A stretch of 58,285 bases of DNA from an uncultured Candidatus Saccharibacteria bacterium (lineage in GTDB: Bacteria; Patescibacteriota; Minisyncoccia; Phycocordibacterales; UBA2100), in NCBI GenBank assembly GCA_964462785.1, contig CAYWZA010000004.1, positions 1 through 58,285 on the forward strand, given 5' to 3'. Each line of letters begins with the position of its first letter. The first letter of the stretch is position 1. This document shows positions 1 through 58,285 of this stretch, piece by piece. The translations under genes were made by a program, and so were the position numbers. The notes under the pieces are model-generated. The model searched no databases and was not told where the DNA came from. It saw nothing but the letters and a program-made list of their open reading frames with translations.

Positions 1-31
1 ACACTAGGCTGGTAATGTACAAGGTTGGTGT

Positions 32-481
32 TCAAAAATATGGGGGAGGGTCAAATTGATTGCGGCGATCTGAGTGCCCGTTATCACTTTCCGACCACAT
101 ACGCGGCTGTATCTGACAGCCAAATGAATCGGTGTGGAACCCCTCAACGGTCATTTCGATACCATTTATTGTCGAGCCGGTTGGAATCGAGAATCCAAAA
201 TTCTCGAAACTTTGATCATCCCCTTCAGTGCTCTCAGTAGAGTATGAGTTGTTGCTGCTGAAAGCATTGTCAGCATTGCTCCAGTCATCATGGGCGCCAT
301 CCTTTGCTGTAGGAGAATTGAAACCCGCTTCAGCGGCAAACAAATCTGACGGGAAGGCTGTAACGGCGGGTGCTCCTATGGAAACAACCATCATTAAAGC
401 GGTTGCAACTGAGGCAATCTTGGAGCTGACGACACTCACCGATGAATTATTAAACAATGAGAGCTTCATGCGCACGTTCAT
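32..481 (-). CDS. hypothetical secreted/membrane-anchored protein
   Basis: 149-aa ORF with an N-terminal hydrophobic signal-like segment (KIASVATALMMVVSIGAPAVTAF). The mature part is Ser/Asn/Asp-rich. No family recognised. Confidence 0.45.
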   Translation of the reverse strand: MNVRMKLSLFNNSSVSVVSSKIASVATALMMVVSIGAPAVTAFPSDLFAAEAGFNSPTAKDGAHDDWSNADNAFSSNNSYSTESTEGDDQSFENFGFSIPTGSTINGIEMTVEGFHTDSFGCQIQPRMWSESDNGHSDRRNQFDPPPYF

Positions 482-676
482 ATATTAAATTACGTAAAAA
501 ATACGCGCTAAAATTAATGCGGGAATGATATCACATTTCATGAAGAAAAGCAACATGCCGCACTGCACAACACTAAAAAAGCCTTACGTCGTATAGGACA
601 TATTAAAGGACATGGGTGTCCTTTATGGGTTTATTGTGATTTCCGCGATTGTTGCTATCGTTAAGGTAGCTTCATA

Positions 677-1639
677 GTGGAAAAACGGGGGGTTGAAATG
701 CCTCTATATTCAATACCGAGCTTGCGCAAACACGTCCGCTGGCAAAGGAGTAAGAGCCTCGTCTATTTACTCTCTGCGACGATCCTCTTTCTTGCCCTGC
801 CAAAGATAATATTTGAACTCTTGGTGGGGAAATTTCCCACTATCGCCGACCAAGTGAGCACCATATTTATTTGGTATCCAATTGTACTCGTAGCGGGAAT
901 GTGGGTCATTTTTCGTGCGATATGCGCAGAGGAGCGCACATTGCTGCAGTATGAGAGCGCTCATTTCGGATCATTGCCGAAAACGCGCGCAACATTTCTC
1001 AGGCTACTATCGCGTCTGGAAACAAAACATGACGTACGTTTAATCATTTCTGATGCCCTGCGCCACGAAAACATCGTCGCTCTTGCGGTACTCGGAAGGC
1101 ATGGTCAGCGCTATGTATGGGTTAACCCTCGCATCGAGAGTATGCTGGACGATCGACAAATCGAGGCTGTCCTTGCGCACGAGCTTGCACATCTTCGAGG
1201 CACTGACATGTTCGAGCGCCTCTGGCTGGGTGCTGGGCTTGTGGCTATAAACCTCGGTTTTGGGACATGCGGTCTCCTGATTGTTCTTTCGGCTCTCATG
1301 AATATCAGTACCAGCGCAGCGGGACAGGGATATATTCTGGCGAGCGTTATTTTTTGTGTCGCCTACGGCATATCTTGGCTTTTGTTCCTAGCGCACTCGC
1401 GCACGGCTGAATATCTTGCTGATGTTGGCATGCTTGAGCTTGCGGGTCCAGATTTCCGGACAGACTTAATCAGCGGACTCATCACATTCCATACTGGAAA
1501 ACGTGAGGCAGAGCTGATTATTCAAAAATATCCAACATTTTTTCACACACACCCTGCGCTTCTTTTCCGAGCCCGTGCACTCAAAGTGCGCCTCGAAAGA
1601 CTCGATGGGAAGACGATCGCTGTTCCCGACGCTCTTTAA
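677..1639 (+). CDS. M48-family (HtpX/Ste24-like) membrane zinc metallopeptidase
   Basis: HEXXH motif in context (AVLAHELAHLRGTD), several hydrophobic segments, and a C-terminal THPALLFRARAL typical of M48. An alternative ATG start lies at 698. Confidence 0.7.
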   Translation: MEKRGVEMPLYSIPSLRKHVRWQRSKSLVYLLSATILFLALPKIIFELLVGKFPTIADQVSTIFIWYPIVLVAGMWVIFRAICAEERTLLQYESAHFGSLPKTRATFLRLLSRLETKHDVRLIISDALRHENIVALAVLGRHGQRYVWVNPRIESMLDDRQIEAVLAHELAHLRGTDMFERLWLGAGLVAINLGFGTCGLLIVLSALMNISTSAAGQGYILASVIFCVAYGISWLLFLAHSRTAEYLADVGMLELAGPDFRTDLISGLITFHTGKREAELIIQKYPTFFHTHPALLFRARALKVRLERLDGKTIAVPDAL

Positions 1640-1640
1640 A

Positions 1641-1666
1641 CGCGACCCCGCAGGGGTCGCGTTTTG
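1641..1666 (+). terminator. intrinsic terminator after the M48 peptidase gene
   Basis: Perfect 9-bp GC stem cgcgacccc/ggggtcgcg, a 3-nt loop, then TTTT. Confidence 0.65.
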
Positions 1667-1914
1667 ACTTTCACTTTCGCAGCTGAAAAGTTATCCACAT
1701 GTATTTACATATTGTCCAGTCTTTGTATATTTACAGCATATGCAACAGGAGGAGTTTGATCCAATCAAACTCCAAGTAGCGCATCGTTGGGTTTTTCGAT
1801 TAGGCCCGATATTATCAGCTCTCTAATGCGAGCTGCAAAATTAGTTTGCAACTCGAACGGGACGGGAAAAACTACGTGCTAATCCCTCCCCTTTGGCGAG
1901 TGAAAACAACAACA

Positions 1915-2421
1915 ATGCCGGCGCGACGCTCCCTCGGGACCGTGCGCAAAGCTGCTGTAGCAAAATTAGCTACAGCCCCCCGCGTAAGCGGTGCAGGAAA
2001 ACGATTACTAACAACCGGTCGGTATCACTGGATTTTCGACGCAACAAACGTGCCGAAACAAGTGACCCTTGATCCGGCACTTTTGGAGAAAACGCTGCGC
2101 GACTTAGCGCGACTCTGCGAGATGAAAATTGTCGGCGGTCCGCTTGCTGTCGAGGGCATTCCCTCGAATCCCGGCTACACCGCAGTGTGCATCGTCGACT
2201 TTTCGCACATCGCGATCCACACGTTCTCGAATCCGCGTGAGGTATGCGTCGATATTTTCTCGTGCAAGCCGTTTCAGCCGAAAAAGGTACATGAGTATCT
2301 GCTCAAGACCTTTAAAGCATCAAAAGAGCAGTCGATGTTCTATGATGCGCGCGCACCGCACGAATACGGAAAGGTATTGCCTTTTCAAGATTGCGTCAGC
2401 GTGCCGCGTGCACTTGCATAA
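1915..2421 (+). CDS. S-adenosylmethionine decarboxylase-like (SpeH-type, pyruvoyl family) protein
   Basis: VCIVDFSHIAIHTFSNPREVCVDIFSCKPF resembles the ESHISIHTWPE...DVFTCG core of small AdoMetDC proenzymes. The start is set at the first ATG. The ORF is open from TTG 1846. Confidence 0.45.
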   Translation: MPARRSLGTVRKAAVAKLATAPRVSGAGKRLLTTGRYHWIFDATNVPKQVTLDPALLEKTLRDLARLCEMKIVGGPLAVEGIPSNPGYTAVCIVDFSHIAIHTFSNPREVCVDIFSCKPFQPKKVHEYLLKTFKASKEQSMFYDARAPHEYGKVLPFQDCVSVPRALA

Positions 2422-2434
2422 TGCAAATGATGCA

Positions 2435-2476
2435 ACAAAAAACACCCCCAACATCTAGCTGGGGGTGTTTGCGTTT
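2435..2476 (+). terminator. hairpin between convergent genes (possibly bidirectional terminator)
   Basis: Stem aacaccccca/tgggggtgtt flanked by an A-run and a T-rich tail. It overlaps the stop of the ClpP-like gene. Confidence 0.45.
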
Positions 2477-3114
2477 CCGGTCCCCAGTGCTGTGTGGGGA
2501 ATAATTTCATCGGCAAGTCCAAGCTCTACCGCTTCAAGAGCTGGTATGTACCGATCAAATTTCATCATTTCTTTGAGATTCTTTTTACTAAATTTTGGCT
2601 TCTTTTGACGAATCCGTTCCAGATAGATGCCATACATACTCTCTTGCAGCCGTTCGTTTTCTTTTGCCGCACTCTGGAAATCTTTTGCATGACCCTTGAA
2701 CGATTCTGATCCATGATGGATCATCATTGTCGCGTGCTCATGCATACGTCGCATGTCTGCGGCTTGCAGAATGATACTTGCCGCACTCATAACATACCCG
2801 CTTGCCTCGATAGTAATCGGGCACGGCGAAGCGCGAATGCGATCATACATGCCAAACATATGATATGCATCGCCACCCGGGTTATTCATCACAATCGTGA
2901 TGGTGTTGTCTTGTTCGGCTGAAAGCGGCCAGCGCTCTAAAATGCCAAGCCCTTTTTCGAGGCGACTCCACATCTGCGCGTCCACGCCAGATTCACCGCG
3001 TTCGAGGTCAACCTGCACGCTTTCGACAATGAGTTTGCGCGAGGGGATGTACAATCCATAGTCGTAAAAGATTTTTATCTCATCGTCTTTGCCGATCGTT
3101 TTGCGAGACGACAT
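2455..3114 (-). CDS. ClpP-family (S14) serine protease, divergent
   Basis: MNNPGGDAYHMFGMYDRI, GYVMSAASIILQAA (Ser), MMIHHG (His), and a C-terminal DRYIPALEAVELGLADEII. These match the ClpP family layout. Confidence 0.72.
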   Translation of the reverse strand: MSSRKTIGKDDEIKIFYDYGLYIPSRKLIVESVQVDLERGESGVDAQMWSRLEKGLGILERWPLSAEQDNTITIVMNNPGGDAYHMFGMYDRIRASPCPITIEASGYVMSAASIILQAADMRRMHEHATMMIHHGSESFKGHAKDFQSAAKENERLQESMYGIYLERIRQKKPKFSKKNLKEMMKFDRYIPALEAVELGLADEIIPHTALGTGNANTPS

Positions 3115-3197
3115 GGGCTACTCCCTTATGTGCTGTCGTCAATCTATCACAAAGGTGGTCAAAGAAAAAACCCTCCGCAGATCTGGAGGGTTTTTGT

Positions 3198-4115
3198 CTA
3201 TGGAGCTTGCGGGAGCTCTTGTTTTTCTAAAAATCGCAAGCCGTGTGCATCAATAAACGCGTGGAGCATTTCCGTTGAAATACTCAGTGCAATGTGGGGT
3301 ACAGGACCATATGGTCCGGCGGCAACAGCGACGGTCATGCCCACCATTTCAAAGAGATTGCGGTCATTTGAAAAATGATACAATCCTCCACCGGAATTGC
3401 CGCCATATACGGGAGCTGTTGAAAGAAAGAAAAAAGACTCCCCCACTGACTCATGCGTAACGCCGAGGATGCCCTGTGTCGGAATGGGACCATACCCCAT
3501 AGGCGATCCAAGCGCCCAGACAGGGCGAAATGGCTGCAGCGCCACATCTCGCGGTGCGAGATGTGCCACATATGCCATCTGCGGCGACTGCTCAATGCTC
3601 AACAGCGCAATATCTTTTTTTTCATCATGCGCAACGACGGTCGCGCGATATTCAGTCGGCTGGGCATCCAAGCTGCTGCTCGCAGCAGTCATGTGCACAA
3701 CGACAGTGACCGAGGCTGGTGCCGCAGCACCGTTTACCACCCCGTCGGTTTTCTTTTTTGTTTTTTTCTCTGATTTTTTTGCCGGCTCAGGAGGATCCGG
3801 CTTGACGACGTGCCAGTTGGTGAATACATACGTGCGTATTTGCTTACCTGTTGCCATTGAGGCATCGCACGCTCCGTCTGGATGCGGGAGTGCCGCTTCG
3901 ACAGTGCATATTGTTGCGTTGTCGAGATATCCGGAAAAAATAATTGTACCCGAACCAATGCTTGTCTTCCGCAGTACCTGCACCGTCGGATACAGCATGC
4001 TCTTTGCCATCTCAGATTCGAGCGCAGGGTCGTTGAAGTGCGATTGCTGTACCGGCTGCGCCTCAGCTGGCTGAAACGCAATAACCGCCATGAGTGCGAT
4101 TGCATATATACGCAT
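3198..4115 (-). CDS. secreted trypsin-like (S1/HtrA-like protease domain) serine protease
   Basis: Signal peptide MRIYAIALMAVIAFQPAEA. Catalytic triad contexts are TNWHVV, DIALLSI and GGNSGGGLY. AGGAG RBS lies 9 nt upstream of ATG 4115. The ORF is open to 4172. Confidence 0.75.
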   Translation of the reverse strand: MRIYAIALMAVIAFQPAEAQPVQQSHFNDPALESEMAKSMLYPTVQVLRKTSIGSGTIIFSGYLDNATICTVEAALPHPDGACDASMATGKQIRTYVFTNWHVVKPDPPEPAKKSEKKTKKKTDGVVNGAAAPASVTVVVHMTAASSSLDAQPTEYRATVVAHDEKKDIALLSIEQSPQMAYVAHLAPRDVALQPFRPVWALGSPMGYGPIPTQGILGVTHESVGESFFFLSTAPVYGGNSGGGLYHFSNDRNLFEMVGMTVAVAAGPYGPVPHIALSISTEMLHAFIDAHGLRFLEKQELPQAP

Positions 4116-4180
4116 TGAGACTACTCCTATACGTCTATAGGCACGATAGCATGGCGAGCATACCCGCACCATCCATACGG

Positions 4181-4211
4181 AAAAACACCGCGAGCAAGCT
4201 CGCGGTGTTTT
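4181..4211 (-). terminator. intrinsic terminator closing the MotA-like three-gene operon
   Basis: Stem acaccgcgagc/gctcgcggtgt with a 4-nt loop. A T-run follows on the minus strand. Confidence 0.65.
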
Positions 4212-4229
4212 GTGGCTCTTGTCAGAGCC

Positions 4230-4850
4230 CTATAGATCTTGTTCTTGTACACTTCCTCCTTGACCTGGAAGAGCGCCCGGAAAATTCGGTACGCCATCCT
4301 TTGGCATCGGGGCCTCTGGAGGCAGGTAATAGAAATGCATCTCACCCTCGGGGTTGAGAGATTTCTGCCAGCGCAGCATGAGTTTTCCTCGCTGCTTGTT
4401 CTTTGTATATTCCTGCATCATCTTTCCGATCGAACCTTCGAGTTCCTCAGTGAGAGGAGTCCAGTAATACTGGGAAGTACTGCCTTTATCAACAAGGAAC
4501 TCGACAATTTTTCTGTCCGGAATTTTGCGGGGAGGGTATACGAGCACCACTCCTCCCCCTTCGTTCATACGTTGCAGCCAGTAAGGCGATGCCCTGAGTG
4601 GCTTGCCGAGCTGCGCATGCATTGCAATTGCGCCCGTAAGCATCAGTACGCCTCCCAACACAAAGGTTGTGTTTTTCGCCCACAGACCCATGCCTCGAAA
4701 ACCGAAATACATGAGACCGCATACAGCAAGAAGCGCTGCCACGCCCCAGTAATTAAAGAAGTGGTTGTACACTTCGAAATCTGGGTCGCTAAACACCATG
4801 CTCGAGTAAAGCAAAAGCTTCTCGATTAGATTCATGTCCTCCATGTGCAC
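4230..4850 (-). CDS. membrane protein (2 predicted TM helices plus C-terminal soluble domain), unknown family
   Basis: 206-aa ORF starting 3 nt after the upstream gene's stop. Hydrophobic segments are WGVAALLAVCGLMYFGF and FVLGGVLMLTGAIAM. Last gene of the operon. Confidence 0.55.
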   Translation of the reverse strand: MHMEDMNLIEKLLLYSSMVFSDPDFEVYNHFFNYWGVAALLAVCGLMYFGFRGMGLWAKNTTFVLGGVLMLTGAIAMHAQLGKPLRASPYWLQRMNEGGGVVLVYPPRKIPDRKIVEFLVDKGSTSQYYWTPLTEELEGSIGKMMQEYTKNKQRGKLMLRWQKSLNPEGEMHFYYLPPEAPMPKDGVPNFPGALPGQGGSVQEQDL

Positions 4851-4853
4851 CTC

Positions 4854-5615
4854 CTATGACGAACAACGGTTGAGCATGTGGTTGTATTGCAGCCGCAAAC
4901 ATTCCGCATCGGAATGGGACTGCGATACGACTTCCCCTTGCTCATTTAATGTAAAGCACTGGACGGGAACTTCTTGCCCTACCCATTCAAGCTTCACCTC
5001 CGTAGAAAGGATCTCTTTCGGTTTTTCTACGATGGATTCGACTCCTGCCGGATTTTTTTGCAGACGAATCCGCATCTTTACCGGGATCACCTTGAGCGAC
5101 GACCGATTGCCATAGAGATGTACGCTGACGCAATACGTCCCTGCGGGAAAACCGCGGCTGGTAGTCACCTCATAGTTCGCCGGATCCGCAAAGGGAATGC
5201 AGCCGGACATCATGGTGCTTGCCGTCTGGTAGATACAGCCCAAGTCATCTCGATTGTGGTCGAGTGTCTTGCTGTGTCCATTCGAGTACCCAACAGGCTT
5301 TTCAAGATCTTCGGCAAGACGCCCGCGGTATTGCACCCACAAGTCGACGTCCGTCCATATCAGATCCTGCTGACCTGTGGCTGTGTTTGTGACCTTGGGG
5401 TCAGTTACGTTCCAGTACGCCTCGAAAATAACGTTGCCCGGACTGACGGCAGCCAGGCTCGGATTTTCAACTTGCTTTTTTGGGTCGCTGACCGCGGCAA
5501 GCAAAGTGAGCATGAGTGCCGCAAACGCCACAATTGAAACGATGAGCATGTCGCGAATGGCGGTGTTGATACCGTCTCCCCCGAATGCGTCTTCCGACTC
5601 GTAGCTGTCCATCAT
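4854..5615 (-). CDS. single-pass membrane protein, possible ExbD/TolR/MotB-type partner with an unrecognised Cys-rich ectodomain
   Basis: The N-terminal TM helix is preceded by Asp (INTAIRDMLIVSIVAFAALMLTLLA), like the proton-relay Asp of ExbD/TolR/MotB. A ~190-aa ectodomain with 7 Cys follows. The gene sits 13 nt downstream of the MotA-like gene. Confidence 0.5.
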   Translation of the reverse strand: MMDSYESEDAFGGDGINTAIRDMLIVSIVAFAALMLTLLAAVSDPKKQVENPSLAAVSPGNVIFEAYWNVTDPKVTNTATGQQDLIWTDVDLWVQYRGRLAEDLEKPVGYSNGHSKTLDHNRDDLGCIYQTASTMMSGCIPFADPANYEVTTSRGFPAGTYCVSVHLYGNRSSLKVIPVKMRIRLQKNPAGVESIVEKPKEILSTEVKLEWVGQEVPVQCFTLNEQGEVVSQSHSDAECLRLQYNHMLNRCSS

Positions 5616-5628
5616 TGTGCGGGTCTCC

Positions 5629-6276
5629 TTATGTCTTGTGCTTGAGCGCCCGGAATATCCGGTGCTTCAAGTCGTATGCGCCACTTCTAGCGAAACGATA
5701 CATCTGGCGCACGATGGTATAGACAATGATACCAATCATTGATGTGCCGAAGAGCGCAAGATGCCGTGCCATCTCAGGCAATTTCGCCATCACGTCTTCG
5801 GGTTTGATTCCAGTGAGGACACCGAATGTTTGCGTTAGTCCGTCAATGGTACCGATGATGCCCACAATGACGGCGAGGTTGGCGATGTGCGCAAGCGTAT
5901 CAATATGCTTGCCCAGCGTATCGCGGACAATCTCCTTAAGGAGGTCTCTATCGTGATCCTTGTCTTCGACCAGCGGAAGTCCGAAGAGGTCTATGACCTC
6001 TGGCGAATCCATGCCACCTGGCCGCTTGACCGCATTGAGTCCTCGCGAAATTTTCCAAGTCACCCACAGACACTTTGCGCAAGCCGCCAAAAGAAGGACG
6101 GCAAAAGCAAGATTGTAATGAATCTTGAATGTTGCCAACCAATGCTCGATAATTCCCGCGTTCCACAGATACCCGAACAGGATAGCTGTGGCCATGATGA
6201 GTAGCAACGCGTGGAAAAATTGACGGTAATCATGATCCTTGGTCTTTGCGACCGGACCAAGCTTGATCGCTACCAT
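5629..6276 (-). CDS. MotA/TolQ/ExbB-family proton-channel protein
   Basis: Four hydrophobic helices. Signature LAVIVGIIGTIDGLTQTF ... HLALFGTSMIGIIVYTI matches the GLLGTVxGMxxxF / ALxTTxxGL core of the family. Confidence 0.65.
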   Translation of the reverse strand: MVAIKLGPVAKTKDHDYRQFFHALLLIMATAILFGYLWNAGIIEHWLATFKIHYNLAFAVLLLAACAKCLWVTWKISRGLNAVKRPGGMDSPEVIDLFGLPLVEDKDHDRDLLKEIVRDTLGKHIDTLAHIANLAVIVGIIGTIDGLTQTFGVLTGIKPEDVMAKLPEMARHLALFGTSMIGIIVYTIVRQMYRFARSGAYDLKHRIFRALKHKT

Positions 6277-6543
6277 TTCGAAAATCTCCTCTATGTAACT
6301 GCTAATCTGCAGCGATGCCTCGTTTTGTTATATGCCTCATGGGAGGGGGTGTCAATGGATTTACTGCCTCGACCCCCATGCATTGACCATATATGTGATC
6401 CGTGTTAGATTTGCCCTATCGGGTTTGACTCCGATATGCAGGCGGTTTTTGAAAGAAGCCGTACAGCAGCGTAAAGAAGAAAAAGAGTCGGTTTTTTCAA
6501 GACGTTTGCACTAAAGCATTTTTACGAACTAGCACAATTGAAC

Positions 6544-6744
6544 ATGAGTTCAGGAACAATTGCCCGCCTCACGGATCGTGGTTACGGCTTCATTAAGCCA
6601 GATGGTGGAGAGAAAGATCTCTTCTTCCATGCCAAGGATCTCCAGGAAGTGCGCTACGACGATCTGCGCGAGGGAGACAAAGTCTCTTTCGAGATCGCCG
6701 AGAGCCCAAAGGGCCCGAACGCAGTTAGCGTTCGCCGTGGTTAA
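6544..6744 (+). CDS. cold-shock protein (CspA family)
   Basis: GTIARLTDRGYGFIKPDGGEKDLFFHAKDL carries the RNP1/RNP2-like cold-shock-domain motifs. About 66 aa. Confidence 0.9.
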   Translation: MSSGTIARLTDRGYGFIKPDGGEKDLFFHAKDLQEVRYDDLREGDKVSFEIAESPKGPNAVSVRRG

Positions 6745-6753
6745 TCCGCGGTC

Positions 6754-6791
6754 AAAACAAAAACAGCGCCTCACGGCGCTGTTTTTGTTTT
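6754..6791 (+). terminator. intrinsic (bidirectional-looking) terminator after csp
   Basis: 17-bp stem aaaacaaaaacagcgcc/ggcgctgtttttgtttt with loop tcac. Confidence 0.7.
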
Positions 6792-6797
6792 CGGCAC

Positions 6798-6918
6798 TGC
6801 AGGCAGTGGGGTGAGGTCTAAGCGCGCATGCACGCGTGTTGAGACAGCGCAGTGGTGATACTGCCCGAAGTTACCAAAAGCGATACTGTGAGCGAAGACC
6901 TGCACCCCTCTGCCTGCA
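6798..6918 (+). ncRNA. candidate structured RNA, unclassified motif, copy A
   Basis: A ~22-bp closing stem (6798-6819 / 6896-6918) has a bulged G. It encloses a core that is near-identical to 33550-33607. Stem sequences differ between copies but both pair. G-U pairs favour the plus strand. Confidence 0.4.
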
Positions 6919-6938
6919 TCAGCAGAACAAGAACCCCG

Positions 6939-7601
6939 TTACCAATCTATCGGCTTCTCGCCATGCTCTTTCAGGTATGCATTGGCTTTGCTGAAATGCT
7001 TGTTGCCAAAAAAGCCGCTCGCGGCAGAGAAGGGTGACGGATGCGCGCTCTCGAGCACGCAGTGCTTGCTGCGATCAATGTGCGCGCCTTTTTGTTTTGC
7101 ATAATTTCCCCAGAGCATGAACACGAGATGTTCGCGCTCGCTCGACAACGCGCGCACCACAGCGTCGGTGAATTGCTCCCATCCCTTTCCTTGATGACTT
7201 CCCGCCTGCGATGCACACACGGTCAACGTTGCGTTCAAAAGCAGCACGCCTTGCTTTGCCCAATGCAAAAGATTCGCATCCGCGTGCGCCGCGCGCCCCA
7301 GATCGCTTGCAATTTCCTTGAAAATATTTTGAAGCGATGGGGGAGTCGCGACGCCGTCATCAACAGCAAAGCAGAGCCCATTCGCCTGCCCCGCTCCGTG
7401 ATACGGATCCTGCCCGAGGATAACCACCTTCACCTGATCAAATGGGCACATATCGAACGCCCGAAAAATGCGCTTGGGCGGTGGAAATACTACCCCGCGT
7501 GCATACTCCTTTTTTACAAATGCGCTGAGGGTCGGAAAATACGGCTCCTCAAATTCTCGCGCTAACTGCTCATGCCATGACGGTTCGATCTTGATTGTCA
7601 T
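6939..7601 (-). CDS. ung: uracil-DNA glycosylase (family 1)
   Basis: VVILGQDPYHGAGQANGLCFAV and HPSPFSA motifs. The start is set at MTIKIEPSW. The ORF is open to 7730. Confidence 0.9.
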   Translation of the reverse strand: MTIKIEPSWHEQLAREFEEPYFPTLSAFVKKEYARGVVFPPPKRIFRAFDMCPFDQVKVVILGQDPYHGAGQANGLCFAVDDGVATPPSLQNIFKEIASDLGRAAHADANLLHWAKQGVLLLNATLTVCASQAGSHQGKGWEQFTDAVVRALSSEREHLVFMLWGNYAKQKGAHIDRSKHCVLESAHPSPFSAASGFFGNKHFSKANAYLKEHGEKPIDW

Positions 7602-7703
7602 GATGCGATGGTAGCACACCCCTACACCATGTGTGTGTTGCAGTGCGTTGTCGAGCAACCTGTGGCATGCTATAGAGCAGATAGATAAGCATAGGAGCAA
7701 CTC

Positions 7704-8195
7704 GTGGGCGGGAAACGTACTGACAGCCACCGCATCTACTCTGAATCAGAGCTCGCGGTGCGATTAAAATCGGGCACACTTAATACGCATCATCCGCTGC
7801 CGCAAAGCAGGTGGGATCGTAAAAGCAAGAACGACACCGTCGAGCTTAACGTGCATTTGCATACCGTACTGTGGCACGGCCAACTCTTCAGCAACATGAT
7901 TGCCCGGGAGGTCGCGACGCAATTGACAGTGTGGTGGAAAGAGGGGCATATCTTCCTCGGCAACAAGCGCAAGGGAAAATTTTACTGCGGCTATACCGCG
8001 CCTGGCACGCTTGATGAGCAGTGGCGTCGTCCGGAGATCAAACTTTCGATGACGCGGGATCAGGTCGAAGCATTCAATCACCTTTTTGGTCTTCGTACTG
8101 ACCCGGCCGTGATTGAAAAAATTCTCAACAAATATTTTTTGCATCCTACAACCCCCGTACAACTCATTCCCTCGTGGAGCTTCTGGAGCCGCTAG
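7704..8195 (+). CDS. hypothetical protein
   Basis: 163-aa ORF with a GTG start. Third-position GC is ~63% here versus ~53% for the exactly antisense ORF 7764-8198. It is divergent from ung. No family recognised. Confidence 0.4.
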   Translation: MGGKRTDSHRIYSESELAVRLKSGTLNTHHPLPQSRWDRKSKNDTVELNVHLHTVLWHGQLFSNMIAREVATQLTVWWKEGHIFLGNKRKGKFYCGYTAPGTLDEQWRRPEIKLSMTRDQVEAFNHLFGLRTDPAVIEKILNKYFLHPTTPVQLIPSWSFWSR

Positions 8196-8595
8196 CATAT
8201 GCTAGCGGTTTTTCTTTTTCGCGGCATGGTGAGCACAGGCATCCTGTGGGCTTAATAAACTCATCAAAATATTCTTTCCCGTAATCAATAGTGAGCTCCT
8301 CGCCAGTCTCGATCCGACGCACCGCATAAAAAAATATCTGCTCACCTTCGATGATCGCTTCACAATTCGGGTTGCATGAATGATTCACGTATCGCGCAGT
8401 GTTGCCAAATGCCGCACCATCAATCGTCCAGCCATTTTCAAGATCAAAGAGATACCGTGTGGTGAGCGCATCCGCAAGCGGGGTCGGAATCTTGATGCCG
8501 GTGTATTCGATGACACACACACCTTTGCGAAACGACTCGCGCGCAAAAAGCCCACGACCCGTGACCGAGCGACGAACTTCCCATCGACTGTTCAT
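8164..8595 (-). CDS. SET-domain protein (putative lysine methyltransferase)
   Basis: NHSCNPNCEA ... ELTIDYG ... post-SET-like CLCSPC. The start is set at MNSRWEVRRS. The ORF is open to 8709. Confidence 0.8.
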   Translation of the reverse strand: MNSRWEVRRSVTGRGLFARESFRKGVCVIEYTGIKIPTPLADALTTRYLFDLENGWTIDGAAFGNTARYVNHSCNPNCEAIIEGEQIFFYAVRRIETGEELTIDYGKEYFDEFIKPTGCLCSPCREKEKPLAYASGSRSSTRE

Positions 8596-8675
8596 AGAAC
8601 CAGAAAATACAACACGCCACAGTTTTACGCAAGCGCCGCCTATGCATGGTGCAATTTTTACGGCATAATATGTGT

Positions 8676-8894
8676 ATGTCTCCCGAAGCATCAGCGCTCG
8701 CCACCCCACTCTTGTGGATCATATTTGGAGCGGCAGCGCTCGTCAGCGCTATTCTCGGCATCATTATTGCCTACCATTGGACCCGCTTTAGTGCCAACCC
8801 TGTCCTTTCATTTTTTACGATTGCTGTATACGCGGGTGGATGCGTTGTTCTTTTAGGAATTATGTTTGCAAGCGTCGTCGCTCTTACATTTTAG
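8676..8894 (+). CDS. small membrane protein (2 TM)
   Basis: Hydrophobic segments are LLWIIFGAAALVSAILGIIIAY and FFTIAVYAGGCVVLLGIMFASVV. It lies immediately upstream of the bPH gene. Confidence 0.45.
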   Translation: MSPEASALATPLLWIIFGAAALVSAILGIIIAYHWTRFSANPVLSFFTIAVYAGGCVVLLGIMFASVVALTF

Positions 8895-8900
8895 ACTTGT

Positions 8901-9443
8901 ATGTCCCACACCACCTTCACCATCCATCCCGACGAGCAGATATCGCTGCATCTACACAAGCACTGGTTTCTGCTCCTGCGCGATGCTGGCGGTGTTGTCC
9001 TTGCTGGCGTGGCGTTGCCGCTTTTGAGTGCGCTGGCGCTCGGTAATCTGGAAACGGTGAGCAACACCGTCGCCGCGCTCTATATTTTCTGCATATCAGC
9101 ATGGCTCCTCGCCATCTGGATTAGCGTCGCTGTCATTTGGACGAATTATTATCTCGATATGTGGGTGGTCACCGATCACCGCATCATTCATGTGGAGCAA
9201 TATCGCCTGTTTGTGCGCGAGGTGGTCACACTGCCGCTTGAGCGCGTGCAGGATGCCCGCATCGTCTACAACGGCTTCATCGAAACAGTGCTCGATTTCG
9301 GTACCATCCATGTGCAGAGCGCCGGCGCTGATGTCCATGAGGTGTCCATGGATGGCATGCCTTCACCAAATACCATCAAGCAGGAAATTCTCGCAAGCGT
9401 AGACCGGTTCCGCGAAGCGCATGTGTACACGCGCTCTTCCTAG
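8901..9443 (+). CDS. membrane protein with bacterial PH domain (YdbS/YdbT-like, bPH_2)
   Basis: Two N-terminal TM helices, then WVVTDHRIIHVEQYRLFVREVVTLPLERVQD ... GTIHVQSAG, typical of bPH_2. Confidence 0.6.
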   Translation: MSHTTFTIHPDEQISLHLHKHWFLLLRDAGGVVLAGVALPLLSALALGNLETVSNTVAALYIFCISAWLLAIWISVAVIWTNYYLDMWVVTDHRIIHVEQYRLFVREVVTLPLERVQDARIVYNGFIETVLDFGTIHVQSAGADVHEVSMDGMPSPNTIKQEILASVDRFREAHVYTRSS

Positions 9444-9493
9444 ATGCTGGCTGGCACGAACATCATCGCTAACGTATTATTTATACCATCACC

Positions 9494-10750
9494 ATGAAAA
9501 AGAAAGCGCTTTCGACCGAGAGCTATAAGGGCGTCCGCGATTTCTATCCGGAAGATCAATTCATACAGGAGTATCTGTTTGAAACCATGACAAACGTGTG
9601 TGAGCGCTTCGGCTACGAATCATACAACGCGAGCATCCTCGAGCCCGCCGAGCTGTATCGCGGCAAGACGAGCGAGGAGATTGTGAACGAGCAGACATAC
9701 ACATTCACCGACCGCGGTGATCGCGAGGTGACGCTCCGCCCCGAGATGACCCCGACCGCCGCGCGCATGGTCGCGCACAAGCGACACGACCTCGTCTTTC
9801 CGCTACGCTGGTACACTATCGCAAACGTCTTCCGCTATGAGCGACCGCAGCGCGGTCGCCTCCGTGAGCACTGGCAGCTCAATGCCGATATCTTTGGCGC
9901 AACGGGAATAGAAGCTGAAGCGGAAATAATCGCCCTCGCCCACCAGATCATGCTCGACATTGGTGCCACCGAGCACGACTTCGAAATTCGCGTCAGCGAT
10001 CGCACGCTGCTCAACGCTATTTTCGAAGGCTGCGCACTTGCCGATGACGAGCGCCGCCGCGTCACGCGCCTTCTCGACAAGCGCGACGAGATGGAAGATT
10101 TCCGTGCCGCCGTGATGAAGGTTGTCTCCGCAGAAAAAGCCGACGCATTGCTCGACGGGCTTTCGCGCGCAAGCTCAAATGCACATCTCGAAGAATTGCT
10201 GAGTTTGCTCTACAAGCTCGGCATCACCAATGTGCATATCGACACTGGCATCGTGCGCGGATTTGATTACTACACCGGTATGGTGTTTGAAGTCTTCGAC
10301 ACTGCCGCGCAAAACACACGATCAATTTTTGGCGGAGGTCGCTACGACAATCTTCTTGCCATGTTCGACCAAGAGCCCGTTCCCGCAGTCGGGTTTGGTA
10401 TGGGTGATGTGACCGCGCGCGATTTTCTCGAAACGCACGGCCTTTTGCCACGCTACATGCCCGCGACCGAGCTCATGCTTTGCGTCATGGATGCAAAGCA
10501 TACCGCGCATGCGATGAAACTCGCTCAAGATTTACGCCGCGAGGACGTCGCCGTCGCAGTCAATTTTTCAGGCAAGCGCATCGGCGATCAAGTAAAGCAG
10601 GCCGATAAGCTCGGCATTCCGTTCATCGTCGCTATTGGCGACAAAGAGCGCGATTCAGGCCAATACACACTGAAGCACCTCCCGACTGGCAACGAATTCA
10701 TCCTCCCCGCCGAAAACATCCCCTCCCACATGCTCTCGGCGCTGGGCTAA
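9494..10750 (+). CDS. hisS: histidine--tRNA ligase
   Basis: 418 aa. N-terminal GVRDFYPED, class II motifs (RYERPQRGRLREHWQ, GGGRYDNL) and a C-terminal anticodon-binding domain. Confidence 0.95.
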   Translation: MKKKALSTESYKGVRDFYPEDQFIQEYLFETMTNVCERFGYESYNASILEPAELYRGKTSEEIVNEQTYTFTDRGDREVTLRPEMTPTAARMVAHKRHDLVFPLRWYTIANVFRYERPQRGRLREHWQLNADIFGATGIEAEAEIIALAHQIMLDIGATEHDFEIRVSDRTLLNAIFEGCALADDERRRVTRLLDKRDEMEDFRAAVMKVVSAEKADALLDGLSRASSNAHLEELLSLLYKLGITNVHIDTGIVRGFDYYTGMVFEVFDTAAQNTRSIFGGGRYDNLLAMFDQEPVPAVGFGMGDVTARDFLETHGLLPRYMPATELMLCVMDAKHTAHAMKLAQDLRREDVAVAVNFSGKRIGDQVKQADKLGIPFIVAIGDKERDSGQYTLKHLPTGNEFILPAENIPSHMLSALG

Positions 10751-10784
10751 AATGGCTCAATTTGGGGTGATTTTTAAGAAAATC

Positions 10785-10813
10785 TTGACAAAGTAAGCTT
10801 ATGGGTATATAAT
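10785..10813 (+). promoter_or_regulatory. consensus sigma-70-type promoter
   Basis: TTGACA (10785-10790), a 17-nt spacer, then TATAAT (10808-10813). Confidence 0.55.
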
Positions 10814-10819
10814 GTACAT

Positions 10820-10981
10820 ATGATCAAACAGGACACCGAACCGATCGCTTAGTGTGCTCCCGCGAGATCGCCTCGAAAAGACCCCTGTGTGGGGTCGGGC
10901 ACGAGAGTGGGTGCCTAACAAGCCCACTGAATTGCCCAAAACAAACGGGCCCCGCGCTTTAAGCCGGGGCCCACGTTTTTT
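10820..10981 (+). ncRNA. candidate small RNA or cis-regulatory leader, unclassified
   Basis: It starts ~7 nt after the consensus -10. Hairpin GACCCC/GGGGTC is present. A pseudoknot-like arrangement pairs GGCAC/GTGCC and GTGGG/CCCAC. It ends in an 8-bp GC stem (10947-10972) plus T6. The only ORF is a 10-codon one. Confidence 0.4.
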
Positions 10982-11030
10982 AAAATGTTTTCCACAGCGT
11001 CTCTTTTTATGCTTCTGCTACAATGCCTCG

Positions 11031-11606
11031 GTGCGCATCATTACCTTTGACATAGAAACATCAAATCAGTTTTCCGAAGTGGGGTCGAATGATCCAACGA
11101 AACTCGATATATCAGTTGTCGGCATTCACGATTCGGAAACAAACGAGCTTCAAGCTTTTTTCGTCCACGAATTTTCTCAGCTTTGGAAAGTAATCGAGAG
11201 CGCAGATGCGCTCGTCGGATATAATTCAGATCACTTCGACATCCCTCTTTTAAATAAATACTACCCTGGCGACCTCATGCGTATTAAAAGCATCGATATT
11301 CTGAAAGAAATTCATGGCGCGCTCGGGCGGCGCGTAAAGCTTGATGCAGTCGCCGAAGGTACGCTCAAAGAGCGAAAATCCGGCCACGGACTTGATGCTA
11401 TAAAATGGTGGCGTGCTGGCGAGAAAGAAAAAGTCCGCGATTACTGCCTCAAAGATGTCGAGATCACACGCAAAGTATTCGACTACGCGCTCAAAAACGG
11501 TTCACTCAAATTTACCGAGCTTGGCAAAACTAAGGAAGTAAAGCTCGACACCCGCCACTGGCTGACGCAAAAACGATCTGCGCTGACGCATACGTTGGGA
11601 TTCTGA
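11031..11606 (+). CDS. DEDD-type 3'-5' exonuclease (RNase H-like fold, PolB-exonuclease-like)
   Basis: IITFDIETSN (ExoI), GYNSDHFDIPLL (ExoII), DYCLKDVEITRKVF (ExoIII). The GTG start is chosen because the upstream part of the ORF covers a terminator hairpin. Confidence 0.7.
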   Translation: MRIITFDIETSNQFSEVGSNDPTKLDISVVGIHDSETNELQAFFVHEFSQLWKVIESADALVGYNSDHFDIPLLNKYYPGDLMRIKSIDILKEIHGALGRRVKLDAVAEGTLKERKSGHGLDAIKWWRAGEKEKVRDYCLKDVEITRKVFDYALKNGSLKFTELGKTKEVKLDTRHWLTQKRSALTHTLGF

Positions 11607-11609
11607 TAA

Positions 11610-11646
11610 AAAAGCGGCCTGCCCCGCGAAGGGCAGGCCGCATTTA
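11610..11646 (+). terminator. bidirectional intrinsic terminator
   Basis: 11-bp stem gcggcctgccc/gggcaggccgc flanked by an A-run and a T-rich tail. It lies between convergent genes. Confidence 0.65.
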
Positions 11647-11655
11647 TGGACACCA

Positions 11656-12156
11656 TCAGACCCACTTGAGGTCGACGATGTAGTAGTCTCCATCGCCGTA
11701 CGCTAGATCCTCATCGTACGGAACATCGATCTTCACGGTCACAAGCCCGGCATATCGGACTGTCACCCACGCGGAAAACATGTGCAGCTGCGAGCTTCTC
11801 CACGCTTCGCTCTTGTCTTCCATAAAGCACTTGTCCGAGCCGAACATGTCGAGCTTCTCGAACAAAGGGTGTCGTACTTTTCCGGTATCGACATCCCCGT
11901 CGTAATCCTCACGATGCCACCAATACCACCAATGGTATAGCCGCGTTTCTTTGGCTGACTGCACCACTGTATCGATCTCATCCGCCATCCCATCGAGCTT
12001 CTGCAAGAAGCCCATGAGCGGTGGGGGTTCAAGAGGTCTTGCACCTTCGGCTGTGATCTCTGCCGATGTGCTCTCCGCCTCTGATGCAAGTTTCCTCAAT
12101 TTGTCCATCCGCTTGAGCCCTTGGATGAAATGGCATATTTCCACATTCGTCTGCAT
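11656..12156 (-). CDS. hypothetical acidic protein with Trp-rich segment
   Basis: 166-aa ORF containing RLYHWWYWWHREDYDGD. No family recognised. Confidence 0.5.
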   Translation of the reverse strand: MQTNVEICHFIQGLKRMDKLRKLASEAESTSAEITAEGARPLEPPPLMGFLQKLDGMADEIDTVVQSAKETRLYHWWYWWHREDYDGDVDTGKVRHPLFEKLDMFGSDKCFMEDKSEAWRSSQLHMFSAWVTVRYAGLVTVKIDVPYDEDLAYGDGDYYIVDLKWV

Positions 12157-12254
12157 AGCTCTTCTTTCCTGTTCCTGTTGAAAAAACGGCGAGCGCTTTA
12201 CTCAACCGATTTTTATTATACACATACTTGATTGATTCGTCAAGTGCACTTTGG

Positions 12255-13061
12255 TTAACGCGTCACCATAGTGAGCACCGCCGCAGCAAGCGCGAGTCGA
12301 TACCAGACAAAGACCATCATTGAATGCGTGCGGAGATAGCGCATGAGGTAGTGGATGACAGCGAGCCCGACGGCAAACGCCATGGCCGCTCCGATAATGA
12401 TTGCTGGGAGATCATTCCCCACTCCGGTCACACTCAAGTCAGCTATTTTCTTAGCACCGGCGCCGAGCAAAAGCGGCACGGCAATCAAGAACCCAAAACG
12501 CGCGGCGTGCTCGCGTCGCAATCCCAAAAACATTCCGCCGGCAATCGACATACCCGAGCGACTCATGCCGGGAATGAGTGCGAGCGATTGAAAGAATCCT
12601 ATAGCAAGCGCTCCCTTAAATGCTGGCGCCCCGCTCTCATCAAAAGCGCGCGCCCATTTCTCTGCTGCCCACATTATAAGCGAGCCGATGACCAGCATTG
12701 TGGCGACGAGCTCTGCACTTCTGAAAACGGTGTTCATTTTGTCTTCAAGCAAGACGCCGAGTATCACCGCGGGAATCGTGGCGAGCACAATACCAAACAG
12801 TAGGCGTACGGATGTGCTTTCGGTCGGTCGCCGCAACATGAAATCAATTGCGGTGCGCACGAGCACGCGTATATCAGTATGAAAATATACTAAGACTGCG
12901 CAGGCGGTCGCAAAATGAAGCATTGCGTCGAAAGCTAGTCCCCCCTCAAGACCAATGCCGAATAACTCACGCGCGAGTATCAAATGCCCCGAAGATGAAA
13001 TCGGAAGAAATTCGGTCAATCCTTGCACCACGCCGAGTGTGATTGCGTCAAGTATGGACAT
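12255..13061 (-). CDS. uppP: undecaprenyl-diphosphate phosphatase
   Basis: The N-terminus GVVQGLTEFLPISSSGHLIL and the polytopic profile are typical of BacA/UppP. Confidence 0.9.
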   Translation of the reverse strand: MSILDAITLGVVQGLTEFLPISSSGHLILARELFGIGLEGGLAFDAMLHFATACAVLVYFHTDIRVLVRTAIDFMLRRPTESTSVRLLFGIVLATIPAVILGVLLEDKMNTVFRSAELVATMLVIGSLIMWAAEKWARAFDESGAPAFKGALAIGFFQSLALIPGMSRSGMSIAGGMFLGLRREHAARFGFLIAVPLLLGAGAKKIADLSVTGVGNDLPAIIIGAAMAFAVGLAVIHYLMRYLRTHSMMVFVWYRLALAAAVLTMVTR

Positions 13062-13118
13062 GTAGTGGTGTCTCTATGATATACTGCACAGGTTAATTAT
13101 CATAGCTGCAAAATATTT

Positions 13119-13817
13119 ATGGACACCATGCAAAGACTCGCCGTACCGCTCGCTATCGTCGTCGCCGGAGCACTCATCGCCGTCGCCCTTTATTTCTCAA
13201 ATCAGAATCGTGTTGCCGGTCCTACGGGAAATGAGCAGCGGCCGACCGTCGCGGAAGATATACGCGGTGTCCAGAAGGACGATCATGTCCGCGGCAATCC
13301 AAACGCAGAGCTCGTCATCGTTGAATATTCAGACACCGAATGCCCCTTCTGCAAAAATTTCCACAACACAATGAAGCAGGTGATTGATACTTACGGTGCT
13401 GATGGAAAGGTGGCATGGGTGTATCGCCATTTCCCGCTCGCCCAGCTCCATCCGAAAGCTCCGCACGAAGCGGTGGCGCTTGAATGCGCAGCTGAGCTCG
13501 GCGGCAATGAAGGCTTCTGGAAATACACGGATAAAATTTATGCAGTGACGCCATCCAATAATGGGCTCGATACCGCGCAGCTTCCGGTGATCGCCGAGCA
13601 GGTTGGTCTCGATAAGGCTGCCTTCACCACCTGTCTCGAGAGCGATAAGCATAAGGCACGCGTCGACAAAGACATGGCAGAGGCAGTCGCAGCCGGCGGG
13701 CAGGGCACGCCGCATTCGATCATCATCTTCGGTGGCGAGCAGCTTCCGATTGAGGGCGCACAACCATTCGAAGTCGTGAAGAACATGATTGATACGTTGC
13801 TTGCCGGGCAGGAATAG
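13119..13817 (+). CDS. DsbA-family thiol:disulfide oxidoreductase, membrane-anchored
   Basis: N-terminal TM helix and a thioredoxin-fold CPFC active site (YSDTECPFCKNFH). Confidence 0.8.
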   Translation: MDTMQRLAVPLAIVVAGALIAVALYFSNQNRVAGPTGNEQRPTVAEDIRGVQKDDHVRGNPNAELVIVEYSDTECPFCKNFHNTMKQVIDTYGADGKVAWVYRHFPLAQLHPKAPHEAVALECAAELGGNEGFWKYTDKIYAVTPSNNGLDTAQLPVIAEQVGLDKAAFTTCLESDKHKARVDKDMAEAVAAGGQGTPHSIIIFGGEQLPIEGAQPFEVVKNMIDTLLAGQE

Positions 13818-13852
13818 CGCGGCGCGACTATCTCCATTCGGAAAACAAAAAG

Positions 13853-13882
13853 AGGACCGGGGAGCGAAAGCTTCCCGGTCCT
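13853..13882 (+). terminator. hairpin terminator between convergent genes
   Basis: Stem aggaccgggga/ttcccggtcct with one mismatch and an 8-nt loop. Confidence 0.45.
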
Positions 13883-13896
13883 ATGTGTCTTCACTT

Positions 13897-14067
13897 TTAT
13901 TTCTTCGACCAGTCGATACACGCAGCGAATATCAGAATCAGGGGCACCGCGTACAGTGCCGAACCGATGGCCTCGCCCCAATGAGGCTCATTTTGGAAAG
14001 CCTCTAAGAACAGGCTGCCGAGCACCATGCCGACACTGAACATGACCGCCTTCATCAATACACTCAT
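13897..14067 (-). CDS. small membrane protein
   Basis: 56-aa product with two hydrophobic helices. GGAGAAG RBS lies upstream of ATG 14067. The ORF is open to 14154. Confidence 0.45.
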   Translation of the reverse strand: MSVLMKAVMFSVGMVLGSLFLEAFQNEPHWGEAIGSALYAVPLILIFAACIDWSKK

Positions 14068-14089
14068 CGTCTTCTCCTTTTTGAGTTGC

Positions 14090-14419
14090 TTAAATTTTCG
14101 TGACGGATATCTTAACCCGTCCCAGATACCTTGCCGCCAGTTGCCCCACAGCAAATGGGATCAGCACGTACACTGGACCATACGCTACGAGCCCAAGTAA
14201 AACGTATCCAATCCCAGAGTCTCCGGGATAGGACGCTGCCGCCATCACGATGCCCAGGTAGCACCCAACCACGACAGCACACAGCTTCCAGACGGCGCTA
14301 GCCGTTTTTGACGTGTAACCTACCAATCCTGAGAGGATGGCAGTGGGTATCGTCACATACCAAAACATGACAAACACCACCATCAATATTTCTAAGTGCG
14401 TCAAAATATCTTGCTGCAC
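14090..14419 (-). CDS. small polytopic membrane protein
   Basis: 109-aa ORF that is almost entirely hydrophobic helices. Confidence 0.5.
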   Translation of the reverse strand: MQQDILTHLEILMVVFVMFWYVTIPTAILSGLVGYTSKTASAVWKLCAVVVGCYLGIVMAAASYPGDSGIGYVLLGLVAYGPVYVLIPFAVGQLAARYLGRVKISVTKI

Positions 14420-14558
14420 GTGTGTCTCCTTAGTTTCAGTGGCACCTTCGCCACCTTTTTACATTATACTACATTTGGATCTAATATGCAACTTTTCATG
14501 GGCAATCGCACCATGCATGAGTTATGAATTTTCATGAAAGACTGCTACAATTTCGCAC

Positions 14559-15320
14559 ATGTCGCATACAGCACTGGAAGTACAGAATATCAAGAAACGC
14601 TACGCAAATGGCACCGAGGCACTGAAAGGTGTCTCGCTCACGGTGCCGCAGGGCGACTTTTTTGCACTCCTTGGTCCCAATGGTGCAGGTAAAACCACCA
14701 TCATCGGCATCGTGACTGGGCTCGTTACCAAGACGGAGGGCACCGCGTCAGTGTTTGGCAATGATATTGATTCCGCAACCGAACAGGCAAAGGCCTGTAT
14801 CGGGCTCGTCGGGCAGGAAATAAATTTCAACCCATTTGAGAAGCCACTTGATATCGTGGTCAATCAGGGCGGCTACTATGGCATCCCCCGCTCTGTTGCA
14901 ATACCGCGCGCCAAAAAATTGCTCACCGATCTGGGGCTCGGAGAGAAAATGCTGCAGCGGGCAATGACGCTCTCGGGCGGCATGAAGCGCCGGCTGATGA
15001 TCGCTCGCGCACTCATCCATGAGCCGCGTTTTCTCATCCTCGATGAACCCACCGCCGGAGTCGACGTCGAGCTGCGCCGCAGCATGTGGGATTATTTGCG
15101 CACACTCACTAATGAGGGTCTCACTATCTTGCTTACCACGCATTATCTGGAAGAAGCGGAGCAGCTTGCGAAACACGTCGCGATCATCAATAAGGGCGAG
15201 ATTATCGCGCACGGCACCATGGAGGAAATCCTCGCCATGCATGATGGGAGTGGCGAGGGCGATGGCTATCGTGGCGGACGCCTCGAGCAAGTGTTCTTAA
15301 AGCTTACCAGCGGGCAATAA
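14559..15320 (+). CDS. ABC transporter ATP-binding protein (ABC-2 exporter type)
   Basis: Walker A GPNGAGKTT, signature LSGGMKRRL, Walker B FLILDEPTAGVD. Confidence 0.9.
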   Translation: MSHTALEVQNIKKRYANGTEALKGVSLTVPQGDFFALLGPNGAGKTTIIGIVTGLVTKTEGTASVFGNDIDSATEQAKACIGLVGQEINFNPFEKPLDIVVNQGGYYGIPRSVAIPRAKKLLTDLGLGEKMLQRAMTLSGGMKRRLMIARALIHEPRFLILDEPTAGVDVELRRSMWDYLRTLTNEGLTILLTTHYLEEAEQLAKHVAIINKGEIIAHGTMEEILAMHDGSGEGDGYRGGRLEQVFLKLTSGQ

Positions 15321-15329
15321 CCTATCACC

Positions 15330-16112
15330 ATGACACCCTACCAAAAATGGATTTCGTTCTATACGATGCTGCGCAAGGATGTGGTGCGCATGTTTCGCAT
15401 TTGGGTGCAGACTTTTCTTCCTTCGGTCATCACCTCCACGCTCTACTTCCTTATTTTCGGCACGGTGCTGGGCTCACAAATCGGCGATATGCAGGGCGTG
15501 CCGTACATGACATTCGTGGTTCCTGGGCTCGTCATGCTCGCCATCGTCACCACCTCCTATGCAAACACTTCGTTTACTTTTTTCACGTCAAAATTTTTCG
15601 CACGCTCTATTGATGAGATTTTAGTCTCCCCGACTCCCCCATGGCTCCTCGTTGCAGGGTTCGTTGCCGGTGGCGTGGTGCGCGGTACGCTCGTGGGACT
15701 CCTCGTGCTTGCTGTCTCGATATTTTTTACCGGTCTCTACCTGAGCATGCATAGTGCCCTTATCGTGCTCGCATTCGCGGTGTTGACCGCACTCGTTTTC
15801 TCGCTCGCGGGATTGGTCAATGGTATCTATGCAAAATCCATCGATGGAATCAACATCGTGCCCACGTTCGTGCTCACCCCGCTCGTATACCTCGGCGGCA
15901 TCTTTTATTCAGTGCATGCGCTCCCTGCGTGGTGGCAAACAATCACCTTCGCAAATCCCCTCTTCTATCTCATCAACGGCTTCCGCTATGGCTTCCTCGG
16001 CATCACCGATGTATCAGTGTGGCTCTCCGCAGGTGTGCTCTTGGGGATGATCGCTATACTCGCCGGCATGAACTGGTACTTCCTCCGCACCGGCCTTGGA
16101 CTCAAAAATTAG
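15330..16112 (+). CDS. ABC-2 type transporter permease
   Basis: 260-aa protein with about 6 TM helices, 9 nt downstream of the ATPase gene. Confidence 0.82.
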   Translation: MTPYQKWISFYTMLRKDVVRMFRIWVQTFLPSVITSTLYFLIFGTVLGSQIGDMQGVPYMTFVVPGLVMLAIVTTSYANTSFTFFTSKFFARSIDEILVSPTPPWLLVAGFVAGGVVRGTLVGLLVLAVSIFFTGLYLSMHSALIVLAFAVLTALVFSLAGLVNGIYAKSIDGINIVPTFVLTPLVYLGGIFYSVHALPAWWQTITFANPLFYLINGFRYGFLGITDVSVWLSAGVLLGMIAILAGMNWYFLRTGLGLKN

Positions 16113-16176
16113 AGCCTGCACTGGCGCTTTCTTGCGCAGGACATTATAGTGAAAAGAGACGCCATGGAGATACTCG

Positions 16177-16653
16177 ATGACCTCAATTCCGGATACCATC
16201 AAAACTGCATACATTGCGTGCGAATTTGAGACGAAGGAATCAGCGGGCGCTTTCTTGCAACGCTGCATGAATGAACGCCCGAGTGTACGTGTCACCCTCG
16301 CAGACCAAAGAACAGTCATCATTCCGCGTGATCAGACAGAAGCACTACAGGAGATCATGACGAGTGTGCCGCCGAAAGCATTTCACGAAGTGCGCGCGAT
16401 GTCAGAACGCACTCCGCATGAAGCAGCCTTGGCGCGTGGATGGCTCAGAGAGGCATTCGGACTTACTGAGAAGGAAAAAGCATACCTTGATGCCTTGGAT
16501 GAACGCGCTGAGCGAATGAGAAAGGTTCTTAATCTGCCAGACCCGGGTGAAGAGCGCAAACGGCTGCTGGCTATGGGAATTCCGCCTGAAAAAGTCGAGT
16601 GGATGATTATTGAACATATACTCACCTCCATTGGTTTTCGACGCAAGTATTAA
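16177..16653 (+). CDS. hypothetical protein
   Basis: 158-aa soluble ORF followed by a terminator. No family recognised. Confidence 0.5.
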   Translation: MTSIPDTIKTAYIACEFETKESAGAFLQRCMNERPSVRVTLADQRTVIIPRDQTEALQEIMTSVPPKAFHEVRAMSERTPHEAALARGWLREAFGLTEKEKAYLDALDERAERMRKVLNLPDPGEERKRLLAMGIPPEKVEWMIIEHILTSIGFRRKY

Positions 16654-16661
16654 GCGCCGAA

Positions 16662-16700
16662 CAAAAAGGGCCGGGATTGCTTCCGGCCCTTTTCTTTTTT
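16662..16700 (+). terminator. bidirectional intrinsic terminator (also serves rpoC)
   Basis: Stem gggccggga/ttccggccc flanked by an A-run and a long T-run. Confidence 0.7.
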
Positions 16701-16714
16701 GATAAGTAGTTTTT

Positions 16715-20395
<3,681 letters not shown>

Positions 20396-20419
20396 AGAAT
20401 TTTTTGAAGTGATTAAAAC

Positions 20420-23400
20420 CTAATTACGGGCTTCACGGGGCGCGCGCGGTCGAAAGGCGCGCTCTGAGCCACCGCTAAATTGAATATCGATGCCCAAGCC
20501 GCGCAAATGGCGTACCAAGACATTGAACGTTGCGGGAATATTCGGTTCTTTGATGCGGGAATTAAAGACGATGGAATCGAACGCTGCAGAGCGACCGAGA
20601 ATGTCGTCTGATTTGATGGTGAGCATTTCGCGCAGGGTATATGCGGCTCCGTAGCCCAAGAATGCCCACGCCTCCATTTCGCCGAGGCGCTGACCGCCAT
20701 TTTGTGCCTTGCCGCCCAACGGCTGCTGGGTCGTGAGCGAGTACGGACCAATCGAGCGCATGTGGATCTTGTCTTCCACCATGTGATGGAGTTTGAGCAT
20801 GTACATGATGCCCACAGCGATCGGCTGCGCAAATGCCTCGCCGGTGCGACCGTCAAAGAGCACGCGCTTTCCGTCATCCTGGAATCCGGCTTTTTTGAGT
20901 TCTTCGCGAATTTCCTCTTCGGTTGCCCCTGCAAATGACGGCACCACGGCCTGATAGCCAAGTGCGTCTGCTGCAAGACCCAAGTGGAGTTCGAGAATCT
21001 GTCCGAGGTTCATACGCGACGGCACGCCGAGCGGGGTCAAAATGATATCCACCGGCTCGCCGTTCTCATCGAATGGCATGTCTTCTTCCGGGAGTACGCG
21101 GGAAATAACACCCTTGTTGCCGTGGCGTCCGGCAAGCTTATCGCCCACCAAGACAGTGCGCAGCTGAGCGACTTCTATATGAATGCGCTTTATGACGCCA
21201 GACTCGAGCGTGTCGCCGTTCTCGCGTGAGAATACCTGCACCGAGACGACGCGTCCGCGCTTGCCGCCATCCATGCGGCGCGATGTGTCTTTCACATCTT
21301 TTGCTTTTTCGCCGAAGATTGAATGGAGCAGGCGCTCTTCAGGTGAAAGCTGCACTTCGCCTTTCGGAGTCACTTTACCGACGAGAATATCGCCGGGGCG
21401 CACCTCAGCACCGATGCGGACGATGCCGTCTTCATCGAGATTGCGGAGTTTAAATTCGGAAACGTTTGGAATATCGTGTGTCGTCACCTCGGGACCAAGC
21501 TTCGTGTCGCGCACGATACATTCAAACTCTTCTATATGTATCGAGGTGAAGCGCGCGTCTTTTGCCATACGCTCGGAGAGAATGATGGCGTCTTCGAAAT
21601 TTGCTCCTGACCACGGCATGAATGCCACGCGGACGTTCTGCCCGAGGGCGAGCTGACCGTCGACAGTCGATGACATGTCGGCAAGCACATCGCCGCGCTT
21701 CACTTTATCGCCTGCAGAAACGCGCGGGCGCTGGTGGAACATGGTAAAGCCATTGGTGCGTGAGAAATTCACGAGCTGGTACTCGCGCTTTTTGCCGTCT
21801 TTGTTTTCAACAACGATTTTGCGGGCATCGGCATAGGTCACCTCACCGGCTTCTTCTGCAATGATGAGGCGCCCGGAATCGCGAGCGACTGCACCTTCAA
21901 CACCGGTTGCAACCAACGGGGCTGCAGGAATAATGCATGGCACCGCCTGCTTCTGCATGTTTGAACCCATGAGCGCGCGGTTCGCGTCGTCGTTCTCGAC
22001 GAACGGAATAAGTGACGTCGCAACAGAGAAGAGCTGATTGGTGGCGACTTCGATAAGATCAACGGCTTCCCGCTTCACGAGCATCGGCTCACCGCCCTTG
22101 CGGATTTCTATGAACTTGCCCTTGAATGTGCCGTCCTCATCGCGCGGTGTCGCAGCGTGCGCGATTGCATGCCCCTCCTCATCAAGCGCATTGAGGTACA
22201 CGATTTCTTTGGTCACCCTGCCTTTCTCCACCTTCGCGTACGGCGTTTCAATGATGCCGAATTCATTTGGTCGAGCGTAGAGCGACATGTGCAGCACCAA
22301 ACCGATGTTCTTGCCTTCCGGTGTGTGCACGGGGCACACGCGACCGTAGTGTGATGAGTGCACGTCGCGCACTTCGAGTCCGGCTCGTTCGGAAGTGAGT
22401 CCTCCGGGACCGAGTGTCGAGAGCATGCGCAGGTGCTCCATTTCGTTCAATATATTGAACTGGTCCATGAGCTGCGCCAATGGATTGCTGGTGAAAAATT
22501 CCTTGACGGATGCGGCAAACGGACGTGGATTCATGATGCTCGCGGGCAGTACGGTGTGCACATCCACCATCGACATGCGATCTTGGATGTTGCGCTTCAT
22601 GCGAGAAAGACCGACGCGCATCTTTTGCTCTAAAAGCTCTCCAACGAAACGCACGCGGCGGAAACCGAGGTGGTCGATATCGTCTGAATGGAGTGCCGGA
22701 TTTTCGTTCAGACGCAATATGTGCTCAGCAATGCGCACGATGTCGTCAGCAGAGAGTGTCGGGCGCTCGATGTCCTTCCCACTCGTCGGCAAATCGAATC
22801 GGCGGTTGAAATGGAAGCGACCGACGCGGGAGAGATTATAGCGCTCATCGGAGAGAATGAGAGAAACATAATCACGCGCCGTCTCAGCGCTCGCAATGTC
22901 GCCATCGCGCAGACGGCGATAGATTTCAACTGCGGCTTCTTCAGGGGTTTTTGCGTGGTCGACTGCGAGCGTGTGTTTGATCATCTCGTCGCCGCCCGGA
23001 ACTTTTGCAAACAATTTGGTGATCTCTTTGTCATCGCTTACACCCATCACGCGCAGGAGCGACGTCAATGGGAAACGGCGCTTGCGATCAAGCTTTACAT
23101 ACATCGCTTTGTCCGGATCAGATTCTATTTCGATCCACACGCCGCGCGAAGGAATGATTTTCGCCATGAAATAATTGACACCGCGATAGGGTGCCGCATC
23201 AAAAAAGACGCCGTAGGAGCGCGCGAGCTGCGGCACGACGATGCGCTCAACGCCGTTGATGATGAAGGTGCCGTGATCCGTCATCCACGGAAAATCGGCA
23301 AGGAAAATCTCCTGCTCCTTCGTTTCGTTGGTGATTCTGTTCTTGAGTTTGACCACCACCGTGAGCGGCACTTCGTACGAGCGCATCATGCGCTTTGCAA

Positions 23401-23629
23401 AATGCTCATCCCACTTCGGCTTACCGAATTCAAATGAGCTGATGGAGAGCGAAAACTTCTTTTTGGAGTGATCTTCGATCGGGGAAAATTCCTTGAATAT
23501 CAGCGCGGTGTCCTCTGCGATCAATTTGCGGAACGATGCCATCTGCGGCTCAACGAGATTCGGCAATTCTGCTATGGGCTCTTGGTAGCGACCGAAGAAT
23601 TTCTGCGGCAGTGTTTTTTTATTTGCCAT
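20420..23629 (-). CDS. rpoB: DNA-directed RNA polymerase subunit beta
   Basis: Conserved blocks include GRHGNKGVIS, ILTPLGVPSRMN and MVEDKIHMRSIGPYS. The start is set at MANKKTLPQKFF. The ORF is open to 23662. Confidence 0.97.
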   Translation of the reverse strand: MANKKTLPQKFFGRYQEPIAELPNLVEPQMASFRKLIAEDTALIFKEFSPIEDHSKKKFSLSISSFEFGKPKWDEHFAKRMMRSYEVPLTVVVKLKNRITNETKEQEIFLADFPWMTDHGTFIINGVERIVVPQLARSYGVFFDAAPYRGVNYFMAKIIPSRGVWIEIESDPDKAMYVKLDRKRRFPLTSLLRVMGVSDDKEITKLFAKVPGGDEMIKHTLAVDHAKTPEEAAVEIYRRLRDGDIASAETARDYVSLILSDERYNLSRVGRFHFNRRFDLPTSGKDIERPTLSADDIVRIAEHILRLNENPALHSDDIDHLGFRRVRFVGELLEQKMRVGLSRMKRNIQDRMSMVDVHTVLPASIMNPRPFAASVKEFFTSNPLAQLMDQFNILNEMEHLRMLSTLGPGGLTSERAGLEVRDVHSSHYGRVCPVHTPEGKNIGLVLHMSLYARPNEFGIIETPYAKVEKGRVTKEIVYLNALDEEGHAIAHAATPRDEDGTFKGKFIEIRKGGEPMLVKREAVDLIEVATNQLFSVATSLIPFVENDDANRALMGSNMQKQAVPCIIPAAPLVATGVEGAVARDSGRLIIAEEAGEVTYADARKIVVENKDGKKREYQLVNFSRTNGFTMFHQRPRVSAGDKVKRGDVLADMSSTVDGQLALGQNVRVAFMPWSGANFEDAIILSERMAKDARFTSIHIEEFECIVRDTKLGPEVTTHDIPNVSEFKLRNLDEDGIVRIGAEVRPGDILVGKVTPKGEVQLSPEERLLHSIFGEKAKDVKDTSRRMDGGKRGRVVSVQVFSRENGDTLESGVIKRIHIEVAQLRTVLVGDKLAGRHGNKGVISRVLPEEDMPFDENGEPVDIILTPLGVPSRMNLGQILELHLGLAADALGYQAVVPSFAGATEEEIREELKKAGFQDDGKRVLFDGRTGEAFAQPIAVGIMYMLKLHHMVEDKIHMRSIGPYSLTTQQPLGGKAQNGGQRLGEMEAWAFLGYGAAYTLREMLTIKSDDILGRSAAFDSIVFNSRIKEPNIPATFNVLVRHLRGLGIDIQFSGGSERAFRPRAPREARN

Positions 23630-23767
23630 ATGCGTCGAGTAAAAGCAGTGGCGCACGGCCACGCTTTTTCAAAAGTTTTTTCTATTAAAAAATGGCTCCC
23701 GTTGCTCCCCGTACTCTGCAAAATCTTGACTGGCAGAACTATTCCATGTCTTAAAAAGTACTGGGGT

Positions 23768-23796
23768 ATCTTAGCAGATACCCCATAGTAAGTCAA
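23768..23796 (-). promoter_or_regulatory. candidate rpoBC promoter
   Basis: On the minus strand: TTGACT, 17 nt, TAAGAT. The -10 is embedded in the inverted repeat GGGGTATCT/AGATACCCC. Confidence 0.4.
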
Positions 23797-23849
23797 GTTA
23801 GCGTATGGCTGTTTTTTGACAAGGCGTTTTTCCACAGTTCCATAAACGG

Positions 23850-23890
23850 CACGAAAACGAATTGGGCTGCCAGCATGATACCGGCAGCCC
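23850..23890 (-). terminator. hairpin terminator after the Nudix-like gene
   Basis: Stem gggctgcc/ggcagccc, then a T-rich tail on the minus strand. Confidence 0.4.
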
Positions 23891-23896
23891 AAAGTT

Positions 23897-24379
23897 TTAC
23901 GCCACGAGAAGAGCTCCCGAGACTATCATATCGAGCTCTGGGCGGAAGAAGTCACGGTACAGAGGCACGAACTCGTCCCTCGTTGACTGAAGGATTTGTT
24001 CGGCGGTCATAATATCAACCACCTCGCCTTCCATACCGTACTCGCGGCGCTCCGAGTCAAATTGAACGTCAGGTACGAAGGTTACGTACCCAAACAACCA
24101 GTGCGTGTGTCGCCATTTGCGGCGCACAAGCTTTGACTGTCCTGGTTGGACGACGATTCCAACCTCTTCGTACGTCTCCCGATTTTTTGTATCCTCGGGA
24201 GTTGCGTCCACCCCGTCATCACGGGCCCCTCCGGGTGGTTTTGGAGAGGGTGTCATGCCCTCCAAAACTTTACGCCCATCGGTGACGGTGAAAATCCGCA
24301 TGCTTGGCACACCCACTACCAGATTTACACACGCCCAGTCTTTTGCATCATCTGGGACGCAGACGACCTCTTGTGTCAT
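23897..24379 (-). CDS. Nudix-like hydrolase
   Basis: RETYEEVGI matches the REUXEEXGU part of the Nudix box, preceded by PGGARDDG. The spacing of the upstream Glu is irregular. Confidence 0.55.
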   Translation of the reverse strand: MTQEVVCVPDDAKDWACVNLVVGVPSMRIFTVTDGRKVLEGMTPSPKPPGGARDDGVDATPEDTKNRETYEEVGIVVQPGQSKLVRRKWRHTHWLFGYVTFVPDVQFDSERREYGMEGEVVDIMTAEQILQSTRDEFVPLYRDFFRPELDMIVSGALLVA

Positions 24380-24454
24380 TATATTTCTCCTCTGCTATTT
24401 AGTTTTCTCCTGTTGTAATGGTTCCGCGAGAATCGCGGATTTCCACCCAAATGT

Positions 24455-24483
24455 ACTCTATCGCGAAAAGACCTGTTTGTCAA
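24455..24483 (-). promoter_or_regulatory. promoter of the Nudix-like gene
   Basis: On the minus strand: TTGACA, 17 nt, TAGAGT. GAGGAG RBS lies before the ATG. Confidence 0.5.
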
Positions 24484-24492
24484 ATTCGCAGC

Positions 24493-24520
24493 AAAAAGGC
24501 GACCGTGCACGGTCGCCTTT
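24493..24520 (-). terminator. intrinsic terminator of the 68-aa gene
   Basis: Stem aaaggcgaccg/cggtcgccttt with loop tgca. T5 follows on the minus strand. Confidence 0.65.
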
Positions 24521-24537
24521 CCTCACAATTTATTTCG

Positions 24538-24744
24538 TTATTGCCAAAGCCGTCCACTGCGGTGCGAGCATCCATCCCCTATCGGGATTTGGTTTTGAAG
24601 ATGTGGCACATCTTCAAGACCGTAGTCGAGAATATTGTCGACGGTTTCCGGAAGACCCAGTGTTGGGTCATCACAGAAACGTTTTGCATCGTCAATGTTC
24701 TCCACGAGGCTATGTCTTGCGCAACGCCTGTTATTTGTGGCCAT
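24538..24744 (-). CDS. small acidic hypothetical protein (68 aa)
   Basis: GGGAGAA RBS lies 5-6 nt before the ATG. The gene has its own promoter-like TGGACA-16-TACAAT (24791-24818) and its own terminator. No family recognised. Confidence 0.5.
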   Translation of the reverse strand: MATNNRRCARHSLVENIDDAKRFCDDPTLGLPETVDNILDYGLEDVPHLQNQIPIGDGCSHRSGRLWQ

Positions 24745-24790
24745 GGGCCGTTCTCCCTAGTATGTTTCGGCTTATGTACAAGCCGTATAC

Positions 24791-24818
24791 ATTGTACTAC
24801 TGAAAAATGAGTTGTCCA
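24791..24818 (-). promoter_or_regulatory. candidate promoter of the 68-aa gene
   Basis: On the minus strand: TGGACA, 16 nt, TACAAT. Confidence 0.4.
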
Positions 24819-24888
24819 CCACGCCAGCTCACAGCACTCGCCCCCGCGCAACTATCGTGCCCCATCGTTAAAAAACGCACTTTTCCCC

Positions 24889-24916
24889 TTGTGGGGCGCC
24901 CCCCACTTTTTATAAT
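24889..24916 (+). promoter_or_regulatory. candidate promoter of the Zn-ribbon/phosphoesterase gene
   Basis: TTGTGG, 16 nt, TATAAT. AGGAG RBS lies before the TTG/GTG start. Confidence 0.4.
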
Positions 24917-24972
24917 TCGTTCAGAGTGTACGCGTAAGACGTGCGCGTTGAAAATAACATAGGAGAAAAACC

Positions 24973-26586
24973 TTGGTGAAATCTGATCATCGCATTCGAG
25001 CGCCGGATGAAAAAAAACATTCCGGCAACGGCTACTGCCCGAAATGCGGCAGCGGCTGGGTAGTGAAAAATGCAATGACTACCAACATCGGCAGTCAGAA
25101 GCAAAATTACTTGTGCAAAACGTGCCGCCACCGTACCACAGCGCCGGCAAGCAAACCGCCCGCGCCGCCTGTGCCAATGCGCAGCACGCTTCCCAAAGCA
25201 AAACGATATCTCATCACTGCGGCACAAAATGCAACGCCCATTCATAAGGCGTTTTGGCAATCGCTTATGCAGTGTTCGAAATATTATGATGCGGAGGTCG
25301 TGGTCGTTCCTGGCCGCTACAAAAACCCTACGAGCCAATGGACCCAAGAAGACCAGAAACATGATTGGTGGGATCCGGCTGTCGTGCCGTATCTGTGCCA
25401 GGGATGGATACAACTGAATGAACGTCTCGTCATTGTGGGTGATGTGAAGGTGCAGTGGGCGGCTCGTAAGCCGCTTGTCGGACTTGACGCACTCACGAAA
25501 GACATGAGCGGTATCATCGGTCACGGCTCGCGCGGTCTGCGCAGTATCGCAACACCGCAGCACAAACACCCCAAGCTAATGTTCACCACCGGCGCATGCA
25601 CTGTGGCAAATTACACCGACACCAAAGCTGGTGCGCTCGGCGAATTTAACCACTGTCTCGGCGCATTGATTGTCGAAATCGACGCTCTGCACGGCAACGC
25701 ATTCTATGTGCGCCAACTTGACGCAACGCGCGACGGAAGTTTCATCGATCTCGACATGGAGTTTACTCCGGATAAGGTTCGTCGCGCGAAGCCGGCATTG
25801 TCGCTCACTATCGGCGACTTGCACCAACGCTGGGTGCTTCCGGAGGTGGTCGAGGCAACATTCACTGCGCCAGAAAGCCTGGTAAAAATCACAAATCCGC
25901 GTTATCTATTCTGGCATGACGTGCTCGATTTCCATTCTCGGAATCATCACCATGACGACGATTGGGTAACGCGCTACGGTAAGTGGAAATTCGGTATCGA
26001 ATGTGTTCGCACTGAAATGAATGAGGCTGTTCATTTCTTGAACAAATTCACGCCAAAAGGGCGACAATCAGTGGTTGTTTCCAGCAACCATGACCGCGCC
26101 GCGCTGAAATGGTTGAAGAAAGCCGATTTCAGGGATGACCCGGTGAATGCTCAATTTTATCTTGAATGCGCACAACGCCTCGTCGAGAGCGCACACAAAA
26201 CGAGCGGCGGTATCGCATATGACGATCCGTTTGTCAGTTATGCAAAAACGCTCGCGCATGAAAACGTCTACTTCCTTAGCGCCGGAGAGAGTAAATCACT
26301 CCTCCGTGTTGAATACAGTTTCCATGGTGACAAAGGTCCCAATGGCTCGAGGGGCAGTACGCAAAATCTCTCGAAGATGGGTATTAAGGTTACCAAAGCA
26401 CACAACCACGTCGCTGAAATTATCGATGCGTGCTACAGCGTCGGTAAATCGACGGGCATGCTCGAATACGAAGTCGGCGCACCAAGCGCCCACACCAATT
26501 CGCACGCCCTGCAATATACAAACGGCAAGCGAACCATCATTACCATCATCAACGGTCGCTATTGTCTAAAGCGCCCGAAGAAATAA
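24973..26586 (+). CDS. Zn-ribbon protein with C-terminal calcineurin-like metallophosphoesterase-like domain
   Basis: N-terminal CPKCGS...CKTCRH four-Cys ribbon. Ordered phosphoesterase-like motifs follow: IGDLH, HDVLDF, SSNHD, FHGDKG, AHNH. The middle ~200 aa are unassigned. Confidence 0.55.
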   Translation: MVKSDHRIRAPDEKKHSGNGYCPKCGSGWVVKNAMTTNIGSQKQNYLCKTCRHRTTAPASKPPAPPVPMRSTLPKAKRYLITAAQNATPIHKAFWQSLMQCSKYYDAEVVVVPGRYKNPTSQWTQEDQKHDWWDPAVVPYLCQGWIQLNERLVIVGDVKVQWAARKPLVGLDALTKDMSGIIGHGSRGLRSIATPQHKHPKLMFTTGACTVANYTDTKAGALGEFNHCLGALIVEIDALHGNAFYVRQLDATRDGSFIDLDMEFTPDKVRRAKPALSLTIGDLHQRWVLPEVVEATFTAPESLVKITNPRYLFWHDVLDFHSRNHHHDDDWVTRYGKWKFGIECVRTEMNEAVHFLNKFTPKGRQSVVVSSNHDRAALKWLKKADFRDDPVNAQFYLECAQRLVESAHKTSGGIAYDDPFVSYAKTLAHENVYFLSAGESKSLLRVEYSFHGDKGPNGSRGSTQNLSKMGIKVTKAHNHVAEIIDACYSVGKSTGMLEYEVGAPSAHTNSHALQYTNGKRTIITIINGRYCLKRPKK

Positions 26587-26590
26587 TACA

Positions 26591-26614
26591 ACCCCCGCAT
26601 GTTGCGGGGGTTTT
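26591..26614 (+). terminator. intrinsic terminator
   Basis: Stem acccccgca/tgcgggggt with a 3-nt loop, then TTTT. Confidence 0.65.
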
Positions 26615-26683
26615 ACTTGTAATAACGACAGGGGTTGAATTGGTCGTACACATCTAAATAAGTCTATGCGCGGAGCAGAAAAA

Positions 26684-29356
26684 CTACTTCACAAACGTGC
26701 TGGTGATGGTCTTTAAGTTTCCTGCGACATCTCGCGCTCGTATCCATGGCGTGCGCGTGCCGGCAGACATGCCTGCATACGACCAGATACCCTTGCATGT
26801 GGTCGTGGCGGCACAGGATGCGATGAGCGCGCCGGAGCTATTGGTCCTTCTGATAACTATTGATGTCACTCCCACATTATCGATTGCGTGTACGGCGATA
26901 TCTACGCCGCTAAATACCTTCTCGCCATACTTGGGAGTAAGGACGGTGACTATGGGCGGGGTTTTATCAATCACTTTCACCGAAATGACGCTCGATACTC
27001 CGACGTTCCCCGCGGCGTCATATGCCTTGCTTTGCAGCGTGTGCGTGCCCATGGTCGTCGAGGTTCCCGTAAACCAGACGAACGAATAGGGAGCGAGGGC
27101 ATCAGTCAAAAACAGAGCTCCATCTTTCCACAACTCCACTTTGGTTACTGCCTTGTTGTCTGAAGCGGTTGCGGTGATTGTGCTTGTTGCTGATATGGTC
27201 GCTCCATTGAGCGGTGCGGTGATCGCAGTCGTGGGCACGATGTTATCGGGCGGAACGGGAGCAATGGAGGTATAGGATGCCGACACTGATTTTTGGTGTG
27301 CTGGTATCAGCGGATCCGCGGCGCTCGTTGTAATAACATAGGTGCCGGTCAGTGCGTTTGCGTGGGGAGTGACGGTCAGTGTCGAAGTCGCAGATTTGCC
27401 TGGCAGTAGTGTGACGGTGGAGGTTGAGAGCGTACCTATCCATCCCGTGGGCAGCGCGCTCGACAAAGAGAATGTGGATTTCCCGCACAACACGTTGTCC
27501 GCATTGCTCAATGTAAGCGTGTAGTTCTTCATGACACCCGGAGCGCCGCTTTGTGACAGCGGCGAAACTGAAAGCCCCGGAGCGGACGGAACGCACTGCG
27601 GAGCTCCGAATTGCACGTTAAGGGTGACGCTGTCTGCGGTGTGGCTCATTTGCGTGACGGTGATGCCATTGGTGGGGTCGATGAAAGAAGTACCGTCTGA
27701 CAGTGGAGCATTGAGCGCGTTGTTGTCGCCAGGGGTGGTATCAATCAGCTGTGTCTGAGGAAACACGGGATAGATAGGGCTAATTGGATCGCTATTCCAT
27801 ATATGAATACTCGCTCCATTCAAAAATGCCGAGGGCAGATTTGTGTCGAAACCAATCGCCTTGCGATAGGAAACATAGTACCACTCGTTAGTATCCGCTT
27901 TTCGTATTTTAAGTATTTTAATGCCTGCCTCGTTCGTTTCTCCATGAGTAATCGTATACGCGCCGTTGGTTGTTACGGTTTGCATTTGACTTGTCGGGGA
28001 AAGCCACCCCACTCCAATTTTCTCAGGACCGTTAAAATGATTGTAGTGTTTCCAGCTATCGCCCATGACGCTCGACGGATCTCCATACTCGTCGATGGTG
28101 CAGTTTGTATATACGTGAACTGCGCTTCCCCCGCACTTGAGCCATCGAGCATGCATTGAACTAAGCGCGTGACCCATTTCGTGAGAAAACATACTTGCGT
28201 TCATGTAGGAGAAACTCCATCCGATGGTGACGGACGTGCCATCTCCCAATAAACTCCACGCGACGTCAGTGCAATCTGCAGGGCGACTATTCGCAATGTA
28301 AAATTTATGTGCATAGCTACTCACATCAATCCCTGCCGCGATAGCCATCTGATCTGCCGCCGGTCCCCACAAATCGTATGAATTGGGCCAGCACCCTGCA
28401 TTCGTATACGGCAAGGTGTACCATCCCGCCACATCGCCCTCAATGGACACTGCGCCAAACGATGTCTCCTTATAGAAAGTGCTGGTTGAACTGCTGTATG
28501 TAAACCAGGTTTGTGCAACTTGTGCAGGTGTCCATGGCTGCGTAACGCTGTTGGTGAAGTTTACTAGTATGACGAGGGTTTTGTGCGCCGCGGGAACGGC
28601 GGTCGTGGCAGCGCTGACGACCTGCGTGCCTCCGGTGCCATCCAAAAATTCGATTGGCACCAATTCGTTATCGATGCGTTTTCCATGCACCTTTACTGTT
28701 CTGCCTGTTATAAATGATGCGGGGGCATCACCCACAAAATGCACATGGTATAACTTTCGCCCTTGCGACGTTTCTACCTCAAGCTCATGGCGAGTGTATG
28801 TCGGCCCTTCGTCAAAACCATCAACATGCATGACGAGCGCCGTACCTTGCACATCAACATCCTCTTCAATAAGAGCTTGGAGCTGCGAGGGCAATTGCTT
28901 TCGCACATCATCTGACAGCGCGTGAAGCAGGAAGTTGCGCGGATTATTCTTTGCCTCTGCAACCAGTGCCGCTTTGCGTGTATGGGCAAGCGTCGATACC
29001 TCCGCGCTGATTTCTTTCCCCAAGGAACCCGGCTTCGTTGCGCGTAAGAATTGCGCATTGAGTTCGGCAAGCGCAGCTTGCGCCTGCGCCGCTCCTTGCC
29101 CCCCTTCACTAAATGTTACCCGGGGGATACTTGTGGCAGAAGCTGCCTGCACGGCGTGCGTCGCGTAGAAAAAAACCGCTACCAGCACGGTAACGTGTAC
29201 AAGCGACACGTGCGGAATACGATGCCACGCTCCGTATAGCGTACTTTTTTCAAGAAGGCGGTCATGTATTTGTTCCATATTGGGTGGTCTGTGCACACCA
29301 ATATAGTAAGCACCCGGAGTCTTCGAAATCTCTGTGTGAGTATGAGTATAGTGCAC
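26684..29356 (-). CDS. large secreted metzincin-type zinc metalloprotease (M11/gametolysin-like) with C-terminal Ig-like/CARDB-like domains
   Basis: HEMGHALSSMH fits the HEXXHXXGXXH spacing. An N-terminal hydrophobic anchor is present. The C-terminal half has repeated beta-rich Ig-like modules. An alternative start MEQIHD lies at 29278. Confidence 0.65.
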   Translation of the reverse strand: MHYTHTHTEISKTPGAYYIGVHRPPNMEQIHDRLLEKSTLYGAWHRIPHVSLVHVTVLVAVFFYATHAVQAASATSIPRVTFSEGGQGAAQAQAALAELNAQFLRATKPGSLGKEISAEVSTLAHTRKAALVAEAKNNPRNFLLHALSDDVRKQLPSQLQALIEEDVDVQGTALVMHVDGFDEGPTYTRHELEVETSQGRKLYHVHFVGDAPASFITGRTVKVHGKRIDNELVPIEFLDGTGGTQVVSAATTAVPAAHKTLVILVNFTNSVTQPWTPAQVAQTWFTYSSSTSTFYKETSFGAVSIEGDVAGWYTLPYTNAGCWPNSYDLWGPAADQMAIAAGIDVSSYAHKFYIANSRPADCTDVAWSLLGDGTSVTIGWSFSYMNASMFSHEMGHALSSMHARWLKCGGSAVHVYTNCTIDEYGDPSSVMGDSWKHYNHFNGPEKIGVGWLSPTSQMQTVTTNGAYTITHGETNEAGIKILKIRKADTNEWYYVSYRKAIGFDTNLPSAFLNGASIHIWNSDPISPIYPVFPQTQLIDTTPGDNNALNAPLSDGTSFIDPTNGITVTQMSHTADSVTLNVQFGAPQCVPSAPGLSVSPLSQSGAPGVMKNYTLTLSNADNVLCGKSTFSLSSALPTGWIGTLSTSTVTLLPGKSATSTLTVTPHANALTGTYVITTSAADPLIPAHQKSVSASYTSIAPVPPDNIVPTTAITAPLNGATISATSTITATASDNKAVTKVELWKDGALFLTDALAPYSFVWFTGTSTTMGTHTLQSKAYDAAGNVGVSSVISVKVIDKTPPIVTVLTPKYGEKVFSGVDIAVHAIDNVGVTSIVIRRTNSSGALIASCAATTTCKGIWSYAGMSAGTRTPWIRARDVAGNLKTITSTFVK

Positions 29357-29369
29357 AACCCAACTGTAT

Positions 29370-30038
29370 TTATACCGCCCTCTTCCACTCCTCTATCTTT
29401 GCGTGGTTACCGGAGAGCAGTACTTTCGGTACGCGATGCGACTTCCCTTTCCATTTCAATATTTCGGGGCGCGTGTATACCTCGGAGCTTGAGACGCGCT
29501 CGTCTTCGCGCGATTCCTCTTTCCCAAGGACTCCTTCGATGTTGCGTGCAATCGCATCAATCATGATTGCTGCAGGCAATTCGCCACCGGTGAGTATGTA
29601 CGGACCAATCGAGATGTGTTTTGCTTTAAGAATTTTCGCCACCCGCGCATCTACTCCTTCGTAATGCCCCGCAATAAAGACGATATTTTTTGCTTTCGCG
29701 AGCTGCTTCGCCATAGGCTGATCAAACTGTTTGCCTGAGGGGGAAAAGAAAAAAATGTCTGCTTTTTTTCCCTTGGTCGCTGCAGCAACTGCTTTGAGAA
29801 ACGGCTCGGGCGCGAGCACCATGCCAGGGCCGCCGCCATACGGGCGGCGATCAACGCGTTCCTTTCTATCCTTTACATAGTCGCGGGGATTATAAAAAGA
29901 AATCTTGAATTTTGCCTTCTCGCCCTTTCTTGGCTTCCCGCTTTTTAACTGCGCACGCCCTAAAATCGACGCCGAAAGATACGGCTCGATAGATTCCGGA
30001 AACAGCGTGATGATATGGAAATGAATCATGTTTGACAT
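29370..30038 (-). CDS. trmD: tRNA (guanine37-N1)-methyltransferase
   Basis: HIITLFPESIEPYLSASILGRA, GGGPGMVL and the C-terminal LLSGNHAKIEEWK. An alternative ATG lies at 30029. Confidence 0.9.
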   Translation of the reverse strand: MSNMIHFHIITLFPESIEPYLSASILGRAQLKSGKPRKGEKAKFKISFYNPRDYVKDRKERVDRRPYGGGPGMVLAPEPFLKAVAAATKGKKADIFFFSPSGKQFDQPMAKQLAKAKNIVFIAGHYEGVDARVAKILKAKHISIGPYILTGGELPAAIMIDAIARNIEGVLGKEESREDERVSSSEVYTRPEILKWKGKSHRVPKVLLSGNHAKIEEWKRAV

Positions 30039-30086
30039 AGTATATTGTTGTGGTAATGTGTCAACAGATAGCATGATGAGGCGCAC

Positions 30087-30317
30087 ATGTTGGAGATACT
30101 ACGCCCCTTAACGATCGAGGAGCGAATTTGGCGAAGTGCGATTGGCATCGCGCTCTGCGTGTTGTCGATGGCGATTTCGGTCGCGATCGGCAATCCAGAA
30201 GGACCTGATGTGGTTCTCCAGATTATCCTTCTAATTCTCGGGCTCCAGTTGTTTTTCATGTGGGGCATGGGTTGCCTGCTCACGGCGAGTGGGCTCGTAG
30301 GTTACACCTTAAAATGA
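30087..30317 (+). CDS. small membrane protein (2 TM), hypothetical
   Basis: 76-aa ORF followed on the same strand by two hairpins with T-rich tails. Confidence 0.4.
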   Translation: MLEILRPLTIEERIWRSAIGIALCVLSMAISVAIGNPEGPDVVLQIILLILGLQLFFMWGMGCLLTASGLVGYTLK

Positions 30318-30340
30318 GTCTCGCTATGCGTCAGATGATC

Positions 30341-30403
30341 GACCGCGCTTTCGAGCGCGGTCTTTGCTTTTCACGCACAAACCCCGCCAAAGGCGGGGTT
30401 TGT
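30341..30403 (+). terminator. two tandem hairpin terminators
   Basis: Stems gaccgcgc/gcgcggtc (followed by TTTGCTTTT) and acaaaccccgcc/ggcggggtttgt (followed by CTTTG). Confidence 0.5.
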
Positions 30404-30418
30404 CTTTGTGTAATTTGT

Positions 30419-30730
30419 TTACGCGTCCAAGTCAGCAATCGCCTCTTCGACGCTCTTTTCTGTGCGTTCGAATGCGCGGGTACCGCCTTCGGGCTCGTTG
30501 ATTTTGAGGTTGACGCGGGCGTCGTTCTTCATGCCGACGACGCGCAAGAGTGTGCGAATCGCTTTCGCGGTTGCACCTGCGCGGCCGACGACCTTGCCCA
30601 TGTCGTCTTTGTGAACGGTGAGAGTGAGAAGCACTCCCATCTCATCCACCTTGCGAGTAATCTGCACGGTCTCCGGGTGTTCCACCAATCCTTTCACCAC
30701 ATACTCCAGAAACTCTTGATCTCGTTCCAT
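30419..30730 (-). CDS. KH-domain RNA-binding protein (YlqC/UPF0109 family)
   Basis: LVEHPETVQI ... DDMGKVVGRAGATAKAIRTLL contains the GXXG KH motif. Confidence 0.85.
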   Translation of the reverse strand: MERDQEFLEYVVKGLVEHPETVQITRKVDEMGVLLTLTVHKDDMGKVVGRAGATAKAIRTLLRVVGMKNDARVNLKINEPEGGTRAFERTEKSVEEAIADLDA

Positions 30731-30906
30731 GTTTCCAATGCTACCTATGCTGATTAAATTCGACGTGATGCCAAAGCATCATTGTTTCTTCATTATACAC
30801 CATTCATACCTTGCGGTCAATGGCAGTTTGTGGCGCGAAAAATGCACCCCAACCGAAGCGTGCCGCGAAGCACGCTTCAGAAAGTAGTTCTTAGTAGTGG
30901 TTATTC

Positions 30907-33264
30907 TTACAGGATCTCGCACACGCCGCCTGCACACGCGAGCTCTTTTTTTTGTTCTGTTTCGTCTTTCTTTTCGTAGGTGACAATTTTTGAGTAGTCT
31001 ATGTGCTCCATTCTATTCATCAGCTCTTCGTATTTCTCCTTGCCGCATGGCTCCATCGGCGCAAGACGATACATATGATCCGAGCGCGGCAGGAATGCGA
31101 GTCCGCCGAGGATGTCCCAATTTTCGTAGAGCCAATGCGCCACCGCAATCCACTCCCCTTCACCCACAGAGATCGTCACCGAAGGATTGTGCTCAGTGAA
31201 ATTGAGTTTGACCATCTTCCAATATTCGAGCTGCTCGATCGCGGTAAGATCATCTTTGTAGACAGACCCCTTTGGCGATTTCACGGGGAACTCAAGCACG
31301 TAGGTGTTTGCGTTTTCTGCTGTCTGCCCTACCTCAGGGTGGAACGGCACACCTTGATCGCGCAGCATTTTAAAGAGCGAGTCGGTCGAGGAGATGCGAA
31401 TGCGCTGGATATAATACGGAGCAAAGCGGGGGTGCATGCCGGAGGCGTTGTCGAAGGTCTTTGACACAGTTCCTGACGGCTTCACACAGGTGACTGACAT
31501 AGATGCGTTGATGCCAAAACGTTTTGCATATTTTTTGTTCGCCTCCACTGCCGCTTCACGCATTTTTTTCATAGTCCTTGGATTCCTAAACGCCGCCGAA
31601 TCCCACTGCCCCGTTGCCGAAACACCGAGTAAACGCTCCGCCTTGCAATTATCCGTCCATTCTTTGGAAAGATAGTTGAAATTAACCAACGTGGATTGAT
31701 AGGTGCCCAGCAATGCCGCAATTTTTGACTTGCGAACGAGCGTTGCTTCAGTGTCATTTGAACGGCAGATGACCTCAGATAGATTGCAAAACTGCTTGCT
31801 CTGCAATGTGATCTCCCCGCATGGGTTGGTGCCGATTTGCGGCAGCTTGCCGCTGTTTTTCTTCTTGAGATATTCGAGGCGGCGCTTCGGCATCGTCTTT
31901 TCAAGCGCTGCGCGATTGAAAATGCCGCGCTCGCCTGTCTTTGCCTTCATGAGCGAAACCCACTCATCCATAAATTCTTCGTTGGTCGGCTTGACCTCAT
32001 ACACTGCGGAGTTGTTCGCAATGGAGCGATGCTGATCGGTGAGATAGAACTGCCCCTTTTTCGCATCGCGGAGGAGCTCATCGTCGAGATCAGAGAGCGA
32101 GATCATCGCGGAGCGACGCACACCGCCGGCAACCACGCACTCTCCAATTTTGCAGATAACGTCGTGCGCATCGATGGTGCGCAGTCGCCTTCCTTGGCGT
32201 GCGAAAATTTTCTCGCGCGCAAAGGCAAGCAAGTTGCGGAGCGGGTCTGGACCGGAGCTTTTGCCTCCCATCGTCTTCAGTCGCGCACCGGCGGGGCGCA
32301 ATTTAGAGAAATCGAATTCGAGATCCTTGCCCGCATACCAGGTGGTGAGCCCGAGCGTGAGCGCATCGCCCCATCCTTCGGCGGTATCGACAACAACATG
32401 CGCGGGAATTCTTTCTCCTGTTTGCTTTTGTATCTGAGGAAGCTGCTCGATATTTTGATGTTCGACGCTGTAGCCCACGCCGCATCCGCGCATCGAGAGA
32501 TACATAATCTCTGCGAAATCGCGCAGCTGCGTCGGTGCGATGAACGAGCAGTTGTATACGCAGGTGTTGCAGCGCTCTGCGGCAGGGCCGGCAAACTGCA
32601 TCGCACGCATTGAGGGCATCACCTCCTGCTTCAGAATCGCTTCGCGCACTTCTGCATATTCGGCGGTAGTGAGTTTGTCGCCGAGATTCTTTTTCATGAA
32701 ATTGACGTAACGATCCACTGTCTCAATCCACGTCTCGCGGCGCTGCTCACCCTCGATCCACTTTGCGTACGTGCGCAAGTAGACGAACTCTCCGAGTGGA
32801 TTGTTCTTGAAATATTTCTTGCTCTCCTCGGCAAGCTTCTTCACATGCGCCGGCACGGTGCCGTGCTCTTTGCGCATGCGTGCACGCTCTGCTCTATAGA
32901 GGATGTAGGACTTGGCAGTCGTCACGTAATCAGAAAGGATGAGCTGCTTTTCCACCTCATCTTGGCACGCCTCAACGTTGGGAAGAAAATTCTTGTATTT
33001 CCTAGCGATTTGCATCATCTCTGAGGCAACTTTGTGTGCAACCAACATGGCTTCTTCCGACGATCCTTCGCCCGTTGCTGTCATCGCCTTTGTGATGGCA
33101 GTCACCACCTTTTCAAACTGGAACGGTACGATGCGCCCGTCGCGTTTTTGGATACGCGGGAGATATTTCTCGTAAAGCTTAACGGCGCTATTACCGCCAC
33201 TCATCTTCCGCACGGGGGCTCCTACATCACCTGCCATTTTGGTTGCAGTTTTTGTCATGCGCAA
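30907..33264 (-). CDS. nrdJ: class II (adenosylcobalamin-dependent) ribonucleoside reductase with N-terminal ATP-cone
   Basis: ATP-cone IQKRDGRIVPFQFEKV, active-site TNPCGEITLQSKQFCNLSEV, 785 aa. Confidence 0.9.
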   Translation of the reverse strand: MRMTKTATKMAGDVGAPVRKMSGGNSAVKLYEKYLPRIQKRDGRIVPFQFEKVVTAITKAMTATGEGSSEEAMLVAHKVASEMMQIARKYKNFLPNVEACQDEVEKQLILSDYVTTAKSYILYRAERARMRKEHGTVPAHVKKLAEESKKYFKNNPLGEFVYLRTYAKWIEGEQRRETWIETVDRYVNFMKKNLGDKLTTAEYAEVREAILKQEVMPSMRAMQFAGPAAERCNTCVYNCSFIAPTQLRDFAEIMYLSMRGCGVGYSVEHQNIEQLPQIQKQTGERIPAHVVVDTAEGWGDALTLGLTTWYAGKDLEFDFSKLRPAGARLKTMGGKSSGPDPLRNLLAFAREKIFARQGRRLRTIDAHDVICKIGECVVAGGVRRSAMISLSDLDDELLRDAKKGQFYLTDQHRSIANNSAVYEVKPTNEEFMDEWVSLMKAKTGERGIFNRAALEKTMPKRRLEYLKKKNSGKLPQIGTNPCGEITLQSKQFCNLSEVICRSNDTEATLVRKSKIAALLGTYQSTLVNFNYLSKEWTDNCKAERLLGVSATGQWDSAAFRNPRTMKKMREAAVEANKKYAKRFGINASMSVTCVKPSGTVSKTFDNASGMHPRFAPYYIQRIRISSTDSLFKMLRDQGVPFHPEVGQTAENANTYVLEFPVKSPKGSVYKDDLTAIEQLEYWKMVKLNFTEHNPSVTISVGEGEWIAVAHWLYENWDILGGLAFLPRSDHMYRLAPMEPCGKEKYEELMNRMEHIDYSKIVTYEKKDETEQKKELACAGGVCEIL

Positions 33265-33441
33265 ATCAACTAGCTGTTAATATCAATAGTGTATCGCGCG
33301 CCCAAAAAAGCAGGATGTGGATAGCATTAATGCGTCACGAGCGCAGAAAATTTCAATACTTTTTACGAGGGAGGAGGGGGTCGGCGAAGGCATCAAAAAG
33401 TGCAGATCGTTGCGGGCGTCTATGTCGCACAATATTCGATA

Positions 33442-33624
33442 GCGCCGGTTGGCATGTGGTCTGAGTGAGCATCGCGCACCACGGGGTACTTCTTGTTTTC
33501 TAATTAGTCATAAGAAAACAATGTCGCAGCGTGTATACATGCGTGCCTTGCCAGCGCAGTGGTGATACAGTCCGAAGTTACCAAAAGCTATCAGGCTCCC
33601 GAAGACCAGCATGCCAACCGGCGC
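33442..33624 (+). ncRNA. candidate structured RNA, unclassified motif, copy B
   Basis: A 21-bp closing stem (33442-33462 / 33603-33624) has a bulged G at the same position as copy A. The conserved core is CAGCGCAGTGGTGATAC..CCGAAGTTACCAAAAGC. An extra 9-bp hairpin insertion lies at 33494-33522. Confidence 0.4.
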
Positions 33625-33630
33625 GCTGCT

Positions 33631-34122
33631 TCAGAGTACGTCTGCTAAATCAACCAGATCGCTCGCGTTCACGTTGCGCTCTTCCACAAAGCCACTGCGC
33701 GTCTCGAGCACATAACGCGCCGGCGCGCGCGGGGTGAATACTTGCGGGAATGATTCGGGCGTCGCATGTTGCACGATATCGATAATGCGCCCTTCCGCAT
33801 CTATCCAGATAATGTCGATAGCAAATTTCATGTCTTTCATCCAGATGCCGTAGGTATCGTCTTGATCAAACACAAAGAGCATACCGGTGCCGGGAGGTAA
33901 CCGATTGAAAACGGAAAGTCCTTTCTGCTGCTCTTCCGGCGTGTCGGCTATATACACCCGCACCGGCACCCCGCCTATGTGCGCAATAGGCAAATATGTC
34001 CCCTGCGGTGTGTACGGCAACAGCACCGGATCATTCGTGCCCCACGAAAGGTATATCAATCCGCCCATCAGCATCAAAAGCCCCGTCGCAAACACCGTCA
34101 TCCGCATGCCGAGATGGTTCAT
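33631..34122 (-). CDS. DUF192-family protein (secreted/anchored)
   Basis: ADTPEEQQKGLS ... GMLFVF ... IWMKDMKFAIDIIWID is typical of DUF192. An N-terminal hydrophobic segment is present. Confidence 0.72.
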   Translation of the reverse strand: MNHLGMRMTVFATGLLMLMGGLIYLSWGTNDPVLLPYTPQGTYLPIAHIGGVPVRVYIADTPEEQQKGLSVFNRLPPGTGMLFVFDQDDTYGIWMKDMKFAIDIIWIDAEGRIIDIVQHATPESFPQVFTPRAPARYVLETRSGFVEERNVNASDLVDLADVL

Positions 34123-34201
34123 TTAAAAAGTGTATCATGCCCTATTTGTGTTTGTTGGCACAGTTTGTTAGATTTCTTGCAGAAAACTTGGAGCAAAACG
34201 G

Positions 34202-34591
34202 ATGGGTTGTCTGTTCTGTGATAGGCACGATTCTTCAAAAAATAAGATTATTGCTGAAAATGAGCACGCATATGCGCGCTGGGACAATTTTCCCGTGAGC
34301 GACGGGCACGCAGAGGTGGTGCCTAAGCGACACGTAATTTCTTTTTTTGATCTAACGGAAACAGAACTACTGTCCATGTTTGCACTACTAAAAGTGGTGG
34401 TGGAGAAACTCGAACTTGAACCCGCCACCTCTTCCGTTCCTGATGGATACAACATAGGCGTCAATGACGGCGCGGCTGCGGGGCAAACGGTGCATCACTG
34501 CCACTTACATTTGATACCCCGCCGTGAGGGCGACATACCGAATCCGCGTGGCGGCGTGCGCAACATCATCCCTGGAAAGGGAGACTACTGA
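34202..34591 (+). CDS. HIT-family (histidine triad) nucleotide hydrolase/transferase
   Basis: HHCHLHLIPR histidine-triad motif and an N-terminal CLFC. Confidence 0.85.
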   Translation: MGCLFCDRHDSSKNKIIAENEHAYARWDNFPVSDGHAEVVPKRHVISFFDLTETELLSMFALLKVVVEKLELEPATSSVPDGYNIGVNDGAAAGQTVHHCHLHLIPRREGDIPNPRGGVRNIIPGKGDY

Positions 34592-34594
34592 CGC

Positions 34595-34625
34595 AAAACA
34601 CGCAGCCAACTGGCTGCGTGTTTTT
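34595..34625 (+). terminator. bidirectional intrinsic terminator
   Basis: 13-bp stem aaaacacgcagcc/ggctgcgtgtttt with loop aact. Confidence 0.7.
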
Positions 34626-34651
34626 AATTTCCTAATAGATTTTCAAGAAAA

Positions 34652-35062
34652 TCAGACCATCCACACCAAGACTTTCGCCATCACGATCGTGCTCACGAGC
34701 CAGTAGGCACCGTTGAGCGCAAACAGGTTCCATGACTTCTGCTCCCACAAGACTGACCCAAGCATGATCGGCATCTGGAATCCGAGCCATGCCCAGAATC
34801 CAAGCTGAATTGCTCCCATCATGTCTACTGCGCCCCATACCGCGACAAAGTGAGCAAGCACATACGCGGTGACAAGTGAACCCACAAAACCAGAGACCAT
34901 CGACTGCACCATCTTCTTCTTTCCCGCCTCTGCCGCGCTCGGTGATATGCCCGACCAGCGCATCCACATAATGCCGAAGACGCTCGGGTGATACCACACG
35001 AATCCGACGATAAAACTCGCGACTGCCGCCACGAGCACTGCCATATAATTGACTTCTATCAT
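34652..35062 (-). CDS. DUF1761-family membrane protein
   Basis: The N-terminus NYMAVLVAAVASFIVGFVWYHPSVFG and the 4-TM profile resemble DUF1761. Confidence 0.55.
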   Translation of the reverse strand: MIEVNYMAVLVAAVASFIVGFVWYHPSVFGIMWMRWSGISPSAAEAGKKKMVQSMVSGFVGSLVTAYVLAHFVAVWGAVDMMGAIQLGFWAWLGFQMPIMLGSVLWEQKSWNLFALNGAYWLVSTIVMAKVLVWMV

Positions 35063-35201
35063 ATAAAATGGGGATATCCCCTTACTATATTATTAATACC
35101 TTCAGTATAACGCGCCCCTCATTGCGCGCGAGCATTAAACATGCTGCTGTGTATAGCACTTGAGGGTGCGTGTTACATGCTAAAATGGACGCAATATCAT
35201 C

Positions 35202-35714
35202 ATGCGCTCTTTATCGCAAGCTGTTGATTTTGATTACAAAGTCGCTGGAATTATTGCTGTCTTATTCTGTGCATCTCTCAATGCATTCTATTACCTGTTC
35301 CGGGCTGTTCTTTTTGTGCTGTGGGCGCAGTACATACTGGGTCCTGAAGAGGTTCCTTCTAAGGCTGCCTCAATAGTAATATGGTGTATTTTTTTACTTG
35401 TTGCTGGTGTCTCATGGGTTGCAGGTACATTAGCATATTTCAAGTGGCGAAGATCTCACGATGACGGACTTGTTTTGGAGGGGATTATTTTGGGTGCTTA
35501 TTCTGCACTACTCATTGGTTTTGGCAATTACGCTTGGTATACAGCACAATCATATTTAGAATATTGGAGTGGTAGCTCTGTATATCGTGGCAGTGGTGTA
35601 TATACTGTGTACTTGAAATTTGATGACATGCTCATAATGTTATTTCTCCTTGGCGCTCCTGCGGTCATCATCTCTGCTCTGGTTGGTGCGTATCTGCAGC
35701 GCCGAGGAAAATAG
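35202..35714 (+). CDS. polytopic membrane protein, hypothetical
   Basis: 170-aa ORF with 4-5 hydrophobic helices. Confidence 0.5.
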   Translation: MRSLSQAVDFDYKVAGIIAVLFCASLNAFYYLFRAVLFVLWAQYILGPEEVPSKAASIVIWCIFLLVAGVSWVAGTLAYFKWRRSHDDGLVLEGIILGAYSALLIGFGNYAWYTAQSYLEYWSGSSVYRGSGVYTVYLKFDDMLIMLFLLGAPAVIISALVGAYLQRRGK

Positions 35715-35721
35715 TGCAAAA

Positions 35722-36141
35722 TTATTTTTCCTCCAAATTAAGTGCGCAGGAATTGATGCAGAAGTGTTTGCCGGTATTGGGTGTATTTTCTGATCCGTCA
35801 GGACTCTCGTCGAATACATGACCGAGGTGGCTGCCGCATTGGGCACAGGTGACCTCGGTGCGGTTCATGCCATGCGATGAATCGTGTTCAAAGCGCACTG
35901 CGCCTTCCTTTGCGCTCGCAAAGCTTGGCCAGCCAGCGAGACCGGGTGCTTGTGATATGAATTTCGTATCAGAGTCAAAAAGTTCCGCACCACATCCGGC
36001 ACAGCGATACATTCCCTGCTCTTTCGTATCCCAAAACTCACCGGTAAAGGCCGGCTCAGTCCCTTTCTCACGCAGCACCTTGTATTGCTCGGGAGTCAGT
36101 GTCTTCTTCCAATAGTTTTCGTCGTGTTCATGCATACTCAA
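35722..36141 (-). CDS. msrB: peptide-methionine (R)-S-oxide reductase
   Basis: YRCAGCGAELF ... GWPSF ... CAQCGSHLGHVF (SelR domain). Its ATG overlaps the upstream gene's stop (ATGA). Confidence 0.92.
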   Translation of the reverse strand: MSMHEHDENYWKKTLTPEQYKVLREKGTEPAFTGEFWDTKEQGMYRCAGCGAELFDSDTKFISQAPGLAGWPSFASAKEGAVRFEHDSSHGMNRTEVTCAQCGSHLGHVFDESPDGSENTPNTGKHFCINSCALNLEEK

Positions 36142-37130
36142 TCGCGTTCTTCGTTTTTCTTGCTACCGCTGTCCTCATAATCTGTGCCCAGAGCGGCGGC
36201 GGTGTTGAGTCTCAATTTTCCAAAACGCTTACCGTTTTCACGCTTGGATTGACTATCGGGATTTGCGTCACTTTGCTCGACTTCAATCAGCGCGCGCTCA
36301 AGCTTGTCTATGCGCGTACGCACCCTTTGGAAAATAACGTCTTCCTGATCTTCTGTAGCGTCTTCGTCATGATCATCCTCGTCAGTTTTGGGCGTCTCTG
36401 TTGCAATAAGCATGTCCGCGGGTGCGGCAAATTCGGTTTCGGCCTCCATCATTCTTAGGGTAGCGGTCTCCGGCTGCGCCATGAGAGCTGTTGTTTCTGC
36501 AGCCTGGGTTGCTGATCCGGCGGCATTGTCTTGTGTAGCTGCTGCAGCCTTCATATCCGCCTTGGCAAGTCGCGTATCGTGCTTGCGCAGCGTGCCCTCA
36601 AACTCAGCAAGCACAGTGATTGCCGCAGCGCGACCGCGCTTTTCCTTAATACGCTGCGCGCGCGATTCAACAGCATCCGCCAAGTGCTCAAACCGAGTTT
36701 CGATTTCTGTTTGAGCTTCATTCGTCATGCGATTCTCGGCGCGCAATACAATTGCCTCTTCCAAACGCCGCTCTGCGCGGCGCGCATCCCACCGCGCACG
36801 CCCCTCATCGGAAATTGTTGCCGCCGCCACAGCTTCCTCTACCACGTCAACTTTAATGGCGTAGAGCGCATCACCGGGAAGTGAACCTTCCGCCGCATAC
36901 ACCGTGCCGCCCCCGAGCACCAACACCGCAATGAGAGCAGCAGCGACCGGCCTGTGCATGATCACCAGAAGGCGCCCCGCCGCCCACGGAGATGGAATCA
37001 TGCGCGAGCGAGGATGCGCCACGGCAAACTTCTCGACGCGAGCGCGTATTGCGTTTTTTTCCGCGTTCGAAAGCTCGACACGTCGCGCGCTTTCCAATAT
37101 CTGTTTAAGTTGTGGTGTTAAGTCATCCAT
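36138..37130 (-). CDS. membrane protein, putative anti-sigma factor (DUF5667-like coiled-coil ectodomain)
   Basis: It follows the ECF sigma gene with an 8-nt overlap. It has a single TM helix (AAALIAVLVLGGGTVYA) and an Ala/Glu/Arg-rich helical region. An alternative start lies at 37157. Confidence 0.5.
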   Translation of the reverse strand: MDDLTPQLKQILESARRVELSNAEKNAIRARVEKFAVAHPRSRMIPSPWAAGRLLVIMHRPVAAALIAVLVLGGGTVYAAEGSLPGDALYAIKVDVVEEAVAAATISDEGRARWDARRAERRLEEAIVLRAENRMTNEAQTEIETRFEHLADAVESRAQRIKEKRGRAAAITVLAEFEGTLRKHDTRLAKADMKAAAATQDNAAGSATQAAETTALMAQPETATLRMMEAETEFAAPADMLIATETPKTDEDDHDEDATEDQEDVIFQRVRTRIDKLERALIEVEQSDANPDSQSKRENGKRFGKLRLNTAAALGTDYEDSGSKKNEERD

Positions 37131-37638
37131 GGTTTTTTTCTTTTCCTTCATATGCATCCCGCAATTTTTTCACCGCGCGATGCAAGCGAACTGAAATGAC
37201 ATTCTCCGTCTCTCCGAGCGTCTCCGCAATCTCCCGCGGAGACAAGCCTTCGACATAGCGCATCGAAATCGTGGTGCGGTACGGCTCCTCAACGAGCTGT
37301 AAAACGCGCAATGCCTCCTGCCCCTCGGCAAAAGTTTTGCCGTCGAGCGCATGCTCATCCACCGGCGTGAACCCCTCCTCTTCGAGAGCGTCGAGAGAAG
37401 ACACTTTGCGCTTGCGCATCTCATCGATAATCGCATTACCTGCGACGCGATAGAGAAACGCGCGCATGTTTTCCACCTTTCGCCCCTCAGATATATAGCT
37501 CCATGTGCGGCAAAAAGTCTCTTGCACGATGTCTTTCGCGAGCTCACGATTGCTGGTTTTGAAATAACAATGGCGGAACAGCGCGTTAGCGTACGCCTCA
37601 TACGCCTCCAAAAATGCTTGCTGTGCCATGTCTTCCAT
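37123..37638 (-). CDS. ECF-type RNA polymerase sigma factor (sigma-70 family, group 4)
   Basis: Region 2 (AKDIVQETFCRTW) and region 4 HTH (LSPREIAETLGETENVISVRLHRAVKKL). 171 aa. Confidence 0.85.
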   Translation of the reverse strand: MEDMAQQAFLEAYEAYANALFRHCYFKTSNRELAKDIVQETFCRTWSYISEGRKVENMRAFLYRVAGNAIIDEMRKRKVSSLDALEEEGFTPVDEHALDGKTFAEGQEALRVLQLVEEPYRTTISMRYVEGLSPREIAETLGETENVISVRLHRAVKKLRDAYEGKEKNHG

Positions 37639-37761
37639 ATAGTAAGACGAGTATATGCATACCCGCTTACATGCATCATACTCATTGCAAAATGTGAGGC
37701 AACACAGAGCGGGTGCGCGAACGCACCCGCTCAGTGTTGCGAGATTCTAGGATTCTACTGG

Positions 37762-37950
37762 CTAGTGCTGGGGTACCATCCTGCCCGCCTCTCTTTCCGA
37801 CGCCACTTCCTGCGCCTCCCACAAGCTCAGTCCCACAATGACTGCGCCAGTGATGATAAGCGACCACATGAGCGTACTCTCCGCCATCCCAAGGAACGGA
37901 ACAGCGATGATCCAGAGACCAAGAATCAAGCCGAGCCAATGTTGCCACAT
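37762..37950 (-). CDS. small membrane protein (SPW-repeat-like)
   Basis: 62 aa with two helices: WLGLILGLWIIAVPFLG and WSLIITGAVIVGLSLW. Confidence 0.4.
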   Translation of the reverse strand: MWQHWLGLILGLWIIAVPFLGMAESTLMWSLIITGAVIVGLSLWEAQEVASEREAGRMVPQH

Positions 37951-38104
37951 AAGCAGATTATGAAGAGATTAGGGTTGTTAAAAGCGACCGTAAATAGTAT
38001 GCCAAAGAGGCATGGAGATTGTATGAGCGTCTGTTAGGTGAACTCTGTAAATTCTAAATCTTTATGCTATAGTCTCGGGTAGAAAATAGTTGAGGAGACG
38101 TCCG

Positions 38105-38440
38105 ATGTCGAAGAAAATCGAAAACACAGTATCTGCAATTCTGAAGAGCCCTGAGATGCTCTTCCTGGTTCAGCGTGCGATCGAACCATTTATTCGTGAG
38201 TGTGGCGATGAGGGTGATTTGTCGCTTTCACTAAAACTGTCTGTTAAAGATAATTATGATCTCGGTTTGAGCACGAAGACGGAAACTAGTATCGACGTTG
38301 ATCTTGCGCTAATCCTTAACGATGCCGACCAGACCAGCGAAACGCCCGTGACAGATCCCGGCGCTTGTTGCGAAGGCGCCGAAACAGAGCATGAAGAGCA
38401 CACATGTTGTGGTGGCGGTTGTCACGACCACAAAAAGTAG
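38105..38440 (+). CDS. acidic hypothetical protein with Cys/His-rich C-terminus
   Basis: GAGGAG RBS. The C-terminal tail is GACCEGAETEHEEHTCCGGGCHDHKK. No family recognised. Confidence 0.45.
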   Translation: MSKKIENTVSAILKSPEMLFLVQRAIEPFIRECGDEGDLSLSLKLSVKDNYDLGLSTKTETSIDVDLALILNDADQTSETPVTDPGACCEGAETEHEEHTCCGGGCHDHKK

Positions 38441-38450
38441 TGTTGTCCAA

Positions 38451-38489
38451 AGCGACAGCCCCGCGTATTACCGCGGGGCTTTTTGTCGC
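38451..38489 (+). terminator. bidirectional hairpin terminator
   Basis: Stem agccccgcg/cgcggggct, then TTTT. It lies between convergent genes. Confidence 0.55.
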
Positions 38490-38510
38490 CTTGTCTTTTT
38501 CGGAGGTTCT

Positions 38511-38768
38511 CTACGAGAGGTGTTTCGAAACGAGCTTCGTCATTTCAAACATATTGACCACCTTCTTGCCGCCAAACACTTTCTGCAATGCCGCATCCGC
38601 ATTGATATTCCGCTTGTTCTTTTCATCCTGCAGCTTGTTCTTCTTAATATACGCCCAGAGTGCCTTCACCACCTCCGAGCGAGCCATCGGGCCCTTTCCC
38701 ACCACCGCTGCGAGATCCTCACTCACGGCGAGCGGCTTCATAAACGCTGAACCTGCCTTTTTTGCCAT
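38511..38768 (-). CDS. SWIB/MDM2-domain protein
   Basis: KPLAVSEDLAAVVGKGPMARSEVVKALWAYIKKNKLQD is the typical SWIB core. About 85 aa. Confidence 0.8.
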   Translation of the reverse strand: MAKKAGSAFMKPLAVSEDLAAVVGKGPMARSEVVKALWAYIKKNKLQDEKNKRNINADAALQKVFGGKKVVNMFEMTKLVSKHLS

Positions 38769-38872
38769 ACGCACATTATTACTAAATTATTAACTACCTT
38801 ATACCCCCAGTATACCAGCTACCCTTCCCTGTAGCACAAGACCCCTGTGTTTAAGCTGCAGTCTGCTCAAAA

Positions 38873-38901
38873 TTGACTTACTTCGTGTACAGATGTATAA
38901 T
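38873..38901 (+). promoter_or_regulatory. consensus-like sigma-70 promoter without downstream ORF
   Basis: TTGACT, 17 nt, TATAAT. Confidence 0.5.
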
Positions 38902-38907
38902 GAGATC

Positions 38908-38957
38908 CTGAACGAGCACTAAAGCGCCGGAGGTTTTACCCTCTGGCGCTTTTTTTG
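38908..38957 (+). ncRNA. candidate ~50-nt small RNA (promoter directly followed by terminator)
   Basis: The predicted start lies ~7 nt after the -10. A ~15-nt single-stranded 5' part is followed by the stem agcgccggagg/cctctggcgct. The stem's G-U pair is only valid on the plus strand. T7 follows. Confidence 0.35.
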
Positions 38958-39018
38958 GTGTTGTTGGTTACTGGGTTCAGGTACTGCTTTCGAGAATGAC
39001 TGATCATCATCTGCCACC

Positions 39019-39615
39019 CTACTTCTTTTTTGCGATAAAATGGAATGTGTGCCAATGCTTTTTACCGCCAGCAGAAAGGCGATCATCTCCATCAACTTCG
39101 TCGAACGAGAGGATATTACAGTCCTGTAGGAGTTTTTCTGCCTTCTCACGCGTAACAAATGTGTGCGTCCCAGAACCATCATTCCGCTCATCCTTCGGTC
39201 CAAAAAATTGCCCAGTGACAATGCCTCCGGACTTCAGCGATGCGATCAAGGACGCAAACATCGTGTCAAATGTTTGCGGTGGATTAAACGGCAGTGAATA
39301 CTGCGCATTAATAAGGTCATACGATTCCGGATCAAAGTTGAATGTGTCGAACGTGCTCACATGATACTCGAAATGATCCGGTGGGAATGTTGCTGCTCTT
39401 GCCTGAACGACAGGGTCAGTTTCAACAGAATGCAAATTCACCGCGGTCACCGAGCGAAACCCTTGTTCCAATAGATACGCAGACTCATTGAGTGCACCGG
39501 GGCCAAGATCGAGAGCGTTATCCCTCGCTTGCACATACGGCATCGCTCTTACCAGTAATTCTCGCGGCGATTTTTCTTTTGTCCGCTCCGAATATGTTTT
39601 CCATGGATTATCCAT
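39019..39615 (-). CDS. class I SAM-dependent methyltransferase
   Basis: Motif I-like ALDLGPGALNESAYLLEQG and motif II-like GGIVTGQFFG. The start is set at MDNPWKTY. The upstream part of the ORF lies inside the 253-bp repeat. Confidence 0.72.
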   Translation of the reverse strand: MDNPWKTYSERTKEKSPRELLVRAMPYVQARDNALDLGPGALNESAYLLEQGFRSVTAVNLHSVETDPVVQARAATFPPDHFEYHVSTFDTFNFDPESYDLINAQYSLPFNPPQTFDTMFASLIASLKSGGIVTGQFFGPKDERNDGSGTHTFVTREKAEKLLQDCNILSFDEVDGDDRLSAGGKKHWHTFHFIAKKK

Positions 39616-39624
39616 AACGTTCTT

Positions 39625-39877
39625 TCTGCGGTGAGATTGTATCTGACGCGCGAACCCACTTCGAGAAGCAGACGGCCAACTGACGCACGCGCCACCCGCG
39701 AGGTGACTCGAGCCCCCGTACACGCGCGACCACGCCCCGCCGCCTCCTCTGATTCAGCAGAGAGGCCCGACACCCCGCCCTTTTCCTCATGTTCATTTAT
39801 TTTCGCCCCCAAAATCGAAATGATGCAAAGGGTGGGGTGTACGGCTCTTCTGTTCTGAAAGAGGCGTGCGGGGCTTC
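39625..39877 (-). repeat. 253-bp perfect inverted repeat, copy 1 (R1, inverted)
   Basis: I checked this block by block. It is the exact reverse complement of 48080-48332. Confidence 0.95.
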
Positions 39878-39889
39878 CAACTACGCTCT

Positions 39890-39966
39890 CCAACGGCTCA
39901 GCATTGGAATTCAACGGCTCAAATGTAAACAAATGAGCCGTTGAGCTATCCGTCCTGAGCCGTTGG
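39890..39966. repeat. nested palindrome with four copies of AACGGCTCA
   Basis: Outer stem ccaacggctcag/ctgagccgttgg (12 bp) and inner stem aacggctca/tgagccgtt (9 bp). It lies between R1 and the last gene of the metal operon. Confidence 0.8.
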
Positions 39967-39974
39967 TCGCGCGG

Positions 39975-40445
39975 TCAGTTTTTGACGTATTTGACGTGCT
40001 TTCCCGTGCTTCCGCTCATTCGCAACAACCCCTCTTTCGCAAGCTGGGCAAGGTGGCGCGTGGCGGTAGCGTCCGAGACATGCAGAAGTTTTTCGACATC
40101 GTCGTTCGTAACCGCGCCCTTCTTCATCACCTCCGCCATGATCCGCTCCAGCTTCGCGCGTTTCTTTGTTTGGATTGTCGCTCTCCCTTTTGCTGCTTTC
40201 TCACGCGCTCCAGATGCAGAAGGCGCGGGGGCAGATGACGGAGCGGGAGTAGGTGGCGTTGTCGGCGCGGGTATAGGCGGAGGTGTTTCGGGAAGCGCGC
40301 GCTCGGGTGTAGGCGCTGGCGCAACTACGGGCGCGGGCGCAGCAACCGGTTCGGGAGGAGGTGACGGAGCCGCCTGCGGCGGCTCCGGTATCGCATCTGC
40401 CTCAGGTGAATCGGCAGACGGCGGCTGTGTTGCGCTATCGTCCAT
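39975..40445 (-). CDS. Pro/Ala-rich protein with C-terminal winged-helix DNA-binding domain
   Basis: The N-terminal ~90 aa are a low-complexity PAPxP region. The C-terminus AVTNDDVEKLLHVSDATATRHLAQLAKEGLL is HTH-like. Confidence 0.5.
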   Translation of the reverse strand: MDDSATQPPSADSPEADAIPEPPQAAPSPPPEPVAAPAPVVAPAPTPERALPETPPPIPAPTTPPTPAPSSAPAPSASGAREKAAKGRATIQTKKRAKLERIMAEVMKKGAVTNDDVEKLLHVSDATATRHLAQLAKEGLLRMSGSTGKHVKYVKN

Positions 40446-40448
40446 ACA

Positions 40449-40895
40449 TTATCGTGTCGGCTCGACATCAGAGCGCGGCGACACTTTATTAACTATCATT
40501 TTACCGATCTGATCAAAGTGCCCACGCGGCTTGCCATCCACGATACCTTCGCCGCACGCGACGGAGCAGTAGTAGGGCCACTCGCCAACGGTGTTGGCGA
40601 TGAATTCGACATGGATGGTGCCGCGTGCAGGCAGGCGCTGCGATACGCCGAACTGATCGAGGGCGAAACCATGATCATAATCATCTTCATTCACCACAGT
40701 GAGCTTCACAAGATCGCCCTGATTGACGGAGAATGTTTCCGGATTCCAATTCCATCGGTTTTTCTGCGCAATGACGGTGAACTCGCGCACCTCACCCGTT
40801 ATCGCAGCGCGCTCACCTGCGACGAATGTGCGATACAGGATGCCGCCAGCCACCAGAACGGCGAGGACGATCAAGACCGAAATATATTTGTTCAT
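40449..40895 (-). CDS. membrane-anchored cupredoxin-domain protein (CuA-like ligand pattern)
   Basis: N-terminal TM helix. DYDHGF ... YYCSVACGEG...GHFDQIGKM resembles H...CxxxCG..H..M with an insertion. Confidence 0.55.
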   Translation of the reverse strand: MNKYISVLIVLAVLVAGGILYRTFVAGERAAITGEVREFTVIAQKNRWNWNPETFSVNQGDLVKLTVVNEDDYDHGFALDQFGVSQRLPARGTIHVEFIANTVGEWPYYCSVACGEGIVDGKPRGHFDQIGKMIVNKVSPRSDVEPTR

Positions 40896-41401
40896 GCCTT
40901 TTTTCGACTAACGAACCAGCCCGCTAATAAACCAACAATGGCACCCAGACTGACGCCCAGCAAAAGAGAATTTGTGTCGACGGTTTTTTCTTGCTTTTGC
41001 ACGTCGATGAGAAAGTCCGGCAGTTCGTGGATTTTCTGCGCTGGGTCATTCACGAACGTAAAGTCGAAGAATACTTCGTGCAATCCCGGGTTCTCGAATA
41101 GGTAGGGATATTCCAAGACGCCTCCATGCACGGAAATGTCTTTCTTTTCGTGGATGAAAGTTTCTGAACCTCTGCCTTCGCTTATCCGAACATTCACCCG
41201 TATATCCTCCTTGATAAGGACCCCCGTTTTGAGGTCAACGAACGAGACAAGCATGGCTGTCTTCGTCCCTGCGATAGGCGTAAACGGTGCTCGGGAAAGA
41301 TTGACCAAGTACCCGTCCTTCACCCGCTGATCGCCGCCATTTGCAAAAGCGGTGAAGGGCAGGAGAACGGATAGTGCGACCACAATGAGTAATTTTTTCA
41401 T
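40892..41401 (-). CDS. secreted, C-terminally anchored hypothetical protein
   Basis: Signal peptide MKKLLIVVALSVLLPFTAFA and a C-terminal TM helix. The ATG lies 1 nt after the copA stop. The ORF is open to 41530. Confidence 0.5.
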   Translation of the reverse strand: MKKLLIVVALSVLLPFTAFANGGDQRVKDGYLVNLSRAPFTPIAGTKTAMLVSFVDLKTGVLIKEDIRVNVRISEGRGSETFIHEKKDISVHGGVLEYPYLFENPGLHEVFFDFTFVNDPAQKIHELPDFLIDVQKQEKTVDTNSLLLGVSLGAIVGLLAGWFVSRKKA

Positions 41402-41402
41402 A

Positions 41403-43667
41403 CTATAATTTGATTGTTTTAAGCCTGAGTGAATTCCCCACGACCGAAACGCTTGAAAACGCCATTGCGGCACCGGCAAATACGGGCGAAAGCGTCCAGC
41501 CGAAGATCGGGTAGAAGAGCCCGCCTGCAAGCGGTATGCCGACGAGATTGTAGATGAACGCCCAGAAAAGATTTTGCTTGATGCCGCGCATGGTCATCTT
41601 CGACAGCTTGATCGCCTTCGCGAGCTTCGAGATATCGCCGTGGAGGAGCGTGATGCCCGCCGATTCGATGGCGACATCGGTTCCCGTCGCCATCGCGATC
41701 CCGACATCGGCTTGCGCAAGCGCGGGAGCATCGTTGACACCATCACCGGCCATAGCGACGACATGCCCTTTTGACTGCAATTCTTTTACTACTCTGAGCT
41801 TGTCCTGGGGTAGTACCTGCGCTACGACCGTTTCGATACCAACTTCGCGCGCGATATATTCAGCCGTGTTTTTATCGTCCCCCGTGAGCATGGTGACCGT
41901 GACGCCGAGCGCATGCAATGCGCTGATCGCATCACTTGCGCCTTCTTTCACTGCGTCAGCGACGTATGCAACGGCAAGAACGCGCGTTTTATCTGCAAGG
42001 ATGACGGGTGTGCGGCCCTTCTTCGTTTCCGTCGCAAGGAGCGCAGTGTCGAAGACAATACCGAGGTCCTGTACCAAGCGCTCGTTTCCGGCATAGTAGG
42101 TGGCACCGGCGACAACTCCCGTCACGCCCTTGCCTTTGAGATTCTCAAAACCGGTAATATCCTTTTTTGCTATGCCATGCTCTTTCGCATGGTTCAATAT
42201 CGCGTGGGCGATAGGATGCTCGGATTTTTGTTCCAAAGTCGCGAGGATAGAAAGCACTTCTTGCTCGCTCATTGAACTTTGATTTGCAATCTCCACAAGC
42301 TCCGGTTTTCCTTTCGTGATCGTGCCTGTTTTATCTACGACAACCGCTGTTACCTTGTAGAGCTTTTCAAGCGTCGCCGCATCCTTGACCAAAATGCCGG
42401 TCGATGCACCCTTCCCGACGCCCACGATGATCGCTGTCGGAGTTGCAAGCCCCAAAGCGCACGGGCACGCTATGACAAGAATCCCCACGAACGAAGCGAG
42501 CCCGAGTGAGAGCGCCACCGGAAAGCCGAGGTATGAAGTTCCCACGGATAGCCAAGTTGCAAGAGAGAGGAATGCGAGCACCAGGACGATTGGAACGAAT
42601 ATCGCGGATATCTTATCCGCTAGGGCCTGTATCGGTGCCTTGCTCCCTTGTGCGTCCTCGACCATCTTGATAATGTGGGAAAGCAAAGTTTCCGAGCCGA
42701 CTTTCGTTGCCTTGAATATGAACGAACCGTCAGTGTTTACCGTTCCCGCAACAACGGCGTCACCCGCTTTTTTCTCGACAGGCATCGGCTCCCCGGTGAT
42801 CATCGCCTCATCGATGAACGAAGAGCCCTCGACCACTGCGCCGTCCACCGGGATGCGTGAGCCTGGTTTTACGATGACGTGGTCACCGTGCACAACTTCG
42901 CCTATGGGAATCTCCATCTCGTTCCCACTGCGCACCACGAGCGCCGTCCTTGCCTGCAAGGTGAGGAGTTTTTCGATCGCGTCTCCAGTCTTAAGCTTGG
43001 CGCGCGCTTCAAGAAACTTTCCAAGCGCAATGAAGGTGATGACGACGATTGTCACGTCGTAATAGGTGTGCTCAACATTGAGATATGCTGAGAGCGGTGC
43101 CTCAAATGCCGTCACGACGAAGCTGTAGAGATACGCGGCGATGGTGCCAATGCCGATCAGCGTATCCATATTCGCCTTTCCATACCGGAGGAAGCGGTAT
43201 ACGCCAAGCAGATACGGTTTGCCGACGACGAAAAGGACGTAGGTCGCCATCAAGGGCAGCAGGTGGTGGATGGGCTCGCTTAGTGTGTGCGGCAACGGCG
43301 ACAGATATCCGAATTGGACAAGCATGTCGATTCCCATGATCAGAAAACTGAACGCCGCAAGCGGAAGTGCCGAGAGGACCAAGAGCCACTGGCTCTGGAG
43401 TTCACGCACCTTTTCCTCCTTTGCGTGATTTCCGCCCGCTTCCGTGCTCTTTGCAGCTTCTGCGCTCAGTGTGTAGCCAAGCGGCTCGACCACCTTCGAC
43501 ATATCGCCGAGCGTTATGATGCGTTCGTCATACGAGATATTCGCCCGCTCAGTCGCATTGTTTACTTCCACTTTTTCAATGCCTTTCTGCTTTTTGAGCG
43601 TACGCTCGATGATGCTTGCGCACGAGGCGCAGTGCATGCCGGTGACGTTAAGTGTTGCTTGTTGCAT
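41403..43667 (-). CDS. copA: copper-translocating P1B-type ATPase
   Basis: N-terminal [12 protein letters not shown], the CPC motif ([12 protein letters not shown]), DKTGTIT, and [10 protein letters not shown]. Confidence 0.93.
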
Positions 43668-43672
43668 ACCGA

Positions 43673-44575
43673 TTATTCTCCATGCTCGGCGAGGATGGGA
43701 AGCCGCTGCCAGGCGTGCCCTCCGTCTGCGCTTTTATAAAGGCTATTCGCCTGCGTGAGCAAGTACATCAGATCGGGATTCTGACGATAATACGAGATGA
43801 AGAGCGGCGTCTCTCCGGAGAAATTTTCAGGAATCGATTCCCATGTCGCGCCTCCGTCTGTACTCTCTGCGAGACCATTTTTCTCTGACGCCGACAAAAT
43901 ACTTTGCCCGTCCGGACTCACCGCGCTTGTCGCCACAAATCCGTCGAACAGCTGTTTCCACGTCGTACCGCCATCGATGCTCTTGAACAGACCGAGCGGA
44001 CTTGAGGCATAGAGCACCTGCGCGTCTTTGGTGTCGGCCGCAAGGTGCACGACAGGAAACTCCGTGGCAGTCTTGCTCCACGACACCCCGCCATCCGTCG
44101 TTTTCTGCAGATCGCCCCTGAACCAACCATACGCGATATTCGGGTCAACGGAGCTCACCACCATCGCGTGGAAGTCGACGGGCCCGCCGAGACCATCCGA
44201 TATTTTCTCCCAACTGAAGCCACCATCCGCCGATTTCTGGAAACCGATGTTGCCGCCATAACTGGGGTGGCCGCTGCTAAAGAAGGTATTGGAATCCGTC
44301 GGATGCGGCGAGAAGCCCATATAGTCGTCACGCTTCGCGCCCACCTGGTACAGATTCTTGTCGTCTTTCAGCAGGAGAAGCCCATAGTGGGTCGCGATGT
44401 ACACCTTGCTCGAATCATTCGGATCAACCGCAAGCCCGTGGCCGTGCGAGATCGCCTGAACGGGGATGAGCTCTTTCGCCGTGGGTTCGCCTCCCGCACC
44501 CGAACGTGACGCAAACCATGCCCCTCCGACGAGAAGAACGACTGCCGTCAGTACCATGATGATTTTTGTTTTCAT
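43673..44575 (-). CDS. secreted BNR/Asp-box repeat beta-propeller-like protein
   Basis: Repeated S/TxDGGxxW boxes: ADGGFSW, TDGGVSW, IDGGTTW, TDGGATW, ADGGHAW. An N-terminal anchor is present. Confidence 0.62.
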
Positions 44576-44576
44576 A

Positions 44577-44789
44577 TCATTGTGTAAGTTCTACTTTATA
44601 ATCTCCGACGCTTTCAATCTCTTTCTTCAGCGTGTCCCAATTGAGCTGATCGGTGTGTTCGATATCCGTTTTTCCTGTCACATAATCCACGGAACACGAC
44701 GCAATCTCTTTGAAGTCGCCGCACACATCCTCGATGAGTGCCTTGCACGCCTTGCAATGAGTGCCTCGGATCGTGATGGTTGTCTTCAT
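44577..44789 (-). CDS. heavy-metal-associated (HMA) domain protein, CopZ-like
   Basis: 70 aa. IRGTHCKACKALIE is a CxxC metal-binding loop. Confidence 0.72.
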   Translation of the reverse strand: MKTTITIRGTHCKACKALIEDVCGDFKEIASCSVDYVTGKTDIEHTDQLNWDTLKKEIESVGDYKVELTQ

Positions 44790-45031
44790 ACTTGTTTTGC
44801 ATCGTCTTTACCTGCGTCCTGCGCACCATGCCCTTTATTCATCATCGCCATCATCAAAACCATCGAGAGCGGGCAGATGAGAAAGACGAGGAATCCTGAA
44901 TGCTTGAGAAGATGCGGTGCGAATACGTATGCGAGCACAATAACAGCGCCAATGCCGACAATGACTCTCGGATTCAGGCAGCACTTGAGCATTTTTTGGA
45001 ATTTCATAGCAGCTTGTGAATGGTTAAGCAT
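44786..45031 (-). CDS. small membrane protein (DUF2933-like)
   Basis: FLICPLSMVLMMAMMNKGHG is Met/His-rich. It overlaps both neighbouring genes by 4-8 nt. Confidence 0.45.
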   Translation of the reverse strand: MLNHSQAAMKFQKMLKCCLNPRVIVGIGAVIVLAYVFAPHLLKHSGFLVFLICPLSMVLMMAMMNKGHGAQDAGKDDAKQV

Positions 45032-46766
45032 CGATGACGTTAAACTGCAGCATCTTGGAGCCCATGCTGCAGGTCGCGTACACGGTGCCCGCCTGAGTCG
45101 GCGTGAATGCGAGCGTGTTTTTGCCGAGCCTCATAGGTAAGGTGACTTCGTACTGTGGGATCACCATGACCGACATGCACCCGCCAAGCGGCACTTTCGC
45201 GTCCATCTCCACTTCCACGGGGACACCCTTCTTCACCGTAAGGGTGTTCGGATAGAAGCCGCGTTCAGCGGTGACAGTGAGCGAGAATTTCTGCGCCTCC
45301 GGTTTCGGAGGGCAGCTCGTAATGCTTGGGTCACACGTGGGAATCGTCGAGGGGTCAGCTTCAAGCGGTGCAGCAACAGTGCCCGTGGTATTCGGCAGCA
45401 CGGTGAAGCCCGAGCCGCGCGTCATCATACCCATGGAGCAGTTGAATGGAATCTCTCCCGCCTCTTTGGGCGTGAATCGGATCGTGGTGATGCCGTTCGG
45501 AGAAAGATATTTCGTAACACCGGTCGTCGGCATCACGATCACTTGCCCACAGCCGACTGCATTCCTGCCGTCTATTCTCCACTCCATCGGTATGCCAGCC
45601 GTTACGGTGAATCTGTTTGGTGAGTACGAGTAGCCGTCCACGCGCATCTCCACTATCTGTTTTCCAGCCACCACGTTCGCCGCCGGCTGCGCTTGAGCGA
45701 TGCCGTTGCTCTGGAACATGCCATCCACGTTCACTCCCGCAAGCGCAAGTCCGTTGTTGATGTTGTAGACGGCCAAGAGGACAACGAGTGCTCCGGCGAA
45801 TTTGATGAAGTGCCGTTGAAATGCGCCCCTGGTGAAGCTCGTGATCGCCGAGAGTGACGCGAGAGCCGGTACGGTGCCGAGCGCAAACATCAACATCGTG
45901 AGGGCACCCACCTTCCAATCGCCCGTCGCAAGCACATAGAGCTGGAGCGCTTGCGTGAATCCGCAGGGCAAGAAGAATGTCAATGCGCCAAGCGTAAACG
46001 GAGCAGCCTTGCTATCGCTTCCCGTGAGGTCGTGAATTTTGTGGCTAAGGAATTTCGGCATCTTGGGCGTGAATCGCCGCATCCAGGGGAAGAGATGCAA
46101 TATCTGGAATCCGAGGATGAGCATGACGACGCTCACGAAGACCATGAGATATCCGTTCACCTGTGCCGAAAGCGTGATGACCGAACCCAATGCGCCCACT
46201 AACGCACCGAGCACCGTGTATCCGATGACTCGCCCGATGTTGAAGTAGATGTGCGGCTTGAATTTCTGCATGCCGGTAAGCTCCGGGTGGAGCTCGCTGT
46301 GCCGTTCGGACACTGCGAGCAAGAGCCCGCCCACCACCGCCATGCAGGTGGAGAAAGCAGCGACGACCCCGATGAGGAACACAAGCCCGTAGCTCATGGT
46401 CTCCGAGATAGCGAATGACGGCAGGATATCGAATCCGCGAAGCACATAATAGAGCGAGACGACGATGAGAAACGCGCCACCGATCTCTAGATAGTCGCGC
46501 CAGCTATTTTTGTGCGTTCCGGCACCTGCTTTGTGCCGATCCTCCCATGACGACACGGAATAGCCATCCGTCTTTACGGACGCGTCGAATTCGTGCAGCG
46601 GGATGTGTTCTCGCGAAACGAAGACCTCAACACTGCCGGAGGTGAAGCTTGCATGCACCTTTTCGACGCCCGGAATCTTCTTGAACTTGCGCTCGATCAA
46701 CACCTCGCAGCTCGCGCAATGCGTGCCATGAACTTTAAGTCTGAATTTTTTAAGATGATTACTCAT
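45024..46766 (-). CDS. HMA domain, polytopic membrane domain (TauE/UreH/DsbD_2-like) and two cupredoxin-like domains fused in one protein
   Basis: N-terminal VHGTHCASCEV, about 6 TM helices with FLPCGFTQ, and C-terminal beta domains with the Cys/Met ligands CSMGMM and CSMGSKM. Confidence 0.6.
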   Translation of the reverse strand: MSNHLKKFRLKVHGTHCASCEVLIERKFKKIPGVEKVHASFTSGSVEVFVSREHIPLHEFDASVKTDGYSVSSWEDRHKAGAGTHKNSWRDYLEIGGAFLIVVSLYYVLRGFDILPSFAISETMSYGLVFLIGVVAAFSTCMAVVGGLLLAVSERHSELHPELTGMQKFKPHIYFNIGRVIGYTVLGALVGALGSVITLSAQVNGYLMVFVSVVMLILGFQILHLFPWMRRFTPKMPKFLSHKIHDLTGSDSKAAPFTLGALTFFLPCGFTQALQLYVLATGDWKVGALTMLMFALGTVPALASLSAITSFTRGAFQRHFIKFAGALVVLLAVYNINNGLALAGVNVDGMFQSNGIAQAQPAANVVAGKQIVEMRVDGYSYSPNRFTVTAGIPMEWRIDGRNAVGCGQVIVMPTTGVTKYLSPNGITTIRFTPKEAGEIPFNCSMGMMTRGSGFTVLPNTTGTVAAPLEADPSTIPTCDPSITSCPPKPEAQKFSLTVTAERGFYPNTLTVKKGVPVEVEMDAKVPLGGCMSVMVIPQYEVTLPMRLGKNTLAFTPTQAGTVYATCSMGSKMLQFNVIDA

Positions 46767-46769
46767 AGG

Positions 46770-47486
46770 TTACTTGTCCGCAAGCGCTTTCTCGATGAGT
46801 GCCTTCACATTCTCATACGGCTGTGCGCCCGAGAGCGGATATTTTTTGCCGTTTGCTGCGATGACGACGCTCCACGGCGTGCCCTGGCCGCCTGTCGCGA
46901 CGGCTTCTTCAAGATTGGCCGCGACATGCTGCGCGTACTTGCCGCTCGAAATGCAGGTGTTGAATTTCGCAGCGTCGAGTCCGACATATGCGGCAATCTT
47001 CGGCAACTCTGCCGGATCAAGTCCGTTGTTCGATGGCGTTACTGCGAAGACACGGTCGATATATGCCCAGAATTTCTCATTGCCGCCGAGCTCGCCTGCG
47101 CATTCTGTCGCCTCCGCTTCTTTGCGAGCCTTCGAGTGCAATTGATCGAGTGGGAAGTGGCGATACACCCATGCGACTTGTCCCTTTCCGTACGTATCGA
47201 TGACCTCGTGCATGGTGCCGTGGAACTGTTTGCAGAACGGGCATTCGGTATCCGAGTATTCGACAATCGTCACTTGAGCGTTCGGGTCACCGAGCACATG
47301 ATCATCTTTTGCGACGGGCTTCACTTGTTCCAGGTCGCCCGCCTGCGCTTGCGGCTGATCTGGCTGCGGAGCGGCGGCTACAGTGCCGCTCGATGCGCGC
47401 CCGTTGAAGAAGAGCGCGCCTGCGATGAATGCGCCTGCGATGACAATCGCGATCGGTGTGCCGAGATTAGTTAATTTTGATTCCAT
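46770..47486 (-). CDS. DsbA-family thiol:disulfide oxidoreductase (paralog of 13119-13817)
   Basis: YSDTECPFCKQFH. It aligns by eye along its whole length with the chromosomal DsbA-like protein. The ORF is open to 47525. Confidence 0.8.
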   Translation of the reverse strand: MESKLTNLGTPIAIVIAGAFIAGALFFNGRASSGTVAAAPQPDQPQAQAGDLEQVKPVAKDDHVLGDPNAQVTIVEYSDTECPFCKQFHGTMHEVIDTYGKGQVAWVYRHFPLDQLHSKARKEAEATECAGELGGNEKFWAYIDRVFAVTPSNNGLDPAELPKIAAYVGLDAAKFNTCISSGKYAQHVAANLEEAVATGGQGTPWSVVIAANGKKYPLSGAQPYENVKALIEKALADK

Positions 47487-47562
47487 AGTTACGAGATTCG
47501 TTAATAGATGCTGCGTGTGCAACAATGCTACACGAGCAGCGACCGCTGCCGCGCGTAGTTCC

Positions 47563-47985
47563 TTAACGAGACTCGTAGAGTCTGGGATTTAGAATACCGT
47601 TTGAGAACAATTCCTGGAGCGGATTTGAGAAAGGAGCATACCCGCTACATGGCTTGAAGGCGTATGGGGCAGAAACATCTGGGGGGACGAGCCGCTTACT
47701 AGAAATAGCGAAAGCCATCGCGAGTGCAATCAGAGACGCAAGGAGTGAGAAAGCATCTTTCCCTTGCGGCAATGTCGTGAGCAAGCTTTGAGATGCAGAA
47801 ATCATCTCAAGGGGCGTCATGTTGCATATCGCAACGCCGAGCGTAAAAGGACAGTCGCTCATCTGCCCATCCATGGCCGTCGTCATCCCCGCGTGTGAAA
47901 ATCCGGGGGTGCCAAACAGTAGAAAAGCAGTGAGTCCAAAGGCAAACGCTAATCGTGCAACATTGCCGCGAGCGATGACTGTCAT
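47563..47985 (-). CDS. secreted/membrane hypothetical protein, first gene of the metal operon
   Basis: Signal-like LAFAFGLTAFLLFGTPGFSHA, a Met/Cys-containing segment and a second TM helix. The ORF is open to 48003. Confidence 0.45.
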   Translation of the reverse strand: MTVIARGNVARLAFAFGLTAFLLFGTPGFSHAGMTTAMDGQMSDCPFTLGVAICNMTPLEMISASQSLLTTLPQGKDAFSLLASLIALAMAFAISSKRLVPPDVSAPYAFKPCSGYAPFSNPLQELFSNGILNPRLYESR

Positions 47986-48079
47986 GCCGAGATTATAGCA
48001 CAACGTAGCTTGGTCCGGAAACGTCGTTTAACACGCCGACCACACCAGCCCGACACACAACATTGTGTGCCCATAACCC

Positions 48080-48332
48080 GAAGCCCCGCACGCCTCTTTC
48101 AGAACAGAAGAGCCGTACACCCCACCCTTTGCATCATTTCGATTTTGGGGGCGAAAATAAATGAACATGAGGAAAAGGGCGGGGTGTCGGGCCTCTCTGC
48201 TGAATCAGAGGAGGCGGCGGGGCGTGGTCGCGCGTGTACGGGGGCTCGAGTCACCTCGCGGGTGGCGCGTGCGTCAGTTGGCCGTCTGCTTCTCGAAGTG
48301 GGTTCGCGCGTCAGATACAATCTCACCGCAGA
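48080..48332 (+). repeat. 253-bp perfect inverted repeat, copy 2 (R1)
   Basis: Exact reverse complement of 39625-39877. It is GC-rich with many internal hairpins and an AT-rich centre. Confidence 0.95.
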
Positions 48333-48459
48333 TAGAAACTTCACCCGCCGTGAGCGCGGCGTCGCGAAGCGACGCGGCAGGGGGTGGCGGCAAAAGGTGG
48401 CGTCGCTGCGCGACGAATTGATAGGGTGAGGGAAAAGAAAGGTGGGGTGTTTTGTTTCG
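48326..48459 (+). repeat. 134-bp perfect inverted repeat, copy 1 (R2)
   Basis: Exact reverse complement of 49860-49993. It overlaps R1 by the 7-nt CCGCAGA. It contains two GCGTCGC/GCGACGC hairpins. Confidence 0.95.
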
Positions 48460-48473
48460 TGTAGAATGCGGGT

Positions 48474-50111
48474 ATGCTCAAACCAAAATATTTTCTATAC
48501 GCGCGCAAATCTACAGAGGACGACGACCGCCAAGTGATGAGCATCGAAGCACAGCTTTTTGAGCTTCGAGAGTATGCGCGCAAAGAAAATCTTGAAATCC
48601 TAGCGGAGTTTCAAGAGTCGAAAAGCGCAAAGACCCCAGGGCGAGAGATTTTTGGTGAACTGATGGCTCAGGTTGAGCGAAGTGAAGGTGTAGGTATCTT
48701 GGCGTGGCATCCCGACCGATTGGCTCGTAACTCCATCGACGGCGGCCGCATCGTGTATGGCGTGGACACCCGAAAGATTGTGTCTTTGCGTTTTCCGACA
48801 TTTTGGTTTGAGCCTACCCCGCAGGGTCTATTCATGTTGCAAGTGGCGTTTGGGCAATCTAAATATTATTCAGACAATCTATCGGAAAACATCAAGCGCG
48901 GCGTCCGCCAGAAACTGCGTCGAGGCGAATGGTTGAATCGTGCTCCCTTTGGCTACCAAAACAACCCCCGTATTCGCAATATCGAGCCACATCCTACAAA
49001 CGCACGGATTGTGAAAATAGCGTACGAAGAATACGCCAAAGGGACGCATGCGCTCGTCTCTCTGGCGCAGTTTCTGGCGGACTTGGGCGTGTTTACGAAA
49101 AACGGGACGCCACTTGCCAAAATTTCCATCAAAAGGATGCTCACGCACCGGGTATATCTCGGATTCGTGAAGCATGGGACGGAATGGTTTGATGGAAATT
49201 TTGAACCGATCCTTTCTCCCGCTTTGTTTGAAGCCGTGCAGAGCATTGTCAGTGGCAAGGCGCGGCCTCGCCATCGCAAAATCAAGCACGATTTTCCGCT
49301 CACCGACCTCTTCCGCTGTGCTGAGTGCAGCGGCATGATTTCCGCCCAATGGGCAACTGGAAAGAGTGGTGGACGATATCGCTACTATCGTTGCTCCAAA
49401 AAGCGCGGCCGCTGCACCCAACCGTATGTGCAGGAGTCGGAGCTTGCAGACAAAATACGGGCACGGCTTCAAACAATCTCGCTTTCCGATCGCTACACCG
49501 ACCACATGCTCAAAATGGTGGATGAGTCGGAGAAAACAGACAAAACAGCGTCGCAAAGCGAGATTCACCATCTTTCTTCTCGAATCAAAGCGGACGAGGG
49601 GCGCATGGAAAAATTGGTGTCGGCGTATTTGGACAACGACGTACCGAAAGACATCTATCTAAAGCGCAAGGACACGATCATGCGCTCACTCGCCGCTTTG
49701 CGGGAAGAACTGAAAGATGTTGAACGCGGGAGAAAGAATCGGGTCGAACCCTTGCGGGCGTTCGTTCTCGACTTGAAACAAGCCAATGTTCTCTCCTCGT
49801 CTGAGGATTTGCATGAAATCAAGAGTTTCGTCAAAAAAATCGGAACGAACCCCATTTTGCGAAACAAAACACCCCACCTTTCTTTTCCCTCACCCTATCA
49901 ATTCGTCGCGCAGCGACGCCACCTTTTGCCGCCACCCCCTGCCGCGTCGCTTCGCGACGCCGCGCTCACGGCGGGTGAAGTTTCTATCTGCGGAGAGAGA
50001 GGGATTCGAACCCTCGATCCGGTTTCCCGGATGCATGCTTTCCAAGCATGTGCTTTCGACCACTCAGCCATCTCTCCACTCTTTATAAACGGAACCGATG
50101 CGGTCATTTGA
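48474..50111 (+). CDS. large serine recombinase
   Basis: N-terminal resolvase domain (YARKSTEDDDRQVMSIEAQ), recombinase domain, Zn-ribbon CAECSG...YYRCSKKRGRC and a coiled-coil. The last ~83 codons run through repeat R2 and antisense to tRNA-Ser. Confidence 0.85.
   Translation: MLKPKYFLYARKSTEDDDRQVMSIEAQLFELREYARKENLEILAEFQESKSAKTPGREIFGELMAQVERSEGVGILAWHPDRLARNSIDGGRIVYGVDTRKIVSLRFPTFWFEPTPQGLFMLQVAFGQSKYYSDNLSENIKRGVRQKLRRGEWLNRAPFGYQNNPRIRNIEPHPTNARIVKIAYEEYAKGTHALVSLAQFLADLGVFTKNGTPLAKISIKRMLTHRVYLGFVKHGTEWFDGNFEPILSPALFEAVQSIVSGKARPRHRKIKHDFPLTDLFRCAECSGMISAQWATGKSGGRYRYYRCSKKRGRCTQPYVQESELADKIRARLQTISLSDRYTDHMLKMVDESEKTDKTASQSEIHHLSSRIKADEGRMEKLVSAYLDNDVPKDIYLKRKDTIMRSLAALREELKDVERGRKNRVEPLRAFVLDLKQANVLSSSEDLHEIKSFVKKIGTNPILRNKTPHLSFPSPYQFVAQRRHLLPPPPAASLRDAALTAGEVSICGERGIRTLDPVSRMHAFQACAFDHSAISPLFINGTDAVI
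49860..49993 (-). repeat. 134-bp perfect inverted repeat, copy 2 (R2, inverted)
   Basis: Exact reverse complement of 48326-48459. Its last 3 nt overlap the 3' end of tRNA-Ser. Confidence 0.95.
49991..50077 (-). tRNA. tRNA-Ser (anticodon GGA)
   Basis: 87 nt. Acceptor stem GGAGAGA/UCUCUCC, anticodon arm CAUGC-UUGGAAA-GCAUG, long variable arm UCCGG-GAAA-CCGGA, T arm GAGGG-UUCGAAU-CCCUC, discriminator G. No CCA is encoded. Confidence 0.9.
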
Positions 50112-50729
50112 TGTACCGAATGTCCGCATATACTTCGTAACAGCCTCCCCACTATACAGGTAGATACGACGTCCCTCGTCAGTAATATGAGGGGTAATTC
50201 GAAATTCTTCAAGTACGGCTGCTACTTGTCCAATGAGCTTTAATGAATGGCTGGTGAAGCATAGACCGATGTTTCTGTATTCCCTATTAAGCACATTATG
50301 GCGATGTACGTACAAACAACCGTCAGTATCCATGAGTCCTCGAACGCACTGACGTCGGTAAATCCTCTGACAAAGAATCCACTCGGGAATTTCTAAACCG
50401 TGCTTAAGTTTATTTCCTCTTGGTAGCCCGTTCCCAACAAGAAAATCAACCACCGCTGTACTGGACAAAGACACGACCAGGGTCTTTCTCTCCTTGCGTT
50501 TACGAATAGCGGGATGTATACCGAAAATACGGTAGCAAAGAGTGGCTACATATTTAGAGTATGTCGCATCCGCCTTCGAATTCAACGTGATGTTTGCTTG
50601 CCAATCGTTATTTATTCCGCCATCACCAAGCATGATGCCGAAAAATTCAGCAAGGTTAGGTGATGGTCGAGGGAGTGTGACGACCTTTCGATGGCTCTTT
50701 TTCGGATACCTGAGTGTGCTTGTTTCCAC
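50064..50729 (-). CDS. LAGLIDADG-family endonuclease (two-motif, free-standing)
   Basis: Motifs LAEFFGIMLGDGG and VRGLMDTDGC. The TGA stop lies 14 nt inside the 5' end of tRNA-Ser. Confidence 0.8.
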   Translation of the reverse strand: METSTLRYPKKSHRKVVTLPRPSPNLAEFFGIMLGDGGINNDWQANITLNSKADATYSKYVATLCYRIFGIHPAIRKRKERKTLVVSLSSTAVVDFLVGNGLPRGNKLKHGLEIPEWILCQRIYRRQCVRGLMDTDGCLYVHRHNVLNREYRNIGLCFTSHSLKLIGQVAAVLEEFRITPHITDEGRRIYLYSGEAVTKYMRTFGTSNDRIGSVYKEWRDG

Positions 50730-50775
50730 CAGTACAATATACCAGATTGATCTAGTGCCAAATTAACTACATACA

Positions 50776-51672
50776 CTAGACCTGCATTCCGCGAAGGGCG
50801 GAAAGGCGCTCAGGGATGGGCGGATGCGTAGAGAAGAGGCGCCCAATAAAACGCCCGGCTTCTGATGCGCCGAAGGGATTGGAGATGAAGAGGTGGGCTG
50901 TTGCATGATTCGCGCGGCGCATCGGCTCTTTGTAATCGCTGATTTTTTCAAGCGCGGAGGCGAGCCCTTCGGGGTAGCGCGTGAGCAGCGCACCGGAAGC
51001 ATCGGCGAGAAATTCGCGCCGGCGCGAGATAGCAAATTGCATGAGCTGTGCCGCGATAGGAGCGATGATGAGCGCGATAATCGCGAAAACCATCAGTATC
51101 GCGCCGGCTTTGTTGTCGCGATCTCCACCCCCGCCCCAATGCCCCATACGGAAAAATATATCCGCAAGAATGGAAACAAAACCAACTAAAACGACGGCGA
51201 CTGTCATCACCAAAATATCTCTGTTGCCGATGTGCGAAAGCTCATGCGCAAGCACTCCCTCGAGCTCGCTGCGCTCCAATCGTTCCAAAAGCCCTGTCGT
51301 GACCGCAATCGCCGCGTGCTCTGGGTCGCGCCCAGTTGCAAACGCATTCGGTGCCGCATCTTGAATCACATATACTTTCGGCTTTGGAAGCCCTGCGGTA
51401 ATTGCCAAATTTTCCACAATACGATTGAGCTCAAGCCACTCTGCACCCTCCGCCGGCTTTGCCCCTGCCGCCGCAATCGCCACCTTGTCGGAAAACCAAT
51501 ACGCACCGATATTCATCAAGATGCTTATTGCGACCGCAATCGGTAGCACCGCGGGCGCATTATATGCATACGAAATGAGCCAGCCGAGCCCGATCACGAG
51601 CAGAAAAAACGCAGTCATGAGCGCCCATGTCTTTCTAATATTTGATGATTTATTTGTATACAGTGATGCCAT
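50776..51672 (-). CDS. htpX: protease HtpX homolog (M48)
   Basis: GVLAHELSHIGNRD, four TM helices and a C-terminal STHPPIPERL. Confidence 0.88.
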   Translation of the reverse strand: MASLYTNKSSNIRKTWALMTAFFLLVIGLGWLISYAYNAPAVLPIAVAISILMNIGAYWFSDKVAIAAAGAKPAEGAEWLELNRIVENLAITAGLPKPKVYVIQDAAPNAFATGRDPEHAAIAVTTGLLERLERSELEGVLAHELSHIGNRDILVMTVAVVLVGFVSILADIFFRMGHWGGGGDRDNKAGAILMVFAIIALIIAPIAAQLMQFAISRRREFLADASGALLTRYPEGLASALEKISDYKEPMRRANHATAHLFISNPFGASEAGRFIGRLFSTHPPIPERLSALRGMQV

Positions 51673-51678
51673 ACTTAT

Positions 51679-51987
51679 TTACCTGCGTTTCTCGTTAGTT
51701 TTATATCCGTTATCTTCTGACCATAGCAGAAATAAACGCTTTTTAAAACCGCCTTTTTTCTCCTTGTTCTTTTCTTGTGCCAATTCCATTTCTTCAGGAC
51801 TAACTTTCTTCACTTTTTTAATTTCATCAATGACATCCTGTACGTCTGCGAGCTCTTCAATGAGCTCGCTGCGCGTTTTGGTGTGCACCAGCGCCGAGGC
51901 CTCTTCCTCTACTTTCTTGAGGAGCTCGGTCACAAATTCGCCTGCGCGTAACGTCCGCGTTTCAAACTGTACGCGCAAGCGCTCCAT
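51679..51987 (-). CDS. MazG-like nucleotide pyrophosphohydrolase (small all-alpha type)
   Basis: ELIEELADVQDVIDEI is EExxE/D-like. The family-typical N-terminal YNKLIRDKVP is encoded in frame upstream of the first ATG, so the true start is probably non-canonical (for example CTG at 52038). Confidence 0.55.
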   Translation of the reverse strand: MERLRVQFETRTLRAGEFVTELLKKVEEEASALVHTKTRSELIEELADVQDVIDEIKKVKKVSPEEMELAQEKNKEKKGGFKKRLFLLWSEDNGYKTNEKRR

Positions 51988-52047
51988 TTTCGCAGGAACT
52001 TTGTCGCGAATGAGTTTGTTGTAGTGAACTTTTCTCAGAAGCCCGCT

Positions 52048-52605
52048 TTAAAACTTCACTTTTACCGGTTCCTTGGCTGCAGCTTCTGATTCAGCGAGTT
52101 CGAAGAATTCGCGCGAGGTGAATTTGAAGAAATTGCCGATCAGATTGCTGGGGAATGATTCAAGTGCAGTATTGAGTTCTTGTACGACGCCGTTATAGAA
52201 ACGGCGCGCCGCCTGAATTTTGTTTTCCGTATCGGAAAGCTCGCGCTGCAGCTCGATGAAGTTTGTATTTGCCTTAAGGTCTGGGTAGCTCTCCGCAACA
52301 GCAAAAAGCGATTTCAGTGCACCGGTAAGCATGTTGTCGGCTTTGTTGTGATCACCCACACTTTGCGCACCCATCGCTGCCGTGCGCGCCTCCGTCACTT
52401 TCTGCAAAGTCCCCGCCTCATGCTGCATGTAGCCCTTTACCGTTTCTACCAAATTAGGGATGAGATCGTAACGCCGCTTGAGCTGCACATCGATATCAGA
52501 CCACGCCTCCTTAACGCGATTCGTCAGCGCGACGAAATGATTATAAGCCCACACTGCCCAGAGAATGATAACGGCGAGCGCCCCAAAAATAATATATGTT
52601 GTCAT
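52048..52605 (-). CDS. lemA: LemA-family protein
   Basis: N-terminal TM helix, then YNHFVALTNRVKEAWSDIDVQLKRRYDLIPNLVETVKGY, which is typical of LemA. Confidence 0.88.
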   Translation of the reverse strand: MTTYIIFGALAVIILWAVWAYNHFVALTNRVKEAWSDIDVQLKRRYDLIPNLVETVKGYMQHEAGTLQKVTEARTAAMGAQSVGDHNKADNMLTGALKSLFAVAESYPDLKANTNFIELQRELSDTENKIQAARRFYNGVVQELNTALESFPSNLIGNFFKFTSREFFELAESEAAAKEPVKVKF

Positions 52606-52710
52606 ATACGATGCATGATAGCACAAAAAACGTGTATGCCAGATGATTTGACTTGTGGGTTATAAGTGTGGTAAGATATTTCCGGTCTAAACAAGAGAAC
52701 GAGGTGCCGA

Positions 52711-53298
52711 ATGGCAATACACATCCCGCAGAACTGCTCGAAAATTCTTGTGCAGTTTGTCCTCTCGGGTCCAAATTTATGGGATTACCCGGGAATCAAA
52801 AATCTGGGAGCTGAAACTCCCGAGCAGGCAGAGGCGCGAAAGCTGCGTTCGCGGGAGCATCCGTCAGAGGAGCTGCTCTCGGACACAGGCAACTTCATGG
52901 GATTTATAAAGGCGTTTGCCGATCGCACTCTTACGCAGGCAACTGTGCAAGAACGGCTTGGCAAAAACGAGAGGTACTATCGCCTACTGAGCTTTGGGTT
53001 TGGCGTGCGCTCAGGAAATGAGCCGCTGCCAAGCGCAGAAGCGCGAAATGTGCTTGCAAAATTACTGTCAGAGAATTGGTCATCCCTGACCGTCACGAAA
53101 AATAACGTGCTCGTGAATGGCGTGCCGACCGATAGCTGCATGCTATCGATTCTGCTGCGGAACACCAAGGTAGCGCACATGCCGAAATACTATACGCTCG
53201 GCGAGGAAGTCGTAATCGGAGTACATAAGGTGATCAACACCACCCGCCAAGTTAACGACGCCAAAAAGCGTCAGTCGACTGAACTGTCAGGAGGCTAA
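52711..53298 (+). CDS. hypothetical protein
   Basis: 195-aa ORF with a GAGGTG RBS. No family recognised. Confidence 0.5.
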   Translation: MAIHIPQNCSKILVQFVLSGPNLWDYPGIKNLGAETPEQAEARKLRSREHPSEELLSDTGNFMGFIKAFADRTLTQATVQERLGKNERYYRLLSFGFGVRSGNEPLPSAEARNVLAKLLSENWSSLTVTKNNVLVNGVPTDSCMLSILLRNTKVAHMPKYYTLGEEVVIGVHKVINTTRQVNDAKKRQSTELSGG

Positions 53299-53299
53299 A

Positions 53300-53605
53300 A
53301 TGCTCACAATATTTTCGATCGCCTGCTTAGCGGTAATACTCATGGCGGTGGGATCAGCATGTGCGGAAAACTCGGACTATAGCGGGACCAGCGTATTAGG
53401 CACAATGCTCCTCGGTTTTTCCGCGGCATTGTACGTACTAGCCGGTGTGCTTATTGCCGACCTCAAGATGGGAAATGCCCTGAAAGACGCCTGCCTTTCG
53501 CAGGAGGCGCTCGCGAAAGAGCGCGAGGTCATCTGCTCGGTACCAGTGCTGTTTCGGGATGGAGTATTTGAAAAAGTACTCGTCCCGAATAAGCAAAACA
53601 AGTAG
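53300..53605 (+). CDS. small membrane protein
   Basis: 101 aa with two hydrophobic helices. It starts 1 nt after the upstream stop. Confidence 0.45.
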   Translation: MLTIFSIACLAVILMAVGSACAENSDYSGTSVLGTMLLGFSAALYVLAGVLIADLKMGNALKDACLSQEALAKEREVICSVPVLFRDGVFEKVLVPNKQNK

Positions 53606-53692
53606 GTGGTCATGTGGCCACGAACCACCCGTCGTTCTCCGGAACGGCGGGTGTTTTTTCTATCCTGCTCAATGCAAGACACTCGTTTGGAA

Positions 53693-54871
53693 CTAAATTT
53701 CATTCACCCGCGGTTGCAGGCGCACTGTCGCAGTATCAGTATGCGGCAATCCCGCATCATCAAAGCAGCGTAAGGTATACGTGGTTGTTTCGAAGAGTGG
53801 GCTCGAGTTGATACCGCCAATGGGGGACATGAATGTCGAATTGATGACCAAGTGCCCAAAGGAATCAACTCCGTTAGAGCCGCTCACGCGTGCGCACGAA
53901 GAAACGCCTGTCGCTGTCCAGGAAACACGCGCGCGCGAACCGCGCCGCACCACAGGAGTAGCTTCTATAGAAAGGGTCACCGGTCGTATGGAAATACCCG
54001 AGCCATCACCGCTTCCAGGAGTAAATGTGAATTCGCTGGTGTCGGATGCGCTCGAACAATCCGGGTCTCCGCCAATCCCCCAGTCCACAAGCCCGTCGCC
54101 ATCTCCGTTGTCGAGTCCATCGCTACATTGCGGAAGTGTCCCTCCGGGTTGTGTTCCAGGCGGTATGCCCGATGCGTCGGTACAAGTGAAAGTAAAACTC
54201 GTCCATGCCGAATAGAGATCCGTGCTGTCTTGCGCCCTCACGCGAATAGTCCTCGGTCCCTCTGTGGAATATGTGTGCGTTGCCGAAATCGGTATGCCTG
54301 ATGCCGCGTAGCCCGATGCCGGCACATAGGTGTTCTCATCGTTGTTTGCTATGCCATCGCCATTGCTATCGACGGATGCGTCCCAGTCGATAATGTAGTG
54401 GATGCCATCACCATCGGGATCGGTTGAGGTGAGTATGACGGTGTACGGCGTATTGATCACACATGCTCCGCTTCCAATGATGCTGGGAGTTGTCGGTGGT
54501 TGATTAGCGGGGGTATCAGTGGGGCATTCGCTATCGCCTGGGGTACAGGGGGTTTCAGTTGGCGGGTCGTCGGTCGGAGGGGGTGCTTGTCTGGTGCTGC
54601 CAGTCAGCGTCGCTGCAGCTCCACAAAAAGCACTACCGATGCCAAAAAAAGTGGACTGCCCACTGCATACCGTTCCTTCGCCGCTGGCACCTAGATATGA
54701 ACCAAACAGATTCTGGCTATACGCTGCAAGACCCTGATAAACCGATGTGACTCCACTTACCGCACGCGTGAATATATTATTCTGAAACTGCGCATGCGCC
54801 GATGTCGGCATCAAAAGGAGCGTCACTATAAGTAAAGGGATGAACTTCGATGAGGGTGTGTTGTTAATCAT
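53693..54871 (-). CDS. secreted protein with PKD/Ig-like domains
   Basis: Signal peptide KFIPLLIVTLLLMPTSAHA. A Pro/Thr linker is followed by DPDGDGIHYIIDWD ... THTYSTEGPRTIRVRAQD (PKD-like). The ORF is open to 54994. Confidence 0.6.
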   Translation of the reverse strand: MINNTPSSKFIPLLIVTLLLMPTSAHAQFQNNIFTRAVSGVTSVYQGLAAYSQNLFGSYLGASGEGTVCSGQSTFFGIGSAFCGAAATLTGSTRQAPPPTDDPPTETPCTPGDSECPTDTPANQPPTTPSIIGSGACVINTPYTVILTSTDPDGDGIHYIIDWDASVDSNGDGIANNDENTYVPASGYAASGIPISATHTYSTEGPRTIRVRAQDSTDLYSAWTSFTFTCTDASGIPPGTQPGGTLPQCSDGLDNGDGDGLVDWGIGGDPDCSSASDTSEFTFTPGSGDGSGISIRPVTLSIEATPVVRRGSRARVSWTATGVSSCARVSGSNGVDSFGHLVINSTFMSPIGGINSSPLFETTTYTLRCFDDAGLPHTDTATVRLQPRVNEI

Positions 54872-54938
54872 AGGTAAATGATACCCCTCACACCCACTGT
54901 GCGCAGAGGGGTATGTGGATATCCTGTTATTCCCTTTT

Positions 54939-55241
54939 TCAATTCTGAGCCATGTGTACTGCAATGCCGATATGTTTTTCGATGGCAGATACACGATCCA
55001 TTAGTAGATCAATTTCCTTTGCATAACCTAACACGCTACGTAGCTGTTCGGAGAGATCTGCGATTGCTTTAGTGTTCGCCTCGATGGTTCGCGTATGTGC
55101 ATTGATTTGGGCTTGCAAATCTAAGTGAACGGCTTGTAATGCCTCCTTGGTCGCCATTCGGTCCCGAATACCTGAGACATCCTCCTGAATTTCAGTAACG
55201 ATTTCCAAAATAGTTTTTATACTTTCATCCATATTGGTCAT
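54939..55241 (-). CDS. coiled-coil hypothetical protein
   Basis: 100-aa ORF with a heptad-like helical sequence. It lies downstream of the giant surface protein gene. Confidence 0.4.
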   Translation of the reverse strand: MTNMDESIKTILEIVTEIQEDVSGIRDRMATKEALQAVHLDLQAQINAHTRTIEANTKAIADLSEQLRSVLGYAKEIDLLMDRVSAIEKHIGIAVHMAQN

Positions 55242-55277
55242 TATACACTCTCTAATTTTATATCAAGAACTGCATCA

Positions 55278-58200
55278 TCACGGTGTGGCGGGTGGGGTGG
55301 AGGTACTGCTGCTTCCGTCCGCAGGCGGCGTTTCAGCAGGAGGCGGCTCGGTAGCGAAGGACGAGGTGGAGGTTGCGTTGTCGCCGGTTGCAGGTGTTGA
55401 GGTTGCGGCGTCAGCAGGAGCTGGATTTGGATCGATTACACTCACCATACGCTCCGCTTCCCCTACGTTCCCCGCCTGATCTGTCGCTCTATATATAATA
55501 GAGTGCGCACCAGCGACGCTCGTGTCTATATATAGAGAGCCGATCTCCACTTCCGCTCCCCCATCCACCGATGCCTTGATGCCGAGGTTTTGATCCACAT
55601 TGTCTGTCACCGTCGCACCCAGATCGACATAGCTCGAGCCCATAGGCACTTCGGCCGGGTTATTGCCTTGCACTGTTATTGCCGGCGGCTCGGTGTCGCC
55701 CGTTGGTGGTGTCGTGCTTGCAGTAAGTACATCGCTCGGCGTTGTTGTTGCCTCGGTCGTTCCGGTATCTCCTGATGAGCTTGTTGATGCTGCGGCGCCA
55801 GCCGTTTGACCATTGAGAAGCTTTTGCAATTCATCCCTCGTGAGGCAGATGTCTTCGAGGCAGAGCTTTTTCGCGTTTACGGTATCAACAAAGATATTTT
55901 CTGCATGAATGGTGTGCGCAAAGAATTCTTGGATGCCGTTATTTGTATCGCCGAGCCATGCGAGGAGGCTGTCAAAGATGCCGCGCATAAAGCCGGAGGC
56001 GTTGGTGTATACGATGCTCATTGGGGTTGAAGTCGCATCGGTTGATGTTGCCGTGGAGAGCGTTGACGTTGCGGTGAGTTCTGGCAAGTAGCTCATGGGC
56101 TGGACGAACATAAGAATCGCACTCGTAGATGATGCAAAATTTGGATCGCCATTTCCGGAAAACGTCTCAAGCGCGCGGCCGATTGCTGTGCCCGGCTGCG
56201 TCGCCTTCATAGCAACACCAGGGATGGATGAGGGGACAAGATAATCACCGACCGCAATAGCACCGCCTTCGCCGGTCACTTTCACTGGCACGCGTCCGGC
56301 GAGCGCGATCGGGCGCTCATCTGCGCTTGATGCCCACTCGGAGAGCACGAGGCCCGGCTGCGTCGAGACGACGCCGATGACTCCTTCATCATAGAGGCCC
56401 GTTGTCTTTTCGACGGTCGTACCCTCTTTGATGCGCACCATGTCCCCCGACTCGATCGTCGCATCCTCCACCGCATACATTTCCGCCAAGTCGAATCCGG
56501 CAATGTTGAATTGCTTGCCCCAGAATTTGCCGGCGTACACATTTCCAAAGAATAAAGATGACGACCCGATGTCCGAGCCAGTGCCCGTTAGATAGGTGGC
56601 ACCCGCGCCGCAGTGGAAATCAACACAGAATGTAATTTCGAGGTCATCAGGAGATGCATCGTACATGGCAACGACATTTCTGCCATAACCATCCATCGCA
56701 ACGGAAAGAGAGGAGCCACTAGTTACCCCTTGTGTACTATCGACGAACTCTCGTTCATATGCATTACAGCCTGGATTGAAACACTTAACGACAGTGAAAC
56801 CGTCATTAGGATAATCTTCTTCATCCGCCGTAGACGATTTGGATATTGCTTGAAAGATAAATATAGTTGGCGTGTCGCCTGACATGGCAATATCAATGTC
56901 GCCAGCAATATTTTGCGTACCGTTTGAAGCATATATGGTTTCGGTTCCAACTGAAGAGCAGTTCGAAGTCAGGCATATATTCCATGCGGTCTGTCCGGCG
57001 TTGTTTACGAGTGTGTCCATGGATATTTTGGCAACAATTGGTAGGTTGCCGCTTCCAACAGCGAGAGCAATATTGCTCTCCGTGCACGTTGATGTGCAGT
57101 TAGTGACAATCGTGATAGGTGTCCCAACGGTCGAGCAGTCTGAAGCAGTGCATTTCACAACGCGCGCTGCGTCTGAGGTATTTGCATATGCAACAACCGG
57201 CAAGCCATCGGGAGCTATCTTAATCTTTGCAAATTTACCCACCGTACCGGTACTTTCAACGGTAGCTAAGGTATTTCCGCTCGAACAGCTGACGTTTCCG
57301 CAATGCGCAACTTCTGCGTCTCCGTTAGTATTATCTTGGTACGCAATAATGGGCAGACCGTCATTTCCGATGGCTACAGAAGGATAGAGTCCGGTAATAC
57401 CTGCTGAATCGATAGTTGTTGACGCGCTGAATGAAGTACATGACGTGTTTGCACATTTTCCTACAAGCAAGTCATCGAACGCACCATTTTTATAGTAGGC
57501 GACAACGGGGAGGCCGTCGCTCGGTACGGCAATACTTGAATACTCGCCAACCACGTCATCATTATTTACAGTCGATATGGTGGCGTTGCCGACTGAACAG
57601 TCAATATCGCCACACTTGAGGACTTTCAGAGCGGTATTGGTTGTATCGTAGTACGACATGATGGCGTAGCCATCTAATCCAATGGCGACTGATACTTCAT
57701 CACCGACGATGCCGGTGGAATCGAGCGCTGCGAATTGCGTTAATGACGTCGTCCCGGTACCAGCTGCTGCGGTCGGCAACACATCACCCGTGAGCGCGAT
57801 GCTGCCCGATACTGAAAGTTTCTGGTATGGCGACGTCGTCCCGATGCCGACGTTGCCGCTATTGGTGATGGTAAATGCGGGAGGTGTCGACGTCGCATAC
57901 GCATCCGTGGTCGTACCTATATATAGATTGCCTCCCTGCGATGAGAACAACCAGTGCTTCAAGTTTGCCCCCGTACCGCTGTCGGAGAGGACAAGATTCT
58001 TGCCGGTGGTGGTGGCGATTTGGAGAGTGGCGAAAGGTGAGGTGGTGCCGAGACCGAGAGAGCCTGTTGAACTGTTCCAGAAGAACGGTGATTTCCCTGC
58101 TGCGCCGAAGAGTACCGATGATGACGCGAAGAGTGAGTATTGGTTACCCTGGAGCCAGAGTGGAGTGGTGGTTGCTGAGGTAGTGGTGCCGTAGGTGGTG

Positions 58201-58285
58201 GCGGTAGTGAAGGGAAATGATGCCCCGGAGCCCGTCGCATCCGTACCACAGATAATATTTCCATTTGCATCAGTCTCGAGCGCTT
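55278..58285 (-). CDS. giant surface protein (5'-partial, continues beyond the window)
   Basis: My hand translation shows the frame stays open to the window edge, and the track's start at 57962 is an internal TTG. It has GNLYIGTT/GNVGIGTTSP fibre-like motifs, a Cys-rich repeat region, and a C-terminal Ig-like domain (ITVQGNNPAEVPMGSSYVDLGATVTD). Confidence 0.7.
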   Translation of the reverse strand, partial: ALETDANGNIICGTDATGSGASFPFTTATTYGTTTSATTTPLWLQGNQYSLFASSSVLFGAAGKSPFFWNSSTGSLGLGTTSPFATLQIATTTGKNLVLSDSGTGANLKHWLFSSQGGNLYIGTTTDAYATSTPPAFTITNSGNVGIGTTSPYQKLSVSGSIALTGDVLPTAAAGTGTTSLTQFAALDSTGIVGDEVSVAIGLDGYAIMSYYDTTNTALKVLKCGDIDCSVGNATISTVNNDDVVGEYSSIAVPSDGLPVVAYYKNGAFDDLLVGKCANTSCTSFSASTTIDSAGITGLYPSVAIGNDGLPIIAYQDNTNGDAEVAHCGNVSCSSGNTLATVESTGTVGKFAKIKIAPDGLPVVAYANTSDAARVVKCTASDCSTVGTPITIVTNCTSTCTESNIALAVGSGNLPIVAKISMDTLVNNAGQTAWNICLTSNCSSVGTETIYASNGTQNIAGDIDIAMSGDTPTIFIFQAISKSSTADEEDYPNDGFTVVKCFNPGCNAYEREFVDSTQGVTSGSSLSVAMDGYGRNVVAMYDASPDDLEITFCVDFHCGAGATYLTGTGSDIGSSSLFFGNVYAGKFWGKQFNIAGFDLAEMYAVEDATIESGDMVRIKEGTTVEKTTGLYDEGVIGVVSTQPGLVLSEWASSADERPIALAGRVPVKVTGEGGAIAVGDYLVPSSIPGVAMKATQPGTAIGRALETFSGNGDPNFASSTSAILMFVQPMSYLPELTATSTLSTATSTDATSTPMSIVYTNASGFMRGIFDSLLAWLGDTNNGIQEFFAHTIHAENIFVDTVNAKKLCLEDICLTRDELQKLLNGQTAGAAASTSSSGDTGTTEATTTPSDVLTASTTPPTGDTEPPAITVQGNNPAEVPMGSSYVDLGATVTDNVDQNLGIKASVDGGAEVEIGSLYIDTSVAGAHSIIYRATDQAGNVGEAERMVSVIDPNPAPADAATSTPATGDNATSTSSFATEPPPAETPPADGSSSTSTPPATP

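Follow-up and report, generated by a model that had tools for sequence, protein, structure and literature searches.

Ion-driven motors of the MotA/ExbB class fall into several branches (flagellar stators, Ton, Tol, gliding/T9SS and Zorya), in each of which the membrane potential is turned to a different extracytoplasmic job. In GldLM, a motor of the 5:2 class, the long and largely beta periplasmic domain of the inner subunit transmits the work outward (PMC9389320, PMC8986121). The locus described here is a triad of co-oriented minus-strand ORFs, g1, g2 and g3 in this order (families F1, F2 and F3), which lies in a window of 58,285 nucleotides, i.e. the whole stretch of DNA that was analysed; all three ORFs were found at the positions at which an earlier, sequence-only reading had placed them (Table 1). 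In the model favored here, to which a probability of roughly 0.55 is assigned, the triad encodes a stand-alone motor of the envelope that is powered by ions and belongs to the stator (MotA/ExbB) class, its B subunit being of a new kind and a third subunit being added.

Table 1. Features of the triad locus and its downstream neighbor in the window
Feature	Position	Strand	Basis
g1 (F1), MotA/TolQ/ExbB-type channel subunit, 215 aa	5629..6276	-	PF01618 and family profile
g2 (F2), B-subunit-like protein, 253 aa	4854..5615	-	TM helix, invariant Asp22 and gene order
g3 (F3), third membrane protein, 204 aa from ATG 4844	4230..4844	-	Order after F2, profile
Intrinsic-terminator-like hairpin closing the triad	4181..4211	-	13-bp stem, 4-nt loop, U run
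Secreted trypsin-like serine protease	3198..4115	-	Pfam Trypsin_2, E 4.7e-13

The ATG of g1 is preceded by an AGGAG ribosome-binding site, and the AAGGAG site of g2 overlaps the stop codon of g1. The gap of 13 nt reported between these two genes stands, whereas that of 3 nt between g2 and g3 has to be revised: the listed GTG start of g3 (4230-4850, 206 aa) falls within an AGGAGG site and the g3 orthologues start at the next ATG, so that the gene most likely spans 4230-4844, with a gap of 9 nt. The hairpin downstream, which had been described as a strong terminator, is real as judged by its stem, loop and U run and by a shuffle test, in which the 58-nt region reaches -33 kcal/mol (z = -6.5), a stability equalled by 0 of 200 shuffles; it was not called by a simple terminator scan. 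That the triad consists of three genuine genes and not of chance ORFs is borne out by homologues of each of them elsewhere, in identical order.

On the evidence of profile searches, g1 belongs to the MotA/TolQ/ExbB family, to which it had been assigned by eye. It matches Pfam PF01618 above the cut-off (E 1.6e-6; 28.3 bits against 22.9 bits), and the F1 family profile (A7), when run against the PDB sequences, finds TolQ (7.5e-8), ZorA-type (6e-6), MotA (1.8e-5) and ExbB (6e-5) proteins as well as the sequence of the PomA structure. Alignment of F1 with E. coli TolQ by hhalign gives a probability of 90% (E 1.4e-6) over the ion-path helices. The protein contains four hydrophobic segments, of which the second and the third are joined by no more than a short loop, and the motifs quoted for it are present, GIIGT in TM3 and FGTS in TM4. 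Among 138 aligned sequences both glycines of GxxGT are near-invariant and its last position is occupied by Thr in 127 sequences and by Asn in the other 11, while the ion-path position of TM4 is Thr, Ser or Asn among the relatives. The Thr of GxxGT aligns with that of GLFGT in TolQ, and the Thr/Ser of TM4 with the Thr of ALIAT; we take these TolQ positions to be T145 and T178, with T148/T181 as their ExbB counterparts. The NCBIfam equivalog model of TolQ scores g1 at 16.9 bits, far under its cut-off of 221 bits, and g1 is therefore a member of the family and not a TolQ orthologue. Where gene calls or annotation are reliable, the F1 proteins are 113-240 aa long and have no ZorA-type tail; those of phages measure only 113-145 aa, and the copy of phage 16-3 (138 aa) comprises four hydrophobic segments with almost no cytoplasmic loop.

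By its sequence and its predicted structure, g2 occupies the position of the B subunit and carries an all-beta ectodomain of novel fold. The features of the B-subunit class are a single N-terminal TM helix, a conserved Asp and a gene placed right after that of the A subunit, all of which are found here; the F1 and F2 genes even overlap by a few bases in many relatives. The layout is that of a short cytoplasmic N-terminus, the single TM helix (about residues 14-42) and an ectodomain of ~190 aa. The Asp to which the sequence-only reading had drawn attention, Asp22 in AIRDML, lies at the cytoplasmic edge of this helix and proved to be conserved upon alignment, being Asp in all 150 of the non-redundant locus sequences, which come from Alphaproteobacteria, CPR and phages, and in 115 of 118 cluster representatives. 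The usable AlphaFold2 model, from a run with a 50-sequence alignment (pLDDT 86.5, pTM 0.77; a two-sequence run reached a pLDDT of only 41.7), predicts the helix at 14-42, two short linker helices and then beta strands with one 3-residue helical turn. When it was compared with the PDB by Foldseek, 0 matches were obtained at E <= 1e-3, and the PDB and BFVD searches gave only generic beta-sandwich, BACON-like or Ig-like resemblances with TM-scores <= 0.45, on which no assignment to a fold family is based.

Consistent with the view that this outer domain is unlike those of ExbD/TolR or the OmpA-like one, g2 has no Pfam match to ExbD, OmpA (PF00691) or MotB_plug (PF13677), and PF02472 (ExbD/TolR) gives no match to g2 at E <= 1 and none in 50 family members at E <= 0.01. 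Of the two family calls made from the sequence, the one for g1 is upheld by PF01618, and the one for g2 by its B-subunit features and not by PF02472. The hhalign comparison of F2 with E. coli TolR (probability 6%, 21 TM columns only) is not statistically significant, nor is the one contact of the F2 profile with the PDB sequences, i.e. with the TM segment of ZorB (E 0.57); at the level of the motif only, the F2 Asp is in register with the Asp of the TolR TM segment (PLLDVLL), presumably D23, and with the ZorB TM segment. The match of g2 to DUF2135 (PF09906) is sub-threshold (20.9 bits, cut-off 22, 29 residues covered); this domain matches 2 of 50 F2 relatives, and some Azospirillum orthologues are labelled "DUF2135 domain-containing" in UniProt. 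Within the ectodomain W68, D89, D91, W93, G109, R122, D123, D124, G126, N147, E149, R154, G159, H166 and E215 are near-invariant, and the acidic cluster among them could serve in the binding of a ligand or metal, or even in catalysis, in which case the output would be other than that of the proposed motor. The domain had also been called Cys-rich; the 6 Cys are there, and the conservation of four of them (C162, C220, C239 and C251) is confined to the CPR-type subgroup.

In the third protein, g3, two hydrophobic segments are combined with a small extracytoplasmic domain, and the C-terminal tail, which is rich in Pro, bears the motif F-Y-x-x-P-x-P-x-x-P-x-K, conserved in alignment A8. As had been claimed, g3 falls in no named family, with no Pfam family and no PDB sequence matched, and F3 bears no resemblance to TolA of E. 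coli. It evolves fast, with 20-22% identity between two close CPR subclades, as opposed to 71-73% for g1; a profile made from alphaproteobacterial F3 members scores the window protein at 18 bits and an orthologue (L002) at 31 bits, and in the relatives the F3 gene always comes after F2.

The assignment of the host to the CPR is confirmed by its RpoB, which is 75-78% identical to named Kaiserbacteria/Parcubacteria proteins and up to 91% identical to unnamed metagenome proteins. CPR bacteria are thought to be without an outer membrane. The triad had been regarded as an orphan peculiar to this CPR genome, a view that has to be abandoned, since it represents a large family in Alphaproteobacteria, Patescibacteria and alphaproteobacterial phages. 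A word-indexed protein search had returned no more than 1-4 close relatives for g1 and g2, and a genome scan with CPR-specific N-terminal motifs gave no matches; an exhaustive HMMER search and pattern scans found many relatives, and the apparent rarity therefore reflects a limit of sensitivity. The ordered trio is present in >590 GTDB species (the best 80 being Alphaproteobacteria or unclassified Proteobacteria, with cultured Azospirillum, Skermanella and Roseomonas among the carriers), in several lineages of Patescibacteria, in 89 IMG/VR contigs and in 29 GenBank rhizobiophage records, with the copy of phage 16-3 corresponding to p038/p040/p042. Profiles from Alphaproteobacteria match all three window proteins, which like their relatives are named hypothetical in databases. 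That the triad is conserved as a unit is seen from its order F1-F2-F3, which does not change where the contig allows it to be read, in 80 GTDB loci, 13 loci from CPR and other metagenomes and ~80 viral loci. The module is mobile, and its presence in what is probably a monoderm marks one extreme of a wide range.

No partner of the Ton, Tol or flagellar kind had been seen in the 58 kb, and this holds for the searches made: a tblastn search of the window with E. coli TolQ, TolR, TolA, TolB, Pal and CpoB was empty, and neither a TonB partner nor a TonB-dependent receptor is found among the ~25 of 64 window ORFs scanned with Pfam or among the annotated neighbors in relatives. Likewise, Ton, Tol-Pal, flagellar and Zorya partners are absent from the annotated neighbors of the triad, and none recurs in the >170 loci inspected. 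Clustering of the neighbors in 80 alphaproteobacterial loci yielded no conserved fourth gene, the clusters being spurious high-GC ORFs or synteny of close relatives.

The sole recurrent neighbor of the CPR and phage copies, and the best clue to the output of the triad, is the trypsin-like protease, which the sequence-only reading had overlooked. In the window it lies immediately downstream of the triad as a separate transcription unit past the terminator, with a probable start at ATG 4115, an AGGAG site of its own and a signal peptide, MRIYAIALMAVIAFQPAEA. A trypsin-like or HtrA-like gene also adjoins the triad in Patescibacteria (L001, L093, L094, L088/89) and in taxonomically unassigned metagenome loci (L091/92, L096, L101), and one is adjacent or near in phage 16-3 (p036), RHph_TM3_3_14B and RHph_N3_19; its position relative to the triad varies among these four CPR/metagenome groups and three phage types. 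The gene is directly upstream of F1 in 21 of 80 viral contigs, and in 59 of 80 viral loci, as in 79 of 80 alphaproteobacterial chromosomal loci (30 separate queries), it is not beside the triad. A p036-like protease occurs in 25 of the 29 phage records with F2, where ~0.03 would be expected by chance; the number of co-occurrences overstates the independence of the cases, since the phage lineages with both genes draw on a common gene pool and have Rhizobiaceae as hosts throughout. It has to be noted that the protease is found without the triad, beside lysis genes, in Sulfitobacter phage pCB2047-C, so that the linkage may mean a shared "accessory region" and not a mechanism.

In the motor model, g1 would form the ion-conducting outer ring and g2 the inner "axle", the invariant Asp of which, at the membrane edge, would take up and then release a proton or sodium ion. 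The all-beta domain of g2 would take the place that an ExbD/TolR or OmpA-like domain has in the known motors, and g3 may be a membrane-anchored extracytoplasmic adaptor, with the role of TonB or TolA though unrelated to either. Assembly of the three proteins, ion flow and generation of force would be expected by analogy with the class, and a 5:2 stoichiometry would be expected from family membership and gene adjacency, and rotation from family membership. The A subunit is almost without a cytoplasmic domain (113-145 aa in phages), so that the work would have to be done outside the cytoplasmic membrane. The likeliest target would be an envelope protein or wall material, handled jointly with the secreted protease, which is proposed as a functional partner; CPR, Alphaproteobacteria and alphaproteobacterial phages would all use the module, presumably for the remodelling of the envelope. 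A more specific version, which is speculative and distinctly unlikely, makes the triad a potential-driven "pulling" machine in the ATP-free extracytoplasmic space, in which the beta-domain of F2 and the tail of F3 would grip envelope proteins, unfold or present them, and feed them to the protease. Such a machine would be an ion-powered functional counterpart of the AAA+ unfoldase-protease pairs, common to CPR, Alphaproteobacteria and phages, the last of which would strip or reshape with it the envelope of the cell that they infect.

The minimal F1 of phages, devoid of a cytoplasmic domain, would also suit a gated ion channel that generates no force, in which g1 and g2 would conduct protons and sense or dissipate the membrane potential, with g3 and the ectodomain as the gate, and which could serve in lysis timing or host shutdown in phages and as a stress switch in cells. 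MotAB-type stators are known to leak protons when unplugged, as in MotB plug mutants, and in 16-3-like contigs and RHph_TM3_3_14B the triad lies a few kb from endolysin/lysis genes; a faint, sub-threshold match of F3 to a phage holin family (E 0.009) points in the same direction. This alternative is nevertheless held to be unlikely. In T4-like rhizobiophages the triad stands among early/replication genes and not among lysis genes, for which reason a role in a lysis cassette was discarded as the main reading. Moreover, it is stably retained in the small genomes of CPR and in alphaproteobacterial chromosomes, there among housekeeping genes and sometimes in two copies, which would not be expected of a lethal device that dissipates the PMF, and the large conserved ectodomain with its invariant polar cluster suggests a specific external partner.

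Also improbable is a Zorya-like system of anti-phage defense or superinfection exclusion, which would sense perturbation of the envelope with the periplasmic protease as effector, and which phages would carry against their competitors. ZorA is among the closest structural relatives of F1, ZorB is the sole PDB sequence touched by the F2 profile, and the module is mobile, patchy and phage-borne, adjoining the immunity region in a temperate phage and being present in several copies in some genomes. However, g1-g3 match no PADLOC model, F1 is without the long ZorA-type tail and no ZorC/D/E-like nuclease or helicase is nearby; the window locus and those related to it are surrounded by housekeeping genes in conserved synteny (UDG, cold-shock protein, HisRS) and do not lie in a defense island, and the carriers include T4-like phages, which are strictly lytic, besides temperate ones. 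The view that the triad is a divergent but ordinary Ton/Tol-Pal energiser, whose TonB/TolA and outer-membrane partners are encoded elsewhere, draws on TolQ as the best-scoring solved relative of F1 and on the parallel of an A, a B and a third membrane-anchored Pro-rich protein with exbB-exbD-tonB and tolQ-tolR-tolA, but is very unlikely and was rejected, as F2 has an all-beta fold in place of a PF02472 match, F3 is unrelated to TolA (two hydrophobic segments, the Pro-rich stretch C-terminal), no Tol-Pal gene is seen in the window by tblastn, among the annotated neighbors of relatives or in recurrent neighbor clusters, and the module occurs in phages and in CPR bacteria, thought to be devoid of an outer membrane.

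The triad is thus a widespread, putative envelope machine and not a one-off oddity, for which no name or study was found. Models of F2 and F3 are absent from Pfam, NCBIfam, PHROGs and PADLOC, the PHROGs match neither the window nor the phage triad proteins, and the literature searched on DUF2135, phage MotA/TolQ/ExbB, CPR stators and p036-p042 of 16-3 holds no description of the module, nor was a previous account of a stator-type motor encoded by a phage found. Its presence in CPR, diderm Alphaproteobacteria and both temperate and T4-like phages implies that its job is not specific to the outer membrane, as are those of Ton and Tol. Sinorhizobium phage 16-3 (p036-p042) is a classical, genetically tractable carrier, and together with the cultured Alphaproteobacteria it would make motor function in a CPR cell answerable in laboratory systems.

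Among the known systems, TolQ-TolR-TolA shares with the triad the two ion-path helices of its A subunit, to which F1 is nearest, including both conserved Thr positions, a B gene after the A gene, whose product has one TM helix and bears the Asp at the cytoplasmic edge of it, and a third membrane-anchored extracytoplasmic protein that comes next. In contrast, F1, with its four hydrophobic segments, is nearly devoid of a cytoplasmic domain, the ectodomain of F2 (~190 aa, all-beta) differs in fold from that of TolR, F3 has no relation to TolA, and the triad occurs in CPR and phages without TolB, Pal or CpoB. With ExbB-ExbD-TonB it has in common the superfamily of the A subunit (profile E 6e-5), the three-gene logic and a Pro-rich segment in the third protein, which in F3 is, however, a short C-terminal tail past a folded domain and not a spacer; an ExbD Pfam match, a TonB C-terminal domain and an adjoining TonB-dependent receptor are lacking.

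In the case of MotAB/PomAB, F1 has four TM segments as does MotA, and the F2 Asp is equivalent in position to the essential Asp of MotB, which we take to be D32 in E. coli, but F1 is without the torque-generating cytoplasmic loop, F2 has neither an OmpA-like peptidoglycan-binding domain nor a match to the plug profile, and no flagellar genes were seen with the triad; flagella are, to our knowledge, found neither in CPR bacteria nor in phages. ZorAB is likewise a non-flagellar, mobile and patchy pair of the MotAB type, with ZorA-type proteins among the best PDB matches of F1 and the TM segment of ZorB touched by the F2 profile, from which the triad differs in that F1 lacks the long tail of ZorA and F2 the peptidoglycan-binding domain of ZorB, that it has neither a ZorC/D/E effector nor a match in PADLOC, and that phages themselves carry it. 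There is no sequence or fold match to GldLM, in which GldL lies outside PF01618 with its key acidic residues placed differently and GldM is far larger than F2, and no T9SS genes accompany the triad; GldLM nonetheless provides the precedent for a beta-rich outer domain on the inner subunit of a motor. Set beside these systems, the triad would be a further branch of the MotA/ExbB motors, distinguished by the smallest A subunits seen here, a new B ectodomain and an unrelated third subunit.

The product of g1, the channel-type gene among the three minus-strand membrane-protein genes of the window, passes the curated cut-off of the Pfam MotA_ExbB family (28.3 bits against 22.9 bits). The single sequence barely matches any solved structure (E about 0.6); a profile built from 16 members of its family (F1) matches the structures of TolQ (E 7.5e-8), ZorA-type proteins (6e-6 to 1e-4), MotA (1.8e-5), ExbB (6e-5) and PomA (1e-3), and E. 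coli TolQ is aligned to F1 by hhalign with 90% probability across the last two helices. The hallmark motif of the family is GxxGT, with both glycines near-invariant and the final position occupied by Thr in 127 and by Asn in 11 of 138 sequences, and the second Thr in the ion path of TolQ lines up with a Thr/Ser pair of the last helix. The MotA/TolQ/ExbB assignment made in the sequence-only reading is thereby upheld, and F1 counts as a MotA/ExbB-type A subunit in which the ion-path residues are intact.

The g2 protein was modeled confidently from 50 relatives (pLDDT 86.5, pTM 0.77; a model from two sequences, with a pLDDT of 41.7, was useless) as one helix (residues 14-42) followed by a short linker and beta strands, with a sole helical turn of three residues. 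Asp22, immediately ahead of the hydrophobic stretch and already singled out from the sequence, proved to be conserved: of the 118 cluster representatives covering this column, 115 have Asp there, as do all 150 non-redundant locus sequences (81 from Alphaproteobacteria, 15 from CPR or other sources, 54 from viruses). The ExbD, OmpA and MotB_plug profiles of Pfam match neither g2 nor its 50 relatives, so that the earlier view of an outer domain unlike those of ExbD/TolR or OmpA stands. The only Pfam signal in g2 is a sub-threshold match to DUF2135 over 29 residues, and Foldseek searches with the model returned nothing from the PDB at E <= 1e-3 and only weak BACON/Ig-like sandwiches from a viral library. 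A strikingly invariant set of polar residues in the ectodomain of the family (F2), comprising W68, D89, D91, W93, R122, D123, D124, G126, N147, E149, R154, H166 and E215, looks like a metal- or ligand-binding site. As to the Cys-rich character ascribed to this domain, four cysteines are indeed conserved, in the CPR-type subgroup only.

In the g3 protein, two hydrophobic segments are combined with a small domain, and a Pro-rich tail closes with a conserved FYxxPxPxxPxK motif. Neither Pfam nor the PDB sequences gave a match to this protein, in agreement with its having been left unassigned, and it shows no relationship to TolA. In the alignment of its family (F3), many C-termini (about residues 171-204 in g3) end in Y/F-x-x-P-G/E-x-x-A/V-COOH after an invariant PxPxxPxK; this tail looks like a docking peptide, e.g. 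for the PDZ domain of an HtrA-like protease or for the F2 ectodomain.

An AGGAG signal precedes the ATG of g1, and an AAGGAG site overlapped by the g1 stop codon lies 13 nt ahead of the g2 ATG, in keeping with the gap noted before. The 3-nt gap described ahead of g3 has to be revised: the listed GTG start falls within an AGGAGG site, and the following ATG, which orthologues use, is therefore the most likely start. The proposed terminator is well supported (z = -6.5; 0 of 200 shuffles fold equally well). The next gene on the minus strand, with its own ribosome-binding site, codes for a trypsin-like protease, the probable start of which would expose a signal peptide, and a ClpP-like gene comes after it. 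The M48 peptidase gene completes these protease-rich surroundings, and M48 and trypsin genes likewise adjoin the triad on a Patescibacteria contig (L094).

Features of the window
Feature	Position	Strand	Description
M48 peptidase	677-1639
ClpP-like protein	2455-3114
Trypsin-like protease	3198-4172; probable start 4115	minus	Trypsin_2, E 4.7e-13
Hairpin	4181-4211		13-bp stem, then U run; closes the three-gene unit
g3	4230-4850 as listed ORF; most likely 4230-4844	minus	204 aa (most likely form)
g2	4854-5615	minus	ORF, 253 aa
g1	5629-6276	minus	ORF, 215 aa
Surface-type proteins	26684-29356, 53693-54994, 55278-57962	minus	433-894 aa
Copper cluster	41403-46766	minus	copper-type P-ATPase located two small genes upstream of HMA + DsbD-like membrane + cupredoxin fusion protein
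Large serine recombinase	48474-50111	plus	Resolvase + Recombinase + Zn ribbon
tRNA-Ser(GGA)	49990-50077	minus	overlapped by recombinase 3' end

The window, which includes rpoB, rpoC, hisS, bacA, ung and a class II ribonucleotide reductase gene, is a segment of a bacterial chromosome, and the CPR host assumed earlier is confirmed by its RpoB, which shares 75-78% identity with proteins named Candidatus Kaiserbacteria or Parcubacteria and as much as 91% with unnamed proteins from metagenomes. The large surface-type proteins, with Big_7, NPCBM-associated, Ig-like and sub-threshold PKD-like domains, fit a CPR episymbiont lifestyle, and the recombinase/tRNA overlap possibly marks the edge of an integrated element.

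As a unit the trio is widespread, and the description of it as an orphan no longer applies. Its presence in close relatives (L001-L004) says little alone, since it sits there within wider conserved synteny. An exhaustive HMMER search with g2 gave 291 cluster representatives, and a pattern scan of GTDB, with one genome per species, gave more than 590 confirmed loci among the matches listed, the best 80 of which all belong to Alphaproteobacteria (among them the cultured Azospirillum, Skermanella, Arenibaculum and Roseomonas) or unclassified Proteobacteria. Essentially all of these 80 keep the order MotA/ExbB-like gene, g2 homologue, g3 homologue, and stop and start codons frequently overlap. Profiles made exclusively from alphaproteobacterial members recover g1 at 49 bits, g2 at 182 bits and g3 at 18 bits (its L002 orthologue at 31 bits), with no further match among the CPR test proteins. 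The ordered trio also occurs in further metagenome loci, among them one on a groundwater contig of 330 kb with the label Patescibacteria and one with the label Candidatus Paceibacterota. In public databases the homologues of g1 are called 'MotA/TolQ/ExbB proton channel family protein', those of g2 'hypothetical protein' or 'DUF2135 domain-containing protein', and those of g3 'hypothetical protein'. Two paralogous triads lie about 24 kb apart on one contig of Azospirillum sp. OGB3 (L025 and L047), Azospirillum megaplasmid records have two triad places each, and in an alphaproteobacterial MAG locus (L079 5292-12543) two to three copies are crowded into 7 kb. A 161-kb metagenome contig (L101 4276-13949, GC 36%) combines a triad having a minimal 175-aa F1 with a trypsin-like protease, a Toprim primase and a Volactin-family actin homologue.

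Relatives of g2 were also found on 89 IMG/VR contigs; the 80 retrieved span a GC of 29-70% and mostly keep the F1-F2-F3 order. Among them are T4-like myoviruses that encode T4 neck and gp15 proteins close by. F2 is carried by 29 of 50,697 GenBank phage records, all with Rhizobium or Sinorhizobium hosts, among them temperate 16-3 and relatives, RHph_TM3_3_14B and X2_25, the 68-kb N3_19 group, and the T4-like P10VF, RL2RES, RL38J1, AF3 and N34-type phages. The 16-3 trio consists of p038 (F1, which at only 138 aa has four hydrophobic segments and next to no loop), p040 (F2, matched by g2 itself at E 6e-7) and p042 (F3); that of RL2RES, gp110-112, lies among replication genes. In 16-3 the trio is interrupted by the small genes p039 and p041 (L184 6690-6980, 7510-7695), and a Seg-like homing endonuclease lies between F1 and F2 in RHph_TM3_3_14B (L187 4228-4986).

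Only one neighbour of the triad recurs, a secreted protease of trypsin-like or HtrA-like type. It lies directly downstream in the window and its clade (L001, L093, L094), 4 nt upstream of F1 in locus L096, about 0.7 kb downstream on the opposite strand in L091, 2.2 kb upstream in L101, directly upstream in L088/89 and RHph_TM3_3_14B, upstream of F1 in 16-3 (p036, with one small ORF, p037, between) and 2.7 kb downstream in RHph_N3_19. On 21 of 80 viral contigs it shares the strand of F2 and lies 0.9-1.8 kb upstream of that gene. A p036-like protease, present in only 47 records of the whole GenBank phage collection, occurs in 25 of the 29 F2-carrying ones (about 0.03 expected by chance), these phages sharing hosts and a gene pool. 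Of 80 triads in alphaproteobacterial chromosomes, 79 have no such protease beside them, and in Sulfitobacter phage pCB2047-C the protease occurs without a triad, adjoining lysis genes, in the order endolysin, holin, two small genes, protease, exonuclease (L188 2541-5769). The triad looks like an insertable cassette, because pCB2047-C shows the protease-exonuclease frame of 16-3-like phages with no triad between. Circumstantial as it is, the linkage to the protease offers the best clue so far to what the module acts on.

Taken together, these facts fit a stator-type motor, whose stoichiometry, ion flow and force generation are predicted from family membership only: F1 would supply the ion path, F2, encoded next to it, would be the B-type partner contributing the invariant membrane-edge Asp, and F3 would be a third membrane-anchored extracytoplasmic protein. 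That the proteins form a channel only, sensing or dissipating membrane potential, appears improbable. A role in defence or superinfection exclusion is likewise improbable, and PADLOC defence models gave no match. As the sequence-only reading had it, no TonB, Tol-Pal, flagellar, gliding or Zorya-type genes were found among annotated neighbours or recurrent neighbour clusters, and a divergent Ton/Tol system is very unlikely. Members of the family that are open to experiment exist in Azospirillum and phage 16-3.

Some bacteria carrying the module, those of the CPR, are thought to have no outer membrane. Since it occurs in these, in diderms and in their phages, its output would not be outer-membrane-specific. 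Models of F2 and F3 were found in none of Pfam, NCBIfam, PHROGs and PADLOC, and the full-text library covered yielded nothing on DUF2135, phage-encoded MotA/ExbB-type genes, stators in CPR or the p036-p042 region of 16-3. A recent survey of MotAB relatives lists non-flagellar clades 'with unknown function' and does not describe the present one (PMC12505986). In contrast to the described MotA/ExbB branches, the A subunit is minimal, with no cytoplasmic output domain; unlike described B subunits, F2 has an ectodomain modeled as a new all-beta domain; and F3 is unrelated to TonB or TolA, none of the known motor partner sets being found with the triad. The output of a motor with such subunits must therefore lie outside the membrane, and, within the literature covered, the triad is new as a variant within a known class of machine.

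Follow-up and report, generated by a model that had tools for sequence, protein, structure and literature searches.

A ~130-base hairpin repeat of Patescibacteria with copy-specific arms and a conserved loop, a putative mobile palindromic DNA element

The window analysed here, a stretch of 58,285 nucleotides from an uncultured Candidatus Saccharibacteria bacterium, carries two copies of a ~130-base hairpin repeat of Patescibacteria that is apparently undescribed; literature searches returned no description of such an element. A profile search of the genome's own contigs (983 kb (0.98 Mb) in 39 contigs, 52% GC, 95.8% complete) recovered 13 copies; the two copies proposed by a first-pass annotation of the window, here called A and B, are real, and their number was too low. 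The reading we favour, with some reserve, is that of a palindromic DNA element which moves, or formerly moved, non-autonomously. It would be REPIN/REP-like with an inverted architecture and served by a putative mobilising enzyme. This reading draws on a pattern of 13, three and no copies in the window's genome and its two congeners, on empty sites, on the copying of whole hairpins and on the replacement of arms. Movement as DNA is further suggested by a Watson-Crick stem that lacks RNA-type wobble, by the lack of a conserved internal fold and by the location of all copies, which are intergenic and stand behind unrelated housekeeping genes.

Regular copies in the window's genome measure 121-137 nt and follow one plan. 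The closing stem P1 comprises 18-30 bp, of which the outer ~15 bp differ in most copies, while the inner ~6 bp (AGGTCT/AGACC) are semi-conserved within this genome. A short helix, P2, covaries as GAAC/GTTC, GAGC/GCTC or AAAC/GTTT, and the loop of ~85 nt holds two conserved boxes, TCGCGCAGC (box A) and AGTGGTGATA (box B). Box A, in full (A/C)TCGCGCAGC, lies directly 3' of P2; box B, (C/T)AGT(A/G)G, lies mid-loop and is usually followed by TGATA, and GTTCG stands just 5' of the 3' arm. Among 66 copies, box A reads TCGCGCAG in 47 and is present in degenerate form in 57, and box B reads AGTGGTGAT in 33 and AGT[AG]G in 60. Both boxes are conserved across genomes whose coding DNA is only ~65-75% identical. 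The coordinates of the two copies in the window and of their neighbours are collected in the table.

Table. Features of the two hairpin copies in the window and of the adjoining genes
Feature	Position	Strand	Basis or remark
Copy A, hairpin element	6798..6918	+ (= family-model orientation)	Covariance-model hit, 63.7 bits, E 9e-10
Copy A, 5' arm	6798..6819	+	Arm alignment; outer ~16 nt copy-specific, inner AGGTCT semi-conserved among this genome's copies
Copy A, 3' arm	6896..6918	+	Bulged G at 6902; inner AGACCT semi-conserved
Copy A, box B, CAGTGGTGATA	6850..6860	+	Motif counts over 66 copies and alignment
Bidirectional terminator hairpin, 17 bp perfect	6754..6791	.	Behind cold-shock gene (6538-6744); adjoins copy A, not part of the element
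UDG-family (uracil-DNA-glycosylase) gene	6939..7730	-	ORF; Pfam UDG 3.2e-17
Copy B, whole hairpin element	33442..33624	+	Covariance-model hit, 83.7 bits
Copy B, 5' arm	33442..33462	+	Arm alignment
Copy B, 3' arm	33603..33624	+	Bulged G at 33609, same register as in copy A
Copy B, box A, CATCGCGCA	33470..33478	+	Motif counts over 66 copies
Copy B, core insertion, ~50 nt	about 33479..33528	+	Own small hairpin inside
Copy B, box B	33557..33567	+	Alignment
DUF192 gene	33631..34122	-	Stop codon 6 nt from copy B 3' arm

The stem is preserved as a stem and not as a sequence. Pairing is seen in 94.3% of the stem cells of the 10 regular copies (70% in shuffles), and 21 of 25 stem pairs change on both sides, a level reached by none of 500 shuffles; when the partner is slid by 1-3 columns, pairing falls to 27-54%. 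A chance origin of the paired stems is excluded. A covariance model built from the family (R1) was used for the search of relatives, and 45 homologs were compared in a model-based alignment; MAFFT alone left the arms unaligned. The search did bring further homologs whose closing stems covary, which bears out the initial proposal that a hairpin is conserved and that this is no plain sequence repeat. A scan of the whole genome for inverted repeats whose arms match perfectly over 12 nt or more, with spacers of 30-260 nt, counted 87, against 7 in a shuffled genome.

The arm pairing proposed for copy A in the first-pass annotation, ~22 bp with one mismatch and a bulged G on the 3' strand, holds to the base: the stem has 22 pairs and a single T.T mismatch, and the bulged G lies at the exact junction of the copy-specific outer stem and the semi-conserved inner stem (AGACCT). 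Folded as RNA, the + strand of this copy reaches -62 kcal/mol (z -6.5) and the - strand -59.8 kcal/mol (z -5.9), values attained by 0 of 200 shuffles in either case. Copy A is itself an atypical, deleted variant, without ~12 nt of the family's 5' box A (AGCATCGCGCAG). It follows the UDG-family gene in antisense orientation, 20 nt from the stop codon to the 3' arm. Contigs from four groundwater DNA runs over 6200-7600 contain no joint across copy A, a result that is in itself uninformative, and a metagenome scan for a strain-level empty site, with the two flanks joined within 0-30 nt, found none. In congener G001 a contig (C42) ends at 17331, right after the cold-shock gene, where the window's genome carries copy A; the break was possibly caused by the repeat.

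Copy B had been placed at 33550-33607 and its core called near-identical to that of copy A. The position is right, and the span is only part of an element that occupies the whole of 33442-33624; the central ~38 nt are indeed nearly identical, and over the full span the agreement is 44 of 59. The outer arms of the two copies are unrelated in sequence and each pair is nonetheless complementary, with the bulged G in the same register, both as first described. The ~50-nt insertion in the core of copy B recurs in another copy of the same genome (contig C20, 18945-19137). Elsewhere in the window, inverted-repeat pairs in the serine-integrase gene region of an island (48903-49476) recur in opposite order on contig C9 (28829-29402), so that a second copy of that segment exists in the assembly.

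No known RNA family accounts for the element. At gathering score, Rfam 15 reports only a tRNA (49991-50077) in the window, and an E-value scan of 12 element loci gave only spurious miRNA-precursor matches of 24-30 bits against cut-offs of 80-330, in agreement with the first description, which had matched the motif to no known family. The motif is also non-coding, as had been supposed: it is ORF-less and 0 of 66 copies lie credibly inside a gene. A long open frame runs through two of the 66; one of these frames overlaps a tRNA gene, and in the other the element length is not a multiple of three. With 0 of 66 credible cases, an in-frame intragenic repeat of the Rickettsia palindromic element type was rejected.

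Whether the hairpin acts as RNA or as DNA is addressed by its mismatches and its internal fold. An RNA helix under selection is expected to show an excess of G.U pairs on the transcribed strand. In the + orientation, the closing stems of the 45 homologs, many of them perfect, contain 1033 Watson-Crick pairs, 20 G.T, 18 A.C and 40 other mismatches; G.T is about as frequent as A.C and there is no wobble asymmetry, so the mismatches look like fresh, strand-blind mutations. Within the loop, RNAalifold on the model-based alignment keeps only P1 and 2 bp of P2, and the best helix that box B can form with sequence downstream of it has a mean length of 6.1 bp (shuffles, 5.8). The internal helices GGUGA/UUACC and GCGCG/CGCGU that had been drawn for copy A are not conserved across the family, and GGUGA/UUACC is no better than in shuffles. 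A candidate pairing of box A with box B, ATCGC(G)CA with TGGTGAT, involves nearly invariant letters and does not covary, the box B variants AGTAGATGTGA, AGTAGTGGAAAA and AGTAATGC being uncompensated in box A. Neither of the generic marks of a structured RNA, covarying helices beyond the closing stem and a wobble bias on one strand, was observed, and conservation resides in the sequence boxes and not in an internal RNA fold. The earlier interpretation as a structured RNA of the + strand has accordingly become doubtful, also because ~24 of 45 copies would be co-transcribed as its reverse complement; given the patchy distribution and the empty orthologous sites, mobile DNA fits better than a dedicated RNA gene.

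It is against this background that independent small RNA genes on the + strand, in which the stem would be a mere scaffold and the loop boxes the functional part, appear quite improbable. Such genes would agree with the conservation of the boxes between distant genomes, with a box A-box B pairing that needs G.U on the + strand and in which C-to-T variants keep U.G, and with the slightly better folding of that strand (more stable in 42 of 66 copies, mean difference -2.5 kcal/mol). Yet this pairing is nearly invariant and its box B variants go uncompensated, there is no conserved internal helix, no promoter or terminator could be placed, Rfam holds nothing similar, and a patchy, multi-copy pattern of gain and loss would be unusual for a functional small RNA.

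Nine of the 13 copies in the window's genome, and ~24 of 45 overall, adjoin the 3' end of an opposite-strand gene, with its stop codon no more than ~35 nt away, and only ~6 of 45 stand behind a gene that runs in their own sense. In the direction of the mRNA, the distance from stop codon to hairpin is 0-11 nt in 16 or more of the 45 copies, and four hairpins begin at the very last base of the stop codon; at least four of the 13 copies here depart from the antisense-behind-stop arrangement. Since the element is mostly antisense to the preceding gene, any co-transcribed RNA would be the reverse complement of the + strand. The preceding genes are unrelated housekeeping genes (TyrRS, L11, Hsp20, trigger factor, UvrB, UDG family, DUF192, SLOG), and one copy in the window's genome sits inside an operon, between rplK and rplA. 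The same spacer in the two congeners, G001 (C54, about 13414-13563; L105) and G002 (C10, just below 52813; L106), holds hairpin elements of ~135-150 nt right after the rplK stop, with arms of 15-19 bp and cores unrelated to the family. On contig C21 of the window's genome, between the uvrB stop and the family copy at 9719-9850, another small hairpin, CCTGACAGG-TTTAA-CTGTCAGG (L044, about 1455-1490), stands beside the element; it is similar to the CCCGACAGTC palindromes on either side of Y1-like genes in a relative, G096.

Simple terminators and tRNA-derived elements were considered for this position and set aside. The window's genome has 83 plain perfect hairpins, many of them terminators with A/T tracts 1-20 nt after stop codons. 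A T-run after the stem is absent on either strand in the 13 copies, and the true terminators of this genome do have A/T tracts; the missing U-tract rules out an intrinsic (Rho-independent) terminator. No tRNA gene lies within the ~270-300 nt flanks of the 13 copies and the arms have no third genomic copy, which disposes of a tRNA-linked element whose stem derives from tRNA 3' ends.

At this position the element could also act in cis on mRNA 3' ends, as an RNA module whose transcript would be the reverse complement of the + strand. Such a module would block 3' exonucleases, serve as a site for RNase III or other processing, or act as a terminator without a U-tract, its boxes being bound by protein. 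We regard this as unlikely, although the tight spacing behind stop codons, the orientation bias (~24 against ~6) and the presence of other long hairpins in exactly the rplK-rplA spacer of both congeners would fit a selected role at mRNA 3' ends as well as they fit mobile DNA, and the plain terminator hairpins of this genome share the same position class. The element is, on the other hand, dispensable, G002 having no copy and its orthologous genes doing without; the genes served are unrelated and number only 1-14 per genome; neither strand has a U-tract after the hairpin. Nor does the mRNA-sense strand show an excess of G.U (18 against 20), and in minimum free energy the other strand is slightly the better one in the 42 of 66 copies already mentioned; the copies here outside the antisense-behind-stop arrangement also speak against it.

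The distribution of the element among relatives is patchy. With model R1, three copies were found in congener G001 and none in congener G002, which is 96% complete. Matches occurred in 43 of 150 genomes of the same family (1-14 in each, ~100 further copies), mostly within one genus (41 of 116), and in 0 of 24 genomes from other families of the same order. An exact-pattern scan of 185,579 species genomes, with an over-strict pattern, gave two true matches and seven chance matches that the model rejected.

Comparison of syntenic loci reveals empty sites in both directions. The loci of copies A and B are syntenic in G002 and there lack the element together with both arms, and one of the G001 copies (L035) is absent from the syntenic site in the window's genome. 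This copy and another in G001 (L029) have common arms and flanks that differ immediately outside them; the arms resemble those of copy A at 16 of 21 positions, and all five differences are compensated. In G096, one arm sequence occurs at no fewer than eight loci, always ~102 nt from its partner and always with a core, and two copies have cores 99% identical. Common arms with differing flanks, and an arm that recurs with its core, mark the whole hairpin as the unit of copying. In the window's genome the cores are only 72-81% identical, so that nothing there shows recent movement. Some copies cluster 2-5 kb apart. Species of the genus of G096 are only 64-75% identical in DNA, too distant for comparison of intergenic empty sites. 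A different repeat of G096 (C1, L125:2026-2203), whose copies in G096 and G127 are 84-97% identical where coding DNA is ~65-70% identical, may be a recently exchanged mobile element.

In some pairs of copies within one genome, cores that are 0.90-0.96 identical carry arms that are 0.45-0.62 identical, shuffled arms giving 0.49 +/- 0.09, and arm pairs of unrelated sequence on such like cores remain almost perfectly complementary. With like cores and random arms, point mutation plus compensation cannot be the source of the new stems; the pattern points either to homogenisation of cores by gene conversion or to wholesale renewal of arms. The G096 subfamily behaves otherwise, its arms and core drifting at similar rates: single changes in the arms stand uncompensated, and one copy shows four double changes. 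No arm of this subfamily was found without a core. A short-word BLAST of 26 arms against the window's genome returned only the partner of each arm and no third copy, and two perfect arms searched against viral contigs gave 0 and 2 exact 18-19-mer matches, judged to be about the chance level from a rough estimate of the size of the collection. Insertion into the loops of terminators, at least in its simple form, is not supported, the arms of the 13 copies being without A/T tracts and the G096 arm being confined to loci with the core.

It is tempting, if improbable, to suppose that the arms are made by a templated DNA-copying step within the life cycle of the element. The conserved P2 (GAAC/GTTC) at the base of the core would then act as a snap-back primer-template junction, from which a polymerase would copy the neighbouring ~20 nt into an inverted duplicate and so give each new or renewed copy a perfect stem of its own. 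If this were true, it would be a way of transposing or of self-repair as yet undescribed in bacterial repeats, shared by several unrelated core families in Patescibacteria.

The search for a mobilising enzyme gave no clear candidate. The window's genome has no Y1/HUH transposase (PF01797). Y1-like genes are frequent in the family at large, in 126 of 151 genomes and with up to 16 per genome, and they are found in 40 of 44 genomes with the element against 86 of 107 without; absent here and uncorrelated with the element across the family, a Y1/HUH transposase was rejected as the mobiliser. One Y1-like gene in G096 was inspected (C1, L125; a 233-aa Y1_Tnp-like ORF at 4917-5618). It is bracketed by CCCGACAGTC palindromes at 4892-4914 and 5616-5665, one of them a perfect 50-bp palindrome, an arrangement as found for a RAYT and its own REP; the gene is thus flanked by a different palindrome and not, as a RAYT of the present element would be, by the element itself.

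Tyrosine recombinases are represented by one Xer-like gene per genome, which is not near the element. This bears on a further alternative, a recombination site folded from single-stranded DNA, of the attC or CTX-phage attP hairpin type, on which an Xer-like or other enzyme would act. Several features recall such sites: a structure conserved without its stem sequence, an extrahelical G at a fixed position in several copies, a location directly behind ORF stop codons as in attC, and copies 2-5 kb apart; some copies in genus g5 also have short direct boxes, AGCGAG / CGAGCG, outside the arms. All the same, we hold this to be the least probable of the alternatives and a most improbable one: the ends carry no R''/R' boxes as in the attC consensus, conservation is central and not terminal, the preceding genes belong to conserved core operons rather than cassettes, and there are neither arrays nor an integron-type integrase nearby, only the single Xer-like gene.

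We return to mobile DNA, for which the following cycle may be proposed. The copied unit is the whole hairpin, with the closing stem, the P2 helix and the loop with boxes A and B; the boxes together with the hairpin base would be the parts recognised by the mobilising enzyme. Of the outer stem nothing more would be required than a perfect duplex, which would probably form in a cruciform or in single-stranded DNA that has folded. Occasionally a copy would gain a wholly new pair of arms and retain its core. A templated copying step could achieve this by rebuilding one arm on the pattern of its partner or of flanking DNA; the same result could follow if the element inserted into a palindrome already present, or if its core underwent gene conversion. 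Copies would persist only in harmless places, immediately behind stop codons, and would there be passively co-transcribed as a 3' hairpin. What counts against such mobility is that no mobiliser was found, that Y1 genes do not track the element and that the cores in the window's genome have diverged as far as they have; in addition, the arms of 45 copies are flanked by no target-site duplication of consistent length and end in no conserved terminal repeat.

The family is not the only one of its kind in this genome. Other core families account for at least 20 more long-hairpin elements, which measure about 90-180 nt and have arms of 14-30 perfect bp and spacers of 53-146 nt; examples lie at C11:20023-20191, C7:4538-4662, C14:11495-11622, C3:51035-51157, C17:3375-3501, C35:4305-4421 and C2:57233-57351. 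One such family, with the core CCGTATTGAATATACGG, likewise has copy-specific arms, another has conserved arms (ATCCCGTTAGAAAT) in 3 copies, and in some elements the arms resemble tRNA T-arms. Perfect palindromes of two families, GTATACCCCCACACCAA... and ...CGAGTAAAT..., are found near gene starts and ends (C9:24426-24471, C20:14645-14690, C23:14990-15035, C16:62-109, C7:38791-38834, C7:19977-20014, C6:54175-54210 and C10:4347-4382) and may be operator-like sites.

A tiny, tightly packed Patescibacteria genome nonetheless carries 13 copies of one hairpin family and at least 20 other long hairpins. An explanation of how stems remain perfect although their sequence changes wholly might bring to light a novel means by which DNA is moved or repaired; should the RNA reading hold, it might instead show how mRNA 3' ends are shaped in a novel manner across a huge and uncultured section of the bacterial tree. 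Model R1 is also of practical use, since it flags repeats that cause contig breaks and false "novel ncRNA" calls in CPR genomes.

Among known systems, integron sites share with the element a conserved hairpin of variable stem sequence, an extrahelical base and a site right after a stop codon. The attC consensus places R''/R' boxes, RYYYAAC ... GTTRRRY, at the outer ends, and attC sites combine these conserved outer R boxes with a variable centre and with cassette arrays beside intI. Neither conserved outer boxes nor cassette arrays are seen here, and with outer ends unrelated between copies, housekeeping neighbours and an Xer-like recombinase encoded elsewhere, identity with integron attC was rejected.

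MITEs and the Correia, ERIC, RUP and BOX repeats are small non-coding intergenic repeats with terminal inverted repeats that are often co-transcribed (reviewed in PMC3184786). The present element is likewise a small non-coding intergenic repeat with terminal inverted repeats. MITEs, however, have family-specific termini that are read by a transposase, and target-site duplications, whereas here the termini are copy-specific, with only the inner ~6 bp semi-conserved, and there is no duplication of fixed length, so that the element is not a MITE.

The closest precedent is provided by REPINs, short ORF-less extragenic hairpins of ~100 nt with compensatory changes on both sides, which are thought to move as folded single-stranded DNA by means of a RAYT, a Y1 transposase (Bertels & Rainey 2011, PMC3116915), and which thereby offer a model for mobile hairpins with compensatory changes. 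The Patescibacteria element resembles them as an ORF-less, extragenic long hairpin with multiple copies per genome and compensatory stem changes, and differs from them in three respects. REPINs have conserved ends (REP 16-mers) and a varying middle, whereas in the present element it is the middle that is conserved, with ends specific to each copy; REPINs number hundreds of copies, against 13 in this genome and 1-14 matches in each related one; and the REPIN/RAYT pair includes a cognate Y1 gene, in contrast to the lack of PF01797 in the window's genome and of any correlation with Y1 genes in relatives. Arms that are not inverted REP copies and differ between most copies, together with the lack of a cognate RAYT, exclude identity with REP/REPIN. 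The REP/REPIN, MITE and attC models are all based on conserved ends, and a conserved loop inside a stem that appears to be renewed copy by copy fits none of them.

Follow-up and report, generated by a model that had tools for sequence, protein, structure and literature searches.

The window analysed here, a 58,285-nt stretch from an uncultured Candidatus Saccharibacteria bacterium, holds at the extreme 3' end of tRNA-Ser(GGA) a 10,362-bp integrative element (39625-49993) composed of two modules, a 10-gene copper-resistance operon and the gene for a large serine recombinase (LSR) (Table 1). This gene content is as the preliminary description had given it and agrees with the Pfam domains. In place of the first operon gene, most relatives have an XRE regulator. 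The GC content of the element (54.8%, versus 51-54% in flanking windows) discriminates weakly.

Table 1 Features of the copper-resistance element and its integration site
Feature	Coordinates	Strand	Remarks
Putative attL core	39620..39636	+	Left flank joined to P' arm; exchange within 39625-39631
Inverted repeat 1, distal arm (R1 = P' arm)	39620..39877	+	Repeat search, family alignment
Winged-helix regulator, last operon gene	39975..40445	-	Weak MarR/HTH_24 matches; Pro/Ala-rich N-terminus
Cupredoxin-like protein	40449..40895	-	PF13473
Protein without Pfam match, up to 212 aa	40892..41530	-	ORF start uncertain; overlaps copA end
CopA-type P1B ATPase	41403..43667	-	HMA + E1-E2 ATPase + HAD
BNR/Asp-box beta-propeller protein	43673..44575	-	Has signal peptide
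HMA copper chaperone, 70 aa	44577..44789	-	
DUF2933 small protein	44786..45031	-	
Fusion protein	45024..46766	-	HMA, DsbD_2 membrane domain, two cupredoxin stretches
DsbA-like thioredoxin-fold protein	46770..47525	-	
First operon gene, up to 146 aa	47563..48003	-	No Pfam match
Inverted repeat 1, proximal arm (R1 reverse complement)	48080..48337	-	
Putative internal inverted attP core, intact	48321..48337	-	Minus-strand reading: R2rc, core, R1
Inverted repeat 2, left arm (R2)	48321..48459	+	
LSR ORF, 545 aa	48474..50111	+	Pfam Resolvase, Recombinase, Zn_ribbon_recom
Inverted repeat 2, right arm (R2 reverse complement = P arm)	49860..49998	+	Encodes LSR residues 463-508
Putative attR core	49982..49998	+	P arm joined to tRNA; exchange within 49987-49993
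tRNA-Ser(GGA), intact	49990..50077	-	ARAGORN; Rfam RF00005, 63.8 bits

The core TCTGCGGnGAGA has three matches in the window, against 0.04 expected, and three were reached in 0 of 100 shuffles. Specifically, TCTGCGGTGAGA is found at 39625-39636 (plus strand) and 48321-48332 (minus strand), and TCTGCGGAGAGA at 49987-49998 (plus strand); the two direct copies flank the insert, and the right-hand one contains the last nucleotides of the tRNA gene. Aligned with the differing bases in brackets, the three sites run from left flank through TTCT[T]TCTGCGG[T]GAGA to R1 (site A), from R2rc through TTCT[A]TCTGCGG[T]GAGA to R1 (site B, reverse complement) and from R2rc through TTCT[A]TCTGCGG[A]GAGA to the tRNA (site C), an alignment that places the exchange within TCTGCGG (39625-31 and 49987-93), at the final acceptor base, the discriminator and one or two bases beyond them. 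Sites A, B and C match the pattern expected of attL, attP and attR, with tRNA-Ser(GGA) as the B' half of the original attB, giving the element order attL, cargo, intact inverted attP, LSR, attR. The preliminary description had taken the direct repeats as att-like boundaries and the right copy as part of an intact tRNA-Ser, and both points are sustained, in the window by the core count and the tRNA searches and in relatives by the comparisons below.

The cores form the outer ends of two long inverted repeats, one per module, and the cargo and the LSR gene are thereby each enclosed by perfect inverted repeats, of 258 nt around the operon (100% identical) and of 139 nt around the LSR gene (a single mismatch, at the P'/tRNA boundary). 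They are the sole long repeats across the window, and the preliminary description had understated them. An attP region of ~380 bp is present twice per element, in mutually inverted copies, and the left arm of R2 occupies the entire spacer from the internal attP core to the LSR promoter region. Since there is 100% identity between the window arms, only reads could verify the orientation in which the two segments were assembled.

The recombinase is a canonical large serine recombinase: residues R11-K12-S13 are invariant in the LSR alignment, and the closest solved structure, the SPbeta integrase (9dxh), is matched over its full length (query residues 9-452, E = 5e-13). The conserved protein stops at ..EVSICG (~49992), and the final 39 codons are antisense tRNA and flank. 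The reading frame passes through the P arm and the crossover into the antisense strand of the tRNA, and the C-terminal tail is therefore set by whatever sequence lies beyond the core. That the frame spans attP and attR had been missed or understated in the preliminary description.

Relatives of the LSR are numerous (4,922 proteins at E <= 1e-10), every named one belongs to Patescibacteria/CPR, and 535 genome stretches encode such a relative. We compared the layout in 80 fetched genome loci and counted tRNA adjacency and flips in 84. A repeat bracketing the LSR is present in 72 of the 80 and a cargo repeat in 26, and the inner boundaries of the LSR repeat (~-28 and +1389 from the LSR start) stay constant down to ~56% LSR identity. 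From locus to locus, the arm identity of one repeat tracks that of the other (Spearman 0.52, p = 0.007), an age signal. The 3' end of a tRNA or tmRNA lies ~1,517 nt past the LSR start in ~64 of the 84, with eight kinds of target (Glu, Ser, Arg, Ala, Leu, Gly, Lys and tmRNA). The attL/attP/attR pattern recurs in 22 related loci, where the distal site and the tRNA 3' end share merely a core of 3-14 nt; the outer flank resembles a terminator hairpin in several of these loci. The internal inverted attP occupies the same position throughout the family, is conserved only from about -20 to +45 nt around the core, and adjoins the XRE regulator in 32 of 33 loci. Within R1, conservation is confined to the first ~45 nt beside the core, including ACGCGCGAACC at 39646-39656. 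A P' arm motif (..TTGCGCGAACC..) is conserved and resembles the tRNA T-loop (CGAAC), and in 42 of 45 loci the CGAAC of attP stands exactly 6 nt farther from the crossover than that of the T-loop. Both the internal inverted copy, earlier proposed as an attP, and the suggested mimicry of the tRNA T-arm by R1 thus extend beyond the window. The cargo varies by locus (copper operon, restriction-modification/defence genes, others), and tandem arrays of elements occur. These sequence comparisons indicate that the 10.4-kb element belongs to a very large Patescibacteria family inserting at tRNA/tmRNA 3' ends, of which the mirrored-attP layout is a signature and not an accident; the preliminary description had missed or understated this signature. 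We found no published description of a mirrored-attP LSR family in Patescibacteria.

The same survey bears on whether the inverted repeats and the three-site layout were produced by mis-joined metagenome contigs or chimeric amplification products. The window is indeed a metagenome-type NCBI contig, short reads struggle to resolve perfect repeats of 139 and 258 nt, and 35 of the 80 relatives break off within 600 nt on the upstream side of the LSR. The layout nevertheless recurs within long contigs that many independent studies and assemblers produced and in a closed chromosome (CP060229.1), and it is kept in loci whose arms have diverged (77-95% identity) and are free of repeat ambiguity. We give an assembly origin almost no credence.

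The mobility suggested in the preliminary description is borne out by breakpoints among LSRs at least 90% identical (cluster P0018), which share a common sequence up to ..SEVSFCG and then, exactly past the core, part ways: some run on into the P' arm, others into one of at least four different sequences resembling tRNA. Among 120 LSR homologues, at least 44 have tRNA-type C-terminal tails and at least 11 P'-type tails. A candidate free form, the 3,923-nt contig L089, carries cargo followed by an LSR between two mutually inverted copies of a 399-nt repeat, with neither tRNA nor chromosomal flank. For the element in the window, the excision product joining tRNA-Ser to the methyltransferase gene is a prediction; the search for relatives returned no such empty junction, and no circular junction of this element was found.

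Both LSR orientations are observed in nature. The tRNA is upstream of the LSR in L029, L034, L070, L090 and L092, and in L071, L091 and L016 the XRE gene lies downstream of the LSR and is co-directional with it; the arms of L090 are merely 87% identical, and its orientation is therefore not an assembly ambiguity. Homologous recombination between the repeats could yield such orientation isomers. These flips, together with the inverted repeats on either side of both segments and the LSR genes that are intact at some loci with diverged arms, would also fit a domesticated switch at an immobile locus, in which the LSR serves the host as an invertase and produces phase variation by flipping its cassette, and perhaps the cargo as well. 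Such a switch is hard to reconcile with cargo that changes from locus to locus, eight kinds of t(m)RNA target, near-identical LSRs at different tRNAs and tandem arrays. Moreover, the spacer ahead of each first gene consists entirely of repeat, and an inversion therefore does not change the local regulatory surroundings inside the arms. We consider this explanation highly improbable.

Taken as a whole, the locus is probably an LSR integrative element whose attP region has been duplicated in inverted orientation, making the integrase cassette invertible. Conversely, it could be an ordinary LSR genomic island in which the direct repeats attL and attR alone matter, the internal attP and the long inverted repeats being a functionless ancestral duplication that RecA gene conversion keeps identical, with flips arising now and then as by-products of homologous recombination. 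Arm identities fit gene conversion with a divergence threshold, being mostly 98-100% yet 77-90% in some loci with the LSR ORF still intact. Most of the R1 sequence is unconserved, as an ordinary island would have it, and flips of the LSR cassette (~8/84) and the cargo (1/33) do not differ significantly in frequency. However, homologous recombination predicts that the longer repeat flips more often, the opposite of the (non-significant) trend. The persistence of the duplication with constant inner boundaries in 72 of 80 loci, among LSRs down to ~56% identity, argues for selection. The LSR frame, too, is open through the arm to the core in 69 of 69 full-length members, although codons there are only weakly constrained. 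An ordinary island therefore seems rather unlikely to us.

Under the invertible-cassette reading, comparative breakpoints and site anatomy suggest that the LSR recombines an attB, in which the tRNA acceptor/T-arm is the sole conserved half, with an attP composed of P arm, core and P' arm. The T-loop-like CGAAC of the P' arm, 6 nt farther out, would reflect the offset known for the zinc-ribbon domains of LSRs when attP and attB half-sites are compared. The free form would be a circle in which two inverted attP copies lie between cargo and LSR gene. Once integrated in the chromosome, the LSR cassette would be an invertible segment, and the LSR itself would catalyse the inversion by pairing attR, whose right half is tRNA, with the internal attP, whose right half is P'. 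Integration and attL x attR excision would likewise rely on pairing P' with tRNA, with no separate directionality factor; a non-exhaustive search found none evident, even in those elements whose cargo is one or two genes. A flip would alter the integrase tail and leave the LSR gene either pointing towards the tRNA, in convergent orientation, or lying downstream of it. From this scheme we infer why a spare attP might be kept. To our knowledge, canonical LSRs such as phiC31 and Bxb1 do not recombine attP with attR, and in these systems attL x attR recombination requires a directionality factor; the proposed half-site rule would therefore depart from the canonical paradigm.

Several known systems share parts of this organization. 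Like tyrosine-integrase islands (Islander-type, P4-like; PMC4383910), the family inserts at tRNA/tmRNA 3' ends and regenerates the gene, carries variable cargo and forms tandem arrays at one tRNA, but its enzyme is of the serine family, its core is 3-14 nt rather than a long displaced tRNA fragment, and it has an internal inverted attP. Prochlorococcus tycheposons (10.1101/2020.12.28.424599) are likewise small cargo islands at tRNA genes of streamlined genomes; by contrast, they mostly use tyrosine recombinases (910 of 937, with LSRs in the rest) and often carry replication modules, and a mirrored attP is not reported for them. Phage and element large serine integrases (phiC31, Bxb1, A118/LI, SPbeta SprA) resemble the window LSR in their resolvase, recombinase, zinc-ribbon and coiled-coil domains, in their short att sites with a tiny common core and in the placement of one DNA motif at unequal crossover distances in attP and attB (6 nt here). 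In LI integrase this offset is ~5 bp. The family departs from these integrases in targeting tRNA/tmRNA 3' ends instead of protein-coding or intergenic sites, in conserving just one attB half, in its inverted duplication of the attP region, in an integrase ORF that spans attP and in having no evident directionality factor.

In clostridial Tn4451 (TnpX) and Tn5397 (TndX), a lone large serine recombinase similarly excises and inserts a small cargo element, with no known tRNA targeting, long inverted repeats or internal attP. An attP within the integrase gene is shared with myxophage Mx8 intP, where integration at a tRNA 3' end alters the integrase C-terminus, and with SSV1-type integrases, where integration splits the gene; unlike the present LSR, however, these are tyrosine recombinases with no known second attP copy, and inversion cannot restore the original form of the gene. 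Hin is a small serine invertase acting on 26-bp sites with an enhancer and is not an integrase, and FLP belongs to the tyrosine recombinases and is carried by an autonomous replicon, the yeast 2-micron plasmid, where inversion serves copy amplification; unlike that plasmid, the element carries no replication gene. With both Hin-type segments and the 2-micron FLP/FRT system the element shares a recombinase gene placed between inverted repeats that hold its own sites, and two orientation isomers, and its putative free form would, like the 2-micron plasmid, consist of two unique segments with an inverted repeat between them.

The element in the window is an integrative element of a large serine recombinase (LSR) inserted at the 3′ end of a tRNA gene, and it is a member of a huge family of Patescibacteria elements whose hallmark is an attP region present twice, in opposite orientations, with an integrase open reading frame (ORF) that spans the crossover. 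The pattern TCTGCGGNGAGA occurs three times in the window (0.04 expected; none of 100 shuffles reaches three). Aligned in the same orientation, site A reads left flank / core / R1, the reverse complement (rc) of site B reads R2rc / core / R1, and site C reads R2rc / core / tRNA, where R1 (the P′ arm) and R2 (the P arm) are the inverted repeats bracketing the cargo and the LSR gene, respectively. Since discriminating bases flank TCTGCGG on both sides, exchange lies inside those 7 nt, the core shared by the three sites. This is exactly the pattern expected for attL, attP and attR, and it bears out the preliminary description, which had read att-like direct repeats as bounding an element at tRNA-Ser and the internal inverted copy as attP. 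The insert measures 10,362 bp; the predicted empty site reads ..CCATAACGTTCTT / TCTGCGG / AGAGAGAGGGATTCG.., and the predicted circle junction, downstream of the LSR gene, reads R2rc / core / R1. A repeat comparison of the window identified the 12-mers as the outer tips of two long inverted repeats, with no further long repeats within the 58 kb, and the complete layout is flank, core, R1, cargo, R1rc, core(rc), R2, LSR, R2rc, core, tRNA. The tRNA-Ser(GGA) gene, confirmed by Rfam (63.8 bits), is the sole tRNA gene in the window. Two further features of the window are listed alongside those of the element: a short direct repeat, and a LAGLIDADG-type ORF directly upstream of tRNA-Ser and co-oriented with it, the 3′ end of the ORF and the 5′ end of the tRNA overlapping by 14 nt.

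Features of the element and its surroundings in the window
Feature	Position (strand)	Description
Site A	39625 (+)	attL
Site B	48321 (-)	internal attP
Site C	49987 (+)	attR
Inverted repeat 1 (R1)	39620-39877 with 48080-48337	258 nt, 100% identical; brackets 8.2 kb of cargo
Inverted repeat 2 (R2)	48321-48459 with 49860-49998	139 nt, one mismatch at the P′/tRNA boundary; brackets the recombinase gene
LSR ORF	48474-50111	Resolvase, Recombinase and Zn_ribbon_recom domains (Pfam)
Extended -10-like box TGTAGAAT	48460-48467	6 nt upstream of the LSR ATG
tRNA-Ser(GGA)	49990-50077 (-)	intact
LAGLIDADG-type free-standing ORF	50064-50729 (-)	221 aa; PF14528, E = 5.8e-8
Direct repeat	6816-6904 and 33523-33611	89 nt, 75% identical, copies 26.7 kb apart; unrelated to the element
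Cargo gene		CopA-type P1B ATPase, 754 aa, HMA domain
Cargo gene		HMA chaperone, 70 aa
Cargo gene		DUF2933 protein
Cargo gene		HMA, DsbD_2 and two cupredoxin stretches, fused
Cargo gene		separate cupredoxin
Cargo gene		DsbA-like protein
Cargo gene		BNR propeller
Cargo genes		two proteins without Pfam match
Cargo gene		winged-helix regulator

Domain matches agree with the earlier reading of the element as a minus-strand metal operon of ten genes accompanied by a large serine recombinase. The P1B copper ATPase with an HMA domain and the HMA chaperone are those of a cop operon, the metal specificity being that predicted from family membership. A prophage origin was rejected, given only two truncated matches among 2.9 million viral contigs and no phage genes in the cargo. 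The difference in GC content was too small to be used as a sign of foreign origin.

The recombinase is a bona fide LSR. Residues 7-153 match PF00239 (E = 1.6e-22), the N-terminal resolvase catalytic domain, and R11-K12-S13, which includes the nucleophilic serine, is invariant among 24 homologues; PF07508 and PF13408 match C-terminal to the catalytic domain, and alignment with the closest solved structure, the SPbeta integrase, covers residues 9-452. These matches point to the LSR-family architecture of recombinase domain, zinc ribbon and coiled-coil insertion. Exact look-ups of the protein and of its two nearest relatives returned no record. The frame contains no stop before its end at 50111, reading through R2rc, the core and the antisense strand of the tRNA, and it is open as far as the core in all 69 full-length family members; the tail encoded by the P′ arm would be GEIVSDARTHFEKQTAN. 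Protein-coding constraint on the tail encoded by the repeat arm was considered and set aside, codon periodicity there being weak (0.53/0.45/0.57 versus 0.16/0.10/0.44 in the catalytic domain) and any constraint loose at most. A consensus scan of the attP/LSR spacer for promoters and terminators gave nothing above chance. The -10-like box just before the start codon, together with a conserved GTTTCGTATCTAAAA at the same position in relatives, suggests that the integrase mRNA is leaderless or nearly so, in which case its -35 region would lie in the inner end of the repeat arm.

At E <= 1e-10 the LSR has 4,922 database relatives, the best 120 of which are 64-94% identical to it, and all named ones among these belong to Patescibacteria/CPR. 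Homologue C-termini can be aligned through ..LSExEVSICG, after which many continue with GGIRT.., the antisense translation of a tRNA T-arm, and at least 11 of the 120 carry the P′-encoded tail instead. A scan of one genome per species yielded 535 encoding stretches, from which 80 loci were kept, and exact look-ups of homologous proteins added four more (84 in total). At 64 of the 84, the strand opposite the LSR gene carries a t(m)RNA whose 3′ end falls ~1,517 nt past the LSR start; by target, these are Glu (24), Ser (17), Arg (7), Ala (6), Leu (3), tmRNA (3), Gly (2), Lys (1) and a tRNA with anticodon TTA (1). The last, at locus L067 (1832-1905), is an ARAGORN 'tRNA-Stop'; in L042 and L050 the target is tRNA-Ser(ACT), and in L010, where tRNA-Ser(GCT) is the target, a tRNA-Ser(ACT) follows after ~110 nt on the other strand. 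Just past the LSR 3′ end in L062, L064, L065 and L068, the target (..TGGAGATGGCGGGAATTGAACCCGC..) is a tmRNA 3′ end, and ARAGORN calls a tmRNA in three of these loci.

The repeat architecture recurs with the same geometry. The LSR-bracketing repeat occupies the same positions (~-160..-30 and +1389..+1519 from the start codon) in 72 of the 80 genome-scan loci, and the second repeat is present in 26 of the 80, its proximal arm abutting the first repeat and its distal arm 1.1-9.4 kb upstream. An assembly artefact is excluded as the source of this layout: it stands inside long contigs from many studies and assemblers, one source record is a closed chromosome (CP060229.1), and some loci have diverged arms.

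The window-type three-site pattern was found in 22 loci, with 3-14 nt of core common to all three sites. Cores vary with the target (GCGG for Ser; GTGA for Glu; GTGC for Arg, Gly and Leu; GTGG for Ala and tmRNA) and run from the last acceptor base or bases through the discriminator to one or two bases beyond. The distal site has an unconserved outer flank that, in several loci, resembles a terminator hairpin, as expected downstream of a tRNA gene. Conservation of attP extends over ~65 nt, ~20 nt on the left side of the core (GAAGTTTC) and ~45 nt on its right side (..CTTTGCGCGAACCCAyTTCGAG); the remainder of R1 is unconserved in sequence yet duplicated. A directionality factor or regulator encoded in R1 was considered and rejected on two grounds, the lack of a Pfam match for the 75-aa ORF in R1 of the window and the conservation of R1 over only ~45 nt. 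As in other LSR systems, attP and attB are short and share few bases, and the same motif lies at different spacings in the two (right half-sites only): measured from the crossover, CGAAC in the P′ arm lies exactly 6 nt further out than CGAA in the tRNA T-loop at 42 of 45 loci. In the structure of the LI integrase with attP, the motif bound by the LSR zinc-ribbon domains reportedly lies ~5 bp more distally in attP than it does in attB. The loose resemblance between the end of R1 and the tRNA T-arm remarked on in the preliminary description thus has a consistent offset across loci, and, taken with the LI integrase spacing, the T-arm-like stretch in the P′ arm is probably a half-site recognition element.

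Several lines of comparison speak for mobility. In the homologue cluster P0018 (90% identity), proteins are the same through ..SEVSFCG and then diverge into the P′ arm (DVLAFARTHF..), at least four different tRNA-like continuations (DGGIRTLEGF, EGGIRTLEGR, ERGIRTLDEF.. and ERGIRTLDRF..) or a tRNA remnant; these breaks are recombination breakpoints at the core within a recent lineage. Cargo differs among loci, and defence modules travel with the family in addition to metal-resistance genes: restriction/defence-type cargo is carried by L091 (1944-4379), with an EcoRI-like methylase and a GmrSD_N/HNH protein behind an XRE regulator, and by L071 (1918-4950). Metagenome contigs scanned with the flanking methyltransferase gave relatives of at most 35% identity and no empty site for the window's genome. 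Two loci have more elaborate arrangements, the first of them a tandem array that likewise speaks for mobility. In L010 (JBAXFJ010000001.1, 3198-14398), three LSR paralogues (~75-77% DNA identity), each with its own bracketing inverted repeat, stand in tandem at one tRNA-Ser(GCT); behind two of them stands a perfect direct repeat of 191 nt, in which the shared P-arm end and core are followed by a 15-nt fragment of the tRNA-Ser 3′ end. The arrangement resembles an accretion array or a shufflon. In L007 (11508-16304), the LSR 3′ end abuts not a tRNA but a second P′-like arm, which opens a 4.3-kb segment bounded by its own 235-nt inverted repeat, placing the integrase between two cargo modules.

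Both segments occur in more than one orientation across genomes. A small, conserved XRE/HTH_3 regulator gene of relatives, absent from the window, lies beside the internal attP in 32 of the 33 loci with such a gene; in 27 loci it diverges from the LSR gene and in 5 it lies downstream of the LSR gene in the same direction, the latter corresponding to a flipped LSR cassette. Flipped cassettes are also seen directly, with the tRNA (+) just upstream of the LSR gene, in L029, L034, L070, L090 and L092; the arms in L090 are only 87% identical, so this orientation is real. Flipped cargo was found in L033 only. A segment between inverted sites, found in both orientations across genomes, is a feature shared with invertible switches of the Hin/Gin/Cin type, although the enzyme is an LSR of 500+ aa rather than a small serine invertase (~190 aa, C-terminal HTH) with an enhancer. 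Among the 72 loci with an LSR-bracketing repeat, 34 have arms of 100% identity and 12 have arms below 93%, some loci with diverged arms retain an intact LSR ORF, and the identities of the two repeats correlate across loci (Spearman 0.52, p = 0.007). A viable alternative to inversion by the LSR is that homologous recombination and gene conversion between the arms generate both the isomers and the arm identity.

A 3,923-nt contig (L089) consists of cargo, a 399-nt repeat, the LSR gene and the same repeat inverted, with no tRNA or chromosomal flank. A free circle bearing two inverted copies of attP would be expected to assemble in this way, and we regard the contig as a candidate free form. Its two-segment inverted-repeat layout recalls that of the 2-micron plasmid, and amplification of that kind was considered and set aside: no replication gene was seen in the window cargo, and attP × attP recombination would be needed. 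Two further models were discarded. Tandem accretion as the source of the internal attP would yield direct, not inverted, repeats, and a model of two independent circles with palindromic sites calls for a crossover dinucleotide that is itself palindromic, which Glu-type cores (TTTGTGA; TGA in L047) do not contain.

We propose that integration would proceed as attP × attB, the half of attB that is recognised being the tRNA T-arm, as comparative breakpoints suggest, and that the free form would carry two inverted attP copies. Inversion of the LSR cassette would then probably be the work of the LSR itself, acting on the internal attP (P′ half-site) and attR (tRNA half-site); attL and the internal attP both carry P′, and recombination between these two would be rare, if it occurs at all. 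The same half-site rule could permit excision without a directionality factor, which would be in line with the existence of relatives that carry no more than one or two cargo genes; no candidate for such a factor was identified. The rule would depart from canonical LSR behaviour, and we offer it as a proposal. We consider it unlikely, though worth stating, that the mirrored attP is a built-in substitute for a directionality factor, with every site that has P′ as its right half able to pair with every site that has a tRNA 3′ end there. A single protein would in that case integrate the element (attP × attB), excise it (attL × attR) and flip its own gene (internal attP × attR). Each flip would exchange the C-terminus of the integrase and alter where the integrase lies relative to tRNA transcription, and so determine whether the element stays or leaves. 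In a more radical version, folding of a single strand of the element at its two repeat pairs, for instance once naturally competent Patescibacteria have taken up DNA, could produce a dumbbell whose attP is fully double-stranded.

We know of no system that combines these features, and full-text literature searches returned no description of the family or of an inverted internal attP. The likeness to Mx8 and SSV1 lies in an attP inside the integrase gene, and that to Hin and 2-micron in a recombinase gene placed between inverted sites; tyrosine-integrase tRNA islands are similar in target and ecology. Patescibacteria make up a large share of bacterial diversity and have tiny genomes, few recognised mobile elements and few genetic tools. 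Thousands of related integrases, often several per genome, that bring small modules (metal resistance, restriction/defence and others) into tRNA and tmRNA genes represent a dominant type of mobile element in this major and poorly understood radiation. Insertion regenerates the target gene as in the islands collected in Islander (tRNA-Ser is intact, and t(m)RNA 3′ ends are the sites at 64 of 84 loci), with a serine recombinase, not a tyrosine integrase, as the sole recombinase of the element. The family thus runs counter to the usual division of labour, in which tyrosine integrases serve tRNA and tmRNA targets (PMC4383910), in keeping with the earlier remark that LSRs rarely use tRNA genes as attB. 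Its many natural attP/attB pairs, which use the T-loop, a universal feature of tRNAs, at a fixed offset, are attractive for serine-integrase engineering and for Patescibacteria integration vectors, and the conserved mirrored attP, with an integrase gene spanning the crossover, may reveal a new control of recombination direction.

These elements also systematically fragment Patescibacteria assemblies and possibly lead to mis-orientation in them. In 35 of the 80 genome-scan loci a contig ends less than 600 nt upstream of the LSR gene, evidence that the repeats break short-read assemblies, and orientation in metagenome-assembled genomes is untrustworthy without spanning reads. Many family members stand on public metagenome contigs of 1.7-2.0 kb that hold only the LSR gene and both arms (for example, P0012, P0072, P0097 and P0100). 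As the frame in this family runs into the core without a stop codon, gene callers join the integrase to the sequence behind it, as in P0040 (693 aa), where it is fused to a PF21818 domain; the 508-693 aa given in databases are mostly lengths produced by read-through rather than by real domains.
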